The notes under the pieces were generated by a model. The model was not told the DNA's origin, did not search any database, and saw only the letters and a program-made list of their open reading frames with translations. A program made the translations under genes and the position numbers. Positions 1 through 64,000 of a stretch of DNA of 64,000 bases are shown here, piece by piece. The DNA lies in the NCBI GenBank assembly GCA_050273025.1, contig CP158635.1, positions 15,810,001 through 15,874,000 on the forward strand, read 5' to 3'. The stretch's first letter is position 1, and each line of letters begins with the position of its first letter. Source of the stretch: Cenococcum geophilum (taxonomy: Eukaryota).

Positions 1-3000
1 TAGAGCCGCCCGTTGTCGGCGGCGCTAGTATTAGAATTACTACCGCCTAAGCTTTCGCTGCCTAAGCTTTGGCTGCCATTCCCAAAATCATTGTCTCTGT
101 CGTTGTTGTCCTCGTCGTCGTCTAGACTAATAGCATTATTATTAGCACCTTTGCCGTGCGGACTACGCGTATTAGTTTTACTGGCGGTATAGTTACTGCT
201 TTGCTGTGTTAAGCTCGGACTAGCGTATACGTTTAGTACATTATTATACTAATAGCCCACTAATAGCTATAAATTTGACGTTAACTGCGTTATGTAGATA
301 AGTTGCCCTACGTTACCGAGTAAGTTATATATAATTGTTAACGGTTTTAAAGATAACTTTAACGTTATCTTATTTTAATAGACAATCGCCATTACTAATA
401 TTGTGCATTCTGGCACCTAGTAAAGGGTAATATTGGTTAGCTAATAGTCCGCATAGTCACTCTGTCTATAGTTAATAGTATAGTTATATACTACCTTCGC
501 TCCTAAAGAGGATGTTTAAAGGGAGGCAGACTAAGTTATAATATCTGCTTTAGATCTAAAGTGGCGGCGTACTGGTGATAACTTTAGATGTTATAATTTT
601 CTTATGGGCCTTATGCTCCCGTTAAGCCGTTTAAGACTTATTTCTATTGGACCGCGCCGCTTATCCTAGAATAGATAATTGCTACATTTATATTGCTATA
701 AAGTTGCTACACTAGCCCTACGGGACACCTCCTAGTCGCCATTAGGGTTATCCTTACCGCTTTCCCTAACCTTACCATCGCTACTATTGCTTTTATCTTT
801 ACCCGTATATATATCCTTACTAATGTATTAATCGCCCTCCGTTCGTCTATATAGAGAGACTAATTAGCTTAAGGGCTCTAGCGGCCCCGTATCTAGCCTA
901 TGCCCTTAGTATTTACTATCCCCGCCGTTTACTAAATTAAGGATATTGCTTTGAGGTAAGTCTAGGATATTAGCGTTATTGTCTTTACTGCCACCGTCTA
1001 GGTTTTTAGCATTTGGATTATTACTAGTTCTAAGAGGCGAAATTAAGCTACCGCGGCCCGGCGGCGGCGTTAACTTTAGTATATATACAGGACTAGATAT
1101 AAGGCTCTCTGCCTATAGCTAGGCCGACCTTCGCCGCTTTGCTAAATAAGAGTCTTCTAGAACCGGTTCTAAGGTTAAGTCTAGTACTTTTATGGAGGAG
1201 ATAGCCGTATTAGTGGATAAAGTGCGCTTCCGCTTATGTGTTATAGATGGCCGACTCATTATACCTAGATCCTTATAGAGAGGTTCGTCCCGCTTTAGTA
1301 GACTATTTTTAAATACGTTAAAATAGGGACTCTATAAGTCTGTAGGAAGATTACTTACTGTTATATACGCCTCCGGTATTCTCTATAGAGGGGGCGTGTA
1401 TACTAGCTACGTTTAGACCGTTATTCTAATATTCTGGCGACCCGCCACCGGATTAGATATCCCCTATGCTATAGCTTACTCTAGCTATATCGTCCTCTAG
1501 AAATAAAGGAAATTTTATTATTAATTAGTAAATAAAAGCCGTAATGCTATTAATATATCTACCTAGACTGCTTCTATTAAATAACCTATTTATGGCCAAG
1601 TTTATCTCCTTAACGCCTATAGCCTGGTTAGCCCCTTCCTAGCTAGGCTAGTAACTCTGTGGTATTTGCGAAGGAATGGGGCTGAAACCACCTTCGCCGT
1701 CTATACGTATGTATTAGCCAATATCTATTATCTTATACTATTTGAGACGCAGATAATACCTTAATATAGCGAACCTAAAGGATTAATAGCTTTTACTGGA
1801 ACCAGTAGTCCTAGATTTAGAGAACGCAACGCTTTAAAGTCTGGTAGATTAGTTAAGAAGTTGTTAATATTAGCCTACTCTCTATTATATTTGGGGGAGC
1901 TAGCTTTACTAAGGTTAGGTTCTATTATTTTAGGCTTCGCCTTAGGCTTAGCCTTAGATTTCGTTTTAGGCTTAAGTGTTAGAGGAATATAAGGAATATA
2001 TTTTATAGGAGGAAGTAAAGGGGTAAGTAAAAGAGTGCTAAAAGAGAAGGCTATTTTAGTACTAAGATCTACTGGCTTTTTTGGTTGTAAGGATAAGAGC
2101 TAGTCTAGAGGTTAAAATATATGGCTACCTTTCTGAGCTAAGGAGTATTACTTTATATACTGCTGCTAATAACGCCGCCTAAGGTAGGATCGTAAGGAAC
2201 CTATATAAATGCCATATCCTAGCGTAAAAGCTTAGTCGTAGGGGGCAGTGTAAGGGAGCTGCCTGTATTAGGGGTAGTAAGGACTAGCTTAAAGTCCTAT
2301 TGCCTTTAGCGTCTCTAAGATAATTGTATATTGTACTTATAGGTGCTGCGGAGGCTCTATTGTAATAAGAGTATATATAGCTCCCTAGGCGATTAGCTAG
2401 CAAATATTATAAGAAACCCTCTAAACCGTTCTCTATATCTTAGTATGCCTATCTACGTTATAACCTGCCGTCTATATCTTTTAGCTAATTAAGGATCTAT
2501 ATCGCTTTAAATGAAACCGCTAATCGCTAGCTAATTCTTTAATTATTAGCCAACCCCTTATGTAGGACGAGGCTATGTTAGATAACGCATTAATGACCAA
2601 TTCTTGCCGGCCTTGCCCCACGCTAGTTAGATGGTTGGCTTAGAGGGCTTTAGTTACGTCTTATAGCGCGCCTAGCGCTATTGCTGAGCTATTATTGGCT
2701 AACTTCTAGGCACTAGCTCCCTGCTGGTTATATTGCAATATTACAGCTATATTAGACACTTTATATAAGGCGGAGCATTCTGTAGGGGCTATAATGGCAA
2801 TATAAAGGTTATAAGAATAAAATTAATGCCTTATGCTAGTGACTTACCGCGTTATTATTAAGGGATCTAGTCCTAGCGAGATATAGATAATAGAGCGCGG
2901 ATTAGCTAGCGTATTCTACTAAAGGGCCGAAGTTAGAGGGTGTAATATAAGGTAATTAGAGCTAAGATAATAGTATAAGCGCTATGTATTCTTTAGCTAA

Positions 3001-3279
3001 AATATATATTAGGTAGTATATAGTAAATGCTATTAGTAACCCTAAGGTAGAGAATAAGTTCCTAAACGTATAGGCTAGCGTTAACTATGTGACTAGTAGA
3101 AGGTATTACCACTTTAACCGCAGTTATAACTCGCCTAAGAGGAAAGAGTAAAAGTTAATAAGAGAAGGATAGGGAGAGTGTATAAGAGAGAAGGAGAGGC
3201 GTTTATGAACTACTTGTGGGGATAAGTCTAGAAGCGGCTTCTTTAGTAGCGGTTTAGGGTGCCTGGAAGTAGACGGTAT
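1..3279 (-). pseudogene. RIP-inactivated multi-exon gene of unknown function, running off the left edge of the window
   Basis: Minus strand has GT..AG introns at 2847-2780 (gtaagt...ctacag) and 1562-1497 (gtagat...tactaat...ttctag), and possibly one near 3212-3137. It reads as protein with RIP-type stops, e.g. NAPPYIKCLI*L*YC, LAWGKAGKNWSLMRY, TLKPKTKSKAKPKAKP, and DDEDNNDRDNDFGNGSQSLGSESLGG near the left end. The start (ATA for ATG near 3279) is tentative. Confidence 0.55.
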
Positions 3280-3631
3280 AGTCTATATAGAAATAAGACA
3301 ATAGGGAGGAATAGATTAACGGAAGTAGAGTTAGGGATAGTGCATGTGCTGTAGTAGAGTTTGAAAAAAAAAAAAAAGCCTTATAATAGATGATTGGGGC
3401 GTAATAGAGGGGGCGGCTGGGACGGACGGAAGAAGAGCGAGGGGGGAAGGGAGAGAGTAGAGAGAAAAAGTTAGGAAGGATGGAGGATAAAAGACGGCGA
3501 AGGGAGGGCCTTTTATGGTTGGTTGTTAAGGAAGATTGCTAGTTGGGGTGTAGCGCGAAAGTCGTAAGCGAGGCGCGGATTACCTAAACGGGGAGGCTCT
3601 ATTTCCTAATGCAGGCTTACCGTCTAATTGT

Positions 3632-6000
3632 TTACTAAAATTATATTTAATAATAATTTTTAATATATTTTAATTATATATAGCTAGAATAGGTTTATAA
3701 TTAATTATAAATATATTTTAAATATATTAGAAATATGTTTTAAATATATTAGAAAAAACTTATTATTTACCTTTATAGGATTTTTTAAATAGGCTTTATA
3801 AATAGCTTAAACTATTAAAATTACTATAAAATAGGCTATAAATAGCTTATATAGCTCTTTAAGGTAATAATTATTATATTAAAAAATATTTTATAATATT
3901 TTTAAGATATATATATAAGAAAAGATAAGGTAGAAGGTAAGGTTAAATTAAAAGAGGCAGGGTGGGGTGTGGTTATAAGTCGGCTAGACTATACTAAAAA
4001 GTCGGCCTACTATAAGCGCTAATGCATAATCCCTATATAGGGTAGCCCTAGCTTAAAATATAAAGTCGTATAGTTAACCAAGCCCAAATCGCTTATTCTA
4101 CCACACAACTTACCTCCTAATTAAATTTTATTATTATAAGTAACTAGTTATAATATATTTAGAACGTATTTAGAACGTATTTAGAATATATTTAAAATAT
4201 ATTTAGAACGTATTTAGAATGTATTTAGAATATATCTAGAACGTATTTAGAATATATTTAATATATATTCTAATTTAAATAATTTTTTTAGGCCTATAAA
4301 ATAGTATCTTAGAGATAAATATAGCTATAAAATTTAATTAAGTTTCTAATATATTTTAATCTAATTTTAGGTACTTTTTAATTTAGTTTTAAATATATAT
4401 AATCTAAAGTTCTTTTATTATATTTTTAACTAAGAATTATTTAAGCTCTTTAGGTACTAAATAAAAGTTATTATCTATATAAGTAGAGGTTGTAAATAAT
4501 GCTATACGCAGAGCGTATGCGGTAGGGGCTATATAGCGTAGCGTAGGTCACCTAACTACCTACGGCCCGATAGATAGCCCAACCTTTACTACCCCTTTCT
4601 TTCTCCTTTAGTAGACGAGATAAACACAAATAAATCAAGAACTAGTTACCTTATATTGCAATTACAGTACCCCCCTAGGTAATACTAACAGTTATATTTA
4701 TTATATTTATTTAAAAAGTATATATAAATAAGTTTATAATATTTAAATATAATATAAACTAGCTAAATATATATTCCTAAGCTAATAATATTAGTTCTTT
4801 AAATATAAAGGGTAAAAAATAAAAATTTATAAATACCTTTAAATTTTTTTTTATTTTTTTAAAAGATATAAGGTCTAATATAAAGTAAGTAAATAGTATA
4901 GTTATAAGTCGGCTAGACTACGTTAAAAGGTTAGCCTACTATAAGCGCTAATATATAATCCCTATATAGGGTAGCCTTAACTTAAAATATAAAATTATAT
5001 AGTTAACTAAGCCTAAATCGCTTATCCTACTATATAACTTACCTCTTAATTAAAATTAATTATTATAAATAACTAGCTAGAATATGTTTAGAATATGTTT
5101 AGAATATATTTAGAACATATTTAGAACATATTTAGAATATATTTAGAATATATTTAGAATATATTTACTATATATTCTAATTTAAAATACTTCCTTTTAG
5201 TAATAAATAAAATAAAAAAAATTTAAGCTATAAAATAGTATATTAGAGTTAAATATAGCTATAAAAGTAAATTAAGTTCCTAATATATTTTAATCTAATT
5301 CTAATCTAGTTCTAATCTAGTTCTAATTTAGTTTTAAATATATTCTAATCTATTTTTAAATATATATAATTTAAAGTTCCTTTTGTTATATTTATTATAT
5401 TAATTTAATAAGTATAAATATATATATTTAAGCTAATAATATTAGTTCTTTTAAATATAAAGGGTAAAAAATATTATAAATACCCTTAGAATTTATAATA
5501 GTTTTTATAAAATATAAGATCTAATATAAAGAGAGTAAATAGTTTTAATATATATAATTATTATTATTAAAAGTAATAAAAGCTAGTATATAATAATAAA
5601 TATATTTATATTTATATTTATATTTAAGCCTTATTTATATATATAAAGTAGCTTAAACTACTAAAATTATATTTAATAATAATTCTTAATATATTTTAAT
5701 TATATATAGCTAGAATAGGTTTATAACTAGTTATAAATATATTCTAAACGTATTAGAAACATGTTTTAAATATATTAGAAAAAACTTATTATTTACCTTT
5801 ATAGGATTTTATTTTAGTTTAAATAGGCTTTATAAATAGCTTAAACTATTAAAATTACTATAAAATAAGCTATAAATAGCTTATATAGCTCTTTAAGGTA
5901 ATAATTATTATATAAATTTTTTTTATAATAGATTTAAGATAGATATATAAGAAAAGATAGGGTGGATGGTAGGGTCAGGTTGGGAGGGGAAGGGTGGGGT
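3632..6000. repeat. AT-rich mosaic of direct duplications with a 12-bp tandem array
   Basis: 3632-3968 matches 5660-6000; about 3965-4420 matches about 4895-5390; about 4770-4895 matches about 5420-5545. A tatttagaa(c/t)(g/a)-type 12-mer is tandem at about 4155-4260 and 5078-5165. Confidence 0.85.
4472..4690 (+). mobile_element. Solo LTR related to the Copia-like LTRs at 40937 and 43536, in the opposite orientation
   Basis: Starts tatctatataagtagaggtt and ends ccttatattgcaattacagtacccccctaggtaatactaaca, the reverse complements of the two ends of the 43536-44139 LTR. 5-bp TSD gttat at 4467-4471 and 4691-4695. The middle is diverged. Confidence 0.85.
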
Positions 6001-6875
6001 TTGGTGTGGCGGGCGGAGGTTTCGCCTATCGGGCCGACCTTTTAGCGTGGTCTGGCCGACCTGTACGCACGCGTAGACCGTGCACGAGTTACGTGCACGG
6101 GGCACCTGCATTGTAAATCTCTTCATCGTAGCTCAAGGGCCCTAGATCACAAAATAAACCTCAAGTCAAGATTATCAATCAATTAACCCATTTCATCAAT
6201 GAATAGCTCTATATGAGTTATCTGACAAGAGGAGGAGGCGCAGCGTTAGGAGAAAGGAAAGATGGAAGATAAGAGGAAAAGCAGTAAGAGAAATGGCCTT
6301 TTATAGTTAAGGTCGAGGGGCAGTCTTGGCTTAGCCGGGGTTAATAAGCGAGGGCGCCTTACTTATAAAGGAAGCCTCCATTTCCTAATGCGTAGTCTCC
6401 ATCTTATTTTTTACTAAATAAAAAGTGTTTAATAAATTTTATATAAATTAGACAATAGGATAATAGGATAATAGAATAATAGGATAATAAGACGCTAGGA
6501 CCCTATAGAGATCTATAAAGGTAGAAGTTCCTACCTAGGTAGGATATTAGATTTCCCTTCTAATTTTAATTTAATTTATTTAGCCTATAACTCGCCTTCT
6601 TTATAATTTCTAATTAATTATAAATTGCAAGCGCTAAGCCGCTAGTTCGCCTACTTGTAAGCCTTCTATAAGTATTCTTTATACTAGCTTATAGCTGTCG
6701 CTAACCCTACTAGGCGCCGTTAAAGCTCCTACGCCGCTTATAAGCCGCTTCCCTAGCCCTACTAGAACTAATTTACCTCTACTACACTAAGTGTATAGCT
6801 ACCGCTAGGCGGGCTATCTATAGTAAGTAGGCTAACCGTAATTATAGGTACTGCTAACGACTAAATAAGTTATAC

Positions 6876-7058
6876 TGTTATAGTGCTATAATAAAGTAAA
6901 CTAAATAACTACGTTATAGTATAAGGAAAGAAGGTAGAAAGGGGGTATTGTATATAAATAGTAGGGCCAGCCGCTAAGTCACTAGTAGTGGGCTAGCTAA
7001 TAGTAGGAAATAGTATAAGACAGTATAAAATAGTATATATTAGGTTAGTGCCGTAACA
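6876..7058 (-). repeat. 3' LTR of D
   Basis: tgttatagtgc...gccgtaaca; direct repeat of 13753-13939; abuts the polypurine tract. Confidence 0.93.
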
Positions 7059-7330
7059 GTACTCCTTTCCCCTAAATAGTATAAGCTTTATAGTGTGGGA
7101 ATTAAATAAGCAACTTAATTGTAAATTTATGGAAATCAAGAGGTATATATATATAAAATGGTAGCTAAAATAGGAACAGTAATCTGCAAGCAATATTGAT
7201 CTGCGATCAATATATAGGGTGGTGTTAAGGCTGTCTCGGCAGCACCCGTAGTCGGTTACAAATAGTTTAGTCCCTAAACTAAATAAATAACTTAAAAATA
7301 GGCAGTATACGGGGTTGCCTATTTCTTACC

Positions 7331-7535
7331 GTAAAGATATTAGCTTTACTTACCGCCCTTAACTAAGCTAATAGCGATTTTCTATACTGGGCATAGAAAA
7401 TCCTAATTAGTTAGTTTAGTAAGTAAGGTCGGCAGAACTTTATACCGCTACCTAAATCGGTCCGCGTGGCGTTTCTTAGTAAGAATTTAGCCAATTAGAT
7501 AACTTTAACTGCTAGTTAAAGTTCTATAACATCTT
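7331..7535. promoter_or_regulatory. Conserved 3'-UTR palindrome module in D (also in F and G)
   Basis: Palindromes gattttctat...atagaaaatc (7376-7402) and aactttaac...gttaaagtt (7501-7523); CCAAT at 7491-7495. Function is inferred only. Confidence 0.5.
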
Positions 7536-10500
7536 AACTACTACAAATTTTAATACGGTAATCGGCCGCAACCTTAGCGTAACTTTTCCTTATCTTATAC
7601 CTAGTTTAGGGGTTTTAGCTTTTTAGGGTGTTGCTTATAAAAGCGCTATATAGCTTATTTATAACCCTTTAGGTCTTCCTCTAGCTGCTAGGTTATATCT
7701 TTATAATATTTCTATTTAATCTTATAAGTTAGGCCGTAGGGGTCTTCGTTATATATATTAAGGATTTTCTTAAACTTCTATTTATCTTCTATATTACCGT
7801 TATTATCTCTCTCTACTACTCGTCCTTATATATTACGGCGCTTTATAGTATTAATATTTGCTTAGCTAAGGATCTCTTTAACAGCCTAAAGGCGGACCTT
7901 AGATATATAAAAGGATTTATTTACTTAAATATAGTCTAGGAGGTCTACTATAACTACCCCTTAGTATACTGCGAGTACGGGGTACAGGCCGTCCTATTTA
8001 TTATCCTATTTTTTTTTAGGTTTATTTATCTTTATATTTTCTAAGCTAACTATAACTATATCGCCTTCGTAAAATAACACGCTCTTATCCCTATAGGTAT
8101 TAGTATTATCTTTATAGCGTTACTATAAAATCTAGGCTAGGACTTTAAGCTATATTAATATCCGCTTAAAGCGGTTAGCTATAGAGTATACGCAGAGGAA
8201 CTCCTTCTTTACTTATGCTAATAGTATTAGTAGGTAGGAGCCAGCTAGCTTAATTCTAAGGTAAGGATTAAAGCTATAGTTTATAAAAAACAGGGAGATA
8301 CCTATACTCTTATTAACTTAGTTATTTATAGCAAACTTAATAAGTGGCAGGTAGTTAACCTAGTTGTTTTATATAAAGCTAACAAAAGTATAAAGGTATT
8401 TATTTACGGCAGCGTTAATAATTTTAGTTTAGCCGTCTATTTTTAGGTGTTAGGCTAAGCTTAATTATAAGATTATCTTAAGGCGTTTACTTAGTTATTG
8501 CTAGAAGTCGCTAATAAATTATATACCGTAATTAGAGATAATCGTGCTTAGTATACTGTAAAGCTTATATACGTTATTAACAAAGCTATTAACTAGCTCC
8601 TTTATTAAGAGTCCTATTACTAAAATAAGGTATTATATTTTAGTTAGGCAGTCTATAATAATAAGGATATATTTATATACCTTACTATAGCGTTAGTATA
8701 CCAGCAGCGTTATAATATAGTTAATTAAGATATTAGTCTATAGGTGGATAGGTAATTTTAGTATCTTTAAAAAAACTAGGTGGGATAGAACAGGGGGTCT
8801 TAGTATAAAAGTATAGGGCATAGTTTTTAACAAAGGTAGCTATAAACTAGGAGATTTCTAGCTACCAGTATATTTAGTTTAAAAGGTTAAAAGTCTTAAC
8901 CTAGCTAGGGTAACTAGCGAGGCCGCTACTATAAAAGTAATAGGTAACTTTTAGGTAAAGGTTTAGGGCGTTAGGGATAAAGAGATATTAGTAAAAGTAG
9001 ATCTGTTTATTAACAATACTATATTCTAACTTATTATAATAGAGTAATTTCCTAATCTTCTTTAGCTAACAGCGAGCTTTCTAATTATATAGGGCCGCCA
9101 CTATATCTTTTACAAGTTCATTTTCCTAGTATCCTAGCTAAATTAACTTATTTAGTAACTTTTCGGCTATTTTAGGGTCTAGAGCGGCTATAAACTCCGC
9201 GTTATTAAAGTTGTGGGACTTATATAGTAATTCTTCTAAGATTATAGGGTTAACTTTTTAGGGTGGTATAATAACTTAGGCTTAGTAGCGGAGGCGTTTA
9301 TTATTAGCGTCCTTAGGCCTTATTCCTAGTAGCTAGCTTAGGGCATTAGGGAGCGTAGCTTTACTACTAAGTCTATATATAATTATAAAGTTAAACTATA
9401 AAAGAAACTCTGCCTACTAGACTTAGCGCTAATTTAGCTACTTAGTAATTATAAACGTCTATAGGTTCTTATGGTCGGTAATAATTTTAAACAGCTCCTT
9501 AGTCCCTTGCAGCTTAGGACGCTATTCCTCTAAAGCCTTAATAATAGCTAAGAGTTCTTTATTATAGATCTTATAGTTATACTCTAGCGTAAAGTACTTT
9601 ATAAAGAAGAATATAACCAGTCTTAATTTACCATTATTATTATATTAGGAAAGGACTTCACTAAAAGCCTAATTTAATATATCTATCTCTACCACTATTT
9701 TCTTTATATAGTTATAGTATGCTAGTACTAGTACTAAAGTAAAGGCTCCCTTAAGGGCCTTAAACGATTTAGCTTATTTTGGTCCCTATAGCTATCTAAT
9801 ATCCTTCTTTAGGAGTTTTATTATAGGTATAGTAACGGCAAAGTAGCCTTAGATAAATTATTAGTAGAACTTCGCGAAGCCGAGAAATTATTATAGTTCT
9901 TTAATTAATATTAGGTCCTTCTATTCCTATAAGGCCTATACTTTCTTAGGGTCTATAGTTATACTATTAGTTAAGATTATTAAGCTAAGGTATTTTGTTT
10001 TAGTAGGGTAGAACTTAAACTTATTAATATTAATCTAAAGTCTAGCATTACCAAGTCTTTAGATAACTTTATTTATATACTTAGTATACTTAGCGCGTAT
10101 TTTAAAAAAGACAAGGACGTTATTAAGGTAGGCAGTATAGTAGTTATTAAGGGCGTTATATAGAATATAGTTAATATAGTTTTAAAATATAGCGAGTGTA
10201 TTATAGAGGCCAAATAATATAACTAGTATCTTATAGAGTCTAAACTGGGTAATAAATGCTATAAGCTACTTATAGTCCTTTATAATCCAGATCTAGTTAA
10301 ACGTAGCAATTATATTAAGTTTAGTAAAGTACTTAGCACTATAAAGTGCATTAAGTGTCTTATAAATTAGTAGCAGTAGGTACCAATTTTTAATAGTAAC
10401 TATATTTAGGCCTTAGTAGTTATAGCAGATTTATATACTACTGCTAGGCTTAGTAGTAAGGAGGAGTAGTATAGTAGCTAGTAAGGTTAATTCGCGGATA

Positions 10501-13500
10501 AAACCCTTATCTAGTATCTTATTAATCCACTTCTTTATATACTTAAGTTTAGTAGGTAAAAGTAGTTAATTTTTATAGTACGGGGCCTAGTTTCTAGGGA
10601 TAATCTTAATTTTATAGTCCTATAGTTAGTAAGGGGGCAGCTTATCTATATTTTTAGGGAAGAAGTGCTTAATATATTTATAATACTTCTTTAGTAGGCG
10701 TTATAGAATATCTTTACGGGTTAATCCTGGTTTGCCTTTTAGGAATTTTTTAATATTAGTATTAACTATCTTCTAATATAAAAGCTTAGGCTTAGTTTTT
10801 AAATTTATCTTAAGGAAGTTATAAAAATAGGGGGGGGGCACTTTACAGGCTTTCTTTATTATATAGTCGCCTTCTACTAGCTAGCGGAAAGACCTTTTTA
10901 ATAGGTTTAGTACTTCTATTAGGCCTATAGGCAGCTCTTTAAGTAGCTATTAGTGCTTATCTTATTTAACTAGTTCTATTAGCTCCGCTATATAAATCCT
11001 TATTACCTTTACGTCTTTTTATTTATAGAACCGGGTAAAATTAATAGCATAAGTATATTTAATATTGTCTAAGTTAGGGCGTATCTAGTTCTCTAGTACT
11101 ACGGCTAGGCTAGTATAGCTTAGTTAGCCTAGGGGGGCGGAAGCAAGGCGGTGGCCCTATATAGTATACGCGGGAGATAGGTATAAGGTTAGGTATTATA
11201 GTGGCGCGGTTTCTATTATCCGGGTTTTAATAGTTCTATAACCAGTCCTTACTATAACGCGAGCTATAGTGTACGTATATAGCATATAGCTTAGTTTTAG
11301 GTATTAGGCTAGGCGACTAGGGTTTAAATAGTGCCTAGGTTAGGGTTAGATTTTTAATAATAGCGGCGTAAAGCGGACCTTCTTCCTTAGTCTTAGCAGG
11401 GCTAGCTAGCCTATTATTTTAATCTAAAGTGCTAGGGTAGTCCAGTCTTCTACTATTTTATTACTTTATAGCTATATAGGCTTTATATATAGTCCTAGGC
11501 ACTAGGCTTAGTAGTACTAAGTATCTATATAGGGCGTCCCTACTACTGTTGGTTATCCCCCACAGGAGGTAGTACCTAGAGTAATAGTCTAAGTTAAAGC
11601 GGATTTTAAGTTTCCTAAAGCTAGGACAGGGCTTATACTTCTAAAGCTAAGGTATACCTAGGATAATTAGGGTAGTAGGTAAGAGTTTAGTAATAAAAAA
11701 GAGTATAGCTTTAGTATAGAGGCCAATTAATATTTAGGTGGTAAAGTAGTCTATAATAAGCGAAGTTAGGATACTATTTATAAGGCGTAGTAGCCTAGGT
11801 GCTAATAGCTTCTTAATTATAACGTTATACTTTCTTATAATAGACTCTATATTAATAAATGCTATTATAGTACTACCGGAGTCTACTAGGCTTACTATAT
11901 TAATATAAACTTAGGGGTATAGATTATATAATAAGGAGAGTTAGGTTTAAATAAGGATTAATTTCTTATTACTATTTACTAATCTAAGATTAAGTAGCAG
12001 CTTACTAATAAAAAGGACTAATTAATCTAGTAATAGGGACCTAATCTTCTTATCTTCCTCCTTATATAGTTTAAACACTTAAACGCAACTTAGTTTAAGG
12101 GTTTACCTTTTAACAACTAGGGTATAGAGCTGTTTTAGTAAAGCGGTCTAGTATCTATCTAGCTAGCGGTATCGGTCTTAGTTTTAGTTGGGGTATAGAA
12201 AAATAATACCTTACTAATAACGTGGCCGTATTTGTATTCGCTAGCGCGGAGTTACTAATACTGGGCGTTATTAATAGGTTAGGCTCCTATATAGGGTATA
12301 GTTTAAAGTAACTAAGCCATAGGGTTAAAGGGGGGGGGGTTGTCCGCTATAGCTATAATAGGCTCCGCGGTTACCGCGTTTATAATAAACTTTATAATTA
12401 CCGCATCCGCGGTTATTAGTTCGCGTCGTTTAATAGGGTAGTATTAGGACTAGGTTTACTATTTTAGCGGGGTTATAGGCGTTCTTTTAGTAGCTAGGCA
12501 GGCCACGGATAAAGTATAATCTATTATTAACGCGGCGCTTACGCTCCATATCTAAAATTCTATTAAGGTTTATAGGTTCTCTAGTTACTACTAGGGTTAG
12601 GGTTAATATAGGGGCAGAGGCTTAGATAGGTAGGCGGTAGTTAGCGTTCTTCTTAAGGTTGGCTTAGTATATATAGTTTGCAAGGTTTTTAGCAAATATA
12701 TTTATCTACTTACTCTAACTTATATAATTACTATTATTAATTTTATAGGTAAGTTTAAGTACTAGCTCTTCTATTTTTAGAGAGATAAACTTTTAAAGTA
12801 GGTCCACCTTCTATTTATTTATTTTCTTAACGCGGACTATTAGCTTATTAAGCTCTCCCTTTTAGGACTAGTAATTACGCTCGCCCTAAGGGAAATGGTT
12901 AAGCTTATTCTTTATAACCTAGGTTATATTAAGGACCTTATAGTAGGCAGTAAGGTTTTTAAGTATATCTTCCTTAGTGGGCCATTTCTATATAGATATA
13001 TTGTTTAGGTTCTCGTATATAAGCTCTAGGCCCTACTTAATAAACTTATAGGCCTTATTCTCTAGTATATCTAAGATATAAAAGATCTAGGACTAAACTA
13101 TATTAAAGTAATCCCGGTCCTGGTTAAAGACTCCTTTAATCTTAATATACCAGGTCTTAAAATTAGCTTATTATTTTAGCGGGGTACCTTTTCCGCTAAA
13201 TATTAGTGGGTCTTTAAATCTCCGTTTTTTCTACTAGGTTACTACCGTTGTTATAGGGGTTAATTGTTTTAGAACGGCAATAGTCTCTATCTAGGAGTTA
13301 ATAGTTCCTATCTAAAAAGTAATAAGGGCACTAAGGTTTTCGTTAGCTTTTTTATTAGCGGTGTTTATATTATATATACACTGTAGTCCTACTTTAATAT
13401 TGTTAAGGAACTCGTTGGTATAGTTAATAAGGGTAAGGTAAGCTTTACTAAGCTTAAAGGTCTTAAGGTATAATAAGGAGCGGCGGATTATCTATATAAT

Positions 13501-13752
13501 ATTAGGGTATATCTCTATAAAGAGGTCTGCAAAAACATTACAGGGGTTTTAGGTTTTAGCCATTTTAGTATTATTAGTATTACCTATTTAGGCGCTAGGT
13601 AAAAACTAAGGATTATTCTAAAATTATACTAAAGATATATTAGTTTTAGTAGAGGCGCGCGTAGGTCGCGATTACTTTAGGGTAAAGGTTAATTGGCTAG
13701 GGTATAGGGAATTAGTGATTGTAATAAGGCGTAAATTAGAGATACTATAAAC

Positions 13753-13939
13753 TGTTATAGTGCTATAATAAAGTAGACTAAATAACTACATTATAATATA
13801 AAGAGGGGAAGAAGGTAGAAAGGGGGTATTATATATAAATAGTAGGGCCGGCCGCTAAGTCACTAGTAGTGGGCTAGCTAATAGTAGAAAATAGTACGAG
13901 ATAGTATAAAACAGTATGCGTTAGGTCAGTGCCGTAATA
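13753..13939 (-). repeat. 5' LTR of D
   Basis: tgttatagtgc...gccgtaata; direct repeat of 6876-7058. Confidence 0.93.
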
Positions 13940-16317
13940 TATACTAAGTAGTAAGTTTAAGTGCGTTAGTTTAGGTTCTAATAGCTAATAGACTAGGTTC
14001 CTAAGGCCTTTTATAGCTGCCTAAATAAGCTACTTACCCTTATTAATAGGGCTAAACGCCGGTGGGTTATTAGTGGGGACACGGCTAACCTTAATTCTTA
14101 CGTCGCTACCGCCTAGGAGTCCTTTATAAAGGATATTAAGGCCTTAGTACGCACTGGCGCTAAGTATTATTTCCACTAGCGCCTAAAGGGCGAAGACTTT
14201 CCCCTACTCTAAGTGCAGGAATTATAGGCCATCTATTATACTTTTAAAGGAATTCTTAACGTAATACACGCTTTAGTATATATTATAGCGTAAGTATTTC
14301 GCCGTTATAGCGTATACTAATAGTACCTATAGCCTAATATGCCTCCTATTATAAGGGATAAGGAGGAGAATAAGGGTAAGGAGGATAAGGAGGAGAGAGA
14401 GGAGGATAAGGAGGAAGAGGAAGATAAGGAGGAGGAAGGAGGGGAAGAAAAAAAGGATTTAGTAGAGCTATAGAGTATCTATATTTTTATTAGCGTACTA
14501 CTATTACTCTACCATCGTTCCGTCGTCGCCCTACTAGTAGGGTATAATCCTAGTTATAATTAAAAGTTTTTTATTCTCCTACTTACTTTCTTTTCTATTT
14601 ACCCTTTAGGATAAAGTAACTATTATATATCTCCTTTGCGTCCTTATTAATATCCTCTACTAGGACCTATTTATTATACTTTTCTAGCTAGTCTTTTTAC
14701 TTAACTAGGTACTATAGGGTTTGGTTACGTCCCTTTCTTCTATATACTTCTTCTACCTTATATTAGTCCTTTTAGTCCTTTTAATTATTTAGCTTAATAG
14801 GCCCTAGTAAAGGGTCTCTAATAGTACCTTTATATTATTTATATAGCTTTAGTAAGCTAATATAGAATACTAAGTAGATATAGTAAGACATAGGTAGATA
14901 TAGCTAGTATGCTTACTTTCTAACTAGTTTGGCTATACTAAAAGGTCTAATAAAGCGTGCTGTAAGTTTCTTACTTAGCCTTTTTAGTTTAAGGTTCTTA
15001 GTTAATAGTAAGACTAGATCCCCTACTTTATATACCTATAGTTAGTAATAATAATTATAGTATTTCGCCTATACCTTAGTAGTACTTTTCTAGCGTTTTG
15101 CTAGCGCTTTGTATTTAAGAGATATTTTTTTAATTCTCTTAAAGGCGGCTAGAATAGAACTACTATTATCTACCTAGACCTTATATTCTAAACGCGGGTA
15201 AAACCTATAGTAGGTATAGAACGGGCTTATACCTATTATGCTATATTTAGTATTATTATAAGCGAATTCGGCTAGTAATAAAAGGCCTACCTAGTTGCTT
15301 TACTTTTTATTACAGAATATACAGAGGTAATACTCTAGGGTTTAGTTCTGGCGTTCTATTTACCTATCCATTTATAGGTAAAAGGCCGTACTTAGCCTAT
15401 ATTTTATCTTTATAGTAAAGTATAGCTCTAACTAGAACTTACTAGTAAAGATACTACCGTAATTAAATATAATCCCCCTAGGGGCTCTAAAACGGCGTAC
15501 TACTTTATTAAAAAAGAAATCCGCGAGTTCGGTTATAGTAATAGTTTTTACTATAGGTAGATATAAGGCTATCTTAGTATAGCGGTCGACTATTATATAT
15601 ATTACGTTATATACCTTCTTGCCTTATTTACTAGGTAATAGGCCTATAATAAAGTCTATTATAATTTCCTACTACGGCTAGTCTAGGTAAGATAGCGCTT
15701 AAAGCTTACTATAAGGGCGATATTAAGGTATATATATATATATATTGGTATATATTATAGGTAGAGATATAGTTTATAGCGTCCGTATTTATATTAGGCT
15801 AGTAGTATTTACATAAAAGGAGATCTAGAGTCTTTTTCTTACTAAAGTGGCTAGCTAGGGTATTATTGTGGTAGATCTATAGGATCTTTATATAAACTGC
15901 TGGGTCTAGGGGTATATATAACCTCCTATAGTAATAAAGTAGTTTAGCGGAATTAAACTACTATACTAGCTTTAAGTAGGCGCGTTAACAGCGTCTTGTA
16001 GTATCTACGCTGTTGCTGCGCTTTTATAGTATAAAGTTATCTTTAGTTTAAAGTCCTTTAATAAGCTTAATAACTGTTTCCATATTAGACTTATAAGCAC
16101 TCTCTTAAGTACTGGCTTCTTTAACTTAGGTCCTTATTACACGCTACTTAATAGTATATATATAAGTTGCCTAATTAAACTGTAATACTATATAGCCTAG
16201 GCGTACCGCTATTAGGTTGCTAGCTTATAGCTATAAAAATAATACCTTTATAGAAGGCTCGCTTTCTTATATATCTAATAGGACTTTTATCTTAGGTTAG
16301 TGGCCCTATATTCCTAA

Positions 16318-16733
16318 TATAACGGAACCTTATAGCAAGAACTACGGTGGGCTCGTTATTGGGCTAGGTGTGTAAGTAAAGCAAGTTAAAGTTAATAATC
16401 GTAATAATAACTAGTAAAGTGGTTGCCTAATAGATTAACTCTAATTATATTCTAAGAATTACTATAAAGAAGGAGCTATATAGGTAGAGACTATGGTCCT
16501 TTAAATATACAACCGTACTCCTAAGAAATCCTTTTTATATATAATATACGTGTGCTCTATTTACTTTGTTACGGATTATATAGATTATATAGATTACCCC
16601 ACGTGACCTTAGTTACTATTTCTCGTTATATAGTTCTACTAGCTCTATCCTAGACCGTGCCTAAATTAACCAACTAGCTTCTTCTAACTCTTCTTTAAAT
16701 AGTTATAATATTGTACTTAAAGCGTCTATAATA
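16318..16733 (-). repeat. 3' LTR of A
   Basis: Direct repeat of 28470-28894; inverted relative to the B LTRs. Confidence 0.93.
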
Positions 16734-16841
16734 CTATCTCCCTCCTCTCTATTTTTGTCCTTAAAGATTCTAAATATCTTTAGGTTGTTTACTAGAGGTA
16801 TAATATCTATCTAATTAATTTGGTTAATATTATTGCTTATT

Positions 16842-17500
16842 ATACCTAAAGCAATTTCTTCTTCCTTAACTGCTCGTCGTGCTCGCACTATTACTGCGAT
16901 ATTATCTCTTAGTGAGATTATACCGTCTCTGTGTTTCTATTGTTTAAAAAGAGGTTAGTTTATATTACATTAGCGAACCTATTTTTATAATAATTATCCT
17001 CTTATTTAGAGTGCACTAAAGCAAATATTTATTTATTTTGTAATATTCGCTCTATCTCTAATACTAAATATATATAACCTATTACTCTTATTAGTTGTCT
17101 AGTTCCTTAATTAATTTATCTTAGGGTTTTATATTTAATCTGCTGCTATACGGCTAGATAATAAACTGTTTATTACTTTAGCGGAACTATGCCGTTTTTA
17201 GGACGCTAAACGGGAGGCTACTAATGCTTAATAACCGGCCCTTAAGTCTCGTCTGGCGGCGTTTGCTTAGTTAATCCGTCTTAAGAAGGTTTATAAGAAG
17301 GTGCGTTCTAAAGAGTAGAAATTTATAGAATAGGGTCTATAGGAACTTAGTAATAAAAAAATGGATTCTCTTTTAATAGAGAAGAAAATAGATCTAAGTA
17401 GTTCGGTAACTACTCTTTTTAGATCCCCCTTAGGTGACTTATTCTTTAGCGATCCTTTTTTATTAATACTACCTAACCTAATCTCTTCCGATACTTCTAT
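16842..17500 (+). pseudogene. Antisense spliced Zn2Cys6-like / coiled-coil gene in the 3' region of A
   Basis: Exon 1 16842-17069 (IPKAISSSLTARRART...EIIPSLCFYC...ECTKAN...CNIRSISNTK, with a 1-bp deletion relative to B). A 55-bp intron at 17070-17124 ends ttag. Exon 2 is coiled-coil-like; its end is approximate. Confidence 0.7.
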
Positions 17501-19271
17501 ACCTTTCCTATAATGTTCTTTAAATTCTCTAGTAGCTCCTAGGTAGTCTTAGTATAGCCTATTTACTTAACCTTATACTATATTTTATTATTAACGCTCT
17601 TATAACTAATAATCTTTAAAACTTACTATTTATCTTCTTTCTATCCTCTATACGTGTCTGCTTTATAAACTAGTGGCTTAATATTCCTATATACTAGCTC
17701 TAGTATCGCAATATGCTATATAAGGTAGATTTTTATTTTAGCTAGTAGGTCTAATTTAAATGTAACTAGTGAAATCTCCTATATAATTTTAAAAGGTCCT
17801 AGTCTAATATAGTTTAATTTTTTACTTAATTATCAACTCTTAAAATTTTTATATAGTAGCTATACTTTATCTCCCTCCTTAAGATCTAGTCCCTTAGATC
17901 TCTTAGTATTATAGTACTTTTTTATTCTTTTTTATACTTTCTTTACTAATTCTATAAGGTCTATATAAAGATTTATTAATATCTTTATTCTTTCTTTAGC
18001 TATGCTACTCGTTTTCTTTGCTTACTATAGTAATAATAATATTCTTAGCTTATATCCGTAATTTGCCTTAAATAGTAATATACCTATTCCTTCTTAAGGT
18101 GTTATATTATATGTAAACTATATAACTGGTAATAGTAATACCCAATTATTCTATATATAATTAATATAATGCCTTAGATACTGCTCTAGTATCTAGTTTA
18201 ATCTTTCCGTTTAACTATCTATCTACGGATAATATATAGTAGAAGTTACTACTCTAACTCCTTATTCCGCTAAGAATACCTCTTAGAATACTACTATAAA
18301 TCTTAAATCTCTGTCTAATATAATTTTACTTAGTACTCTATGCCTCGTAAATACTTCTTTAATATAGATTCTAGCGATATCTTCTACTAATATCTCTTCT
18401 ATGCATGCTATAAAGTATCCCCACTTTATAAGCTTATTTACTATTACTAAGATCGCGTTATAATCTTGTCCGGTAATAGGGTCTCTTAACTTTAATAACT
18501 TAATAATAAAGTCCTATAATATAACCTCCTATGGTTTCTCTAATATCTTAATAGGTTATAGCCCTCTATATAGCTTATACCTTATTAGTTTATTCCTTTA
18601 GTAATTTAGATATTCCTTTATAACTTTTTATGCTAAGCCCTAAATTCCATTAATAATATACTCCTCTTAGGGTCTTAACACTAAGCCCGTGGCTCTATTA
18701 TGTCCCTAAGTTATTCCCCTATAGAAATCCTCTATAAAATACTCTATTATACTTTTTAGGATATACTTTACTTCTCAATTCTCGTATATATCCGTTTATA
18801 AATCTTTTAGCTATACTTCTAGAATCTTTTATACCTAAAAGCTCTTTAGTGTCTTATAGACTCTTTCTAGTTCCTTAATTTCCTAAGTTACTGTAATCTT
18901 TAGATAATTATACTTAATTAATCTATCTATGTCTTTTCGCAGTAAAGCCCTTAATGGCTTCTTATCGTTTTATAGTTCAGCCTTATAACTTAAAGTATCT
19001 ACCTTTATGTTATTTATACCCTTAGTATACTAAATCTTAAAATAGTATTTTATAAGCATTTCTACCCATCTAATTTATCTTTAGTTAAGTTCCTTTATTA
19101 TTAGAAATCCCATTAGGTTTTTATAATCTATTTTAACTATAAATAGTTTCTTTATACCTTATAAGAATGCTCTCTATTTCTTTAGTACTATAACTATACT
19201 TAATAACTTCTTATTATAAATGTTATAGTTTAACTTTGGTAGTATTATCTTCTAACTATAATATGCTACTA

Positions 19272-22200
19272 GGTCGCCAGAGACTCGCTAAGGAGACGCC
19301 GGTCGAACGTATAGCTCCCTTATTGTTAGCATATATACACCAGGAATGCAAAAACTCCTTATCCAAAAAGGTATCATTATAAATGGCCTTATATACGACG
19401 CAAGGCTCTATAACTATAAACTCCGCCTAGAATAATGCTACCGCTACGCACAATGGGGACATACCCAATCCACATGCGCAGCATAGGTGTGCTGCGGCTA
19501 CTATGCAGGCCCCCATAATATAAGAAACTGCTTAAATTAAGACCAAACAAAATGCGTAAACTGCTACCGAAGCACACATAAGGTATAGGAGAGAGGAGAC
19601 TGCATTAAATATAGGAGACGGAAGGTAAGGGCTTAACAGCTACGGGAATAACTGCACGCTAGGTTATATAAATGGAAACAACAGGCAATAAGCTAGGGGG
19701 GCGTAGGTGCCTTTTTAGCATTTCCTACCTTTAACACCGGGGGGCTAGGCCAGCCATCCCAAGCCTTAACGGGCTAGAAGCGTCGCCGCGCGATATTACC
19801 AGACTGTATAGGGATATAAGGGTTACAGGGGACATAAGGGAGAGGACGCCCTATAGGAAGACTATTATAAACAGCTATAGTAAGCTTAAGACCAGGATAA
19901 TTAAGAATTAGACTTAACGCGGTAAATATAATATTTACAGCCAACTCTTAAAGGGTATATAGCCAACTAGTAAGAATAGGGAAGGAACTAGAGATAATAA
20001 TAGATTTAGATATAGAAGCGCTACTAGGAATATAAGACATAGGAATAGAAAGCTCTATATAAAATGAGTAGAAACTAGGATATAGATATAAGAGATAGAA
20101 GCTCTAAATGTCCTAGAGAAAGTGGAAATAGAGGAAGTAAGGAATGAAGGAGAGGCGAAGGACCCCTGCTGGGGGTCCGCCACCTATCTATTATATAGTA
20201 TAACTGCGGCAACATAAACTACTGTCTTATAAGGCCCTTGCTAGATAGCTTAGACCTAGAGAAATACTACATCCTTACTATACAAGAGCCGTATTATAAT
20301 GCCTATATATAATTAATATACTGCCCCTAAGGATTCTAGCTCCTATATAAACCAAAAGCAGCCATACGCGTGTGCTTTATAATTAGTAAGGCTATTAGCC
20401 TATCCTTATAGTTATAGTAGGCAGTTAACCCAGATATTGTAGTTATAATAATCTAGACATATAGGGGACCGGTTTAGATTATTAATATATATAACCCTAG
20501 GGTTAAAGGGGTCCTATAAACAGAGAATATTATATTAGTAATAAGCTTACTAGAAACCGAAGATATAGAGTCTATCCTATTAGGAGATATAAACCTCTAC
20601 TACCCGTGGTAGGGGGGTATCTATATTGCTACCGAATGATAGGTAGAGTGCCTACTAAAAGCTATAGACACCTAGGGCCTTAAGCTAGCTACCCCCCTAG
20701 GAGTAATTATATAGTAATAAGGCACCGCTAGAAGTATAATTAACCTTATATTTATAGATGAAGGCCTATACTAGAGACTTAAAAGATGTAACCCTAAAGA
20801 AGAATAGGCACTCGCTTTAGACTATATCCCTATCCAAATATAGCTAGATCTAGATATTAAGGCACAATTAAATAGTAAAAGATATATAATAAGAAAGCTT
20901 AAGATAGACAGCTTCCTTAACACAGTTAAATAACAACTTTAAGACCTAGAAGAAATCTACCTAATACCGAATAAGCGAGGCTTAATAGCTACCCCTAAGG
21001 AAATCGACTAAAGACTAGAAAGGATCTAGGCAGCAATTAAAAATAGGTTAGAAGAGCACTGCCCGGTCTTAAAAGCGGGCCCCTATATACAATACGCATA
21101 GTCCGTATAATGCGCGGTTCTTATTACCAGCTAATAATAAGCAAGAAGAAAATATATAAGCAGCCACGATTTTAAAGACGAGAGACATTATAAAGATATA
21201 AAAAACTAGCTAAAGAATACCCTGAAAAAAGAAGTAAGGAATAGCTGGAGACAGTTTATAAATAAGCATATTACTAACCTGAGCCTCCCCTATAATAAAG
21301 ATCTTTAGAGGATAGCAAAATAGGTAAAGAGAAAGGCAGGACGTTTAGTAGAAGACCTATACCTTCCGCCCCTACGAAGACTAGGTAAATTACTAGCCAC
21401 AAGCGACAATAATAAGAAGGCAAAAATCCTTATAGAAAGATTTTTCCCTTAACCAGCTCTAGTAGACCTTAGCGATATTACGGGCGAAGCACCGGTGACT
21501 TGCCTAAGGGTTAACAGTGACATAATAACCGAAGAAATGGCCAGAACTATTAGCCGCCTTTTAAATAATATAGCACCAGGACTAGATAGGATCCTAAATA
21601 AAGCCCTAAAGACCTGCGGACTACTAATAGCACCTTGGCTTGCGGATGTAGCTAGAGTATGCTTTATAATAGGCTACTACCTAAGACTTAGAAGAGCTAT
21701 AATAACGTTTATCCTACGTAAAGAAGGTAAAGCAGACTACTTATTTCTAGGGAGCTACCGCCCTATTGCCTTAGAGAATACCCTTAGTAAGATCTTAGAA
21801 AGGGTAATAGCGGACTATATGGCAGACACGGCAGAGGAACACGCCCTACTACTATAAAGCTAAATAGGGGCAAGAAAGAACCGCTTAACACTATTAGTAC
21901 TTACGCTACTCGCTACCACTATTAAATTAGCATAGGCGATGCGAAGGGACTTTATAGTATTAATACTTAGCCTAGATATTAGTGGCGCCTACAATAACGT
22001 ACCCTATAAGCGTCTCCTATACATCCTTAGAGTAAAAGGCTTCCTAGAATAGATTATACAATTTGTTTAAGGGTTTATAGGCCAAAAAGAAACATTGCTG
22101 GTCTTTAGCGGATACTAAAGCCCCCCTATTGCAGTTACAATAGGAATACCACAAGAATTACCCCTCTTACCTATACTTTTCCTTTTCTTTGTAAGCAACC

Positions 22201-23888
22201 TACTTAACTCCTTTAAGGAAGGGGCGACCTAGGGGATAGGCTTTATTAATAACATAAACCTAATTATATACGGGCTAATAGCCATAGAGAATTGCAGAAC
22301 GCTAAAGAAAGCTTATAACACCTATATAGAATAGGCAAGACGATATAGAGTCTAATTCTTACTAAAGAAGTACCAGCTAATCCATTTTATAAGAAAACGC
22401 AACTAATCTGCAGATCTCTAGTATATAATTCGCATCTAAGGCTTTAGGGGTTAGCCAGTTTAGGGCCTAAGAGTATTAGGAGTATAGGTAGACAGTAAGC
22501 TCCAGTGGAGCGTATATACGGCCTAAGCGGCCTATAAGGGCTAAGTATAGTATATTACATTATCTAGGATCGTCAATTCTATATAGGGCCTATGCTTCTA
22601 AAGGTCACGCCTACTATATACAGCAGTTGTCCAGCTAACCATGACGTATAGGTCCAGTATTTGGGCCATTGGAGAATCTAAGAAAGGCCCCCCTAAATCG
22701 CTCCTTAAACTACTTTAAAAGGTCCAAACAGCCTACCTCTAGAGTATAACAGGCGGATATAAGCAAACGGCTACAGCACTGCTTAAGAAGGAAGCTAATA
22801 TTCCCCCCCTATAACTATATATTGAAGCCGCTGCAATATAAAGGGCGTAAAAGGAACGCAACTCTAATGTTATAAAGTATATTAAGACACGCCTAAATAA
22901 ACTATAGAGGGACCCTAGGGCGCCTTATAGGAGAATAAACCAATAACCCTAAAGTAGGGAAGATATATTAGAGAAACAGGTAAAGAAAGTAGAAGAAGAA
23001 TAGTACTACTCTAGGGCCCAGGCCCATATAAAGGAGAAAGGGAGACGCGTAAGAGGCCAGTAAGGACAACAGTAAGAGAGAGAAAAGAGCTAAAGTAAAG
23101 TATAAAAGAACGCTGGGAAACTAACTACTGTAATGCAATACTGGCTGGACCAACGCTAAAGAGGCGTATGGGAGTTAAAGGTACAGAGGTTGACTAAGGC
23201 AAGAACCCAAGCCGTAGTATAGTTAACGCTATAGGGGGTAAACACTCTAGGGCTCCAAGAAGGCCTAATAAAGGCAGAAAATATAATAGCAACACTCTTA
23301 AGAACAGGAGTAATAGGACTAAAAGACTGGCTCTACTAGGTGGGTGTCCTAGTAGGTAGCCTAAAATGCGAATGTAGCTAGCCAAGATAGACACTAAAGC
23401 ATGTAATACTGCTATGCCCCTTACGTACTAACTAAGAAGCAATGCTCTTAGTAGCTGGCACAGAGAACTATAAGACACTACTCTTAATATAAAAAGGCCT
23501 TAAGGCGGTTACCCAGTGGCTTATTAGCTAAAATGTACTAAACCAGTTCCGGGTTATAAAGGAAATGGCAATAAAAGGCAAGGGGGCGAGCAACGGGTGC
23601 CCCCTAATAACTCTATAGTAGTAGAGTAAAGTTTACAATACTAGCGCGTCTGTAGGCTTATTACGGCAGCAGTAGTTCCTAAGGAGGTCAAAAAGTAAGG
23701 TAGTAGGAGCACCATAGGTGACTTGTAGGCACCTCGTAGGCGCCTTGTAGGCGAGTCCTATAAGGCGGGGAGATGGATTACGGGGTTTTCTTAAATAGAG
23801 TTTTCTCCCCATATATATATAAGGAGTAGTCCGCGTGGGCCTAATAAGGATCCGAATCGGACGTTAAGCAATAAATTATTATTATTAT
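19272..23888 (+). mobile_element. Tad1-like LINE, 5'-truncated, inserted in the RNase H region of A
   Basis: Duplicated tataatatgctactaggt at 19257-19274 and 23889-23906 (last bases overlap the LINE 5' end); (att)n tail. ORF1 has three CCHC knuckles at 19435-19605; the sequence matches 34095-38698. Confidence 0.93.
20184..23630 (+). pseudogene. LINE ORF2 (APE endonuclease, reverse transcriptase, C-terminal CCHC), RIP-inactivated
   Basis: LSII*YNCGN endonuclease start; LLGDINLYYP; ORF-track fragment 21495-21857 in the same frame (APGLDRI...SYRPIALENTLSKILE); LDISGAYNNV; GFINN as RIP form of the RT F-x-DD motif. No RNase H is recognisable. Confidence 0.88.
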
Positions 23889-26800
23889 TATAATATGCTA
23901 CTAGGTGCCATCCATCTTAATATTTTTATATAAAGTATGCCCCTAGTATATAGTCTAATGTATCTATTTTTATAACCGTTTTTAGTCCTAGTTAATAGAT
24001 CTTAAGAACTGGCTCCTAGGTAAATAACTCCTTAACTGTCCTAAAGAGTTCTCTTTGTTCCTCTCCCTATACTTATAGTTCTTCTTTCTTTATTAATCGC
24101 ATAAATAGCTTAATATTCTTTAACTATTACGCTATAAACCTTCTATAGTAATTATAAAACCCTAGGAATAATCTTAACTATATAACGTTCTCTAATTTTT
24201 ACTAATTTACTATAGCCTTAATCTTCTTTAGATCTATGCTAAGTTGGCCTAGTTTAATAATAAATCTAATAAAATTGGTCTTCCTAGTAAAGAACTCGCA
24301 TTTCTTAATTACTACTAGTATCTATTCTTCTTATAGTCTCTTTAAGACCCATTTAATGTGTTCTCCGTATTCTTCCTTACTTATTAAGTAGATAATAATA
24401 TCGTTAAGATATACTATAATAAATTTATCTAAGTATTCTCCTAATATATTATTAATACGCTTTTGGAACGTTGCTAGTATATTTATAAGCCTAAATTATA
24501 TAACTAATAGTTTATATAGTCCTTCCTTTAACCTAAAGGCTGCCTTTTATTTATCGCCTTCCTTAATTCTAATTTAATAGTATACCTATCTCAGATCTAT
24601 CTTCGTAAAGATTTATACGTTGCCTATTCTATCTTAGATTTCGCTAATTAAGGGTAAAGGATACTTATCCTTCCTAGTAATACTATTTAACTGTTTATAG
24701 TTAATATACAGCCTTAGTTTACTATTTTTCTTTAGTATAAATAGTACTAGATAACCCGCTAATAACTGCAATAGTTTAATATATCCTTTTCGTAAGTTTT
24801 CCTAGACAAACTCTTTTAATACTCTACCTTCTTCTTCGGTAAGCTTATAGATTAAAAAAAACCTTAAACTTATTCCTAGTTTTAATTCTATCTTATAGTC
24901 CTATATTATATACTTTAATAGCTTTTTACTTTTTAGTAACTATAGTTTCTTACTATACTTATAGTATTTCTTTAGTATATAACTTAAGCCTTACTTAGTC
25001 TCTTTATACGTCGCTCTAACCTAATACTATATTAACTTAGCTTATTATTATATCTTGCGGCATTAAGTATCTCTAATATTAACCTAACCTATAACCTAAT
25101 TAATCTTTAGATTATATTCCTATAACTAAGGCATTTCTAGTACTACCTTATTATTTCCTAATAGTAATATATTAAAAGACATCTTAATTTATTTTCCTTT
25201 AATAGTTAACTAAATAGGTCCTATTTTAAGATTAATAATACCTCCTCTATAGGCTATTAGATCTCCTAAAATCATTACTAATAGGTAAAAATACTCCTTT
25301 TTCCTATATAGTAACCCCATTCTTTTAACTGTTACTAATAAGATATAGTTCCTTATTGCTCTACTATCTATTAATGCTTTAAACTGCTAATCTTACTATT
25401 TAATTTATAAATTTAGGTATTATCCTTAAATTCCTTTAAGGGTTTAAGGCTCTATTACTAGCTTCCTCTAGTTTTATAAACCTCTACTTTTCCTAATTAT
25501 TAGCTGCTTAATCCTATTTATACTTAGTCTACTTTTAGCTAATACTTAGTTCGCTTTTTATCTTTAATATGCTATAGATATATATTCTCTAGGCATTCCC
25601 ACCACTATTATCCATCTAGGCATTCTTCTATAAGGAATTTTTCTAGCTAAAGTATTAAGTTTCCTAACTCCTAAACTTCTATTAGATGCTAGCTATATAT
25701 ATACTTAGCATTCTAGTATTTTTATTCCTTAGTTATCTAATATATTCTTATAGGATATTTTTAATACTTATTTTTAGGTGCTTTATATATATTATACGCA
25801 TTATCTACGTACATAATCTATAATAGCGTATAATATACTTAGTATCTTAAGTTAACTCTTAGCTCGTCTTTATTCTTAAGTTTAAACCTCTATTATATTA
25901 ATCTAAATGTTATAACTTTATTTATAGGTACTAAGATACGTCTCTTACTTCTCTAGTCCTTTAAACATTTCTTTAGATCTTTTAATGTTATAATTAAGGC
26001 TCCTTTAATATAATTTATCGCCTTTTCTATAATTGGGTGGTCTTAAATAACTTTTTCGTCTAATTATATATAGAAATCTTCCTACTTATTATTGTGCCTT
26101 TATTTATACTACTTTTAGTATAGCTATTAGAGTATATATAGCTTATCTATAAGGAAGGATCTTCTTATTACTACATCGTAACAGCCCTTTATGTGTTATT
26201 CTTCGAATCTAGTTAGAATCCCTAGATCCTCTTCTTATTCCAGTTTAGTTAGCTATTTAGCTCTTAATATACCTACTCTCGGCCTATTAGTAATTCTTTA
26301 TATAGATACTTTATTTTTTATATATCCTAATATACTATATCTTTTATCTAGTTTCTATTCTTACTATAAGGCGATTCTTGCTCTAAATTCCTCTATAGTT
26401 TCTTTCTTTTCACGTCTTATAAGTAGATCTTTAAAGTCTTCCTACTTTCTAATCTTTATATTAACTTTTTAATCTTTAGGCCGAATACTATATTCCCCTA
26501 ATAAGTCCTCTAGGTTTATATATCTATCTCCTAGTCTAGTTGCTATTTATACTATAGATTCTCTAATCTAACTAATAGTCCTTATTTATGTCTTAAAGTC
26601 TTAGTTCTATAGAATTCTTAATCCTAAGCTTACTTCTAACTTAAGCTTTACTCCTACCTTAGTCTAACTAGGCTTATTAGGTATTTTTATCTTATCTTAA
26701 AAGTCTTAAATCTTACTTATTTTGTTTTAAGAGTTTTATGCCTATAGGAAACTCTATCCCAAGCTTATTTATATATCTTTAAACTAAGCTACTACCCTAC

Positions 26801-28469
26801 TCTATTGGTTTCTATCTATTATGGGTCCTTAAGTATACCTTATCTTGCCTTAAAAATCTTAGTTATCTCTTATCTCGCTATAAGAATCTTAAGCCTTTAG
26901 CCTCTTACCTTTATTAAATATTAAAGTAGTTTGCTGCCCTACTTCTCTTATATCTTATAAAGCGATAAACATCGTGTCTAGCGGGGTTTTAATCCCTACT
27001 AATATTCCCTACTCTATAGTGGAATTATCCTCTACCTCTATTATAATATCTTTAAGGTCTATATACTTCTAGTAAGCCGCCTTTATTACCTTATTATTAT
27101 GGAATATTTCGCCTATATTAAATTTATTGTCCTTAATGTCTAATCTATAAACTAGTTTATTAGTTCCTCTATATACTATAGATTTCGGCTCCTATAGCTA
27201 ATAGCTTACGCCATACTTAGCATCTTTATAAATTTAGTATACGTTATTATAATAAAACGCAAAACTTCTAATTAAATATTCTTTTGTTCCTCGTAGTATA
27301 CTATTATCCCTCTATATATATATATCTTTTACTACTAGTCTTATTCCCTTTATTATATGGTAACTCTAACTATCTTTATAATCCCTTATAAAATAACCTT
27401 ATTTCCTATAATTTATATAAGCTCCATCTTTAAACTATTAACTTTACTATAAAGTCCGCCTAAATATCTTTTACTACTAAGATCTCTAGTTTAACCTTTA
27501 CTCCTTAGTCCTATAATTACTAGATCCTTAACCTCTAGGTTTTTATAGTTTTTTACTTTATCTCTTATAGGCTTTTTTAGTACTACTTAGGTCTATTAGC
27601 TTTACGCTATACTATAGTTTCTAACTTAACTTTAGTTAATGCGTACCCTACGCCTTATATAACTGTAAAACTCTATCCTAACCTCTCTTAGCCTATTTCC
27701 TTTAGTAGATCCAATTATTAATCTTAATCGCTTAATTTATTAAATCCCTTAGGGTATCTATATCTTCTATTAAAATAATTACGTCCTAGACTTTAGCCTT
27801 AAGTCCCTATTTATACTATACTATAAGCGCCTTATTATTCTACTTAACTTACGTTACTAACGTCTGGAACTATATTATATATTTAATTGCTAAAGTTTAT
27901 TATGTAATATCTTAGAGTTTTCTTTCCGCTATAGTTACTGCCTCTAAGTCTCTAAATATTTATATAAGTCGCTCCATAAACCCTTTCTAGCTTAAAAATA
28001 TAAATCGCACCTCTTAATTAGTGGTTGTTATTCTATTTACCTATATCTCCGTAAGGTAAAGCTTAAACTACTTAAGTGCTCTTCCTAATAGGAATAGTCC
28101 TACGTAGGCTATTTAATCTATAAGTATAGGTAGCTTTACCCCTTCTTATATAACTTTAAAGTATATTTATATAAGGAATCCTTTAAGCTTTAATCTCTCT
28201 CCTAAGAATCTCTTAATTAATAGTAGCTTAACCCTCGCTGCTTTTATCCCATTAACCCTTTCTTCTAGCGCCGCATTATTTATTATTAACTGGTTAATTA
28301 CCTCTTATAATTATCTAACTATTATAGGTTGTTATAAATTAGTGTCTACTATACTGGTATTACCTAACCTTAAAGTAGTTGCTGCCGTTAATGGCGTTGT
28401 AGTAGTAGCTGCTTTTAGTAGCATATTGTTTAACTTTCTACACTTATAACCGTAACTAGGTAGTAATTA

Positions 28470-28894
28470 TATAATAGAACCTTATAGTAAAAACTATGGT
28501 AGGCTTATTATTAGGCTAGGTATATAGGTAAAGTAAGTTAAAGTTAATAATTATAATAATAACTAGTGGAGTAGTTGCCTAATAGATTAACTCTAATTAT
28601 ATTCTGAAAATTACTATAAAGAAGGAGCTATATAGGTAGGGATTATAGTCCTTTAAATACATAACTGTACTCCTAAGAAATCCTTTTTATATATAATATA
28701 CGTGTACTTTATCTACTCTATTACAGATTATATAGATTATATAGATTATATAGATTACCCTATATAATCTTAGTTACTATTTCTCGTTATATAGTTCTAC
28801 TAGCTCTATCCTAAACTGTACCTAAATTAACTAACTAGCTTCTTCTAACTCTTCTCTAAGTAGTCGTAATATTGTATTTAAAGCGTCCGTAACA
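28470..28894 (-). repeat. 5' LTR of A
   Basis: Ends gcgtccgtaaca, followed by TSD cctaa. Confidence 0.93.
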
Positions 28895-29498
28895 CCTAAA
28901 GTCCTTTAGAGTAGTAGTAGTATAATATCTTCTTCTAGCGGACCCCCTACGCCTAGGGGTTGCCTTAACGGCGCGTTTATAGGGTTTGTTTTTCCCGCCC
29001 TATACTTAATTATAAAGTTATAGGTAGCTAATGCTATAGCCTATCTGGCTTACCGTCTATTAAGGGCTTTTACTTTTATAAAACCCTTTAGATTATTATA
29101 ATCTATAAGCACTTCTAGACAGCTTAATAGCCCCTTACTATAGTGTCTCTAATGCTTAAAAGCCTCTATAATAGCTAGTAGCTCCTAATTATAGGTCTTA
29201 TAATTGCGCTTTATTACTAAAAGCTTTCTAAACTAAAAGGCTATTAGATGCTAAAGGCCGTCTTTAAATAGCTATAATATAATAGCTGCTAGGCCTTATA
29301 TTAAGGCATTAGTCTCTAATTAAGTTAGTAAGCCTAGTGTATAGTATTATAAAAGCGGCGCCGTTATAAAAGCGTTATAGAGCTAGTGTATTGCCTACTC
29401 CGCCTCTTTTAGCCAACTAAAAGGCCTAGCTTTATAGCCGTTCTTTACTCCTTTATAGAGATTAGTAATAAGCTTTATAATAATTAAGTACTTATAGA

Positions 29499-29922
29499 TA
29501 TTACGGACGCTTTAAGTACGATATTATAACTACTTAGGGAAGAGTTGGAAGAAGCTAGTTAGTTAATTTAGGCATAGTCTAGGATAGAACCGGTAGAGCT
29601 ATATAATAAGGGATAGTAGTTAAGGTTATATAACGCGATTTATATAATCTAGAGGATCTATATAATCCGTAATAGAGTAGATAAAGCATACGTATATTAC
29701 ATATAAGAAGGATTTTATAGGAGTACGGTTGTGTATTTAAGGACCCTTAATTCCTACCTAGATAGTTCCTTTCTTATAGTGATTTTCAGAATACCATTAG
29801 AGTTAATTTATTAGGCAACCATTCCACTAATTATTATTACGTTATTAACTTTAATTTGTATTACTTATATACCTAACCTAATAACGAGCCTATTATAGTT
29901 CTTGCTATAAGGTTCTGTTATA
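29499..29922 (+). repeat. 5' LTR of B
   Basis: tattacggacgc...ggttctgttata; direct repeat of 47618-48041. Confidence 0.93.
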
Positions 29923-29969
29923 CAATTACTACCTAGTTATGGTATTAAATATAGAAAGTTAAATAATAT

Positions 29970-32895
29970 ACCACTAAAAGCAGCTACTACGACGTTATTG
30001 ACGGCGGCAACTACTTTAAGGTTAGGTAATACTAGTATAGCAGATACTAACTTATAGCAACCTATAACGGTCGGACAGCTATAAGAGATAGTTAACTAGT
30101 TAATAGCTAATAATGTAGTAATAAAAGAAAGGGTTAATAGAATAGAAGCAGTAAGGATTAAATTACTATTAATTAAGAGATTCTTAGGAGAGAGATTAAA
30201 GCTTAAAGGATTCCTTATGTAAATGCACTTTAAGGTTATATAAAAAGGGGTAAAGCTACTAATACCTATAGATCGAATAGCCTATATAGGACTATTCCTA
30301 TTAGGAAGAGCACTTAAGTAGTTTAAGCCTTACTTTATAGAAATATAGGTAAACGTAATAACGACTACTAATTAAAAGGTGTGGTTTATATTCTTAAGCT
30401 AGGAGGGGTTTATAGAGCGACTTATATAAATATTTAGAGACCTAAAGGCAGTAACTACGGCGGAAAGAAAACTTTAAGATATTATGTAATAAACCTTAAC
30501 AATTAAGTATACAATGTAGTTCTAGACGCTAATAATATAAATAGAGTAGAATAATAGGGCGCTTATAGTATAGTATAAATAGGGACTTAAGGCTAAAGTC
30601 TAAGACGTAATTATTCTAATAGAAGATATAGATACCCTATAGGATTTAATAGATTAAGCAATTAAGATTAATAATTAGATCTACTAAAGGGAATAGGCTA
30701 AAAGGGGTTAGGATAGAGTTCTATAGTTATATAAGGCGTAAAGTACGTAATAATAAAAGCTAAGTTAGAAACTATGGTATAGCGCAGAGCTAATAGACCT
30801 AAGTAGTACTAAAGAAGCCTATAAGAAATGGAGTAAAAAACTATAAAAACCTAAAGGTTAAGGATCTAGTAATTATAGGATTAAGAAGTAAAGGCTAAAT
30901 TAGGGATCTTAGCAGCAGAAGACATTTAGGCGGACTTTATAGTAAAGTTAATAGTTTAAAGATAGAGCTTATATAAATTATAGGAAACGAGGTTATTTTA
31001 TAAGGGATTATAAAGATAGTTAGAGTTACTATGTAATAAAGGGAACTAGATTAGTAGTAAAAGATATATATATATAGAGGGATAATAGTATACTATAAGG
31101 AATAAGAGAATATTTAATTAGAAGTTTCTTATTTTATTATAATAACGTATACTAAATTTATAAAGACGCTAAGTATAGCGTAAGCTATTAGCTATAAGAG
31201 CCAAAATTTATAAAGTATAAAGGAACTAATAAACTAGTTTATAGATTGGATATTAAGGATAATAAATTTAACGTAGGCGAAATATTTAGTAACTATAAGG
31301 TAATAAGGGCGGCTTACTAGAAGTATATAAACCTTAAAGATGTTATAAAAGAGGTAGAGGATAATTCTACTATAGAATAGGGAACATTAGTAGGGATTAA
31401 GACCCCACTAGATATAATATCTATTGCTTTACGAAATGTAAGAGAAGTAGGATAGTAAACCACTTTAGCACTTAATAAAGGCAAAAGGCTAAAGGCTTAA
31501 AATTCTTAAGACGAGATAAGGTATACCTAAGGACCTATAATAGATAGTAACCGATAAAGTAGGGCAGTAGCTTAGTTTAAAGATATATAAATAAGCTTGG
31601 AATAGAGTTTCCTATAGGTATAAAACTCTTAAGATAAAATAAGTAAAATTTAAGACTTTTAAGATGAGATAAGAATACTAAATAAGCCTAGTTAGACTAA
31701 GGTAGGAGTAAAGCTTAAGTTAGAAGCGAGATTAGGATTAAGAATTCTATAAAACTAAGATTTTAAAATATAAATAAGGACTATTAATAAGATTAGAGAA
31801 TCTATAGTATAAATAGTAACTAGATTAGGAGACAGATATATAGACCTAGAAGACTTACTAGGGGAATATAGTATTTAGCCTAAAGATTAAAAAACTAATA
31901 CTAAGATTAAGAAGTAAGACGACTTTAAGGATCTACTTATAAGACGCGAAAAGAAAGAAACTATAGAGGAATTTAGAGTAAGAATTACCTTATAGTAAGA
32001 ATAGAAACTAGATAAGAGATCTAGTATGTTAGGACGTATAAGGGATAAAGCGCTAGTATAAAGAATTACTAATAGGCCTAGAATAGGCATACTAAGAGCT
32101 AAGTAGCTTACTAAACTAGAATAAGAAGAGGATCTAGAAATTCTAACTAGATTTAAAAAATGATATATAAAAGGCTATTATAATATAGTAATAAGAAGAT
32201 ACTTCCTTATGGACAAACTATATATACTCTAGCGGCTATACTAAAAGTGGTATAGGTAAAGGCATAATAATAAGTGGGAAGATTTCTATATATAGTTAGA
32301 TAAGAAAGTTATTTAGAACTACCCTATTACGGAAAAGGCGATAAGTTATATTAAAGGAGCCTTAATTATAACGTTAAAGGATTTAAAGGAACGTTTAGAG
32401 GACTAAAGAAGTAAGAGATATATTTTAGTACCTGCGAATAAAGTTATAACGTTTAGATTAATATAATAGAGGTTTAAACTTAAGAATAAAGACGAGCTAA
32501 GAGTTAACTTAAGATACTAAGTATATTATACGCTATTATAGATTATATATATAGATAATACGTATAGTATATATAAAGCACTTAAGGATAAGTATTATAA
32601 GTACCCTATGAGAATATATTAGTTAGTAAAGGAAAAGAAATACTAGAATACTAAGTATATATATAGCTAGCATTTAGTAGAAGTATAAGAATTAGGAAAC
32701 TTAATACTTTAGCTAAAATAATTCCTTATGGAAGAATACCTAGACGGATAATAGTAGTAGGAATGCCTAGAGAATATATATCTATAGTATATTAAAGATA
32801 AAAAGCGAACTAAGTATTAGCTAAAGTTGGACTAAGTATAAATAGAATTAAATAGCTAATAGTTAGGAAAAGTAGAGGCCTATAGAACTAAAGGA
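29970..32895 (+). pseudogene. Extended gag of B, with a long Cys/His-motif region after the zinc knuckle
   Basis: Gag core and CCHC to about 31010, then about 1.9 kb of further codon-like sequence up to a ttaggaaaagtag gag-end motif near 32865. The same region is present in A at about 25480-27400. Confidence 0.6.
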
Positions 32896-33135
32896 AACTA
32901 ATAGTAGAGCCTTAAACCCTTAAAGAAATTTAAAAACAATACCTAAATTTATAAATTAAGTAGCAAGATTAACAATTTAAGGCATTAATAGATAGTGGAG
33001 TAATAAGGAACCATATCTTACTAGCAGTAGTTAAAAAAATAGGTTTACCACACAGGAAAAAGGAGCACCTTTACCTATTAGTAATAATTTTAGGAGATCT
33101 AATAGCCTATAAAGGAGGGATTATTAACCTTAAAA

Positions 33136-36100
33136 GATTGTTTAACTAAAACGCACTTTAATAAAAGAGGAGCTCTTGCTGCACCTGGCCTAAAAAGACT
33201 AAAACCAACCAAAAGAACCCTGAAAAACACCTAGAGAATCCCCCTAAGATGTATACATCGCAGGGGAGGCATACGTTAAACGACGGTAGTTCGCACTTAC
33301 GCGCGTCTACTAGAACCACGCCTAGTAATAGCCCTCTATAATAAGAACGGGCGAATACTACACTATAAAGCGGAAAGACCTCTATTAAGAAGGCATCTAA
33401 CAAAATATAAAGCCTATTAGACACGTCTAGTATCCGCAGTTATAGGGGAGTAACTGTTAGCTATAACAAACTAATATAGCTAGCAGAATGGCTCCGCTAG
33501 TTTAGCGAACCCTAGGCGCCCCTCTAGTAAACCCTTAACTAAATCCTCTAATGGTTAAGTAAAATTAAAAATAAATAAAACCCCTCCTTACTGGCAAACC
33601 GCACCTAGGCCGCTATAGCTGCGTATCCATAGTATAGGGAACCTACCCCCCTAAAGACAATATCTGGGTATATAATTATAATATAACTAAATATAGAAAA
33701 AGTAGAGGGGCTTAGGGGATAATTAGAAATAGAAGTCCTTATAGAGATTTATAAAGAGGTCCATAACGTTATTATAGTCCAACACCTTAGGAGCGGAGAT
33801 ATTAGAGTTACCCTAAGGAACTAACAGGTAAAGAAATAAGCCGTTAGGGTAGGGGACAGGCTAGGAGAATATATTAGCATAAAAGTGCTCTATAAAGATT
33901 ACCCAGTTAAAGTCCTAGCGGTTTCCCTAAGCCTTAGGGTAGAAAAGGGACGCCAGGCGGATAATATAGTAACTATATATAAGATAGTAAAATAAACGGA
34001 ACGCCTTATACTAGGACTTAAAATCACCTAAATTTAATGGCTTTAATAGGAAAATGTAAACTAAGTATATAATAAAATAATAAAAGAATATAAGGGTCGC
34101 CAGAGACTCGCTAGGGAAACGCCGGTCGAACGTATAGCTCCCTTATTATTAGCACACATATACCAAAAATGCAAAAACTCCTTATTTAAAAAGGTATTAT
34201 TATAAATAGCCTTATATACAATACAAGGCTCTATAACCACAGACTCCGCCTAGAATAATACTATCGCTATGTATAATAGGGACATACCTAATCCATATGC
34301 GCAGTATAGGTATACTACGGCCACTATATAGGCCCCTATAATATAAGACAATACTTAAATTAAAATTAAATAAAATGCGCAAACTGCCACTAAAGCACAT
34401 ATAAGGCGTAAGAGAGAGTAGACTACATTAAATATAAGAGACGGAAGGTAAGGGCTTAACAGCTACGGGAATAACTGCATACTAGGTTATATAAATAGAA
34501 ATAATAGGCGATAAGCTAGGGGGGCGCGGGTGCCTTTTTAGCGTTTCCTACCTTTAATACTAGGGGGCTAGGCTAGCTATTCCAAGCCTTAATAGGCCAG
34601 AAGCAACGCCGCGCGATATTACTAGACTGTATAGGGATATAAGGGTCATAGGGGACATAAGGAAGAAAACGCCCTATAGGAAGACCCTTATAGACAGCTA
34701 TAGTAAGCTTAAGACTAGGATAATTAAGAATTAGACTTAACGCGGTAAATATAAAATTCGTAGCTAACTCTTAAAGGGCATATAGCTAACTAGTAAGAAT
34801 AGGGGAAGAACCGGAGACAATAACAGATTTAGATATAGAAGCGCTAGTAGGAATACAAGACATAGGAATAGAAAGCTCTATATAAAATAAGTAGCAGCTA
34901 GGGTGTAGATATAAGAGATAGAAGTTCTAAATATTCTAGAGAAAGTAGAAATAGAAGAAGTAAGGAATAAAGGAGAGGCGAAGGACCCTCACTGGGGGTC
35001 CGCCACCTATCTATTATATAGTATAACTGCGGCAATACAAACCACCGTCTCGCAAGGCCCTTACTAGATAGCCTAGACCTAGAGAAATATTATATCCTTA
35101 CTATATAAGAGCCGTATTATAATACCTACATATAATTAACATACTGCCCCTAAGGATTTTAGCTCCTATATAAACCAAAAGTAGCTATACGCGTGTGCTT
35201 TATAATTAGTAAGGCTATTAGCCTATCCTTATAGTTATAGCAGGCAGTTAACCTAGATATTACAGTTATAATAATCTAGATATATAGGGGACCAGTATAG
35301 ATTATTAATGTGTATAACCCTAGGGTTAAAGAGGTCCCATAAATAGAGAATATTATATTAGCGATAAGCTTACTAAAAACTAAAGGTATAGAGTTTATCC
35401 TATTAGGAGATATAAACCTCCACCACCTATGGTAGGGGGGTATTTATATTACTGCTAAACGATAGGCAGAGTGCCTACTAAGAGCTATAGACACCTAGGG
35501 CCTTAAGCTAGCCACCCCCCTAGAAGCAATTATATAGCAATAAGGCACCACTAGAAGTATAATTAACCTTATATTTATAGACGAAGGCCTATACTAGAGA
35601 CTTAAAAGGTATAACCCTAAAGAAGAATAGGTACTTACTTTAGACTATATCCCTATTTAGATATAGCTAGATCTAGATATTAAGGCGTAACCTAATAGTA
35701 AAAGATATATAATAAGAAAGCTTAAGACAGACAGCTTCCTTAGCATAGTTAAATAATAACTTTAAGACTTAGAAGAAATCCACCCAATACTAAATAAGCG
35801 AGGCTTATTAGCTACCCCTAAGGAAATCGACTAAAGACTAAAAAGGATTTAGGCAGCAATTAAAAATAGGCTAGAAGAGCACTACCCGGTCTTAAAACCG
35901 GGCCCCTATATACAATATATATAGTCCGCATAATACGCGGTTCTTATTGCCAGCCAACAATAAGTAAGAAGAAAATATATAAGCAGCCATAATCCTAAAG
36001 ACGAGAGACAATATAAAGATATAAGAAACCAGCTAAAGAATACCCTAAAAAAAGAAGTAAGGAATAGCTGGAGACGGTTTATAAATAAGCATATTACTAA

Positions 36101-38698
36101 CCTAAGCCTCCCCTATAATAAAGGTCTCTAGAGGATAGTAAAATAGGTAAAGAAAAAGGCGGGACGCCTAGTAGAAGACCTATACCTTCCACCCCTACAA
36201 AAACTAGGTGAATTACTGGCTATAAGCGACAATAATAAGAAGGTAAAGATTCTTATAGAAAGATTTTTCCCTTAACCAGCTTTAGTAGACCTCAGTAATA
36301 TTATAGGCGAAGCACCGGTGACTCGCCTAAGGGTCGATAACAATATAACAGCTAAAGAAATGACCAGAACTATTAGCCGCCTTTTAAATAATATAGCACT
36401 AGGACCAGATGGGATCCTAAATAAAGCCCTAAAGACCTACGGACCACTAATAGCACCTTAGCTTGCGGATATAGCTGGAGCATACTTTATAATAGGCTAC
36501 TACCCAAGACTTAGAAGAGCTATAATAACGTTTATCCTACGTAAAGAAGGTAAAGCAGACTACTTATTTCTAGGGAGCTACCGCCCTATTGCCTTAGAGA
36601 ATACCCTTAACAAGATCTTAGAAAGGGTAATAGCGGATTATATAGCAGACACGGTTAAGGAATACGCCCTACTACTATAAAGCTAAATAGGGGCAAGAAA
36701 GAACCGCTTAACACTATCAGCACTTACGCTACTCGCTACCACCATTAAATCTGCATGGGCGATGCGAAAGGACTTTATAGTATTAATGCTTAGCCTAGAT
36801 ATTAGTGGCGCCTATAATAACGTACCCCATAAGCGTCTCTTATATATCCTTAGGGCAAAAGGCTTCCTAAAATGGATTATATAATTTATTTAAGGGTTTA
36901 TAGGTTAAAAAGAAACATTATTAGTCTTTAGCAGATACTAAAGCCCCCCTATTATAGTTGCAACAGGAATACTATAAGGATTACCCCTCTCGCCTATACT
37001 CTTCCTTTTCTTTATAAGCAACCTACTTAATTTCTTTAAAGAAGGGGCGACCTAGGGGATAGGCTTTATTAATAATATAAACCTAATTATATACGGGCCA
37101 ATAGCCGCAGAGAATTATAGAACACTAGAGAAAGCTTATAATACCTATATAGAATGGGCAAGATAATATAGAGTCCAATTCTTACTAGAGAAATACTAGC
37201 TAATCTATTTTATAAGAAAACGCAACCAATCTGCAGATCTCTAGCATATAATTTGTATTTAAGGCTTTAGGGGTTAGCCAGTTTAGAGCCTAAGAGTATT
37301 AGGAGTATAGGTAGATAGTAAGCTTTAGTGGAGCGTATATACGGCGCAAGCGGCCCATAAGGGCTAAGTATAGTATATTATATTATCTAGGATTGTTAAC
37401 TCTATATAGGGTCCATGCTTTTAAAGGTCACGCCTACTATATATAGCAGTTATCCGGCTAACCATAATGTATAGGTCCAGTATTTAGGCCATTAGAGAAT
37501 CTAAGAAAGGCCCCCCTAAATCGCTCCTTAAACTACTCTAAAAGGTCTAAATAGCTTACCTCTGGAGTATAATAGGCGGATATAAGTAAACGGCCACAGC
37601 ACTACTTAAGAAGGAAGCTAATATTCCCCCCCTACAACTATATATTAAAGCTACTGCAATATAAAGGGCATAAAAGGAACGCAACTCTAATATTATAAAG
37701 TATATCAAGACACGCCTAAATAAACTATAGAGGGACCTTAGGGCGCCTTATAGGAGAACAAACCAATAACCCCAAAATAGGGAAGATATATTAGAAAAAT
37801 AGGTAAAGAAAGTAGAAGAAGAATGGCACTACTTTAGGGCCCAGGCCCATATAGAGGAGGAAGGGAGACGCGTAAAAGGCCAGCAAAGACAATAGTAAGA
37901 GAAAAAAAGGAGCTAAAGTAGAGCACAAAAGAACGCTAGGAAACTATCTACCGCAATATAATACTGGCTAGACTAACGCTAAAGAGGTATATAGGAGTTA
38001 AAGGTACAGAGGCTGACTAAGGTAAGAGGAACCTAAGCCGTAGTATAGTTAACGCTATGGGGGGTAAACACTCTAGAGCTCTAAGAAGGCCTAATAAAGG
38101 TAGAAAATATAATAGCAACACTCTTAAGAACAGGAATAATAGGACTAAAAGACTGGCTCTACTAGGTAGGTGTCCTAGTAGGTAGCCCGAGATATAAATA
38201 TAGCTAGCTAAAATAGACACTAAAATATATAATACTGTTATGCCCCTTACGCACTAACTAAGAAGTAATACTCTTAGTAGCTAGCATAGAGAACTATAAG
38301 ACACTACTTTTAATACAAAAAGGCCTTAAGGCGGTTACCTAGTAGCTTATTAGCTAAAATATACTAAACCAGTTCTGGGTTATAAAGGAAATGGCAATAG
38401 AGGGCGAAGGGGCGAGTAATAGGCGCCCCCTAATAACTCTATAGTAGTAGAGTAAAGTTTATAATACTAGCGCGTCCGTAGGCTTATTACGGCAGCAGTA
38501 GTTCCTAAGGAGGTTAAAAAGTAAGGTAGTAAGAGCACTACTAGTAACTCGCAGGCGCCTTATAGGCGAGTCCTAAAAGGCAGGGAGATAGATTACAGGG
38601 TTTTCTTAAATAGAGTTTTCTCCCTATATATATATAAGGAGTAGTCCGTATAGGCCTAATAGGGATCTAAATCGGACGTTAAATAATGAATTATTATT
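33136..38698 (+). mobile_element. Tad1-like LINE, apparently full length (5.56 kb), inserted just after the protease active site of B
   Basis: 16-bp TSD attattaaccttaaaa at 33120-33135 and 38699-38714; (att)n tail; candidate ORF1 ATG at 33249 with CCHC knuckles near 34255-34425; ORF2 about 35005-38450 collinear with the other copy. Confidence 0.93.
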
Positions 38699-38960
38699 AT
38701 TATTAACCTTAAAACAGGACTTATTTAGTTAACTATTAAAGGGAAATAAATTAAAATGTCTTTTAATATATTACTATTAGGAAATAATAAGGCAGTATTA
38801 GGAATGCCTTAGTTATAGAAATATAACCTAAAGATTAATTAGGTTATAGGTTAAGTTAATATTAGGGATACTTAATGCTATAAAATATAATAATAAGCTA
38901 AGTTAGTATAGTACTAAGTTGGAGCGATATATAAAGAGACTAAGTAAGGCTTAAGTTATA

Positions 38961-40800
38961 ACGTTTTATATAAGCGAGTGAGCTATATAAGCGAGCGAGC
39001 CACCCCACCAAGACTTAACCACCTTAAAAGCTAATAGCTACCCACCATCTATCGCTATAATAAATTACTAGCAGCTAGATAGACTAACTGTTAGCCTGTT
39101 TACACGTTCTTAAATTATGTCTAGTCTCCCTACAGCGCCTACAGCGCCTCTGCTGCGAAGCGTTCCCACTTTTACGCCGCTTGCCCTTACGCGTCTCCCC
39201 CTCTACCTGCTTATTAGCCTAAGCTACTAGATCTAGACCCTCTGCCACTGTAAGAACCTCTTATTTTTATAAGCGCTTTTTTTTTACGCTTTTTACGCTG
39301 CGATAGAGCCTTATTAGCTTTTTGTAGGCTAGCTATCTGTGCGCGCATTAGGGTGGCTTTATGCATTATCTTCTCAGCACCCTTAAACAGCTAGTCTAGC
39401 TAGTCTACTATTGAGCTAGGTGAACTACTCTGGTAATTTTAAATTCGGCTATGTAGTAGAGCTGTTTAACTGCCTAGTTCAGTGATATTGCTAGGTGTTT
39501 TGGGTTCCTATAGAGCAACCTCTATAGGAGGTATAGGCGTTTAAAGCTTAACATCTAGCTTTAAGAGTATAGCCTCTAGATTAAATGGGACTAGGCCTGT
39601 ACCTCAAAATCCTACACGGATATTGCTCTCAGTAATAGAGTTGCTATAGGCTGCTTTAAATGCTGGTAGAAATTCAAGCTTTGTAACGTGGAAGATATGG
39701 TTACGAACTAGGTTATCAACCTACTATCTATACGCGCGCTTTAGAGGCGCAAAGCAGCCTACATCTAGTGGCTGTAGTAGATGTGACGCGTATGCTAGCA
39801 TACAGAGCGTAAGAATATTCTTCTGCTTGCAGAGCTGTTAAAATTTGAGAGATTAATAGCTCTCATGACCGTCGATTACTAGTAGGCGATGTGTGCCTAC
39901 TGTATGATACTGCGTATGCCTATTAAAGTGCTCTAGCCATTTAATACCCAGCTAATTAGTCGTCTAACCATTCTCGCTTAGCGCGATAGCCTATTCTTGT
40001 GGTATATTATGGAACTAGGTAGTATAGTGGTGCTTTCTAGTAAATATAATAAACGGTGGAATTGGCCAGCCTAGAGCATTTACACCCTAGATTACTGTAA
40101 CCTATTCTCAATTACCTAGCTGTACAGTTTTAGGCTGGATACGTCGCTCAGAGCCTATAATAACTTTAGCAGTTGCTATAACACCCATTTGAAATCCAGC
40201 TTTATTAAAATTATACGTGTCTCCGTTAGATATGCTATGCTCTGCCTTAAAATTGCCCACGAGGTTAAACTAGGGCTCAATAATCCTAGGATCCTCGCAT
40301 AGAGCTCGCTAATAGTCGTACTTCCAATTATATCATAATTTAATCTTAGGCGTCCTCCGTATGTAGTTACATAGCCAGTTAATGCCGACCTTACTAGCAG
40401 AGCTAGTAGAGCGCGCAGCGAGTAGTTAATTAGCCATTTCTCTTATATAGATAACCCGAGGCGCAAATCCTTGTAAATCTAGGTTAAGAATATGCTCAGT
40501 AATAGCCTCCTCTTCTAGCTTAGTAAGCTTCTTTGAATTGGCCTCGTAATTGCGTCGTGAGAGAGTTCCACCGTGTCGTCGTTAAAGGGTCGCTTGAGAG
40601 ACATCGTAAGTTACTGTAGCGCGCCGTACGCTATGGAATTGGTTCTGCTTAATAGCTGAGATAGCTAGGGCTATTCTGCCTTCTTGATAGCTCGATTGAG
40701 GGTTGTGTTGTTGTTTTATGGTAGTTAATAGTTAACGCGTCGTGATTTCTTGGTGGGGTGGCTCACTCGCTTATGTGGCTCACTCGCTTGTGTAAAACGT
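38961..40800 (-). mobile_element. Fot1/pogo-family DNA transposon (1840 bp)
   Basis: About 53-bp TIRs (acgttttacacaagcgagtgagccac...ccccaccaaga) with an internal 17-bp direct repeat; TA duplicated at 38959-38960 and 40801-40802. The uninterrupted site is seen in copy A near 24975. Confidence 0.95.
39070..40719 (-). pseudogene. Fot1/pogo DDE transposase with RIP stops
   Basis: N-terminal HTH (QEGRIALAISAIKQNQFHSVRRATVTYDVSQATL*RR), YNFNKAGFQMG (NFDE motif), LLVIDGHES, and C-terminal RRCRRCRETRHNLRTC knuckle. Confidence 0.9.
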
Positions 40801-41204
40801 TATACTAAAAAGATACTATAAGTATAATAAGAAACTATAGTTACTAAAAAGTAAAAAGCTATTAGAGTATATAGTATAGGACTATAAGATAGAATTAGAA
40901 CTAAAAATAAGTCTAAGGTTCTTTCTAATCTATAAGTATTAATATCACCTAGGGGGTACTGTAATTGCAATATAAGGTAACAGGTTCTTTAATTTATTTA
41001 TATTCTTTTATAAAGAATTATAAGAATTGCGGTGCCTAAATAGGGGGCTAATAAGTTACTATAAGGATGACTAATTAGAGATAGAACTACGTAACCTCTA
41101 CTTATACAGACACTAGCGACATTTATAAAAAGGAAAGAAGGTAAGAAAGTATAAAGGAGAAGTATATAGGTTAACAGGTGCTTAGGGCAGTAATCGCGAA
41201 TGTC

Positions 41205-41345
41205 TTGGGTATTGCGAATATTACGGATATTGCAGACGTTGCGGATATCGTTACGGATATTGCGGATATCGCTATGGATATTGCGGATATCGCTACGGAT
41301 ATTGCGGATATTGCGGATATCGTAAACATTTGGATATTGCGGTGG
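41205..41345. repeat. 9-bp tandem array (gatattgcg-type) in the Copia-like 3' region
   Basis: Repeating gcggatatt/gcggatatc units with 12-bp variants. Confidence 0.9.
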
Positions 41346-41493
41346 AGACAGGTAGGCGCATATAAGGTGTTACTGAGGTATCCCGTGACAGAGCGTAGTT
41401 GAAGTCAGAACTGAAGGTATGGCGGCTTTAGAAGGTATAAAAGTTATAGGGCTGTCGCAGACCATAGGGGAAAAAAGGTGGAAGGGCTAAGTC

Positions 41494-43233
41494 CTATCCG
41501 TTATCGTTAAAATAACAGTTAAGGAAGTTAATATTAACCGTAAGGTTCTCTATATTAACCTTACTACCGCGCCTTACTATACTAGGTTCCGTATTACTAG
41601 GTTCCGTACTACTAGGTTCCGTGCTACTAGTAAGGCCGTAGGCAAAGGCATTGTTGTTTATAGATATAACTATATTCTTAGCGGTTTCAATTAATATTAG
41701 CCCATTTAAAGTTATAAAGTGCTTAACACTATAGTCGTTGTAGAAGAAATTACTGCTAGTAGTAGTCGGAGTTGATATATTAAGTGCTATAGCCGTTATA
41801 TCCTTGTCAAAATCGTCGTTAATATCGTTGTCTATAAGGTACTGGTGGACACGTCTCTTAAATCCTTCTCTTGCTTCGTCACGTTCTTCTTTAGTATGCT
41901 TAGTTAACCAATAGTCTCCTTTCTTACACACGAAGCACGTCCTGGCGTTATTGCTGTAACGATTATTTGATGAACTTAGTTAAGATATTGGTCGGTAGTA
42001 GCGACGGTTAGTAAAGAACACGTTGGTAGGTTATCCTATAGTACCGTTAATCTTCTTATAAGTGACGATTAATGATTATAGGCTGTTTATGAGGCTAGTA
42101 AGTGTAGTAGGTAGGTTTAAGCAAGCTGCCTGGTAAGTAGCGACGTCTTGACAAGCGACAATGAGCTTATTATATAGGAAATCGTTATTACGGAGGTTAG
42201 CATTAAGACCATGCTGTAAATGACAGAGGTTGTTAAGTAGTAGCTGTAGGTAGTCCCCTATAGACTTACCTTCGTTTTTTATTATTACCGTCTTAAGAGT
42301 AATAGTATTCCACTTTATTAGAATTCCACGCTTATATTCCGGTCCTTTAAAATAGTTGCGTACGGCATTATAGATACTATTAAAGGTGGTATAAGTTGCC
42401 TTATTCTTATAGTAGAAGTTAAAAGTAATACTACGTAATATTATCGGAAAGCCTTTAATCTTTACCTCTTGTGGTATACCGACTCTATTATAAAGGTCAT
42501 TAAAAATCGTAAGCTTGCGGTCAAAGTTATCATCCTCTCCGCTGTATTTGCTTTCCTCTATATATATCTTTACCAGAATTACTAAGTCTCTACCATAGTT
42601 AATAGTGGCTGTGACTTTTATAGAAGGTGCTGCAACGTTCGTAGGGGAAGCCGTAACGTTCGTAGAGAGAGCCGTGGCGTTTATAGGGGGAGCCGTAACG
42701 TTCGTTAGGGGAGCCGTAACGTTCATTAGGGGAGCCGTGATGTTCATAGGTAAGGGGGGCTCGGCCGTAGAGAGGTCATTTAAGATAGCTGGGGTTAGGG
42801 TAGGTGACGTTAAGGGGGTTAATAAACGTAATTTAAGACGGCGGTTAATAACATACGAATTAAAGGGTCCTTCACTATTAATGTATAGCTTAATTTCTTC
42901 ATCTAACCATTCCGTAGGGTTATCCTCGTGGGCAACGTCATATAGTGCTTATAGTACTAACTTGCTCTTCTTATTAAAGACCCATACTCCATTACGTTAG
43001 AGTAGTTGTTTAAGTTCCTTAATTACGGACCTATAAGCATCCTTAAATGTCTATACCTCGAAATTATTAAAGTCCTCTTGGTATAATTCCTATAAGCTTT
43101 TATCCTTAAAGTTGCGCTTAGTATACTTATTAATTTTAAAGTTAATATAGTTAGTGATGTCTTTTGCGGTAGTCTTATTAGTTAGGGTAATCCCGTTACC
43201 CCAGTCCGGACGTTAAATTCCTGTGTCGGATAT
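41494..43233 (-). pseudogene. Copia-type gag in one frame (about 580 codons, a few RIP stops)
   Basis: ORF-track pieces 42747-42076 and 41931-41494 are in frame with an upstream ATA(ATG) at 43233. Motifs KYSGEDDNFDRKLTIF and CFVCKKGDYWLTKH knuckle. Confidence 0.8.
42630..42750. repeat. 21-bp coding minisatellite in gag (NVTAPLT-type units)
   Basis: ggagccgtaacgttcgttagg-type unit, about 6 copies. A 15-bp tactaggttccgtac repeat also occurs at about 41578-41630. Confidence 0.9.
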
Positions 43234-43688
43234 AATTAACTGGCGTAGATCGTGGTGTAGGTAGGGGTGCTGCTAACGCTGCTGGGTTGTAGGATACTGC
43301 CGAAGCTGCTGGGGGTACTGGCACTTAGTAAAGAGGTCGTACTGGGTATTAATTTGCGTGATGGACGCGAACCGGACGAAGCCTTGGTAGGAGCCAGTTC
43401 TTTGAGTTCCCAGGGCCTTAGTAGGAAGGGTTCTCCTTAGCAAACGCGACGTGATCAACGGGCCTTAGTAGGAGCGATCGCGTGTTGTCTCTCTTCGTAA
43501 TAACACCTGGCTAATCTGTGATATCAACTGATCAGTGTCGGTATCACCCGGGGGGTACTATAATTGCAATATAAGGTAATAGGTTCTTTGATTTATTCGT
43601 GTTCTTCCGCAGAGGATCGTAAGGATCGCGGTGCCTAAATAGGGGGCTAATAAGTCACCGTAAGGATGACTAATCAGAGACATAACTA

Positions 43689-44114
43689 ACGTAGTCGGTA
43701 AGCAAGTGGGCCATGCAAGCATCCGGGCCACCGCAAAACCCCACCAAAAAACCCAAAAATCGGTCTTTAATATCTTAACAACGGCTTAATAATAAATTAT
43801 AAAATTTTATAATTAGACTCTTATACTTACTTTAAGACCTCTATTAGAGTTTTGGAGTAATTACTTAAGCCATTATTAATATATTAAGATTTAGCTCTTA
43901 AATCTAAGCCAAATTATTATATCTTAAGAACCACTTATTAAATTACGTTAAAACTTTAATATAGGCCTTAAGGTATATATAAGAGTCTAATTATAAAATT
44001 ATAAAATTTATTATTAAGCCGTTATTAAGATATTAAGGACCGGTTTTTGGGTTTTTTAGTGGGGTTTTGCGGTGGCCCGGATGCTTGTATAGCCCACTTG
44101 CTTACCGACTACGT
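43689..44114. mobile_element. pogo-type hairpin MITE (426 bp) inside the Copia-like 5' LTR
   Basis: Ends acgtagtcggtaagcaagtgggc...gcccacttgcttaccgactacgt; TA duplicated at 43687-43688 and 44115-44116. The empty site aactacgtaacc is present in the partner LTR near 41086. Inverted arms extend about 170 bp. Confidence 0.95.
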
Positions 44115-46879
44115 TACGTAACCTCTACTTGTACAGACAATAAGCTTACTAAAGAAGAGGGTAGAGCATTAAAAGAGTTTGTTTAAGAAAATCTATAAAA
44201 GGGATATATTAGACTATTGCAGTTATTAGCGGGTTATCTAGTACTATTTATACTAAAGAAAAATAGTAAACTAAGGCTGTATATTAACTATAGACAGTTA
44301 AATAGCATTACTAGGAAGGATAGGTATCCTTTACCCTTAATTAGCGAAATCTAAAACAGAATAGGTAATATATAAATCTTTATAAAGATAGATCTAAGAT
44401 AGGCGTACTATTAGATTAGAATTAAGGAAGGCGATAAATAGAAGGTAGCCTTTAGGTTAAAGGAAGGACTATATAAACTATTAGTTATATAATTCGGGCT
44501 TATAAACGCACTAGCAATGTTCTAGAAGCGTATTAATAATATATTAAAAGAATACTTAGATAAATTTATTATAGTATACCTTAATAATATTATTATCTAC
44601 TTAATAACTAAGGAAGAATATAGGGAACACGTTAAATAGGTCTTAAAGAGACTATAAGAAGAATAGATACTAGTAGTAATTAAGAAATACGAGTTCTTTA
44701 CTAGGAAGATAAATTTTATTAAATTTATTATTAAACTAGGCTAACTTAGTATAGATTTAAAGAAGATTAAGGCTATAGTAAATTAATAAGAACTAGAAAA
44801 CATTACGCAGTTAAAATTATTTTTAGGGTTTTATAATTACTGTAGAAGGTTTATAATGTAATAGTTAAAGGATATTAAACTATTTACGCGATTAATAAAG
44901 AAAGAAGAACTATAGGTATAGGAAGAGGAATAGTAAGAACTCTTTAAAAAAGTTAAAGAATTGTTTACCTAGGAGCTAGTTTTTAAAATCTATTAACTAG
45001 GACTAAAGACGGTTATAAAAATAGATATATTAGACTATATACTAGGGGCGTACTTTATATAGAAATATTAAGATAGATGGCACCTAGTAGTATACTATAG
45101 TTAAAAGATAACACCACTAAAGTTAAACTATAACATCTATAATAATAAGTTATTAGGTATAGTTATAGTACTAAAGAAATAGAGAGTATTTTTATAAGGT
45201 ATAGAGAAACTATTTATAGTTAAGACGGATTATAGGAACCTAATAGGATTCCTAATAATAAAGGAACTTAACTAAAAATAGGTTAGATGGGCAGAGATGC
45301 TTATAGAATACTATTTTAAGATTTAGTATACTAAGGGCATAAATAACACGTAAGCAGACGCTCTAAGTTAAAAAGCTAAACTATAAAGCGATAAAAAGCT
45401 ATTAGGGGCTTTACTGTAAAAGGATATAGACGGATTAATTAGGTATAATTATCTAAAAATTATAGTAACTTAGAAAGAGCTAGATAAGGTCTATAAGACA
45501 CTAAAAAACTTTTAGGTATAAAGAATTCTAGAGGTATAGCTAGAAGATCTATAGATGGATATATACGGAAGTTAAGAAGTAATGTATATTCTAAGAAGCA
45601 TAGCAGAGTACTTTATAGAGGATTTCTATAAGGGAGTAACTTAAGGACATAATAGAGCTATAGGCTTAGTGTTAAGACTCTAGAAGGAGTATATTATTAA
45701 CGGAATTTAAGGCTTAGTATAAAAAGTTATAAAGGAATATTTAGATTGCTAAAGGAATAAACTAATAAGGTATAAGCTATATAGAGGGCTATAACCTATT
45801 AAGATACTAGAGAGACTATAGGAGGTTATATTATAAAACTTTATTATTAAGTTATTAAAGTTAAGAGATCCTATTACCGGATAAGATTATAACGCGATTT
45901 TAGTAATAGTAGATAAGCTTATAAAGTAGGAATACTTTATAGTATATATAGAAGAAATATTAGTGGAGGATATCGCTAGAATCTATATTAAGGAAGTATT
46001 CGTAAGATATAGAGTACTAAGTAAAATTATATCGGATAGAGATTTAAGATTTATAGCAGTATTTTAGAAGGTATTTTTAGCGGAGCAAGGAGTTAGAGTA
46101 GCAACTTTTACTGTATATTATCCGCAGACAGACGGTTAAACAGAAAGATTAAATTAGATATTAGAGTAGTATTTAAAACACTATATTAATCATATATAGA
46201 ATAATTAGGTATTATTACTACTAGTTATATAGTTTATATATAATATAATACCTTAAGAAGGAATAGGTATATTACTATTTAAGGTAAATTACGGGTATAA
46301 GCTAAGGATATTATTATTATTATAATAAGTAAAGAAAATAAGTAGTATAGCTAAAGAAAGAATAAAGATGTTAATAAATCTTTATATGGACCTTATAGAA
46401 TTAGTAAAGAAAGTATAAGAGAGAATAAAAAAGTACTATAATGCTAAGAGATCTAAGGGACTAGATCTTAAGGAGGGAGATAAAGTATAGCTACTATATA
46501 AAAATTTTAAGAGTTAACAACTAAGTAAGAAGTTAAACTATATTAGACTAAGACCTTTTAAAATTATATAAAGGATTTCACCGGTTATATTTAAGTTAAA
46601 CCTATTAGCTAAAATAAAGATTTACCCTATATAGTATATCGCGATGCTAGAGCTAGTATATAGAAATATTAAGCCACCGGTTTATAAGATAAATATATAT
46701 AAAGGATAAGAGGAAAACAAATAGTAAGTTTTTAAGATTATTAGTTATAAGGACATTAATAATAAAATATAGTATAAGGTTAAGTAAATAAGCTATACTA
46801 AGACTACCTAGGAGCTACTAGAGAACTTAAAGAATGCTATAGGAAAGGTATAGGAGTATTAGAAGAAATTAGGTTAGGT

Positions 46880-47509
46880 AATATTAATAAAGAAGGATTG
46901 CTAAAGAACGAGTTACCTAAGGGGGACCTAAGAAGAGTAGTTACTAAAGTACTCGGATCTATTTCCTTCTCTATTAAAGGAGAATCTGTTCTTTTATTAC
47001 TAAGTTCCTATAAACCTTATTCTATAAGTTTCTACTCCTTAAAATAAACCTTCTTACGCACCTTTTTAAGACGGATTAACTAAGCGGACGCCATAAGATA
47101 AGACTTAAGGGCCCGTTGCTAAGCATTAGCAGCCTTTTATTTAGCATTCTAAGAACGGCGTAGTTCCGCCAGAGTAATAGATAGCTTATTATCTAGCTAT
47201 ATAGCAGTAGATTAAATACAAAACCCTAAAATAAATTAATTAGGGAATTAGACGACTATTAAGAGTAATAGGTCGCGTATATTTAGTATTAGAGATAGAG
47301 CAAACGTCGCAGGACAAATAAATATTTGCTTTAGTGCACTTTAAATAAGAGAATAGTTATTGCGAAGATAGGTTTACTAACGTAATATAAACTAACCTTT
47401 TTTCCAAATAGCGAGAATACGGAGATAGTATAATCTCACTAAGAGATAGTATTATAGTAATAGTGCGAGCGCAACAAACGGTCGAAGAAGAAGAAATTGC
47501 TTTAGGTAT
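46880..47509 (-). pseudogene. Antisense spliced Zn2Cys6-like / coiled-coil gene in the 3' region of B
   Basis: Exon 1 47509-47281 is 76 codons plus 1 nt. The 55-bp intron 47280-47226 joins T|GG (Trp) in phase. Exon 2 reads ...LDNKLSITLAELRRS*NAK*KAANA*QRALKS...LIRLKKVRKK...; its end is approximate. Confidence 0.72.
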
Positions 47510-47617
47510 AATGAGTAATAATATTAACTAAATTAATTAGACGGATATTATACCTCTAGTAAATAACTTAAAGATATTAGGAATCTTTAAGGACAAAAAT
47601 AAAAAGGAGGGAGATAG

Positions 47618-48041
47618 TATTACGGACGCTTTAAGTATAATATTATAACTATTTAGGGAAGAGTCGGAAGAAGCTAGTTGGTTAATTTAGGTATAGTTTA
47701 GGATGGAACTAGTAGAGCTATATAATAAGGGATAGTAGCTAAGATTATATAACGCGATCTATATAATTTATAAAATCTGTATAATCTATAATAGAGTAGA
47801 TAGAGTATATATATATTATATATAAGAAGGATTTTATAGGAATACGGTTGTGTATTTAAGGACCCTTAGTCCCTACCTAGATAGTTCCTTCCTTATAGTA
47901 ATTCTTAAAATATAATTAGAGTTAATCTATTAGGCAACTACTCCACTAGTTATTATTATGTTGTTAACTTTAATTTGTATTACCTATACACCTAGCCCAA
48001 TAACGAGCCTATTGTAGTTCTTGCTATAAGGTTCTGTTATA
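47618..48041 (+). repeat. 3' LTR of B
   Basis: Follows the polypurine tract; followed by TSD ataga. Confidence 0.93.
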
Positions 48042-50725
48042 ATAGATAAACTAGTAATAAAAGTTAGTAAAACCTAAAAAGACCTAGACATCCCTATAGA
48101 ATTAAGGGCTCTCCTACTTAGCAATAGCTTCTACCCAGCTAGGATCTATTATTACGCCTTTAGGACTAATAATATATCCTAGGAACTTAACCTCTTATAC
48201 GCCAAACCTATACTTCTTAAGGTTTGTATATAGTTAATATTACTATAACCTACGTAGCACTTCTAGTACGTAGCGCTAGTGTTCCTCTAGATTTTCCAAG
48301 AAAATTAGAATATTATTAAGGTAGACTATATAGAAGACATCTATTAGTCCTAATAAGGCTTAATTAATATAGCCCTAAAAGGTCGCTAGTCTGTTAGTTA
48401 ACCTAAAAGGCAAAACTAAATACTTAAAGTGGCTGTAACGCGTATAGAATGTTATCTTTTACTTATCGCCCTAACGGATACAAAGGCAGTAGTACACATT
48501 TATTAGGTCTAATTTAGTAAAGATTTTAAAACCTGCTAAGCGGTCCAAGGTCTTACTAATTAATAGTAGTGTAAGACAATTCTTAATTGTCACCTTATTA
48601 AGGCCTTTATAGTTTATATAGGGCCGCAGCTTTCTATTTTTTTTTATATAAATAGGATAGGTGCCCCTACGGGGCTAGTACTTAGTTAGATTTAGCCTTT
48701 CGCTAAGGCGTTATTTAAGTATTCCCTTAGTACCTTTAGCTCCTTAACTAAGAGGTTATAGAGTAGTCTATATAGGACCTCCTGTCCCTTTTTTAGGTTA
48801 ATAGTATAGTCGCCCTAGTAGTGTCGGGGTAGCTTTTTTGCTTCCTTATATAAGAAGACATTACTAGCTTTTTTTAACTATAGGGGAAGAACTAGTAAGC
48901 TGCCGTTGTTTTATTTACTAAGTATTAATCCAGTAATTACTAAGGCAAAGACCCTAGATTCCCTCTAGAGAGACTTTATAAAACCCTTAGGGGTTTATAG
49001 CAATAGGGATAAGCCGTTTAGCTTCTATTACTACGCCTTTACCTTACAGTTAATAAGAAGTTAGGCCTTTTTTAACCCTAGTATACCTAGGGTAATAGTA
49101 GGGGATATATTAGCTATTCTATAGCAAATAAGGGTTACTTTCCTTATCCTACCCTAGCTATTCTTTATTTCTAATAGTACCTTATAGGCTTTATAGCAAT
49201 ATACCTAAGTTTTATTTAACTAGGAGTAGGTAGATAATTCTGCATCTAGTGTTTTAAAGTTATACTCTATTATAAATCGCTAATTAATTATATTTACTTT
49301 AGCGCCAAAATTAAGTATTACTAAGGTTTCCTTCTAAGTCTGCTTAAATAGGACTTCTTCTAAGATAGTAATAGCTTCCTTATAATCTAGTAGTAGCTTA
49401 TACCCTATAGGTATAAGGGGCTCTAAAGGCGCCTACCTTTTCCTAGCGTAGAGATAGCGTTTATGCTACTTAGCGGCGGCTAGTACTATTATAGCTCTAG
49501 GCACTATCGCCACTAATATCCTAGCTTACTACAATTTTTATAGTTCCCCTTAGGTTGGGTTAAACCCCTAGCAGTACTACTTTGCCCCGCCATTATATTA
49601 CTAGCGGTGGTTTTAGAGTCCGCTTTCCCTAAGTTACCTAATAGGGTGGTCTTTATATTTAAGTTTACGGCACGCCTATTACCTCTAGCTTATAGGGCGC
49701 TTACGCTCTTCTAGTTTTTCTTTAATAGGGCAGCTAGGGAAATAAGCTAATTTTAAGTTTATGGAAATTCCTAATAGTTAGTAACTATAAGCCGTAGCTC
49801 TAGCTATAGCTTTGCGAATAGGTGTATTATTAAATACTTTATATTATAGGGAGGATTAATTTGCGCTTCTAAGGAGGTTAGGTAAATAGTAAACTTATTT
49901 ATAGGTTAATTGGTTTGCTATATTGCCCTTATATAGGTTAGGGCTGTATATAGTTCTTAATTAATAGGACTTTTAATCTAATTAAGTAAGAATTCTATAA
50001 GCTTCCCCTAGGTAAACTACGTATCTAAATAGTTATCTTTATACTATAGCCAAAGGGTTTAGTTGGTCCCCTTTATATATTATATAATAAACACAACTTT
50101 AGTATCCTTATCCGCGAAAGCGTTAAGCTCTAGGCGGAATGCTAGCTTTAAGCTATTACGGAAGTCTTAGTGCTTTTATATACTCTTACCGTAATACGGA
50201 GTAATCTTCTTTATTTTAACGGCCCGTTTTAATAAAGCGCCTATTATATTAGTAGCCTTCCGCTTAAGGTTTAGATACTTTAAGCTACCCTTTAAGTACT
50301 CTAATAGGATGCTCTAAGGTAGTAGATTTAGGTTAGGAATAGGAGTTAATATTACCTTACCGCGTTAACGCCGTTTTAGCATTTCTACCTCTTCCCTAAG
50401 CAACTATAGTTTTCCTTACTTTAGGAGTTATAGCTTCTTATTCTCTAGCCGTTGTATTTCTTCCTATATAGTATTCTCGCCTGTAGCTTTTAGTTCTATT
50501 TAGGATATAGGTCTACCCATATCGTCCTAGGGCTAATCCCCAGACTCGGTACTACGCACTGCGCTAATATTACGCCCGCGTCTCGCTATTAGGTTAATAG
50601 ACTATAATATAATTAATAAATATAGGTCGTCTTTTTAATAGAGGGCTGTTGCTATATAGTCGTAGCTTTAGCAGACCACTGTATTGCCGGACCGCTACCC
50701 CTAAAAAGGGATAAGAATTTAGAAC

Positions 50726-50928
50726 TATTAGGACGCTAAGGCCCTAAGGGTATATAGTAATATAATAATAGTAGCGGAATGTAAGGAGTATCTGGTTCTT
50801 AATAAAGTAGAACTATAAAACTAAATTCTACTATTCTCTAATGCGGGGCGACTATGTTTTATAGGCGCCTTGCCTACACCTCGCCTGCGCTAAGCTAGTT
50901 ACGGTTAGTACGTCTCTATAGCCTAATA
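50726..50928 (-). repeat. Probable 5' LTR of element C (203 bp)
   Basis: Bounded by inverted ends tattagg...cctaata (RIP form of TG...CA termini), about 135 bp upstream of the gag start. No partner LTR is visible in the window. Confidence 0.6.
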
Positions 50929-52121
50929 ACGGAATACCCTAGCCTTATAGTTAAAGCGTAGGCGAAAAGTAAGCGCCGCTGCTAAGATATAATCTATACT
51001 AAAGCGGAGCAGAGGACGTCCTAAGGGATTAAAGAATAAGTAACGCTTATAGTAAGAACTGCGGCATACATATAGGGTAAAGTTTTAATTTATTAGTATT
51101 TTATGTAAGCCACACTTTAATGTAACCCGGCTATAGCGTACGCTAGTAATAAAGCTTAATTTAAAAAGCACCCTTCCTAGACCTAGTTTGTCACTCTATA
51201 CTAGCTTAGCAGATTATTTATATTAGAAAATAGGCCTATTTATAACTAGGGTCTATAACCTACTAGTAACCCGCTAGTAGTAACCTATACTAATAACTTA
51301 TATACTATTCTATATATAAGTAACCTATAACCTACCTATAAAGTATATACAGCGCTACGCCGGTATAGCGTAAAGTTAAAGTAGGGTTAGCGGTGGATTT
51401 AATAGGTATATAGCCTTACTATCTATAAATCTGGCTATATATAAATAACCTATAACCTATCTATAAGGTATTAGCGACCTACCTATATAAGTAAGCTTTA
51501 GAATACTTCTAATAGTTTATTAAATTTAGATAATAACGTTAAGCTATAGGCTCTAGGCGTTAAATAGACTAATTAGGATTTTCTATCCCGGGGATAAAAA
51601 ATTACTATTAGCTCGGTTAAATACGGGGGAGTCTTAATAAGGCAAATTTAACTAATTAAATAACTTTAACTGCCGGTTAAAGTTCTTTAATATCTTTATG
51701 CCGCGTATATGCACTACCTATCTCTCTATACGCAAAATTAAAATACTCTTTCCCCTCTAAATTTTTTCCTTACTAAGGGTTTTTGTGGGGTTTTATTAAG
51801 GTTTAAGTATATAAAGGATTGGGGATAACCCTTTTTAAAGGGGGGGGCATTATTAGGCAAAACCTAAGTAGATAGTTATATAGGCGTAAGGTATAGGTAA
51901 CCCTAGGGCAACCTAGAGGTAACTCACCTATAAGGCATGTACTCTATACATACCTAGGGAAAACCCTTCCTACCTCGTATATAGACTCCTTCTTTTCCCT
52001 TAAGGATTTGTCTCTGTCTATATAATATACCCTATTATTCTATTATTGGACTCCCTATTTATATCCTTACCTTATATATACCTACTTCTATAATATAGAT
52101 CTACCTTCTCTACTCTTAATA
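50929..52121 (+). mobile_element. 3' fragment of LTR retrotransposon F (AT-hook ORF end, 3' UTR, polypurine tract, LTR)
   Basis: KRSRGRPKGLKNK at 51002-51040; palindrome module 51568-51697; G-run polypurine tract 51837-51850; candidate LTR 51851-52121 (tattagg...cttaata), directly followed by Mutator coding sequence. Confidence 0.65.
51568..51697. promoter_or_regulatory. Conserved 3'-UTR palindrome module in F
   Basis: The same two palindromes at 51577-51603 and 51662-51684, each preceded by ctaatta. Confidence 0.5.
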
Positions 52122-53460
52122 TAATATTACTCTAAAGGTTATAATTACAGATAAGGAGTAAGCTCTTAAAAATGCACTATAGCGATACTTTTAGTTAGTT
52201 CCTTAGCTACTCTACCTTTAGTATATAGCTAAGAACGCCCTTACGCATATATAGGATAATTAGGTTAAAAGGGTAGATTAATTAAATAAGGAAAGGGTTA
52301 AGGCGTAAGAGTACTATAATAACTTTATAAAGCGCTAGGCCGGGTGCTATAGTTAAAAGTCTCTTAAGAGGTTTACTACTGCTTAAAACTAGCTTATAGA
52401 GAACTACCGCGATTAAGAGCGCCTTACTAACTACTTACGTAATAAGTGGTGGCTATATTAGAGGGAGTTCGTAAGTTACTATACTAATATTTAAATACAC
52501 TTTAGAAATTAGTAAGTAGAATATTAAGCTATATAAAATATTATAGGCTAACTAAATGTACCTTTTTTAGTATCTTATTGTAACTTAAGGGCGCGTACTC
52601 TAAATTAAAGCGCTTCCTTATAGTATCTAATAGCGACTTATTTAACGTAATTTAGAACATTAAGAACCTTATTACAAACGATATAATAACTATATAATAA
52701 TAATCGCGAAGCTAAAAGACTACCTACTATATAATATTTGCGAGCTAAAGTTTAAAAATATCCTTACTAAAGTAACGCCTATATACCTCCGCTATTATAA
52801 GAACTAACTATAGCTTATAAAGTTAGCTAATTACTAGCTAAATTATAGCGGCTAACAGACTGCAGTAAATAGCCTTTTATGCTACCATACTCTCTATAAG
52901 CAGCTGCACTAAAATGCTACCTTAGTACTAAAAATATAACTTATTAAAATTAACGTACACTAGTGGTTTAATCGCCCTTTACTAGATCCTCCTACTAGCC
53001 TACCTATTAATCCTCTACTTTTTATCTAGAAGCCTCTAACTCTTAAGCGCCACTATGGCCGCCCGCCTAACTCTATAAATAGACGTTATTCCAATATTTT
53101 AACTTGTCGCGAGCCCTTAGAATTTAAGAGAAATACTAGATATATAATCCATAGACGTAGGCGCGGGTATAGGCGTACCCGTAAAGGCATCTCGCAGATA
53201 ATAAGTAGAGGTAGTAGCAGCTAAATTAGTTTATATACTACTTTATAAGTTACTATACAATTTAATTAATTAACTTAAAAGTATATAAGTGGTATTATAA
53301 GTAGCGAGAATAATAGTAGAAGTTAAGATGCCTCTATAGATAGCTTGCTAAGTATTAGCACTAATATTTTATAGGCTTATAGTGGTTATAGGGACTTGCC
53401 CTTTTAGTATAACTTTACTAAGGAGTCTTTTAGTACATTCTAGCTTTAATTCTAGTTATA
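52122..53460 (+). pseudogene. Mutator (MULE, Hop-like) transposase, 3' part, RIP-inactivated
   Basis: KVIITDKE*ALKNAL*RYF*LVP*LLYL*YIAKN matches the MULE TD..AL..A / LC.WH..KN motifs; LKGAYSKLKRFL (EG.HS.LK); and a KRLYGRPP...TCREPLEFK-type tail. Confidence 0.8.
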
Positions 53461-53508
53461 TAGTTATAAAAGTTATATTTTAATTTAATTTTTTGCGATA
53501 TATATATA

Positions 53509-53764
53509 TATAAGGTACATTGCTAGGGTATATAGTAGGGAGTAGGCAAGCCGAGCATAAGTTATAAGGAGAGTTGATAGAAGAGGACAATATAGTAATA
53601 AGGGTAGGTAATAGCCTCGTACGGAGACGAACTAATAGGGGAGGAAGGAGGCTATAAGCCTAAGAAGCTTATAAGGGGTAGCTAAGGCCTAGCCGAAGGC
53701 TAGCCTTAGTAGCCCCTAAGAGCTCCTAGGATATAGCCAAGTAAGGGACTAAAGTACCCTTATA
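53509..53764. mobile_element. Probable solo LTR inserted in a TA run
   Basis: Inverted ends tataaggtac...gtacccttata (RIP form of TGTAAG...CTTACA); atata on both sides. The TSD is weak evidence because the flanks are TA repeats. Confidence 0.5.
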
Positions 53765-54078
53765 ATATATATAAGTTAAATATACGTAATATTTTAACCT
53801 AAAGAGAAAGGGTTTAAGCCTATTTTAGGGAGGAGTATAGGCGTAGTAATTAGGGGGTATATAACTAGTAGTGGCCTATATATATTATTATTAATTCCAT
53901 TTATTACCGGATTTAGTCCCTTTTTTAGGTCTATAGAGGCTTCTACCTTCTATTTATAGGAAAAATCCCTAGTAAGGAAAAAGCTATAACGATCGCTTAC
54001 TAAGCTAAATAAACGCAATTAGCTAAAAAGGTATAGTGTTAAACTAAACAGTTTAACGGGCTCGGTAACCAATATATA

Positions 54079-54334
54079 TATTAGCGACTTAGTTAATTAA
54101 GGCATGATCACGGTAAGAGAGACACATAAGCCTATATAATTAGATTGTTTATAAACAAGAATCTAAAGCTAAGGAAATAAAAGGAGAAGAAGAGTAGCGC
54201 CGCTTAATATTTTATAAGATCTTTACGTTACGTTACGTAACCGCAATATATAGCAATCTGTGGTAACTTACCGGTATAAAGTTCTATTAAGTTCTACTAA
54301 CTAAGTTCTACCATTTTCTGCTAGTGCTATAACA
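54079..54334 (-). repeat. 3' LTR of E
   Basis: tattagcgac...gctataaca; direct repeat of 59944-60193. Confidence 0.92.
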
Positions 54335-57300
54335 TTACCCCCCCCTTTAGTAAAGCCTACCCTTAGGCTTTATATATCCGTATTTGTAACCAACTACTGG
54401 ACCTTATATATTACCCCGTTTTACCTACGTCAGCACTACCCTTATATGTCTTGGATACGTTTAAAATAAGTTATAGGTCTTAGAGTTAGGGGTCTATTTT
54501 CATGTATTTATACTATTTAATTTCCATAGATTTACAATTAAGTTGCTCGTTCAATTCCCATACACTGTAAAAGCTTACAGTATTACTTATATAGGGCATT
54601 CTTATCTTTATATTCTTCCGGTAGCCTATTATCTTTACTATACTAGCACTCTATCTACTTATCTAGGTACTTTAGGGGTCCTAGTTTATTAGGGTAACGG
54701 CTATAGAATTTTTAAAGCTTATAGGGACTGCTAATAAAGTTCTATATAGGGTACTAGGTAGGGTCTAGGTTATAGCCTTTTTAACTAACGTAGTACTTTA
54801 GCGTTTTCCTTACTAGTTTACAGGCTAGCACTTCTTTAATTTCCTATTTATTGTCGCCACTAACCTAAATCGGTAGGAGAGGTTTGTTCTTTTATCTAGG
54901 TAATAGGTTATTTATAGCTTTTTATAGCTTATCTAGTAAGAAAATAGGGTAAACCTTAATTAAATCCGGGAGCTTTACTTTATATAAGTTACCTATCTTC
55001 TTAAGGACCTTATATGGTCCCGCTATCTAATAGTCTAGCTTATAGCTAGGCCGTTCCGTCTTTTAGTTCTTTATTATAACCTAAACTATATCGCCTATAG
55101 TAAAGTCAGGTTCGCGCCTATACTTATTTACCTACTATTCTATTAATTTCTAGGCCTTTTTTAAGTTTATATAGGCTACCATTTAGGCTTCCTCTAAGCG
55201 CTTAGCGTACTACTAGGCTTCCTTATAAGACAGTTTCTTATATACGGTCTATAGTCCTTCTAGTCTATCCCAGTTAAAGCTTATTTAGGGTAAATACCCC
55301 ACCCCTAGTTAGATAGGTGCAAATCCTATAAAGTTATAGGGTAAGGTTACCTGGGCGTAGTCTATTAGGGATAGCAGTTTGCCCTAGTTATTCTAAAAGT
55401 GGTTAATAAAAGGCCAAAGTCTCTAATCTAAATATTAATTTATAATCTCCGTCTACTGTCTATTTAGGGGTAGTATACTATAAAAAGCTTTAGCCTAATA
55501 CCTAGGATTTAGGTAAACTTGTTTTAAAAGGCTAATATAAATTATAGGCCGTAATTAGATATAATAGTATCTAGTAGTCTATAAATATGGTAAACGTAAT
55601 AGATATACAGTTGGGCCGCCTCCTTAGTATTAATATTTTTATAACAGGGAATTAAAAACGGGCGCTTACTAAAGCAATTAATTAAAATCATAACTATATT
55701 ATATCCGTCGCGGTTTATAGGTAGCTTATAAAAGTCTATAGAGATATATTACTAGGGGCGGTCAGGTATTAGGAGAGGTTTTAATAATCCTAGGCTAGTA
55801 ATAACGGTCACTAATAATCTTACAGGTTTTATTTTTTAGGTAGGCCGTAGAGACCTAGGTATATGCTTTAGTAATAAGCCAGGTTTATAAGTTCCGTTCC
55901 TTTACTACTACTAGCCGTTCCTAGTGCTTAAGCAGTCCATTTTTAAGGGACTATAAGCTAGTAATATCCTTTACCTTTTTGCGGTATTCCTGTAGAGAAG
56001 GGTCTATACGGTTTACTTATAGTAGTTTGTTAATAAGGTTAAATTCTATAGGGTTGATAGGATATATCTTAGCGCTTAAAGATTTAGTACTTAGTTCTTC
56101 CTATATCTAAGGGTTAAGGTGCTCTAGTTATAGTAGCGTCTAGGTTTATAATAAGATCTTCGCGGCTATTTAGTTATTTAGGGCTTATTTACGTTTTATA
56201 AGAGCATCCGCATAGTTAGTAGCGCCTAGCCTATATATAATTAGGAAGTTAAACTGGAATAAAACGTCTGCCTAGCGCGCTTACCGGGCCGTAAGGACCT
56301 TAATTATTATAAAGTATTCTAGGGCCTTATAATCTAAAACTACCTAGATAGGCTTAAGGGTCCCTTTTAGCTATACTCGCCAGTGCTAAAAGCTAAAGAT
56401 AATAGCCAACATTTCTTTATTGTGGATTAGGTAGTTTAGCTTAGCATCTATTATAGTCTTTAAGTAGTAAGTAATATGGTACTATTCTCTGCCCGTCTGC
56501 TTCTAGAAATAAATACTAGCAATAATACTATTTAAGGCATCCGTTTCTAGCATTAAGGGCCATTCTAGGTTAAAGTAGGCAAGTAAGGGAGTGGAGACTA
56601 GTTATTTCTTAAGCTTATTAAAAGCCTGCTTATATACAGTGTTAAAGTAAAAGGGCCGGTCCTTTATAGTAAGGCGGCTAAGGGGCTAAGTAATCCTCCT
56701 ATAGTTCTTAATAAAGCATTAGTAGAAGTTATAAAAGCCTAAGAATAACTATATCTCTTTTACGGTCCGTAGTGGTTTTTATTAATTAATTACGGCCGTC
56801 TTTTCTAGGTTAGCCTTAATTCCGTTTATACTAATAATAAACCATAGGTACTTTATATAATTTATACTAAATTCTAACTTCTTAATATTAGCCTAAAGGC
56901 TAGCCTTATAGAGTTATTATAAGACCTTATAGACGTACTCCTTATATTCTAACTCGTTTTTAAAGTAAATTATAATATTATTTAGGTAGGCCGTATAGAA
57001 GTCGTTAAGGTAGTTAAAGAGTACATTATTTATATATTGCTAGCACGCAGCTAGTCTATTAGTTAGTCTAAAAGGAAGTACTTTATACTTATATAATCTA
57101 TATTAAGTCCGAAATATAGTAAAATCTATAAATCTAGGGTTTATTTTAATTTGGTAAAAAGCCCAATAGATATTAGGCTTTATAAATACCTTAGATCTAT
57201 TTATTTGGGCCAGTATTTTATTAAGTCAGGGTAGTAGATAATGGTCTTTACGGGTTATATTATTAAGCTTATAGTAGTTAATATAGAAACAAAGTTCTTT

Positions 57301-59943
57301 ATTTAGCTTTTTTATAAAGAGAATAGGGGAGGTAAAAGGGGCCTAGCTAGGCTTAATAAACCCCTTTACTAGGTTATTAACAAGGTACTATTTAGTAGCC
57401 TATAACTTAGCAATAGATTATTTATAGAGGGGGGTATAGCTAAGGGCGTTTTCCTTGTCTAACTTAATCTCGATCTTATAGTCGTATAGTTAGTGCGGTA
57501 GAAGTATATTAGATACCACCTTAGAGAATATATCCTTAAACTTTTGGTATTAATAGGGTCGTTTCTATTCTACTAGCTCCTCGTCTATAAGCTCGCTTTC
57601 CTATCTACTAAGCTTATTTTTCTTTTCCTTAAGTATTTAGTTAATTTTGTATAAGCTAGTTATAAAAGCAATAGTATTAAGCTAAACCAAGTTCTGGTAG
57701 AATCCTACGGCGCTAATACCATAGATATTAACTAGTGGGAGGTCCGTAGGTTTTCTTACAGCCATTTACTAAACCGTATTTTACAGTTTAGGGTTTATAA
57801 TCTTTCTTAGCTCCTATTCTATTTTCTATAAGTTATCCCTTTAGTTTATTAGTTTAGTATAGCGTCTAATATTCCTTACTATTCTTTATAGCTATATAGG
57901 GCCTAAGCTCTCTATAGGGGGCTTTTTTAAGTTATTATTAACTTCCTAGGTCTTTAATGCGGGTAGCGTAATATAGGTAGTTTAGGGGCGGCGGAATATA
58001 TAAATCCGTTACAGATTAAGCTATATATCTTTCTTAAAGGCCTAGTCCCTACGCATAGCATTAGCCTAGTAAATAGTATTAATTTAGGGCCGTATAAGAT
58101 TTTTTATTATAATACTAATTTCTTTTATAAAGGAAGGAGTTAGGGGTAGATTTTTAGGCTAGATAAGCTGTTTACTCTATATATCTAGCTATAAGCCTAA
58201 ATAGGCTAGCCATTTTCTCCTTAAAATTATATTATAGCTTCCTAGGTCCGTAATAAGGAAGGGGATATTATATTACTTTTGTCCGTTAATATAAAGGTAA
58301 ATCCGTAATATAGTTGTAATAGGTAGTCCTACCCGTCCGTTATACCCATAAATAGGAATTAGCTTAGGCAGTTCTTCTAAAGGCGTATTTAAAAAGTTAG
58401 CTAGTTTTACAGCGCACTTTATATTAATTAGGGTAAAGGCATTTACTCCTAAATTAGCTAAAGAAAAGTTTAAAACTTAATATCTATTACGGAATAAAGT
58501 ATAAGGGATAGTGTAGCTTTTCTTACTAACTAGCTAACCTAGATTAATATATAATATATTAATTCCTTTTAACCCTAAGGAGGAGTCTTCCCCTAAGGTT
58601 CCTCTTTTTCTAACTCTATACTATCCTCCTAAATTAATAGGACCTTATTTATCTTTACCTTTATTAGGCAGTTCCTTATAGGGTAGTTAGGTTAACCGTA
58701 TAAGAAGTAAGCTCCTTAATTACTAAGGGCCTATATATAGGGGTTACTATATATAAGCCGGGTATATACCAGACCTATAGTAGGGGTAGCTACGTGGCTA
58801 GCTACTAGGTTAACTATAGGCTAAGTAGCTAGTGCTATAAGGGTTGCCGATTGTGCTAGGGCACTATAGGCCGTTCTTGTAGTACTTATAGCCTAATTTA
58901 TAAGGGTTTTAGTTTTTAGCCAATTAGCGCGTGCCTTAATTTAATAGAGGCCTTAGTTAATAGCTAGGCAATAGTTTATAAGTTCCTTTAATGTCTATAT
59001 TATAGTATAAGCTAGTAATATAGCCTGCTATAAGTTTAGGGTAAGCTTATTAAAAAGGGTTAGTAATAGGTCTTTTTAGGGGATCTAGGCCTATTTAGCT
59101 AGGTATAAAAAGCGGGTCTAAAAGGCTAAAAAGGTCTCCATTATTTTTATATTTGGGCTTTTATAGCTAAGGCGGGCGTTTTATACTTTAAAAGGGTCTT
59201 TATAAATAGAAGATAAGTATTTAATTATTTCTTCTTTAGAGATAAAGGGGTTTATTAAGTCTTTAGTATATTACAGGCGTAAATACATCTAGGCGTTTCC
59301 GCTAGTACGGCTAAAGACGTAGGCCATCTTAGCTTAGGGGGTAGAAAAGTAGTTAGCATTAACTTTAAGCTTATCCCGTAATTAAAGCTTCTAGTTATTA
59401 AATATTAGGTTTATTCTATCCGTAAATAGCGGGGGATCCGCAACCTTTATTAACTACTTTAGTACTATATAGGCCTTAGTAAATCTACTAAGGCGCTAAA
59501 ATAGGGCCTAAAGGACTATAGTAAGTCTTTAGTTGTCTAATAATGACTTATTATTAGATATAGGGGTATCTCTAGCTTTAAGCAGCTCTTACAGTTATTT
59601 AATTTTAGTATTAGCTGCCGCAAGCTCCGCCTATAGGGTTAAAACGTTAATTATTTCTTTGTCTGAAGTATTTAAGGGTCCTATAGCTGCTTTACCTACT
59701 ACTATATTTCGTAGTATAGTAGTAGGGGTATTAGGTAATTCTAGGTAATTTCTTTAGAAGTTCTAGTCTATGTATATCTTATAGGTCCTTTCCTTAGGGT
59801 TCTATTTTTTTCCTTTTAGGTCCTATCCTTATAGTCTTAATAATATCCTTAGGGTCTTATTCTATGTTCTTGTCCTATTTATAGTCTTATAGATATATTT
59901 AAGTTCCTTCTTAGGAAGAGAAAGTAGAAAGAGCTTTAGATAA

Positions 59944-60193
59944 TATTAACGACTTAGTTAATTAAGGTATAAGCACAGTAAGAGAGACGCGCAAGCCTAT
60001 ATAATTGGATTATCTATAAACAAGAATCTAAAACTAGGGAAAGAAAAGGAGAAGAAAAGTAGCGCCGCTTAATATTTATAAGATCTTCGTGTTACATAAC
60101 CGCAATATGCGGCAATCTGTGGCAACTTGCTAGTGTAAAGTTCTGCCAAGTTCTGCCAACTAAGTTCTGCCATTTTCTGCCAGTGCCGTAATA
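59944..60193 (-). repeat. 5' LTR of E
   Basis: tattaacgac...gccgtaata; contains aagttctgcc tandem repeats. Confidence 0.92.
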
Positions 60194-61156
60194 ATATATA
60201 CGTTTGTCGCTTTTAGGCCTTCGCCTTACAAAAGCCTTAGTATACCTTTTAGCTAGTTTTACGCGCTCTACCTTTACTTAGTCTATTTACCTTTATAGTA
60301 TATCTACCTTTTATACTATACTTTTAAGGTAGCTTAAAAGGGTTAGGGGGTAGTAAGAGGGTTTAGTAATTTACTTACGTGCTACCTTTAGCGCAGTAGA
60401 GATATTTAGTCCTTAAAGGGCTAAAAGGGGGCATATCCTCTTATATCCTCCTATTAGATCTTATATACTATTTAAAACTATTAAAAAAACTCCTTAACCT
60501 ATAACCTATTATACTACTATATATAGGCCCCTATTTATAAAAAGTATTTAAGTAATATTATTTACACCCGCCCTAATAAATAGTTAGTCTTTTGCCGTAT
60601 AGTAGTTATAAAAGAGTATTATATATTATACTAATTATATAGGCTATCTATACGTATAATATAGAGTAATATTTAGGATATAGATACCTACTAGCTATGC
60701 GTTTACTTTTAAGACCTCTATTTATAGTAAAAATACCATTATAAACTTTACCTTTATCTATTCTTTATATAGGGGGAGTGTAATAAAGCCTTATAGGAAA
60801 TACTACGGTACTCTTATTAATAGGCTGGGTATATATTATAGGACACCCCCGTAATAACTTATATATATTTATCTAGTTCTACTAACTTTAGCAACTAAAG
60901 ACCGACCATAAAACGGCAATTTAATAGCAATCTACGGCAATCTAACGGCAATCTGCTGCATTTTACCATATTCCATTAAGTTCTACTAAGTTCTATTAAA
61001 TCCTGCTAAGTTCTGCTAGCATCAGGATTTTTTTTTTAGGTGCGTTGTTGCAAATTGCGGCAAATTGCTGCAAACTGTACGATTTAGACAGTTGTATATG
61101 GTCGTTAGCGATTCGGGCAAACCGCGCGTTTTGCAACAAAATTGCAGCATTAGCTA

Positions 61157-61918
61157 CAGTCCCTCGTCAAAAGTCTCCGTGCGAGCGCATTTTTTAGACA
61201 ACCTACCTTGCTAAATTACTATATAATAACTATATAATTAATTCTAAATCTATAAAAATATTTTAAGTTTATATTATATATAAAATCTAGCTATTATGCC
61301 CTTTTTTAAAATTGAAAATCTATAACTCCTTTAGAAATCCTATCGATCTTTTACTAAAATCTGAAATCTATAATATATATTTTCTACTACTAAATATTAA
61401 AATTATTTTTTAAAAATTTGACATCTTATAGATATTTACTTTTACTATAACATTTTTTTTATTTAAAATAAAATTTTAAAAGTGTGAAAGTTTATTATAA
61501 CCCTTTAAACCCTTATTTTTTTTGTATAGGAAATTGCATTTTTTAACTCTTTTTTAAGTTTATAACCTTATAACAACCTTTTATACTTTTTAAATAAAAA
61601 TTTAAGTAGAGAGAGTTTTAATAAAGCAATTCCTATAAGATATTAGATTTTTAAGAAATATTTTAAATATCTAGTAATAGAAAATATATGCTAAATAGAG
61701 TAAGTTTTAGTAGGAAGTTGGTAAAACCTAGAGACTTTTAATAAAGGACTATAGATTTTAAATACTTAAAAAGTATCGCGATTACCAGATTATATATCTG
61801 TAAGTCGATTTAGATGTTTTTTAAGCTCTAGAATTAATTATGTAACTTTTATATAGCATTTTAGCAAAAAGTGCCATTTTAGCGTGACCTTGGCACGGAC
61901 ACTTTTGATAAGGGACTG
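61157..61918. mobile_element. Non-autonomous Tc1/mariner-type MITE (762 bp)
   Basis: About 26-bp TIRs cagtccctcgtcaaaagtctccgtgc / gcacggacacttttgataagggactg; TA at 61155-61156 and 61919-61920; very AT-rich non-coding interior. Confidence 0.88.
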
Positions 61919-61992
61919 TAGCAAATTGTAGTAAAACGCTTAACTACCAAATTAATGCTAGCTTTTTGCTACCCTATAAATAAATAGCGCGC

Positions 61993-62070
61993 GAACTGTA
62001 TAAACTATATAAACTATACAAACTATACAAACTGTATAAACTATATAATTGCAACTATATAAATTATATA
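61993..62070. repeat. 10-bp tandem repeat (aactatataa-type)
   Basis: aactgtataa/aactatacaa units in series. Confidence 0.8.
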
Positions 62071-62132
62071 TTACCAAATTGCTATAATATACTTTTAAAT
62101 ATATTTATATTATAACTATATAAATTATAGAG

Positions 62133-62452
62133 CTATCTGCCTGTCTGCCTATTTACTTATCTGCCTATCTACCTATCTACTTATCTACCTATCTACCTAT
62201 CTACCTATCTACCTATCTACCTATCTACCTATCTACCTATCTATCTATACCTACCTATCTACGCCTACCTATCTATATCTACCTACTTGTTTATATTTGC
62301 CTACCTATTTATATCTACCTACCCGTCTATATCTACCTACCTATTAGTATCTACCTACCTATCTATATCTGCCTACCCGTTATATCTAGCTTACTATCTA
62401 TATCTACCTACCTATTAGCATCTGCCTATTTATGCCTACTTGTCTATACTAC
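62133..62452. repeat. (ctatctac)n 8-bp array grading into degenerate 12-20 bp units
   Basis: Near-perfect ctatctac run at about 62165-62245 with degenerate flanks. Confidence 0.9.
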
Positions 62453-62520
62453 CTTAATTCGATCGATTAATTAAATCGTTTATATTGTTCGCTGGCTAGT
62501 TGTTTAAACGGTTATTATCT

Positions 62521-62740
62521 AGCTCTAGCAGCGGTCGTATAGCTCTAGCGACAGTCGTATTGCTCTAATAACGGTTATCTAGCTCTAGCGACGGTCGTTT
62601 AACTCTAGCGACAGTCGTCTAGCTCTAATGACGGCCGTCTAGCTCTAGCGACGGTTGTCTAAATCTGGCGGCAGTTGTCTAGCTTTAGCGACGGCCGTCT
62701 AGTTCTAGCAGCGGTCGTTTAGTTCTGGTAATAGTTATCT
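62521..62740. repeat. 20-bp minisatellite, 11 copies
   Basis: agctctagcgacggtcgtct-type unit in exact 20-bp register. Confidence 0.92.
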
Positions 62741-63162
62741 GCTAGCTGCTATTCTGGTGCCTCCCTAGGTAGAAAGGATATAAAAAAGAAAGGGTAAAAA
62801 ATAAGGTGGCTACCTAGGTATATATAGGGGGTATACTTGGCAGAGGCATATATAGAGGCTGTTAGGAATATAGCGGGGACCTAATATAGAGCTCTGTGTA
62901 GAGCCTCTATATATAAAGCTTTGCGTAAAGCCTCGTACAAAGCCTCTATACGTAGAGCTTTATATAGAGCTTTATATAGCTTTATGGTATTTTTATTGCA
63001 ATTTTATAGCAATTTTATTACAGCTAAAATTGGGGTCTGCTTAAGTCGCAATTTTAGTAATTTACAGCAATTTATATAAGTAGCTTATATATTTATAGCA
63101 ATTTATAGAAATTTATATAAGTAGCCTAGTAAATCGCCAAAATCGCTATAAATCGCTAAAGG

Positions 63163-64000
63163 TATAAGGGCGTAAAGAGACTTTAGGGAAGATTTAAAGG
63201 AATAATATAAATTCTATCTAAATCTAAGGGTATATAGCTCTTATTAGGAACAAGACATTATATAAAGAAGAGAAAGGAATAATAAGAGGATTATATAATT
63301 AAATAGTTAGGGGCTTAGTAGTCGATACGTATATATATACGCACGCGGTCTTTAACAGACTTTAATAGAATTTAATTAATATGGCAGAATTTAGCAGAAT
63401 TTAGTTAAAGCGTTAAAATTTATCTGTTAAGTATTTTACTAAGACATTCCTACTATAACTGGGCTAGTCCTATTATAGTACCCCCCCTTTTAGCTAAAGG
63501 TCTAAATAATTTAATTTTAGTTAAGACTTATAACTTATCGCGTATTATATTTTTGCGTTAAGTAGTAGTATAGGGTTTTGCCGGTTCTAATTATTAAGTA
63601 GGCTAATTAGGATTTTCTATACCCGGTATAGAAAATCACTATTAGCTTAGTTAAGGTAGTAAGCTAAACTAATATCTTTATAGTAGGTCTTAGCAAGGCA
63701 ATTCTAACTAATTAAATAACTTTAACCGGCGGTTAAAGTTCCTTAATATCTTATATATTACGTAATAACATTATAAACGTTGTAATATATTTTAAGTTTC
63801 CTACTATTATAGTTCGTATATTTATATTAGGTAGCAGTTATTTACCTTTATATTATATCCATCCAACTAAAGTAGGTTGTAAAGAATGGTCTTTATAAAA
63901 TTCTTAAACTAGGGAAGGCGTATTAGTTTTAATTTAGTTATAGGTTTCCTAAGTTTATATTTTATATCCTTCCTACTTAATAAGTAGTTTAAATTATTTA
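63163..64000 (-). mobile_element. 3' end of Ty3/Gypsy chromovirus G (LTR, polypurine tract, 3' UTR, chromodomain); continues past the window
   Basis: Minus strand KLLIK*EGYKI*T*ETYN*IKTNTPSLV*EFYKDH at about 63885-63990; C-run polypurine tract complement at 63481-63491; LTR ends about 63477. The LTR left edge (63163 or 63242) is uncertain. Confidence 0.75.
63558..63753. promoter_or_regulatory. Conserved 3'-UTR palindrome module in G
   Basis: The same two palindromes at 63611-63637 and 63718-63740. Confidence 0.5.

Follow-up and report, generated by a model that had tools for sequence, protein, structure and literature searches.

Evidence for a spliced antisense gene encoding a six-cysteine protein in a RIP-degraded probable chromovirus of Cenococcum geophilum

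To our knowledge, no function has been established for any antisense accessory gene of LTR retrotransposons, whether in plants or in fungi. One of them, brtn of the element Boty from the grey-mould fungus Botrytis cinerea, is attributed to Zhao et al. (2011, Virology 417:248). In the accounts given by the papers cited here, brtn is an antisense gene that Boty-like elements carry between pol and the 3′ LTR (PMC8365987, PMC7264820, PMC4227169, PMC5987419). The plant aORF-3R, as outlined in one of these papers, is likewise antisense between pol and the 3′ LTR, and occurs in maize Grande1, rice RIRE2, Silene Retand and Phaseolus PvRetro13 (PMC7264820).

A 64,000-nt stretch of C. geophilum DNA (hereafter the window) contains element C, a minus-strand Ty3/gypsy retrotransposon and probable chromovirus, which is RIP-degraded (C-to-T type) and fragmented by nested elements. 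It was compared with 11 other copies of C recovered from metagenome contigs; all counts out of 12 include the window copy. C very probably carries a spliced antisense gene for a protein with a six-cysteine (Cys6) module and a helical domain, which was under selection during the spread of the family and is dead in the window, where five of the six Cys codons read Tyr, eight RIP stops are present, a second element (D) has been inserted and the 3′ end of C has been lost.

As far as its published descriptions go, Boty resembles C in being a fungal Ty3/gypsy element and in bearing, between pol and the 3′ LTR, an additional oppositely oriented gene of unknown function; the gag-pol of Boty includes a CHROMO domain, and the pol of C has a chromodomain-like end. 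The two differ in host lineage, relatives of the C gene coming from Dothideomycetes, and brtn was compared by description alone. Seven of the ten matches to a profile of the helical domain were looked up; Zopfia was the sole species name among them, with no Botrytis or Sclerotinia, which argues weakly against close kinship with brtn. The plant aORF-3R shares with the C gene its position and strand, its occurrence in the majority of family copies, a conservation similar to that of the element's proteins and an unknown function (PMC7264820). Its hosts are plants, the C gene is split by short fungal-type introns, and the two can be likened by layout only. The C gene itself lies within its element, flanked by the pol stop and by the polypurine tract and 3′ LTR, runs opposite to gag-pol, is present in most C copies and is conserved like the element's own proteins. 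The notion of a recurrent third gene of fungal chromoviruses, proposed in an earlier note on this DNA, is not new as an idea, since brtn provides a precedent.

Position of the antisense gene in element C

The LTR, reverse transcriptase and integrase of C were all of Ty3/gypsy type (Table 1). In the window, pol matched Integrase_H2C2 (3.5e-7) and SH3_Tf2-1 (8e-12) in Pfam. A less mutated copy, L002, matched Chromo at E 7.5e-5 (23 bits, under the 25.1 cut-off; RIP stops were written as X), and in copy L009 the chromodomain search gave only an MSL3_chromo-like match (E 0.064). Two nested F2 elements separate the reverse transcriptase of C from its integrase. A homologue of the window LTR formed the outer end, adjoining the polypurine tract, in seven of the 11 other copies; the window copy is truncated at ~6403 and is without the last internal bases, polypurine tract and 3′ LTR that these seven display.

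Table 1. Features of element C, of the antisense gene and of neighbouring elements (window coordinates)
Feature	Position	Strand	Remarks
Probably non-coding internal C sequence, upstream of the antisense gene	6403..6619	+	alignment with 7 loci
Candidate first exon	6620..6667	+	16 codons; low confidence
Putative intron 1	6668..6713	+	46 nt; ATAAGT here from GTAAGT, GCTAAC branch motif, 3′ TAG
Exon 1, with Cys6 module	6714..6875	+	162 nt in 12/12 copies
Nested LTR retrotransposon D	6876..13939	-	LTR pair; pol-like matches on minus strand
Last two codons of exon 1	13945..13950	+	TAA GTA here; CAA in 4/12 copies
Intron 2	13951..13996	+	GTAAGT ... GCTAAT ... TAG; phase 0
Exon 2, helical domain	13997..14320	+	107 codons + stop TAA at 14318-14320
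GA-rich tract	14345..14470	.	plus strand E/D/K/G-rich, minus strand Pro-rich
3′ part of C pol	14595..16314	-	integrase zinc-binding domain, integrase, SH3-like domain, chromodomain-like end
Pol stop codon of C	14595-14597	-	
F2 antisense stretch	16735-17500	+	
F2 antisense stretch	46850-47613	-	
Reverse transcriptase of C	48167..48641	-	RVT_1 5.3e-13
5′ LTR of window copy of C	50725..50929	-	about 205 nt, TG...CA

The accessory gene, on the opposite strand, occupies the ~1.1-kb internal region that separates the pol stop of C from its polypurine tract. The earlier note had allowed that this segment might be flanking DNA, should other copies of C lack it. In all 11 other copies the antisense segment was unbroken and internal to the element, with the polypurine tract on one side and the pol stop on the other, so it is not flanking DNA and the accessory gene belongs to family C. 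Both domains of the encoded protein occupied an identical place and strand in every metagenome copy, and an HMM of the gene matched the plus strand in the window and at 11/11 loci, with the pol domains on the minus strand. Seven of the other copies displayed the full order of LTR (205 nt, TG..CA), polypurine tract, gene and pol end; the remaining four were cut or interrupted on the LTR side. The proposal that C bears an antisense, spliced Cys6 gene between pol and its 3′ LTR is supported by all 11 copies, and by intact relatives described below. The convergence of this gene on the end of pol, also claimed, agreed with the location of the minus-strand pol stop. Summed contig depth in public run X1 was ~18,000-22,000 over the gene interval and 38,000 over the pol end, with single listed contigs at ~100-130.

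A large insertion had been suspected of hiding the gene, and this was upheld. The LTRs of D (6871-7056 and 13748-13937) are 89% alike, and its 5-bp target-site duplication, tatac, is found at 6871-6875 and 13940-13944. Contigs from public runs join 6870 directly to 13940, omitting 7069 bases (four contigs in X1, two in X4 and none in X6), while D was absent from all 11 other C copies, each of which was continuous across the insertion site. The insertion point is three codons upstream of intron 2.

Elsewhere in the window no resemblance to the gene was detected at the DNA, protein or HMM level. Lenient blastn, repeated after CA/TG to TA conversion, returned no second or 5′ LTR copy of the interval in the window, and a custom transition-tolerant alignment was uninformative there (score 195 vs 182 on the wrong strand). 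The earlier note had likened the layout of the C gene to that of another antisense gene in this DNA, attributed to families A and B. The likeliest candidate for the latter, with some uncertainty in the identification, is the antisense stretch of F2, in which two Cys codons were proven by comparing copies. The deep homology or convergence proposed in that note gained no support from this candidate: the stretch gave no match to the C protein family in blastp (best E 0.06) or with two HMMs, and its two-copy reconstruction contained one C-x2-C, scattered Cys/Tyr and no clear gene.

Exons, introns and cysteine codons

Intron 2, recognised as canonical by the earlier note, was well preserved among copies: GTAAGT was present in 12/12, TAG in 11/11 copies having the site, together with a CTAAY branch motif. 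Its length was 46 nt in seven copies, 47 nt in four and 39 nt in one, and the 46 vs 47 nt difference was the only length change shared among copies. The predicted in-phase joining also held, as the end of exon 1 and the start of exon 2 both fall on codon boundaries. Exon 2 measured 324 nt in 8/12 copies and carries five RIP stops in the window. A family HMM that included the window copy matched the window at 13997-14344 (E 9e-50).

Upstream of exon 1, the stretch 6681-6713 had been read as coding. It is probably part of a second 46-nt intron at 6668-6713, which would explain the in-frame stops upstream of the Cys exon that are common to all copies. This putative intron 1 was 46 nt long in 12/12 copies, began with GTAAGT in three, ATAAGT in eight and ATAAGC in one, and retained GCTAAC in 7/12 and TAG in 10/12. 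No start codon for the Cys exon was found in any copy examined. The candidate first exon begins with ATA AAT in 11/11 copies and aligns with no gap columns; this ATA could be a RIP-destroyed ATG or part of a TATAAAT box. Its length fits P0064, a relative whose Met precedes the Cys domain by 37 residues. That a short first exon existed and lost its ATG to RIP is possible, though we consider it less likely than not.

The candidate frame had the fewest stops of the six frames in all five copies examined. Frames were read from a reconstruction in which C or G was preferred wherever at least one copy had it; open reading frame length there was rejected as evidence, because frames of at least 100 codons were open on both strands. 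Of eight transversions shared by at least two copies in exons 1 and 2, seven were at codon position 3 (binomial estimate p ~0.003). Shared transversions were densest in the spacer adjoining the gene (0.056); exon 1 had a density of 0.037, the pol end 0.023 and exon 2 0.006. Judged by substitution patterns, the reading frame was under purifying selection during the spread of family C. An RNA run (X21) yielded 43 reads, all under 95% alike and with no splice joint, and was uninformative on expression.

Comparison of the 12 copies also revised the Cys spacing, given in the earlier note as C-x2-C-x8-C-x7-C-x2-C-x6-C, to C-x2-C-x11-C-x7-C-x2-C-x6-C, with Cys codons at 6774, 6783, 6819, 6843, 6852 and 6873. 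Only the codon at 6852 is still TGC in the window, the other five being TAY. The first codon was TGC in 6/12 copies, the second (the C1 of the earlier note) in 3/12, the third and fourth in 1/12 each, the fifth in 9/12 and the sixth in 8/12. These counts, along with the relatives, indicate that the Tyr codons were ancestrally Cys, as had been supposed; one of the two Cys taken to be intact, at 6792, was not. This codon, TGT in the window, is CGY in 10/12 copies and was therefore Arg, the window TGT being a RIP product. TGY in RIP-affected DNA may thus itself be a mutation product of CGY, which calls for caution. RIP stops in the Cys exon of the window are located at 6741, 6828 and 6855. An HMM of the Cys module built without the window copy matched the window at 6744-6872 (E 6e-17).

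The earlier note had ended the protein in an E/D-rich tract. In-frame TAA at 14318 and TAG at 14330 were present in 10/10 copies covering them, and the intact ORFs of five close relatives (P0003, P0005, P0013, P0016 and P0017) stop at this point; P0014 also terminates there, with Tyr. On these alignments the acidic tail lies outside the conserved ORF of family C. The GA-rich tract behind the gene varied from 82 to 159 nt among copies and gave low-complexity matches only in a database search. That a third, in-frame mini-intron of 21 or 39 nt connects the ORF with the acidic tract was considered unlikely, given its short length and weak 5′ site.

Protein family and resemblance to known zinc modules

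The encoded protein would be ~160-175 residues long, comprising the six-cysteine module followed by a helical domain of ~100 residues. Searches with the window copy alone were negative: neither exon 1 nor exon 2 nor the F2 antisense frames had a Pfam match, and exon 2 retrieved just two low-complexity matches (7% coverage) in a word-indexed protein search. A profile of exon 2 from nine natural copies retrieved ten proteins at E <= 1e-3 among 1.84 billion. The Cys6 module was contiguous with the helical domain in P0007 (a hypothetical protein from a gene model of Zopfia rhizophila), P0064 (a gene model of Macroventuria anomochaeta), and P0009 and P0033 (predicted ORFs of metagenome contigs); the two gene models may be unverified. 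Six Cys columns are common to the C copies and to P0007, P0033 and P0009, and all are Cys in the intact relatives. The family-wide module reads C-x2-C-x(10-11)-C-x(7-8)-C-x2-C-x6-C. In spliced C the last Cys is followed by two residues and then V-P; this spacing equals that in P0007 and P0009 (Cys to V/F-P), which fits the splicing out of 13951-13996.

By homology, the protein belongs to an unnamed ascomycete protein family, whose intact members come from two named Dothideomycetes and many soil and root metagenome contigs. Conservation at the protein level reaches down to ~30% identity across genera. The 56 database relatives are mostly short metagenome ORF fragments, with many near-identical variants. 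Among viral contigs, 72 pattern matches were obtained, none of them confirmed.

Zn2Cys6 modules have the spacing C-x2-C-x6-C-x(5-12)-C-x2-C-x(6-8)-C. The C module resembles this Gal4-type domain (PF00172) in its six Cys and in a second half, C-x2-C-x6-C, with basic residues and followed by helices; the first loop, however, has 10-11 residues instead of 6 in P0007, P0033, P0009 and the C copies, while the rest fits. PF00172 was not matched by P0007 or P0009 at E <= 1, nor by P0033, P0064 or five Cys-domain sequences at E <= 10, and DUF3716 was not matched by these four proteins or the Cys-domain set, in Pfam scans whose filters drop most matches above E 0.1. The second half of the module gave a weak match to AlcR (E 2.4), and the nearest Atlas structures included Zn_clus clusters (TM 0.23-0.34), a result that we treat as a lead only. 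The first C-x2-C stretch resembled a C2H2 finger knuckle more (ZBTB17; three weak stretches together gave E 0.007).

AlphaFold2, run on an 11-sequence alignment, returned a mean pLDDT of 70 with helices at 60-79, 82-112 and 122-173, and the helical domain is predicted to fold as a helical hairpin with an additional, third helix. At E <= 1e-3 Foldseek found no match in PDB, a wide VIA-align search recovered generic helical hairpins only (best Z 7.8), and sequence-profile searches of PDB returned nothing significant. No Pfam family or solved-structure match supported zinc or nucleic-acid binding.

Readings of the gene and their consequences

For a spliced antisense gene that was selected while C spread, a tentative mechanism can be outlined. 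The Cys6 module would bind zinc and, with the helical domain, would constitute a small nuclear factor binding nucleic acid or protein; this factor, translated from an antisense Pol II transcript, would act on behalf of the element, perhaps by controlling its transcription or by dampening host silencing. We consider this scheme as a whole rather doubtful.

HBZ is an antisense bZIP gene of HTLV-1. Rather than a lone passenger, the C protein might represent a branch of an old and widespread accessory lineage of ascomycete chromoviruses that includes brtn, in which a putative zinc module and dimer-like helices would regulate element transcription or host silencing in an HBZ-like manner. We regard this broader reading as unlikely; if true, the gene would be a conserved "third gene" of ascomycete chromoviruses.

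An origin by capture, in which C fairly recently took up a host Cys6-helical gene or fragment that is now a passenger, the Zopfia and Macroventuria relatives being ordinary host genes, appears improbable. The only named relatives, on contigs of 272 kb and 803 kb, are indeed listed as ordinary hypothetical proteins, the introns are spliceosomal and host-gene-like, and the other element families of the window have no detectable homologue. However, the gene is present in 11/11 copies and was under selection during family spread, the fragments and near-identical variants that make up most of its 56 relatives are as expected of a multi-copy element, and Boty, as described, has an antisense gene in the same position.

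Still less probable is that the element uses the antisense RNA itself, for instance to regulate copy number or as a source of small RNA, the ORF being incidental or disused. Such transcripts are common among retrotransposons, and no start codon was found for the Cys exon, but conservation of the protein across genera, with its Cys columns kept, and the excess of third-position changes speak against it.

That the Cys/Tyr pattern, intron signals and open frame are accidents of RIP-mutated non-coding DNA is exceedingly improbable: RIP leaves TAY regardless of whether the codon began as TGY, CGY or CAY, GTAAGT-like strings abound in DNA of this sort, 28 instances of a loose [C/Y]6 pattern are found across the six window frames, one supposedly intact Cys proved to be an artefact and the window copy alone had no Pfam or database match, yet intact homologous proteins have all six Cys in the same domain order, variation is biased to third codon positions and exon lengths are conserved.

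As to method, a RIP-destroyed gene can be recovered through collection of copies with purine/pyrimidine-degenerate anchors and profiled translations. The antisense Cys6-helical gene of C adds to the fungi a well-supported antisense accessory gene and a protein family with non-canonical Cys6 spacing, and its intact relatives make the function of antisense genes testable.

Nested elements of the window

Self-comparison and domain scans resolve the window into a stack of mutated transposons; it is AT-rich (GC about 0.16–0.43), and none of its ORFs is longer than 290 codons. Element C, a RIP-degraded Ty3/gypsy element on the minus strand and probably a chromovirus, is interrupted by two copies of a second LTR family, F2, and by the nested LTR element D (see the table). 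In five metagenome loci with other copies of C (L001, L002, L004, L008 and L009), the integrase is continuous from the homologue of 16317 to that of 28895, which confirms the nesting of F2 in C. The two F2 copies (16317–28895 and 29494–48041) stand head to head in the pol of C with ~ 600 bp between them, and each carries its LINE-like element at a different place.

Positions in the window of the elements and codons discussed
Feature	Position	Strand	Details
D	6876–13939		nested in C; LTRs 89% alike; tatac at 6871–6875 and 13940–13944
RT of C	48167–48641	minus	RVT_1, 5.3e-13
Integrase zinc-binding and SH3-like domains of C	between about 14600 and 16314	minus	domain scans
pol stop of C	14595–14597	minus	
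F2 LTRs, 427 bp	16317–16734, 28469–28895, 29494–29922, 47614–48041		two F2 copies interrupting C
LINE-like elements	19272–23890; 34095–38705		one per F2 copy; RVT_1, 6.8e-11
F2 pol-to-LTR interval, two copies	16735–17500; 46850–47613	plus; minus	92% mean column identity
First Cys	6774	plus	TGC in 6/12; overlooked in the earlier note
Second Cys	6783	plus	TGC in 3/12; first Cys of the earlier note
Ancestral Arg, not Cys	6792	plus	CGY in 10/12, TGT in 2/12
Third Cys	6819	plus	TGC in 1/12
Fourth Cys	6843	plus	TGC in 1/12
Fifth Cys	6852	plus	TGC in 9/12
Sixth Cys	6873	plus	TGC in 8/12

Several other repeats were recorded. A very AT-rich block at 3400–6400 (GC 0.16 at 5001–6000), with imperfect direct and inverted repeats (3633–3973 like 5659–6005; 3972–4406 like 4901–5352), adjoins the point, at about 6403, where C is cut off, and 6255–6480 is 66% like 3473–3705. 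The block at 39000–44100 has fewer mutations (GC 0.38–0.43), an internal repeat (40932–41093 like 43531–43693) and the window's longest open frames (42076–42948, minus strand, 290 codons). At 62498–62740, a 20-nt unit is repeated eight times in tandem. Three related stretches of 140–200 nt (51560–51700, 63594–63757 and 7332–7536) are 70–86% alike after RIP-site collapsing; one, partly palindromic, falls in D's own pol-to-LTR interval. Another chromovirus-like element (54078–60186, minus strand, 250-bp LTRs) has only about 270 bp between chromodomain end and LTR, and hence no room for an extra gene.

The interval between pol and the 3′ LTR of C

The proposal that D, a 7-kb insertion, splits a segment of C was borne out by empty sites: contigs from public sequencing runs skip 7069 bases and join both sides of D with 5 ambiguous bases (four contigs in run X1, two in X4, none in X6), and the site was uninterrupted in 11/11 fetched metagenome copies.

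Within the window, 6000–6876 plus 13945–14650 has no second copy. Summed depth in X1 was about 17,700–22,300 over the interval, versus 38,400 at the pol end and about 100–130 for single contigs listed, indicating that the interval is repeated; differences among run contigs over it were nearly all transitions. Run X6 covers the whole 9-kb stretch, and runs X6 and X13–X20 (root and soil metagenomes) contain 17–38% of its sampled words.

Other copies were retrieved with a 48-nt purine/pyrimidine anchor from 6795–6842, yielding 11 metagenome contigs (4.5 to 80 kb). In all of them the homologue of 6410–6876 runs on into that of 13941 onward, and 7/11 end on the outside in a TG..CA repeat, about 205 nt long and matching 50725–50929 by homology; this repeat is the LTR of C, and the purine run next to it is the minus-strand polypurine tract. 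As LTR and polypurine tract lie outside, the 1.1 kb from pol stop to polypurine tract is internal to C. Other copies lacking the segment would have spoken against its belonging to C, as claimed in the earlier note; it was present and continuous in 11/11. In the window copy, which ends at about 6403, the polypurine tract and 3′ LTR are gone.

Exons, cysteines and boundaries of the antisense gene

Among 12 copies (the window copy and the 11 others), the plus-strand Cys6 exon (exon 1, 6714–6875) was invariably 162 nt long, and the helical-domain exon (exon 2, from 13997) 324 nt in 8/12, with private indels in three copies and one truncated. The sole length change common to copies (46 vs 47 nt) lies inside the intervening intron, 13951–13996. 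This had been called a canonical intron, and so it proved, with GTAAGT in 12/12 copies, the 3′ TAG in 11/11 and a spacing in relatives that fits its removal. In-frame stops were fewest in the candidate frame, of six frames, in 5/5 copies examined (in L002, 1 vs 4, 13, 4, 2 and 12). Across 11 copies (L007, mostly unrelated sequence, was omitted), 7/8 transversions common to at least two copies in the exons fell at codon position 3 (binomial estimate, p about 0.003), and shared-transversion density per column was 0.006 in exon 2 and 0.037 in exon 1 versus 0.056 in the adjacent spacer and 0.023 at the pol end. A C/G-preferring reconstruction left exon 2 open for 116 codons with codon periodicity (GC 0.72/0.46/0.67); as it opens long frames elsewhere too, ORF length was not counted as evidence.

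The window copy of the antisense gene alone had no Pfam or protein-database match. A profile of exon 2, built by aligning its translations from nine natural copies (stops written as X), gave 10 matches at E ≤ 1e-3 among 1.84 billion representative proteins, comprising close-relative fragments (E 1e-33 to 1e-16) and distant relatives (E 4e-8 to 2e-4). The match to P0011, a repetitive protein, spans only about 29 positions, and P0011 was not included in the family. In two distant relatives, P0007 (174 residues, annotated as hypothetical in Zopfia rhizophila) and P0009 (an ORF predicted from a metagenome contig), the exon-2-like domain is fused directly to a six-cysteine module. A further round of profile searching brought in another 56 proteins, mostly short metagenome ORFs, including a close relative's intact exon-2 ORF (P0013) and P0033, with both domains in one uninterrupted ORF. 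Since P0009 and P0033 are plain contiguous ORFs, the two exons make one protein. Without 13951–13996, C reads last Cys, two residues, V-P, with equal spacing in P0007 and P0009; P0033 has four more residues there.

Six cysteines are real and recur in all six columns of P0007, P0033 and P0009, as C-x2-C-x11-C-x7-C-x2-C-x6-C. The spacing first proposed, C-x2-C-x8-C-x7-C-x2-C-x6-C, was wrong: it overlooked 6774 and took 6792 for an intact Cys, where the ancestral codon is Arg and TGT is a C-to-T product at CpG. Differences between the F2 pol-to-LTR intervals, many of them CG vs TA, or C vs T before G and T, indicate that the C-to-T process of this genome is not limited to CpA and can turn CGY (Arg) into TGY (Cys). 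With CG vs TA differences frequent among copies, the original of a TAY codon may have been Cys, Arg or His, to be decided case by case on outside evidence. The stops at 6828 and 6855 derive from CAG and CGA (two copies each).

Upstream of 6714, in-frame stops common to all copies coincide with GTAAGT, GCTAAC and TAG, and these signals are spaced as in a candidate second 46-nt intron (6668–6713; 46 nt in 12/12 copies), with GTAAGT kept in three copies and ATAAGT in eight. No ATG precedes the Cys exon in copies of C. A candidate first exon of 16 codons (6620–6667) starts with ATA in 11/11 copies, which may be a lost ATG or else a piece of a TATAAAT box.

The gene had been thought to end in an E/D-rich tract, which falls outside the conserved ORF of C: TAA at 14318 and TAG at 14330 occur in 10/10 copies covering them, and codon 14321, between both, is TAG in nine and CAG in one. 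Five intact ORFs of relatives terminate exactly here (...SVC or ...NAC). Introns were not modelled in calling these ORFs, and one could begin at their end, but this is unlikely: the only in-frame GT..AG candidates span 21 and 39 nt. The GA-rich tract (14345–14470) and its equivalents in L001–L011 measure 82, 108, 108, 114, 126, 126, 126, 138, 138, 138, 143 and 159 nt, and most of these lengths differ by multiples of three. Translated from the minus strand, the tract would give a proline-rich run in the pol frame, one stop codon past the pol stop. Searching longer proteins as well yielded P0064, a Macroventuria anomochaeta gene model of 586 residues, whose helical domain is followed by an acidic Gly/Ser-rich stretch; an acidic tail may thus be ancestral.

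Other antisense genes and the protein family

Two family HMMs match C alone in the window, and C copies alone in the 11 loci. On the strand opposite pol, the pol-to-LTR interval of F2 has a C-x2-C proven at two codons (TGT in one copy vs TAT in the other), with further Cys/Tyr codons beside it; protein comparison and the two HMMs detected no similarity to the C protein. This stretch may be the "A/B" gene of the earlier note. An antisense gene in the pol-3′ LTR interval is an already described layout: passages of PMC8365987, PMC7264820 and PMC4227169 place brtn there, in the Boty-like elements of Botrytis and Sclerotinia, and likewise an antisense gene of plant elements, the position and orientation seen in C. 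In PMC2864245, Gypsy elements of fungi are drawn with an "additional ORF with unknown function", according to a figure legend.

The protein family has no Pfam match, neither Zn_clus nor DUF3716, and no solved-structure match by sequence or by fold. An AlphaFold2 model (mean pLDDT 70) has three helices and a small Cys-rich part. In the ESM Atlas, P0007 adjoins clusters of ascomycete hypothetical proteins (157, 77 and 63 members), and Zn_clus factors are listed only at TM 0.23–0.34 from it. We infer that the protein would be a zinc-binding accessory factor, probably nucleic-acid-binding or protein-binding. The antisense gene of C is real and element-borne, though dead by now, and its protein belongs to an unnamed family.

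What the first reader, a model, noticed from the sequence alone, without database searches (positions are those of the whole stretch)
7331..7535. Twin-palindrome, CCAAT-like module shared by three Gypsy families in shuffled orientation
Seen: D (7331-7535), F (51568-51697) and G (63558-63753) have dissimilar LTRs but share GATTTTCTAT-n7-ATAGAAAATC and AACTTTAAC-n5-GTTAAAGTT. Each palindrome has a ctaatta/ccaatta motif beside it, with CCAAT intact at 7491. F and G are collinear on the plus strand although the elements face opposite ways. In D a segment of about 125 bp (7331-7455) is the reverse complement of G 63558-63681 while the second palindrome keeps its orientation. Established: RRCCAATCAG is the HAP/NF-Y site and RIP would turn it into ctaattag. 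Inference: an orientation-independent DNA-level element (enhancer, nucleosome-positioning or boundary) exchanged between families, or an invertible cassette. A structured RNA role is the alternative.
Basis: partly seen in the sequence, partly recalled or inferred. Interest (0 to 1): 0.75.

Follow-up and report, generated by a model that had tools for sequence, protein, structure and literature searches.

The report
Flipping palindrome cassette in Gypsy retrotransposon tails
Three dead fungal Gypsy retrotransposons share a 200-base non-coding cassette of two palindromes between the last gene and the end repeat, and it sits in a different orientation in each; this is a real but modest curiosity of how these elements evolve, not a shown CCAAT enhancer.

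Summary
Both palindromes occur exactly three times, at the stated places. F and G are collinear on the plus strand. In D, 124 bp (7332-7455) is the reverse complement of G 63558-63680, while the second palindrome block keeps its orientation.

All three copies lie in the 3' untranslated tail of Ty3/Gypsy-type elements, between the end of pol and the polypurine tract. D's host is shown directly. F's and G's hosts are inferred from their tract/LTR junctions.

In the element's own direction the cassette has three layouts. A further 87-bp tail block is inverted between two complete elements, D and E.

The blocks differ by 2-7% transversions, whereas LTRs and RT-RNaseH DNA between families are at shuffled level. 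That points to recent sharing or strong constraint.

The CCAAT reading is weak. CTAATTAG is no commoner than chance in this RIP-mutated DNA (6 seen, about 10 expected), and 1 of 6 palindrome-adjacent motif instances keeps CCAAT.

A perfect palindrome reads the same both ways, so the flips do not argue for DNA-level action.

Best reading: a hairpin cassette exchanged between families. Its function is unproven, and no fungal genomes could be searched.

The parts
7332..7455 (-). D copy of block P1. It is inverted relative to G and F on the plus strand.
   Evidence: blastn against 63680-63558: 79%, 124 nt, E 2e-22. nhmmer 89 bits on the minus strand against 33 bits on the plus strand.
7376..7402 (.). 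D palindrome 1 (arms 10, spacer 7).
   Evidence: Hairpin z-score -5.1.
7474..7544 (+). D copy of block P2, in the same plus-strand orientation as F and G. It starts within about 10 nt of the end of D pol.
   Evidence: blastn against 63688-63761 (77%) and 51632-51696 (83%). nhmmer 57 bits against 17 reversed. The pol alignment ends at 7562.
7501..7523 (.). D palindrome 2.
7491..7498 (.). CCAATTAG, the only module motif that keeps CCAAT.
51537..51625 (+). F copy of block P1 (palindrome 1 at 51577-51603, 2 mismatches).
   Evidence: nhmmer 79 bits.
51632..51697 (+). F copy of block P2 (palindrome 2 at 51662-51684).
63558..63680 (+). G copy of block P1 (palindrome 1 at 63611-63637, arms 13, centre 1).
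   Evidence: Hairpin z-score -5.6.
63688..63761 (+). G copy of block P2 (palindrome 2 at 63718-63740, arms 11, centre 1).
7062..7073 (-). D polypurine tract, directly before the 3' LTR.
   Evidence: Read. The junction aligns to the E, F and G junctions.
6876..7058 (-). D 3' LTR. Its partner 5' LTR is at 13753-13939. The target duplication GTATA lies at 6871-6875 and 13940-13944.
   Evidence: blastn 89.5%. Ends read.
7562..11925 (-). D pol (protease to integrase and chromodomain region), heavily RIP-mutated.
   Evidence: tblastn with P0003, residues 3-1460, in three collinear pieces. Pfam RVT_1 and RT_RNaseH.
7075..7158 (-). Block A in the D tail, next to the polypurine tract.
   Evidence: Matches E 54584-54498 in the inverted sense only: local score 85, against 19 direct and a shuffle maximum of 26.
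54498..54584 (+). Block A in the E tail, next to the end of pol and inverted relative to D, although both elements are on the minus strand.
   Evidence: E orientation and the LTR pair 54079-54334 / 59944-60193.
51838..51850 (+). F polypurine-like tract (G8 run at 51840-51847), followed by an LTR-like start at 51851.
   Evidence: The junction aligns to the E, G and D junctions (at most 2 of 300 shuffles reach the score), and its reverse complement does not.
63481..63493 (-). G polypurine tract (C7 run on the plus strand at 63481-63487). An LTR-like start lies at 63477 and runs leftwards.
   Evidence: The junction aligns to the E junction (0 of 300 shuffles reach the score).

Best explanation
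The module is a non-coding cassette in the 3' untranslated tail of related fungal Ty3/Gypsy elements. The tail is the stretch between the pol stop and the polypurine tract. The cassette has two self-complementary units. P1 is about 124 bp, with a 27-bp palindrome inside a hairpin of roughly 40-bp imperfect arms. P2 is about 70 bp, with a 23-bp palindrome.

Shown:
- The position in D.
- The homology of the three copies.
- Three layouts in the element's own direction: G reads pol-P2-P1-tract, D reads pol-P2-inverted P1-tract, and F has the whole cassette inverted.
- A second tail block, A, inverted between the complete elements D and E.
- Much lower transversion divergence in these blocks than in the LTRs or pol DNA.

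Inferred:
- The cassette acts, if at all, as hairpins or self-complementary duplexes in the genomic RNA or in the single-stranded minus-strand cDNA.
- A perfect palindrome has the same sequence in both orientations, so flips are tolerated.
- Stable hairpins shared by co-packaged RNAs are natural sites for reverse-transcriptase pausing and template switching. That would move the cassette between families.
- The tail just upstream of the tract is made double-stranded last, which would make it prone to rearrangement.
- The CTAATTAG words are ordinary RIP-type sequence, not shown CCAAT boxes.
For: - Position. D pol aligns to an intact relative up to residue 1460 of 1482, ending at 7562. P2 starts at 7544, and the tract is at 7062-7073.
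- Host direction of F and G. Their tract/LTR junctions align to the verified E junction. Of 300 shuffles, 0 (G) and 1 (F) reach the score. The reverse-complement control of F does not align.
- Orientation calls.
- Independent inversion of block A between two complete minus-strand elements: score 85 inverted, 19 direct, shuffle maximum 26.
- Transversions. P1 2.4%, P2 7.0% (D against G), and A 3.6%. An element's own LTR pair shows 0.5-0.8%. Between-family LTRs and RT-RNaseH DNA show 17-19%, and shuffled controls about 15%. D and E pol are only about 40% identical in protein.
- Hairpin stability: z-scores of -5.6 and -5.1 for palindrome 1 in G and D, and -3.4 and -3.8 for the whole modules.
- Palindrome excess in the window. 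With arms of 9 or more, 23 are seen against about 8 expected. Several others lie in the D and E tails (7193-7213, 54351-54372).
- At one arm position F has C-G where G has A-T and D has G-T. This is a two-sided change that keeps the palindrome (columns 47/53).
- Mosaic exchange between related Tf1/sushi-type families is on record (PMC10085805, passages read).
Against: - Only three copies, all RIP-mutated and dead, from one window. Whether each orientation is a family trait or a one-off at that copy is unknown.
- E has no P1 or P2. The one outside relative that could be fetched (L001, 31% identity) has a tail of about 90 nt without palindromes. The cassette is therefore not needed by all such elements.
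- No flanking inverted repeats explain the flips. The fraction of 500 shuffles reaching the observed score is 0.24-0.91 in 5 of 6 tests and 0.02 in one.
- The stems show no usable covariation. RIP hits both arms of a palindrome alike, so two-sided transitions are not evidence, and arm-to-arm copying could give the single two-sided transversion without selection.
- No Rfam family matches.
- No complementarity between the 5' leader and the tail beyond chance: the longest is 10 nt, reached by 24% of shuffles.
- F and G lack a recognisable pol in the window.
Confidence: 0.45

Rival explanations
1. Neutral by-product. The tail between pol and the polypurine tract is a tolerant, fast-changing region. 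The palindromes arose by snap-back or template-switch errors of reverse transcription, the blocks were shuffled and passed between families by recombination, and they do nothing for the element.
For: E and the outside relative L001 lack the cassette. Orientation, order and spacing to the tract differ between copies (260, 140 and 68 nt). The window also has tandem-repeat arrays in similar non-coding stretches. Recent exchange alone explains the low transversion divergence.
Against: P1 and P2 stay adjacent in 3 of 3 copies despite two rearrangements. The palindromes are perfect in the least-mutated copy. One two-sided transversion keeps the symmetry.
Confidence: 0.25
2. One reading: a DNA-level, orientation-independent regulatory element (CCAAT/HAP-bound enhancer, nucleosome-positioning or boundary element) carried in the tail.
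For: Full palindromes with an odd centre suit dimeric DNA-binding proteins. At the site beside palindrome 2, D has C where F and G have T in a CpA context, so the RIP-corrected reading there does contain CCAAT. The flanks fit RRCCAAT (read; the consensus itself is recalled).
Against: CTAATTAG is not enriched: 6 seen against 10.4 +/- 3.4 expected. Only 1 of 6 palindrome-adjacent instances keeps CCAAT, and the site beside palindrome 1 has no copy with C. CCAAT or ATTGG occurs 42 times in the window. The cassette lies 5-6 kb downstream of the element's own promoter; from general knowledge, fungal upstream activating sites rarely act from there. Orientation independence does not separate DNA from RNA for a palindrome.
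Confidence: 0.12
3. P1, P2 and A are small independent mobile elements (foldback or MITE-like) that landed repeatedly, in either orientation, in the one part of a Gypsy element that tolerates insertions.
For: P1 folds into a long hairpin, as a foldback element does. Orientation and presence vary between hosts. Similarity across otherwise unrelated hosts is high.
Against: The block ends show no terminal inverted repeats or target duplications in the alignments. P1 and P2 are neighbours in 3 of 3 copies, which repeated independent landing would not give. 0 of 3 copies lie outside a Gypsy tail, and a profile search finds no further copies in 64 kb of transposon-rich DNA.
Confidence: 0.08
4. A programmed invertible switch, flipped by a site-specific recombinase.
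For: Segments are found in both orientations.
Against: D has no recombinase gene other than the retroelement integrase. Flanking inverted repeats are not significant. The copies compared belong to different elements, so they are not two states of one locus.
Confidence: 0.03

Closest known systems
Variable 3' untranslated region of LTR retrotransposons (between the last ORF and the polypurine tract)
   Same: Same place in the element. Non-coding, and differs in length and content between related families. In plants this region is known to gather repeats; I recall the Macas et al. 2009 paper and saw it only as a reference entry behind the term match.
   Different: Here the content is a pair of near-perfect palindromes kept across families, with inversions rather than tandem repeats.
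Hairpin-associated small inversions in plastid non-coding DNA
   Same: A segment tied to a hairpin is found in opposite orientations in relatives. The review passages say that such inversions are likely facilitated by hairpin structures (PMC12371153, passages read).
   Different: Those are typically 4-50 bp loops between clear stem repeats. Here the inverted pieces are 87 to about 210 bp, and no significant flanking repeats were found.
Retroviral dimer-linkage palindromes (HIV-1 DIS, MoMuLV PAL sequences; recalled, not from a call)
   Same: Self-complementary, GC-centred sequences on A/U-rich stems. They would allow two RNAs that share them to pair, and they mark recombination-prone spots.
   Different: Those lie in the 5' leader. 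Here the palindromes lie in the 3' tail. The predicted hairpins have 3-nt loops, too small for a kissing loop. No dimerisation data exist.
Mosaic evolution of Tf1/sushi-type elements in fission yeasts
   Same: Related families show sharply different similarity in different parts of the element, which is taken as mosaic ancestry (PMC10085805, passages read).
   Different: There pol is nearly identical and the rest diverged. Here a tail cassette is similar while pol and the LTRs are diverged, and orientation changes.
CCAAT box bound by the HAP/NF-Y complex
   Same: One instance (7491) has RRCCAAT. RIP of CCAATCAG would give CTAATTAG.
   Different: No enrichment, one intact instance, alternative ancestors, and a position far downstream of the promoter.

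Membership tests
Ty3/Gypsy LTR retrotransposon (host element D) | Pair of direct LTRs with a target-site duplication | tested here: met
   6876-7058 and 13753-13939, 89.5% identical. GTATA on both outer sides (read).
Ty3/Gypsy LTR retrotransposon (host element D) | pol order: protease, RT, RNase H, then integrase | tested here: met
   Collinear tblastn to P0003 residues 3-1460 on the minus strand. Pfam RVT_1 E 1e-8 and RT_RNaseH E 8e-16.
Ty3/Gypsy LTR retrotransposon (host element D) | Chromodomain at the integrase C-terminus (chromovirus branch) | tested here: inconclusive
   The nearest intact relatives carry PF00385, and D aligns through that part. The Pfam scan of the D frame itself found nothing there.
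Ty3/Gypsy LTR retrotransposon (hosts of F and G) | Recognisable pol next to the module | tested here: not met
   No tblastn hit better than E 0.5 in 51680-54100, 50400-51600, 60150-63600 or 63700-64000. G's pol would lie beyond the window end. Only the tract/LTR junctions support the assignment.
CCAAT box / HAP (NF-Y) site | CCAAT pentamer present at the motif | tested here: inconclusive
   1 of 6 palindrome-adjacent instances (7491). At that site D has C where F and G have T in a CpA context.
CCAAT box / HAP (NF-Y) site | Motif commoner than background | tested here: not met
   CTAATTAG 6 against 10.4 +/- 3.4. CYAATTRG 8 against 12.9 +/- 3.9, in 200 Markov controls.
CCAAT box / HAP (NF-Y) site | Bound by HapB/C/E | not testable with these tools
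   Needs EMSA or ChIP.
MITE / foldback DNA transposon | Terminal inverted repeats at the block ends and a target-site duplication | tested here: not met
   The ends of the 124-bp P1 block are not complementary, and no duplicated flank is visible. Flank tests give fractions of 0.24-0.3.
MITE / foldback DNA transposon | Copies outside LTR elements | tested here: not met
   0 of 3 copies in the window. The profile search finds no others. A genome-wide test was not possible.
Hairpin-associated small inversion | Inverted segment bounded by inverted repeats (the stem) | tested here: not met
   6 flank tests: 5 give 0.24-0.91 and one gives 0.02. RIP may have erased short repeats.
Site-specific invertible cassette | Recombinase gene and recombination sites | tested here: not met
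   Only retroelement domains were found in D. Flanking repeats are not significant.
Any curated RNA family (Rfam 15) | Match at the gathering score | tested here: not met
   0 matches in the whole window. 0 tRNA genes.
Retroviral-type dimer-linkage palindrome | Self-complementary sequence at a hairpin apex | tested here: met
   Full palindromes of 27 and 23 nt with GC-rich centres in G. This is a sequence property only.
Retroviral-type dimer-linkage palindrome | Location in the 5' leader; RNA dimerisation shown | tested here: not met
   Located in the 3' tail. Dimerisation is not testable here.

The most novel reading that the evidence does not exclude
The cassette is a trans-family pairing and recombination module. 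Its two perfect palindromes would let genomic RNAs of different Gypsy families pair and be packaged together. The cassette would then be both the hot spot and the cargo of inter-family template switching. That would explain why it is nearly identical in elements whose LTRs and pol are unalignable, and why it survives being flipped.
Probability: 0.15. Interest if true: 0.7.

Novelty: new variant of a known kind. Interest (0 to 1): 0.4.

Why it matters
If the pattern holds across a genome, it would show that the tails of fungal Gypsy elements are built from movable, flippable hairpin blocks that pass between families. That would be a concrete handle on how retrotransposon families recombine, and on which parts of the non-coding tail matter. 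It would also warn against reading transcription-factor boxes into RIP-mutated DNA, where TA-rich words such as CTAATTAG arise everywhere.

Tried and rejected
- Rfam over the whole window gave 0 matches, and the tRNA scan gave 0.
It was redone in smaller calls (13, 18).
- Flanking inverted repeats as the cause of the flips: not significant.
- 5'-3' pairing between the D leader or LTR and the module. duplexfold on 230-490-nt pieces gave whole-length pseudo-duplexes that I do not regard as interpretable. The longest exact complement is 10 nt (TAGCCAATTA), reached by 24% of shuffles.
- Covariation as a test of RNA structure. It is uninformative with three copies, because RIP mutates both arms of a palindrome in the same context.
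- MITE reading: no terminal repeats or duplications.
- The idea that F and G are the two LTRs of one element split by E. The spacing fits once E is removed, but the polypurine tracts face each other, and the sequences beyond the cassette do not match. Rejected.
- The idea that the F module belongs to the minus-strand Gypsy at 48042-50500. The module lies about 1.05-1.2 kb upstream of that element's gag start, and a plus-strand tract/LTR junction follows it. Judged unlikely, but not excluded.
- Outside copies.
No further copies could be gathered.
- Literature searches found no description of such a cassette.

Full report
**Setting.** The window is AT-rich (GC 0.33) and carries a strong RIP signature. 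TpA/ApT is 1.72, (CpA+TpG)/(ApC+GpT) is 0.40, and CpA and TpG stand at about a third of expectation. Open reading frames are destroyed: only 3 stop-to-stop frames of 60 aa or more exist in 6500-14500. Reading stops as X, the minus strand of 7000-13800 gives Pfam RVT_1 and RT_RNaseH. A database search with that stretch returns 330 proteins at E<=1e-5 among 3301 candidates. The best fungal-type polyproteins are 51-58% identical, and the named ones come from Chaetomium, Metarhizium, Monilinia and Pyrenophora. The window is therefore a nest of dead Gypsy-type retrotransposons of a filamentous ascomycete.

**The observation.** Both palindromes occur exactly three times, at the stated places, and 0 of 100 shuffles reach three matches. 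In the G copy they are full palindromes with a single-base centre, with arms of 13 and 11. Palindromes with arms of 11 or more number 6 in the window, against 0.83 in 100 Markov controls. Those with arms of 13 or more number 1, against 0.04.

- F and G are collinear on the plus strand.
- In D, 7332-7455 is the reverse complement of G 63558-63680 (79% over 124 nt, E 2e-22).
- D 7474-7544 matches G and F in the direct sense.
- The central 70 nt of the first block is a quasi-palindrome and aligns both ways.
- Profile scores still settle the orientation: 79-90 bits against 26-35 for block P1, and 57-63 against 17-25 for block P2.
- No further copy exists in the window. One weak P2-like hit lies at 59574-59604 (E 0.013).

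**Where the copies sit.** A tblastn map with four intact relatives shows D on the minus strand, with pol from 11925 to 7562.

- D's LTRs are 13939-13753 and 7058-6876, flanked by GTATA on both sides. A polypurine tract lies at 7073-7062, directly before the 3' LTR.
- The D module therefore lies in the 3' tail. P2 begins within about 10 nt of the end of pol, P1 follows, and about 260 nt of spacer lead to the tract.
- E (54079-60193) is also on the minus strand, with an LTR pair, an ATATA duplication and a G8 tract.
- F and G have no recognisable pol beside them. For G, pol would lie beyond the window end.
- A C7 run at 63481-63487 followed by an LTR-like start reads, on the minus strand, almost like E's verified tract/LTR junction (0 of 300 shuffles reach the score).
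- A G8 run at 51840-47 with an LTR-like start does the same on the plus strand (1 of 300 against E), and its reverse complement does not.
- G or C runs of 6 or more are not rare here (26 in the window). This rests on the wider junction similarity, and I put the F orientation at about three in four.
- The minus-strand Gypsy at 48042-50500 (RT and gag) is a neighbour. Its gag start lies 1.05-1.2 kb from the module.

**Layouts.** In the host's own direction the three layouts are:

- G: pol side, P2, P1, tract.
- D: pol, P2, inverted P1, tract.
- F: pol side, inverted P1, inverted P2, tract, which is the whole cassette flipped.

An independent case supports the pattern. The 87-bp block A lies next to the tract in D (7075-7158) and next to the end of pol in E (54498-54584). 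It matches only in the inverted sense (score 85, against 19 direct and a shuffle maximum of 26), although both elements are complete and on the same strand. A second short piece (7250-7267 against 54381-54398) fits an inversion of the whole spacer, but scores at chance level.

**How similar the blocks are.** RIP adds transitions, so I counted transversions.

| Comparison | Transversions |
|---|---|
| P1, D against G | 2.4% |
| P2, D against G | 7.0% |
| P1, F against G | 4.6% |
| P2, F against G | 4.5% |
| Block A, D against E | 3.6% |
| The two LTRs of one element | 0.5-0.8% |
| LTRs of different elements; RT-RNaseH DNA of D against E | 17-19% |
| Shuffled sequence | about 15% |

D and E pol proteins are about 40% identical over 454 aligned residues. 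The tail blocks are thus far more alike than anything else these elements share. This points to recent exchange between families or to strong constraint at the nucleotide level. Mosaic ancestry is known in Tf1/sushi-type elements (PMC10085805, passages read).

**RNA or DNA?** The palindromes fold as stable hairpins: z-scores are -5.6 and -5.1 for palindrome 1 in G and D, and between -1.9 and -5.0 for the other four. The whole modules give z-scores of -3.4 and -3.8. In D, P1 extends to a hairpin with roughly 40-nt arms.

A perfect palindrome reads the same on both strands. The same hairpin therefore appears in RNA or single-stranded cDNA whichever way the block lies, and the flips do not favour a DNA-level role.

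Covariation cannot help here. RIP strikes the same context in both arms, so two-sided transitions are expected without selection. One two-sided transversion in F keeps the symmetry, but arm-to-arm copying could also give that.

**The CCAAT idea.** The logic that RIP turns CCAATCAG into CTAATTAG is sound. However, CCAATTGG gives the same product, and an unmutated TAATTA word is also possible.

- CTAATTAG is not enriched: 6 seen against 10.4 +/- 3.4 expected.
- CTAATTA occurs 35 times in the window.
- CCAAT or its complement occurs 42 times.
- Only 1 of the 6 palindrome-adjacent motif instances keeps CCAAT.

At the site beside palindrome 2, D has C where F and G have T in a CpA context. It is also not evidence of function.

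**Mechanism of the flips.** I found no significant inverted repeats at the edges of the flipped pieces, and no recombinase. Hairpin-facilitated small inversions are well known in plastid non-coding DNA (PMC12371153, passages read), but they are smaller. The cause is open.

My inference is template switching at stable hairpins during reverse transcription, in the stretch upstream of the tract that stays single-stranded longest.

**What stayed unchecked.** I therefore cannot say whether each orientation is a family trait, whether solitary copies exist, or what the un-mutated sequence was. Six literature searches found no description of such a cassette. The library lacks most subscription journals.

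**Verdict.** The best reading is a palindromic hairpin cassette in Gypsy tails, exchanged between families and tolerant of flipping. Its function is unproven, and the CCAAT enhancer reading is not supported.

Noticed in passing
7075-7158 and 54498-54584: An 87-bp tail block is shared by the complete elements D and E. It is inverted relative to the element, and sits at the opposite end of the tail: next to the tract in D, next to the end of pol in E.
   Followed up: yes
60141-60182 (minus) and 63382-63399 (plus): TGGCAGAA is repeated four times at the start of E's LTR (5 exact copies in the window against 0.26 expected). It recurs, in the opposite orientation relative to the LTR start, in the putative LTR of G.
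   Followed up: partly
25224-28906 and 29486-33135: Two 3.7-kb copies of one element lie in inverted orientation only about 580 bp apart (87% identical). They form a very large palindrome inside the nest at 16314-48045.
   Followed up: no
62133-62726; 42608-42775: Tandem-repeat arrays lie in non-coding stretches: units of 8, 18 and 32 bp at 62133-62454, a 20/60-bp unit at 62518-62726, and a 21-bp unit at 42608-42775.
   Followed up: no
7193-7213, 7301-7328, 54351-54372, 47567-47591: Further short palindromes (arms 8-9) lie in the tails of D, E and a third element, close to their polypurine tracts. Palindromes are about threefold over-represented in the window overall.
   Followed up: partly
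59574-59604 (minus): A weak P2-like stretch (12 bits, E 0.013) lies about 340 nt inside E from its 5' LTR. It may be chance.
   Followed up: partly
13690-13699 and 7488-7497: The same 10-mer TAGCCAATTA occurs in D's 5' leader and, on the other strand, beside palindrome 2 of D's module. Complementarity of this length is reached by 24% of shuffles.
   Followed up: yes
3633-3973 and 5659-6005: A direct repeat pair of about 345 bp (89% identical) lies 2 kb apart with internal repeats. It may be a short non-autonomous LTR element.
   Followed up: no
13945-16314 and left of 6871: D is inserted, with a clean GTATA duplication, into the 3' part of another minus-strand Gypsy element (integrase at 15096-15942). 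That element's pol-end region resembles E's (14666-14719 against 54625-54677).
   Followed up: partly
L001 (whole locus, 2373 bp): A contig filed under a cyanobacterial MAG encodes a eukaryote-type Gypsy integrase and chromodomain, a polypurine tract, an LTR and gag. It is most likely contamination of the bin.
   Followed up: no

Follow-up and report, generated by a model that had tools for sequence, protein, structure and literature searches.

The spacer that separates pol from the 3′ LTR in a Ty3/Gypsy family of Cenococcum geophilum very probably holds the remnant of a genuine third gene, which is antisense to gag-pol and was killed by RIP. The window that we analysed comprises 64,000 nucleotides (contig CP158635.1, positions 15,810,001 to 15,874,000 of the forward strand; all coordinates given here are those of the window) and carries two copies of the element, A and B. 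In both of these copies the antisense gene is dead. From the letters of the window, the original prediction had proposed an element-encoded antisense accessory gene of two exons. This proposal is borne out by the codon periodicity of the variation, its distribution over four-fold codon boxes, a shift of coding phase at the intron and in-frame indels.

The GC content is 20-40% throughout the window, which consists of AT-rich repeat debris. Comparison of the window with itself gave two inverted copies of a single LTR element (Table 1), and 16314-19279 of copy A is 86% identical to 48045-45078 of copy B, showing that the copies are homologous. Both are interrupted by nested insertions. Among these is a 4.6-kb repeat (19272-23890 in A and 34095-38705 in B, 89.7% identical). 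Its two copies occupy different internal sites, are oriented oppositely with respect to their host, and therefore represent independent insertions of another family. The two copies are placed head to head with their 5′ LTRs only ~580 bp apart (28906-29486), and the self-comparison detected no similarity between their outer flanks. Further repeat families were seen at 3633-6005 and at 54078-54327 and 59943-60186.

On the sense frame of copy B, Pfam matched RT_RNaseH (E 2.5e-13) and SH3_Tf2-1, the latter also being matched in the pol tails of 5/5 natural copies. In a Ty3/Gypsy chromovirus, RT/RNase H would be followed by integrase and a C-terminal chromodomain. The chromodomain-like character of the pol tail was judged by eye only, in the de-RIP consensus; in the pol tails of the five natural copies, in which the Trp codons have become RIP stops, Pfam Chromo was not matched at E ≤ 0.1. 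A stop codon at 46929-46931, present in 60 of the 67 copies that we aligned (see below), is the likely end of pol. From there, a spacer of ~680 bp leads to the 3′ LTR, and this is where the antisense gene is located. It is arranged tail-to-tail with pol and ends within the last ~30 pol codons, ~95 nt at the end of exon 2 overlapping the end of pol on the opposite strand. In the DNA run X1, ~45,000 contigs align to 46400-48045, and the element family is hugely repeated in the organism of that run. Some contigs of runs X1, X19 and X20 skip 65-445 nt within the spacer, which suggests that they are deletion variants.

Table 1. Positions in the window of the two element copies and of the parts of the antisense gene.
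Feature	Position	Strand	Remarks
Copy A of the element	16314-28906	-	LTRs 16317-16737 and 28469-28895; from self-comparison
Copy B of the element	29486-48045	+	LTRs 29494-29922 and 47614-48041; from self-comparison
3′ LTR, copy A	16317-16737	-	Repeat pairing of 16317-16734 with 28469-28895
3′ LTR, copy B	47614-48041	+	~430-bp repeat paired with 29494-29922
3′ part of pol, copy B	45078-46931	+	RNase H, integrase with Tf2-type SH3, chromodomain-like tail
Antisense gene, copy B	47509-46837	-	
Leader, copy B	47510-47613	-	LTR edge to start codon; contains polypurine-tract complement adjoining the LTR (by eye)
Exon 1, copy B	47281-47509	-	Start ATA here, ATG ancestrally
Cys codons of exon 1, copy B	47419, 47410, 47389, 47347, 47338, 47311	-	
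Intron (proposed, 55 nt), copy B	47226-47280	-	Begins AT (ancestral GT[A/G]CGC), ends TAG
Exon 2, copy B	46837-47225	-	Coiled-coil part and conserved tail; stop TAG 46839-46837
Antisense gene, copy A	16842-17513	+	
Exon 1, copy A	16842-17069	+	Start ATA; Cys1 and Cys2 intact; frame broken by private 1-bp deletion
Intron (proposed, 55 nt), copy A	17070-17124	+	AT...AG
Exon 2, copy A	17125-17513	+	Stop included

The ORF had originally been described as starting within the 3′ LTR. An antisense ORF reading toward pol is indeed present in both copies, and its start lies 105 bp internal to the inner edge of the LTR. The proposed start positions were retained (47509 in B, 16842 in A); the ends were moved from 46880 to 46837 in B and from 17500 to 17513 in A. 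Between the spacers of A and B we counted 121 transitions, 7 transversions and 1 internal 1-bp indel. As had been reported, copy A has TGT for Cys1 and Cys2, and both copies have TGY for Cys5 and Cys6 and TAT for Cys3 and Cys4. The 1-bp deletion in copy A is private to it (1/67 copies) and is the reason why the cysteine pattern initially had to be pieced together from two copies.

To widen the set of copies, metagenome contigs were scanned with the pol tail, which gave 79 loci. We kept 65 segments from 63 loci, in which the BLAST match covered the pol tail and the entire spacer, and dropped 16 loci that were cut short. Together with A and B, these form an alignment of 67 copies. All of them are degraded by RIP (TpA/ApT 1.6-1.9), and all of them contain the antisense gene. 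A RIP-aware consensus was built by taking C or G wherever it was kept in at least 10% (or at least 5%) of the copies. In the pol tail, which served as positive control, this procedure lowered the number of stops from 14 to 4 and then to 1 in 166 codons. In the antisense gene the consensus restored an ATG at 47509-47507 (present in 14/67 copies), followed by 89 stop-free codons up to a conserved TAA at 47242-47240. It also restored the six Cys codons, with the G kept in 24, 29, 13, 16, 50 and 30 copies for Cys1 to Cys6, respectively. The donor, which is AT in both window copies and had been read as RIP-altered, is GT in 6/67 copies (47280, motif GT[A/G]CGC), and the AG acceptor at 47227-47226 is present in 64/67. 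Under the 5% rule the second frame is stop-free down to 46839-46837, where 67/67 copies have TAG or TAA. Thus start codon, donor and six cysteines were all recovered by the consensus that had been proposed as a check, and none of the findings named beforehand as speaking against the gene occurred.

A stop-free consensus is in itself a poor guide, since in AT-rich debris nearly any TA can be read as TG or CA, and the ORF could be an artefact of reversing RIP with no gene behind it. After de-RIPing with 67 copies, four of the six frames across the exon ranges are nearly free of stops. We also rejected stop counts, raw or after a two-copy de-RIP, as evidence for coding: 45 stops per 600 codons are left in the true pol frame after the two-copy procedure, one antisense frame of pol has fewer stops than pol itself, and such counts do not separate pol from non-coding frames. 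Moreover, the ORF could originally be chosen from 64 kb in six frames. RIP yields transitions only, and for this reason we used transversions and indels as test material, on which the reversal of RIP has no influence. The results of these tests, together with 196 relatives in a protein database and an intact full-length homologue (P0151), make it extremely unlikely that the ORF arose in this way.

A column of the 67-copy alignment was scored as transversion-polymorphic when the minor class was found in at least three copies. From the ATG to the unspliced TAA (47509-47243), 11, 6 and 27 such columns fell on codon positions 1, 2 and 3 (89 columns per position, p 2.7e-4). For exon 1 proper (47509-47282) the numbers were 11, 4 and 24 (76 columns per position, p 3.6e-4), and for exon 2 outside the pol overlap 23, 18 and 47 (88-89 columns per position, p 2.5e-4). 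No significant periodicity was found in the LTR (23, 20 and 16; 142-143 columns per position, p 0.55), and the pol tail, with 5, 7 and 7 (181 columns per position, p 0.81), was too conserved to tell. The wobble phase moves by one base between ~47270 and ~47210, which is where the intron lies. Length variants follow the same pattern. They are multiples of three in 11/12 cases in exon 1 and in 43/49 in exon 2, that is in 54/61 for both exons, compared to 14/61 for leader and LTR (0/5 and 14/56, respectively). For exon 2, six length classes are shared by two or more copies, and each of them is a multiple of three. The intron has a constant length of 55 nt (67/67 copies). These data support that the antisense two-exon gene evolved under protein-coding constraint.

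Periodicity of this kind could also originate from the sense strand, either from a C-terminal extension of pol or from an additional env-like sense ORF, of which the antisense frame would be a mirror image. Over exon 1, the pol frame is in fact the sense frame with the same wobble column, and it is open after de-RIPing at 5%. However, wobble transversions are enriched in the four-fold codon boxes of the antisense frames, with odds ratios of 4.3 (p = 0.009) and, in exon 2, 3.8 (p = 0.005), and no such enrichment exists in the sense frames sharing the wobble column (odds ratios 0.6 and 1.6, not significant). This difference allowed us to assign the coding signal to the antisense strand. In addition, codon position 2 has the fewest transversion columns when read antisense, a sense product would have to change frame twice and lacks a start, and P0151 is the antisense product. 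A sense-strand origin of the constraint is therefore highly improbable.

We next consider the relatives of the antisense product. Searched with the read-through frame of copy A, proteins of 123-392 aa yielded no match at E ≤ 1, and a search with a gappy alignment (A3) found none among proteins of 409-2000 aa, a length range that makes this search uninformative. Profile A1, built for exon 1 from 18 natural copies with stops read as X, was then compared to a library of 1.84 billion proteins. It matched 196 proteins (clusters at 50% identity) at E ≤ 1e-3, of which 105 at E ≤ 1e-10. The matches that we inspected are RIP-worn ORFs of other element families. Each of the six cysteine columns holds Cys or its RIP product Tyr in 96-99% of ~145-147 relatives, in agreement with the spacing C-x2-C-x6-C-x13-C-x2-C-x8-C put forward from the two window copies and shared by the consensus, the relatives and P0151. 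The protein P0106 (910 aa, with ten near-identical repeats that matched in ten stretches at E 2e-10) looks unrelated, was probably found through its Cys pattern or composition and was excluded from the alignments.

P0151, one of the longer matches, is an undegraded protein of 239 aa, encoded on a contig of 1423 nt, with all six cysteines at identical spacing. The exon-1 profile matches its residues 32-105 (E 3e-28), and the exon-2 profile matches residues 103-239 (E 4e-23) as an unbroken continuation. In the window's family the exon junction splits a Trp codon (T|GG), and the 55-nt interval shifts the reading by one base into the second frame; P0151 has a Trp at precisely this position. The in-phase joining that was predicted at the outset is thus matched exactly, and at the level of protein sequence P0151 confirms the predicted two-exon product with its junction. 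Since P0151 has no Met at the start position of the window's family, the true N-terminus is uncertain. Among the other relatives, P0145, in which the coil part follows directly on the first half of the Cys module, looks like an internal deletion variant, and P0059 keeps a single frame across exon 1, the intron and exon 2.

An in-frame stop four codons past the acceptor, which was absent from the initial description of the gene, has to be explained if the exons are joined. It reads TAA in 62 copies, TAG in 3 and CAA in 2; the copies that retain CAA (L059 and L070) differ by subfamily-level indels. P0151 has Val where the window's family has TAA or CAA. As a control we used the chromodomain Trp codon of pol at 46809, which is kept as TGG in only 1/67 copies. 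Given this degree of loss at a pol codon, it is plausible that the post-acceptor TAA was made by RIP and is not a true stop.

Alternatively, only an unspliced product of 89 codons would be made, ending at the TAA at 47242-47240, and the second frame would not be joined to it, the TAA at 47214 being a true stop. The first of these stops is strongly conserved (T in 67, A in 64 and A in 64 of the 67 copies), 65/67 copies have TAA or TAG at the second, and many of the database ORFs that match exon 1 are ~85-105 aa long. These short ORFs are gene calls on RIP-degraded DNA made without splicing. Exon 2 has coding signals of its own and no start codon of its own, and P0151 contains both parts in one chain, so that we consider an exclusively unspliced product unlikely, while spliced and unspliced isoforms could coexist. 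Other splice sites for the two-exon gene, with donors at 47256 or 47248 and acceptors at 47197 or 47193, were discarded, as the donor motifs are poor and the coding periodicity is already present from ~47202.

None of the runs listed as containing this stretch is recorded as RNA, and transcription was looked at in the one raw-read RNA run, X21. A total of 56 reads aligned, all less than 95% alike and therefore derived from relatives, and they cover only the most conserved parts of the stretch. At 46730-46949 every first mate maps to the plus strand, with a depth of up to 10.5 versus 0 on the other strand; the strandedness of the library is not on record. Over the LTR, read pairs are mostly of the opposite polarity to those at 46730-46949. 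The reads are compatible with RNA of the polarity of the antisense gene, a weak indication. No read of X21 crosses or covers the intron. Contig joints within the spacer were rejected as evidence for splicing, because the skipped lengths (158, 89 and 107 nt) differ from that of the intron; they look like deletion variants.

The leader between the LTR and the start codon is more conserved than the antisense gene. It has a length of 104 nt in 62/67 copies, and only 4 of its 104 columns are transversion-polymorphic, three of them at the wobble phase of exon 1. An in-frame stop at 47539-47537 is present in 66/67 copies. About 20 database ORFs of other families read in frame through the leader. The leader could function as an antisense promoter or 5′ UTR, be constrained by the polypurine tract, or correspond to a longer N-terminus in other lineages. 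Its conservation could also be taken to mean that the spacer acts as RNA or DNA, for instance as an antisense regulatory transcript or through cis signals for reverse transcription, and that coding is incidental. In line with this, a review names dsRNA as a route by which antisense transcripts of retroelements can act. However, it is translation, and not RNA structure, that leaves three-base periodicity, variation of a synonymous type and indels that keep the frame. As a replacement for coding, an RNA or DNA role has hardly any chance of being right; in addition to coding, an RNA role may exist.

We return to the protein-coding antisense gene and its predicted product. This has ~210 aa and consists of a short N-terminal arm, the six-cysteine module, a short linker, a helix of ~100 residues and a conserved acidic and hydrophobic tail. 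AlphaFold2, run on P0151 with 103 rows, modelled residues 98-200 as a single helix with a pLDDT of 93-98, while the Cys region was poorly defined (pLDDT about 50-70). The confidently modelled helix after the Cys region agrees with the coiled-coil-like second exon suggested earlier.

Gal4-type proteins have six cysteines at the N-terminus, a linker and a long helix. The antisense product would share this build, with six cysteines near the N-terminus at similar spacing and a linker followed by a long helix. In contrast, its third loop has 13 residues, and between Cys2 and Cys3 the basic residues stand at shifted positions compared with Gal4-type proteins. The PROSITE pattern of Zn_clus is C-x2-C-x6-C-x(5-12)-C-x2-C-x(6-8)-C, which makes the third loop one residue too long. 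Pfam gave no match in the spacer on the six frames of copy B. For membership in Zn_clus (PF00172) we asked for at least 21 bits over the whole 39-position profile; the best matches reached 14.6 and 12.4 bits (E 0.037 and 0.17) and were limited to profile positions 17-33. These partial matches came from 2 of the 15 exon-1 reads, in a scan that also took 12 exon-2 reads. None of 147 relatives matched Zn_clus at E ≤ 0.01, and P0151 did not at E ≤ 1. The GAL4-type family membership suggested at first was therefore not upheld; by analogy, the build resembles that of a miniature Gal4-type factor.

The second candidate family was DUF3716 (PF12511, curated cut-off 22 bits). Copy L067 gave a marginal match below this cut-off (16.8 bits, E = 0.0066, profile positions 4-59 of 59), the only one among 147 sequences, and P0151 gave none at E ≤ 1. 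When PDB sequences were compared with the exon-1 profile, no chain was found at E ≤ 10. Since no significant match to Pfam or PDB was obtained, zinc binding, dimerisation, DNA binding and a regulatory role are properties that we infer. According to the literature, DUF3716 is likewise a fungal Cys-rich domain of ~60 residues borne by a mobile element, and two members, REP9-1 and REP9-2, are passenger genes of a Zymoseptoria DNA transposon. For one member, orthology to a protein that binds telomeric sequence is cited. Unlike the retroelement of the window, REP9 belongs to class II.

The antisense arrangement itself is already published for Boty, the closest known case. A review describes additional antisense ORFs in the interval from pol to the 3′ LTR as frequent among plant elements and as present in Boty of Botrytis and Sclerotinia as well (with reference to Zhao et al. 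2011, Virology 417:248), where the gene is called brtn. A Monilinia transcript similar to both a truncated Pol and BRTN is reported, and brtn is said to be absent from the current Botrytis annotation. As described, Boty is a fungal Gypsy element with a CHROMO-type pol and an extra antisense gene between pol and the 3′ LTR, like the element studied here; the likeness is one of position and orientation by description and does not by itself imply homology. Among the database matches that we looked up, none carries a name. Judged by what defines aORF-3R and brtn genes, the gene in the window runs antisense to gag-pol in the interval from pol to the 3′ LTR, is present in all 67 aligned copies and in 196 database clusters, and evolves as protein-coding sequence.

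The plant aORF-3R genes (gene23 of maize Grande, rice RIRE2, Silene Retand with TRP28) have the same position and orientation. They are conserved across copies; for some, the product is nuclear or a predicted DNA binder, and some possess a promoter of their own; the Retand paper describes DNA-binding-like TRP28 domains in antisense ORFs. They differ in belonging to plants and to non-chromovirus lineages, and their spacers are much longer (2.9-6.6 kb in Retand). Their domains (TRP28, SMC) are unlike those of the fungal gene, and no sequence relation was seen. HBZ of HTLV-1, which is spliced and has a coiled coil (bZIP), likewise lies close to the 3′ LTR on the strand opposite to gag-pol. It differs in that it belongs to a vertebrate retrovirus, and it has no sequence relation to the fungal gene. 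The abstract of a review states that antisense genes of retroviruses are under the control of promoters lying inside the 3′ LTR. In the literature that we searched, whose supplements may bear on this point, no six-Cys or zinc-cluster protein is described antisense in a fungal retrotransposon.

Taken as a working model, the antisense transcript would start near or in the 3′ LTR, and removal of the 55-nt GT-AG intron would join the two exons. With zinc held by the six cysteines and the helix paired in a coiled coil, the product would be a small Gal4-like dimeric nucleic-acid-binding protein that would regulate the element, or tether it. A more specific version of this model is possible rather than probable: the product may establish its own Cys6 domain family, separate from both Zn_clus and DUF3716, and act as a zinc-dependent dimeric sequence-specific DNA binder that switches its own LTR, guides integration or counters silencing.

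Accessory genes of retrotransposons are rare and their functions mostly unknown, and the one fungal case in print is brtn. The antisense gene described here appears conserved, spliced and widespread (196 clusters at 50% identity), and the build of its predicted product suggests nucleic-acid binding. It offers a concrete way into the question of how self-regulation or targeting might work in fungal Gypsy elements, and the use of transversions and indels allows real genes to be recovered from RIP-saturated DNA. If the product does form its own Cys6 family, it would be a fungal counterpart of the retroviral antisense regulators, present across many chromovirus lineages and missed by annotation.
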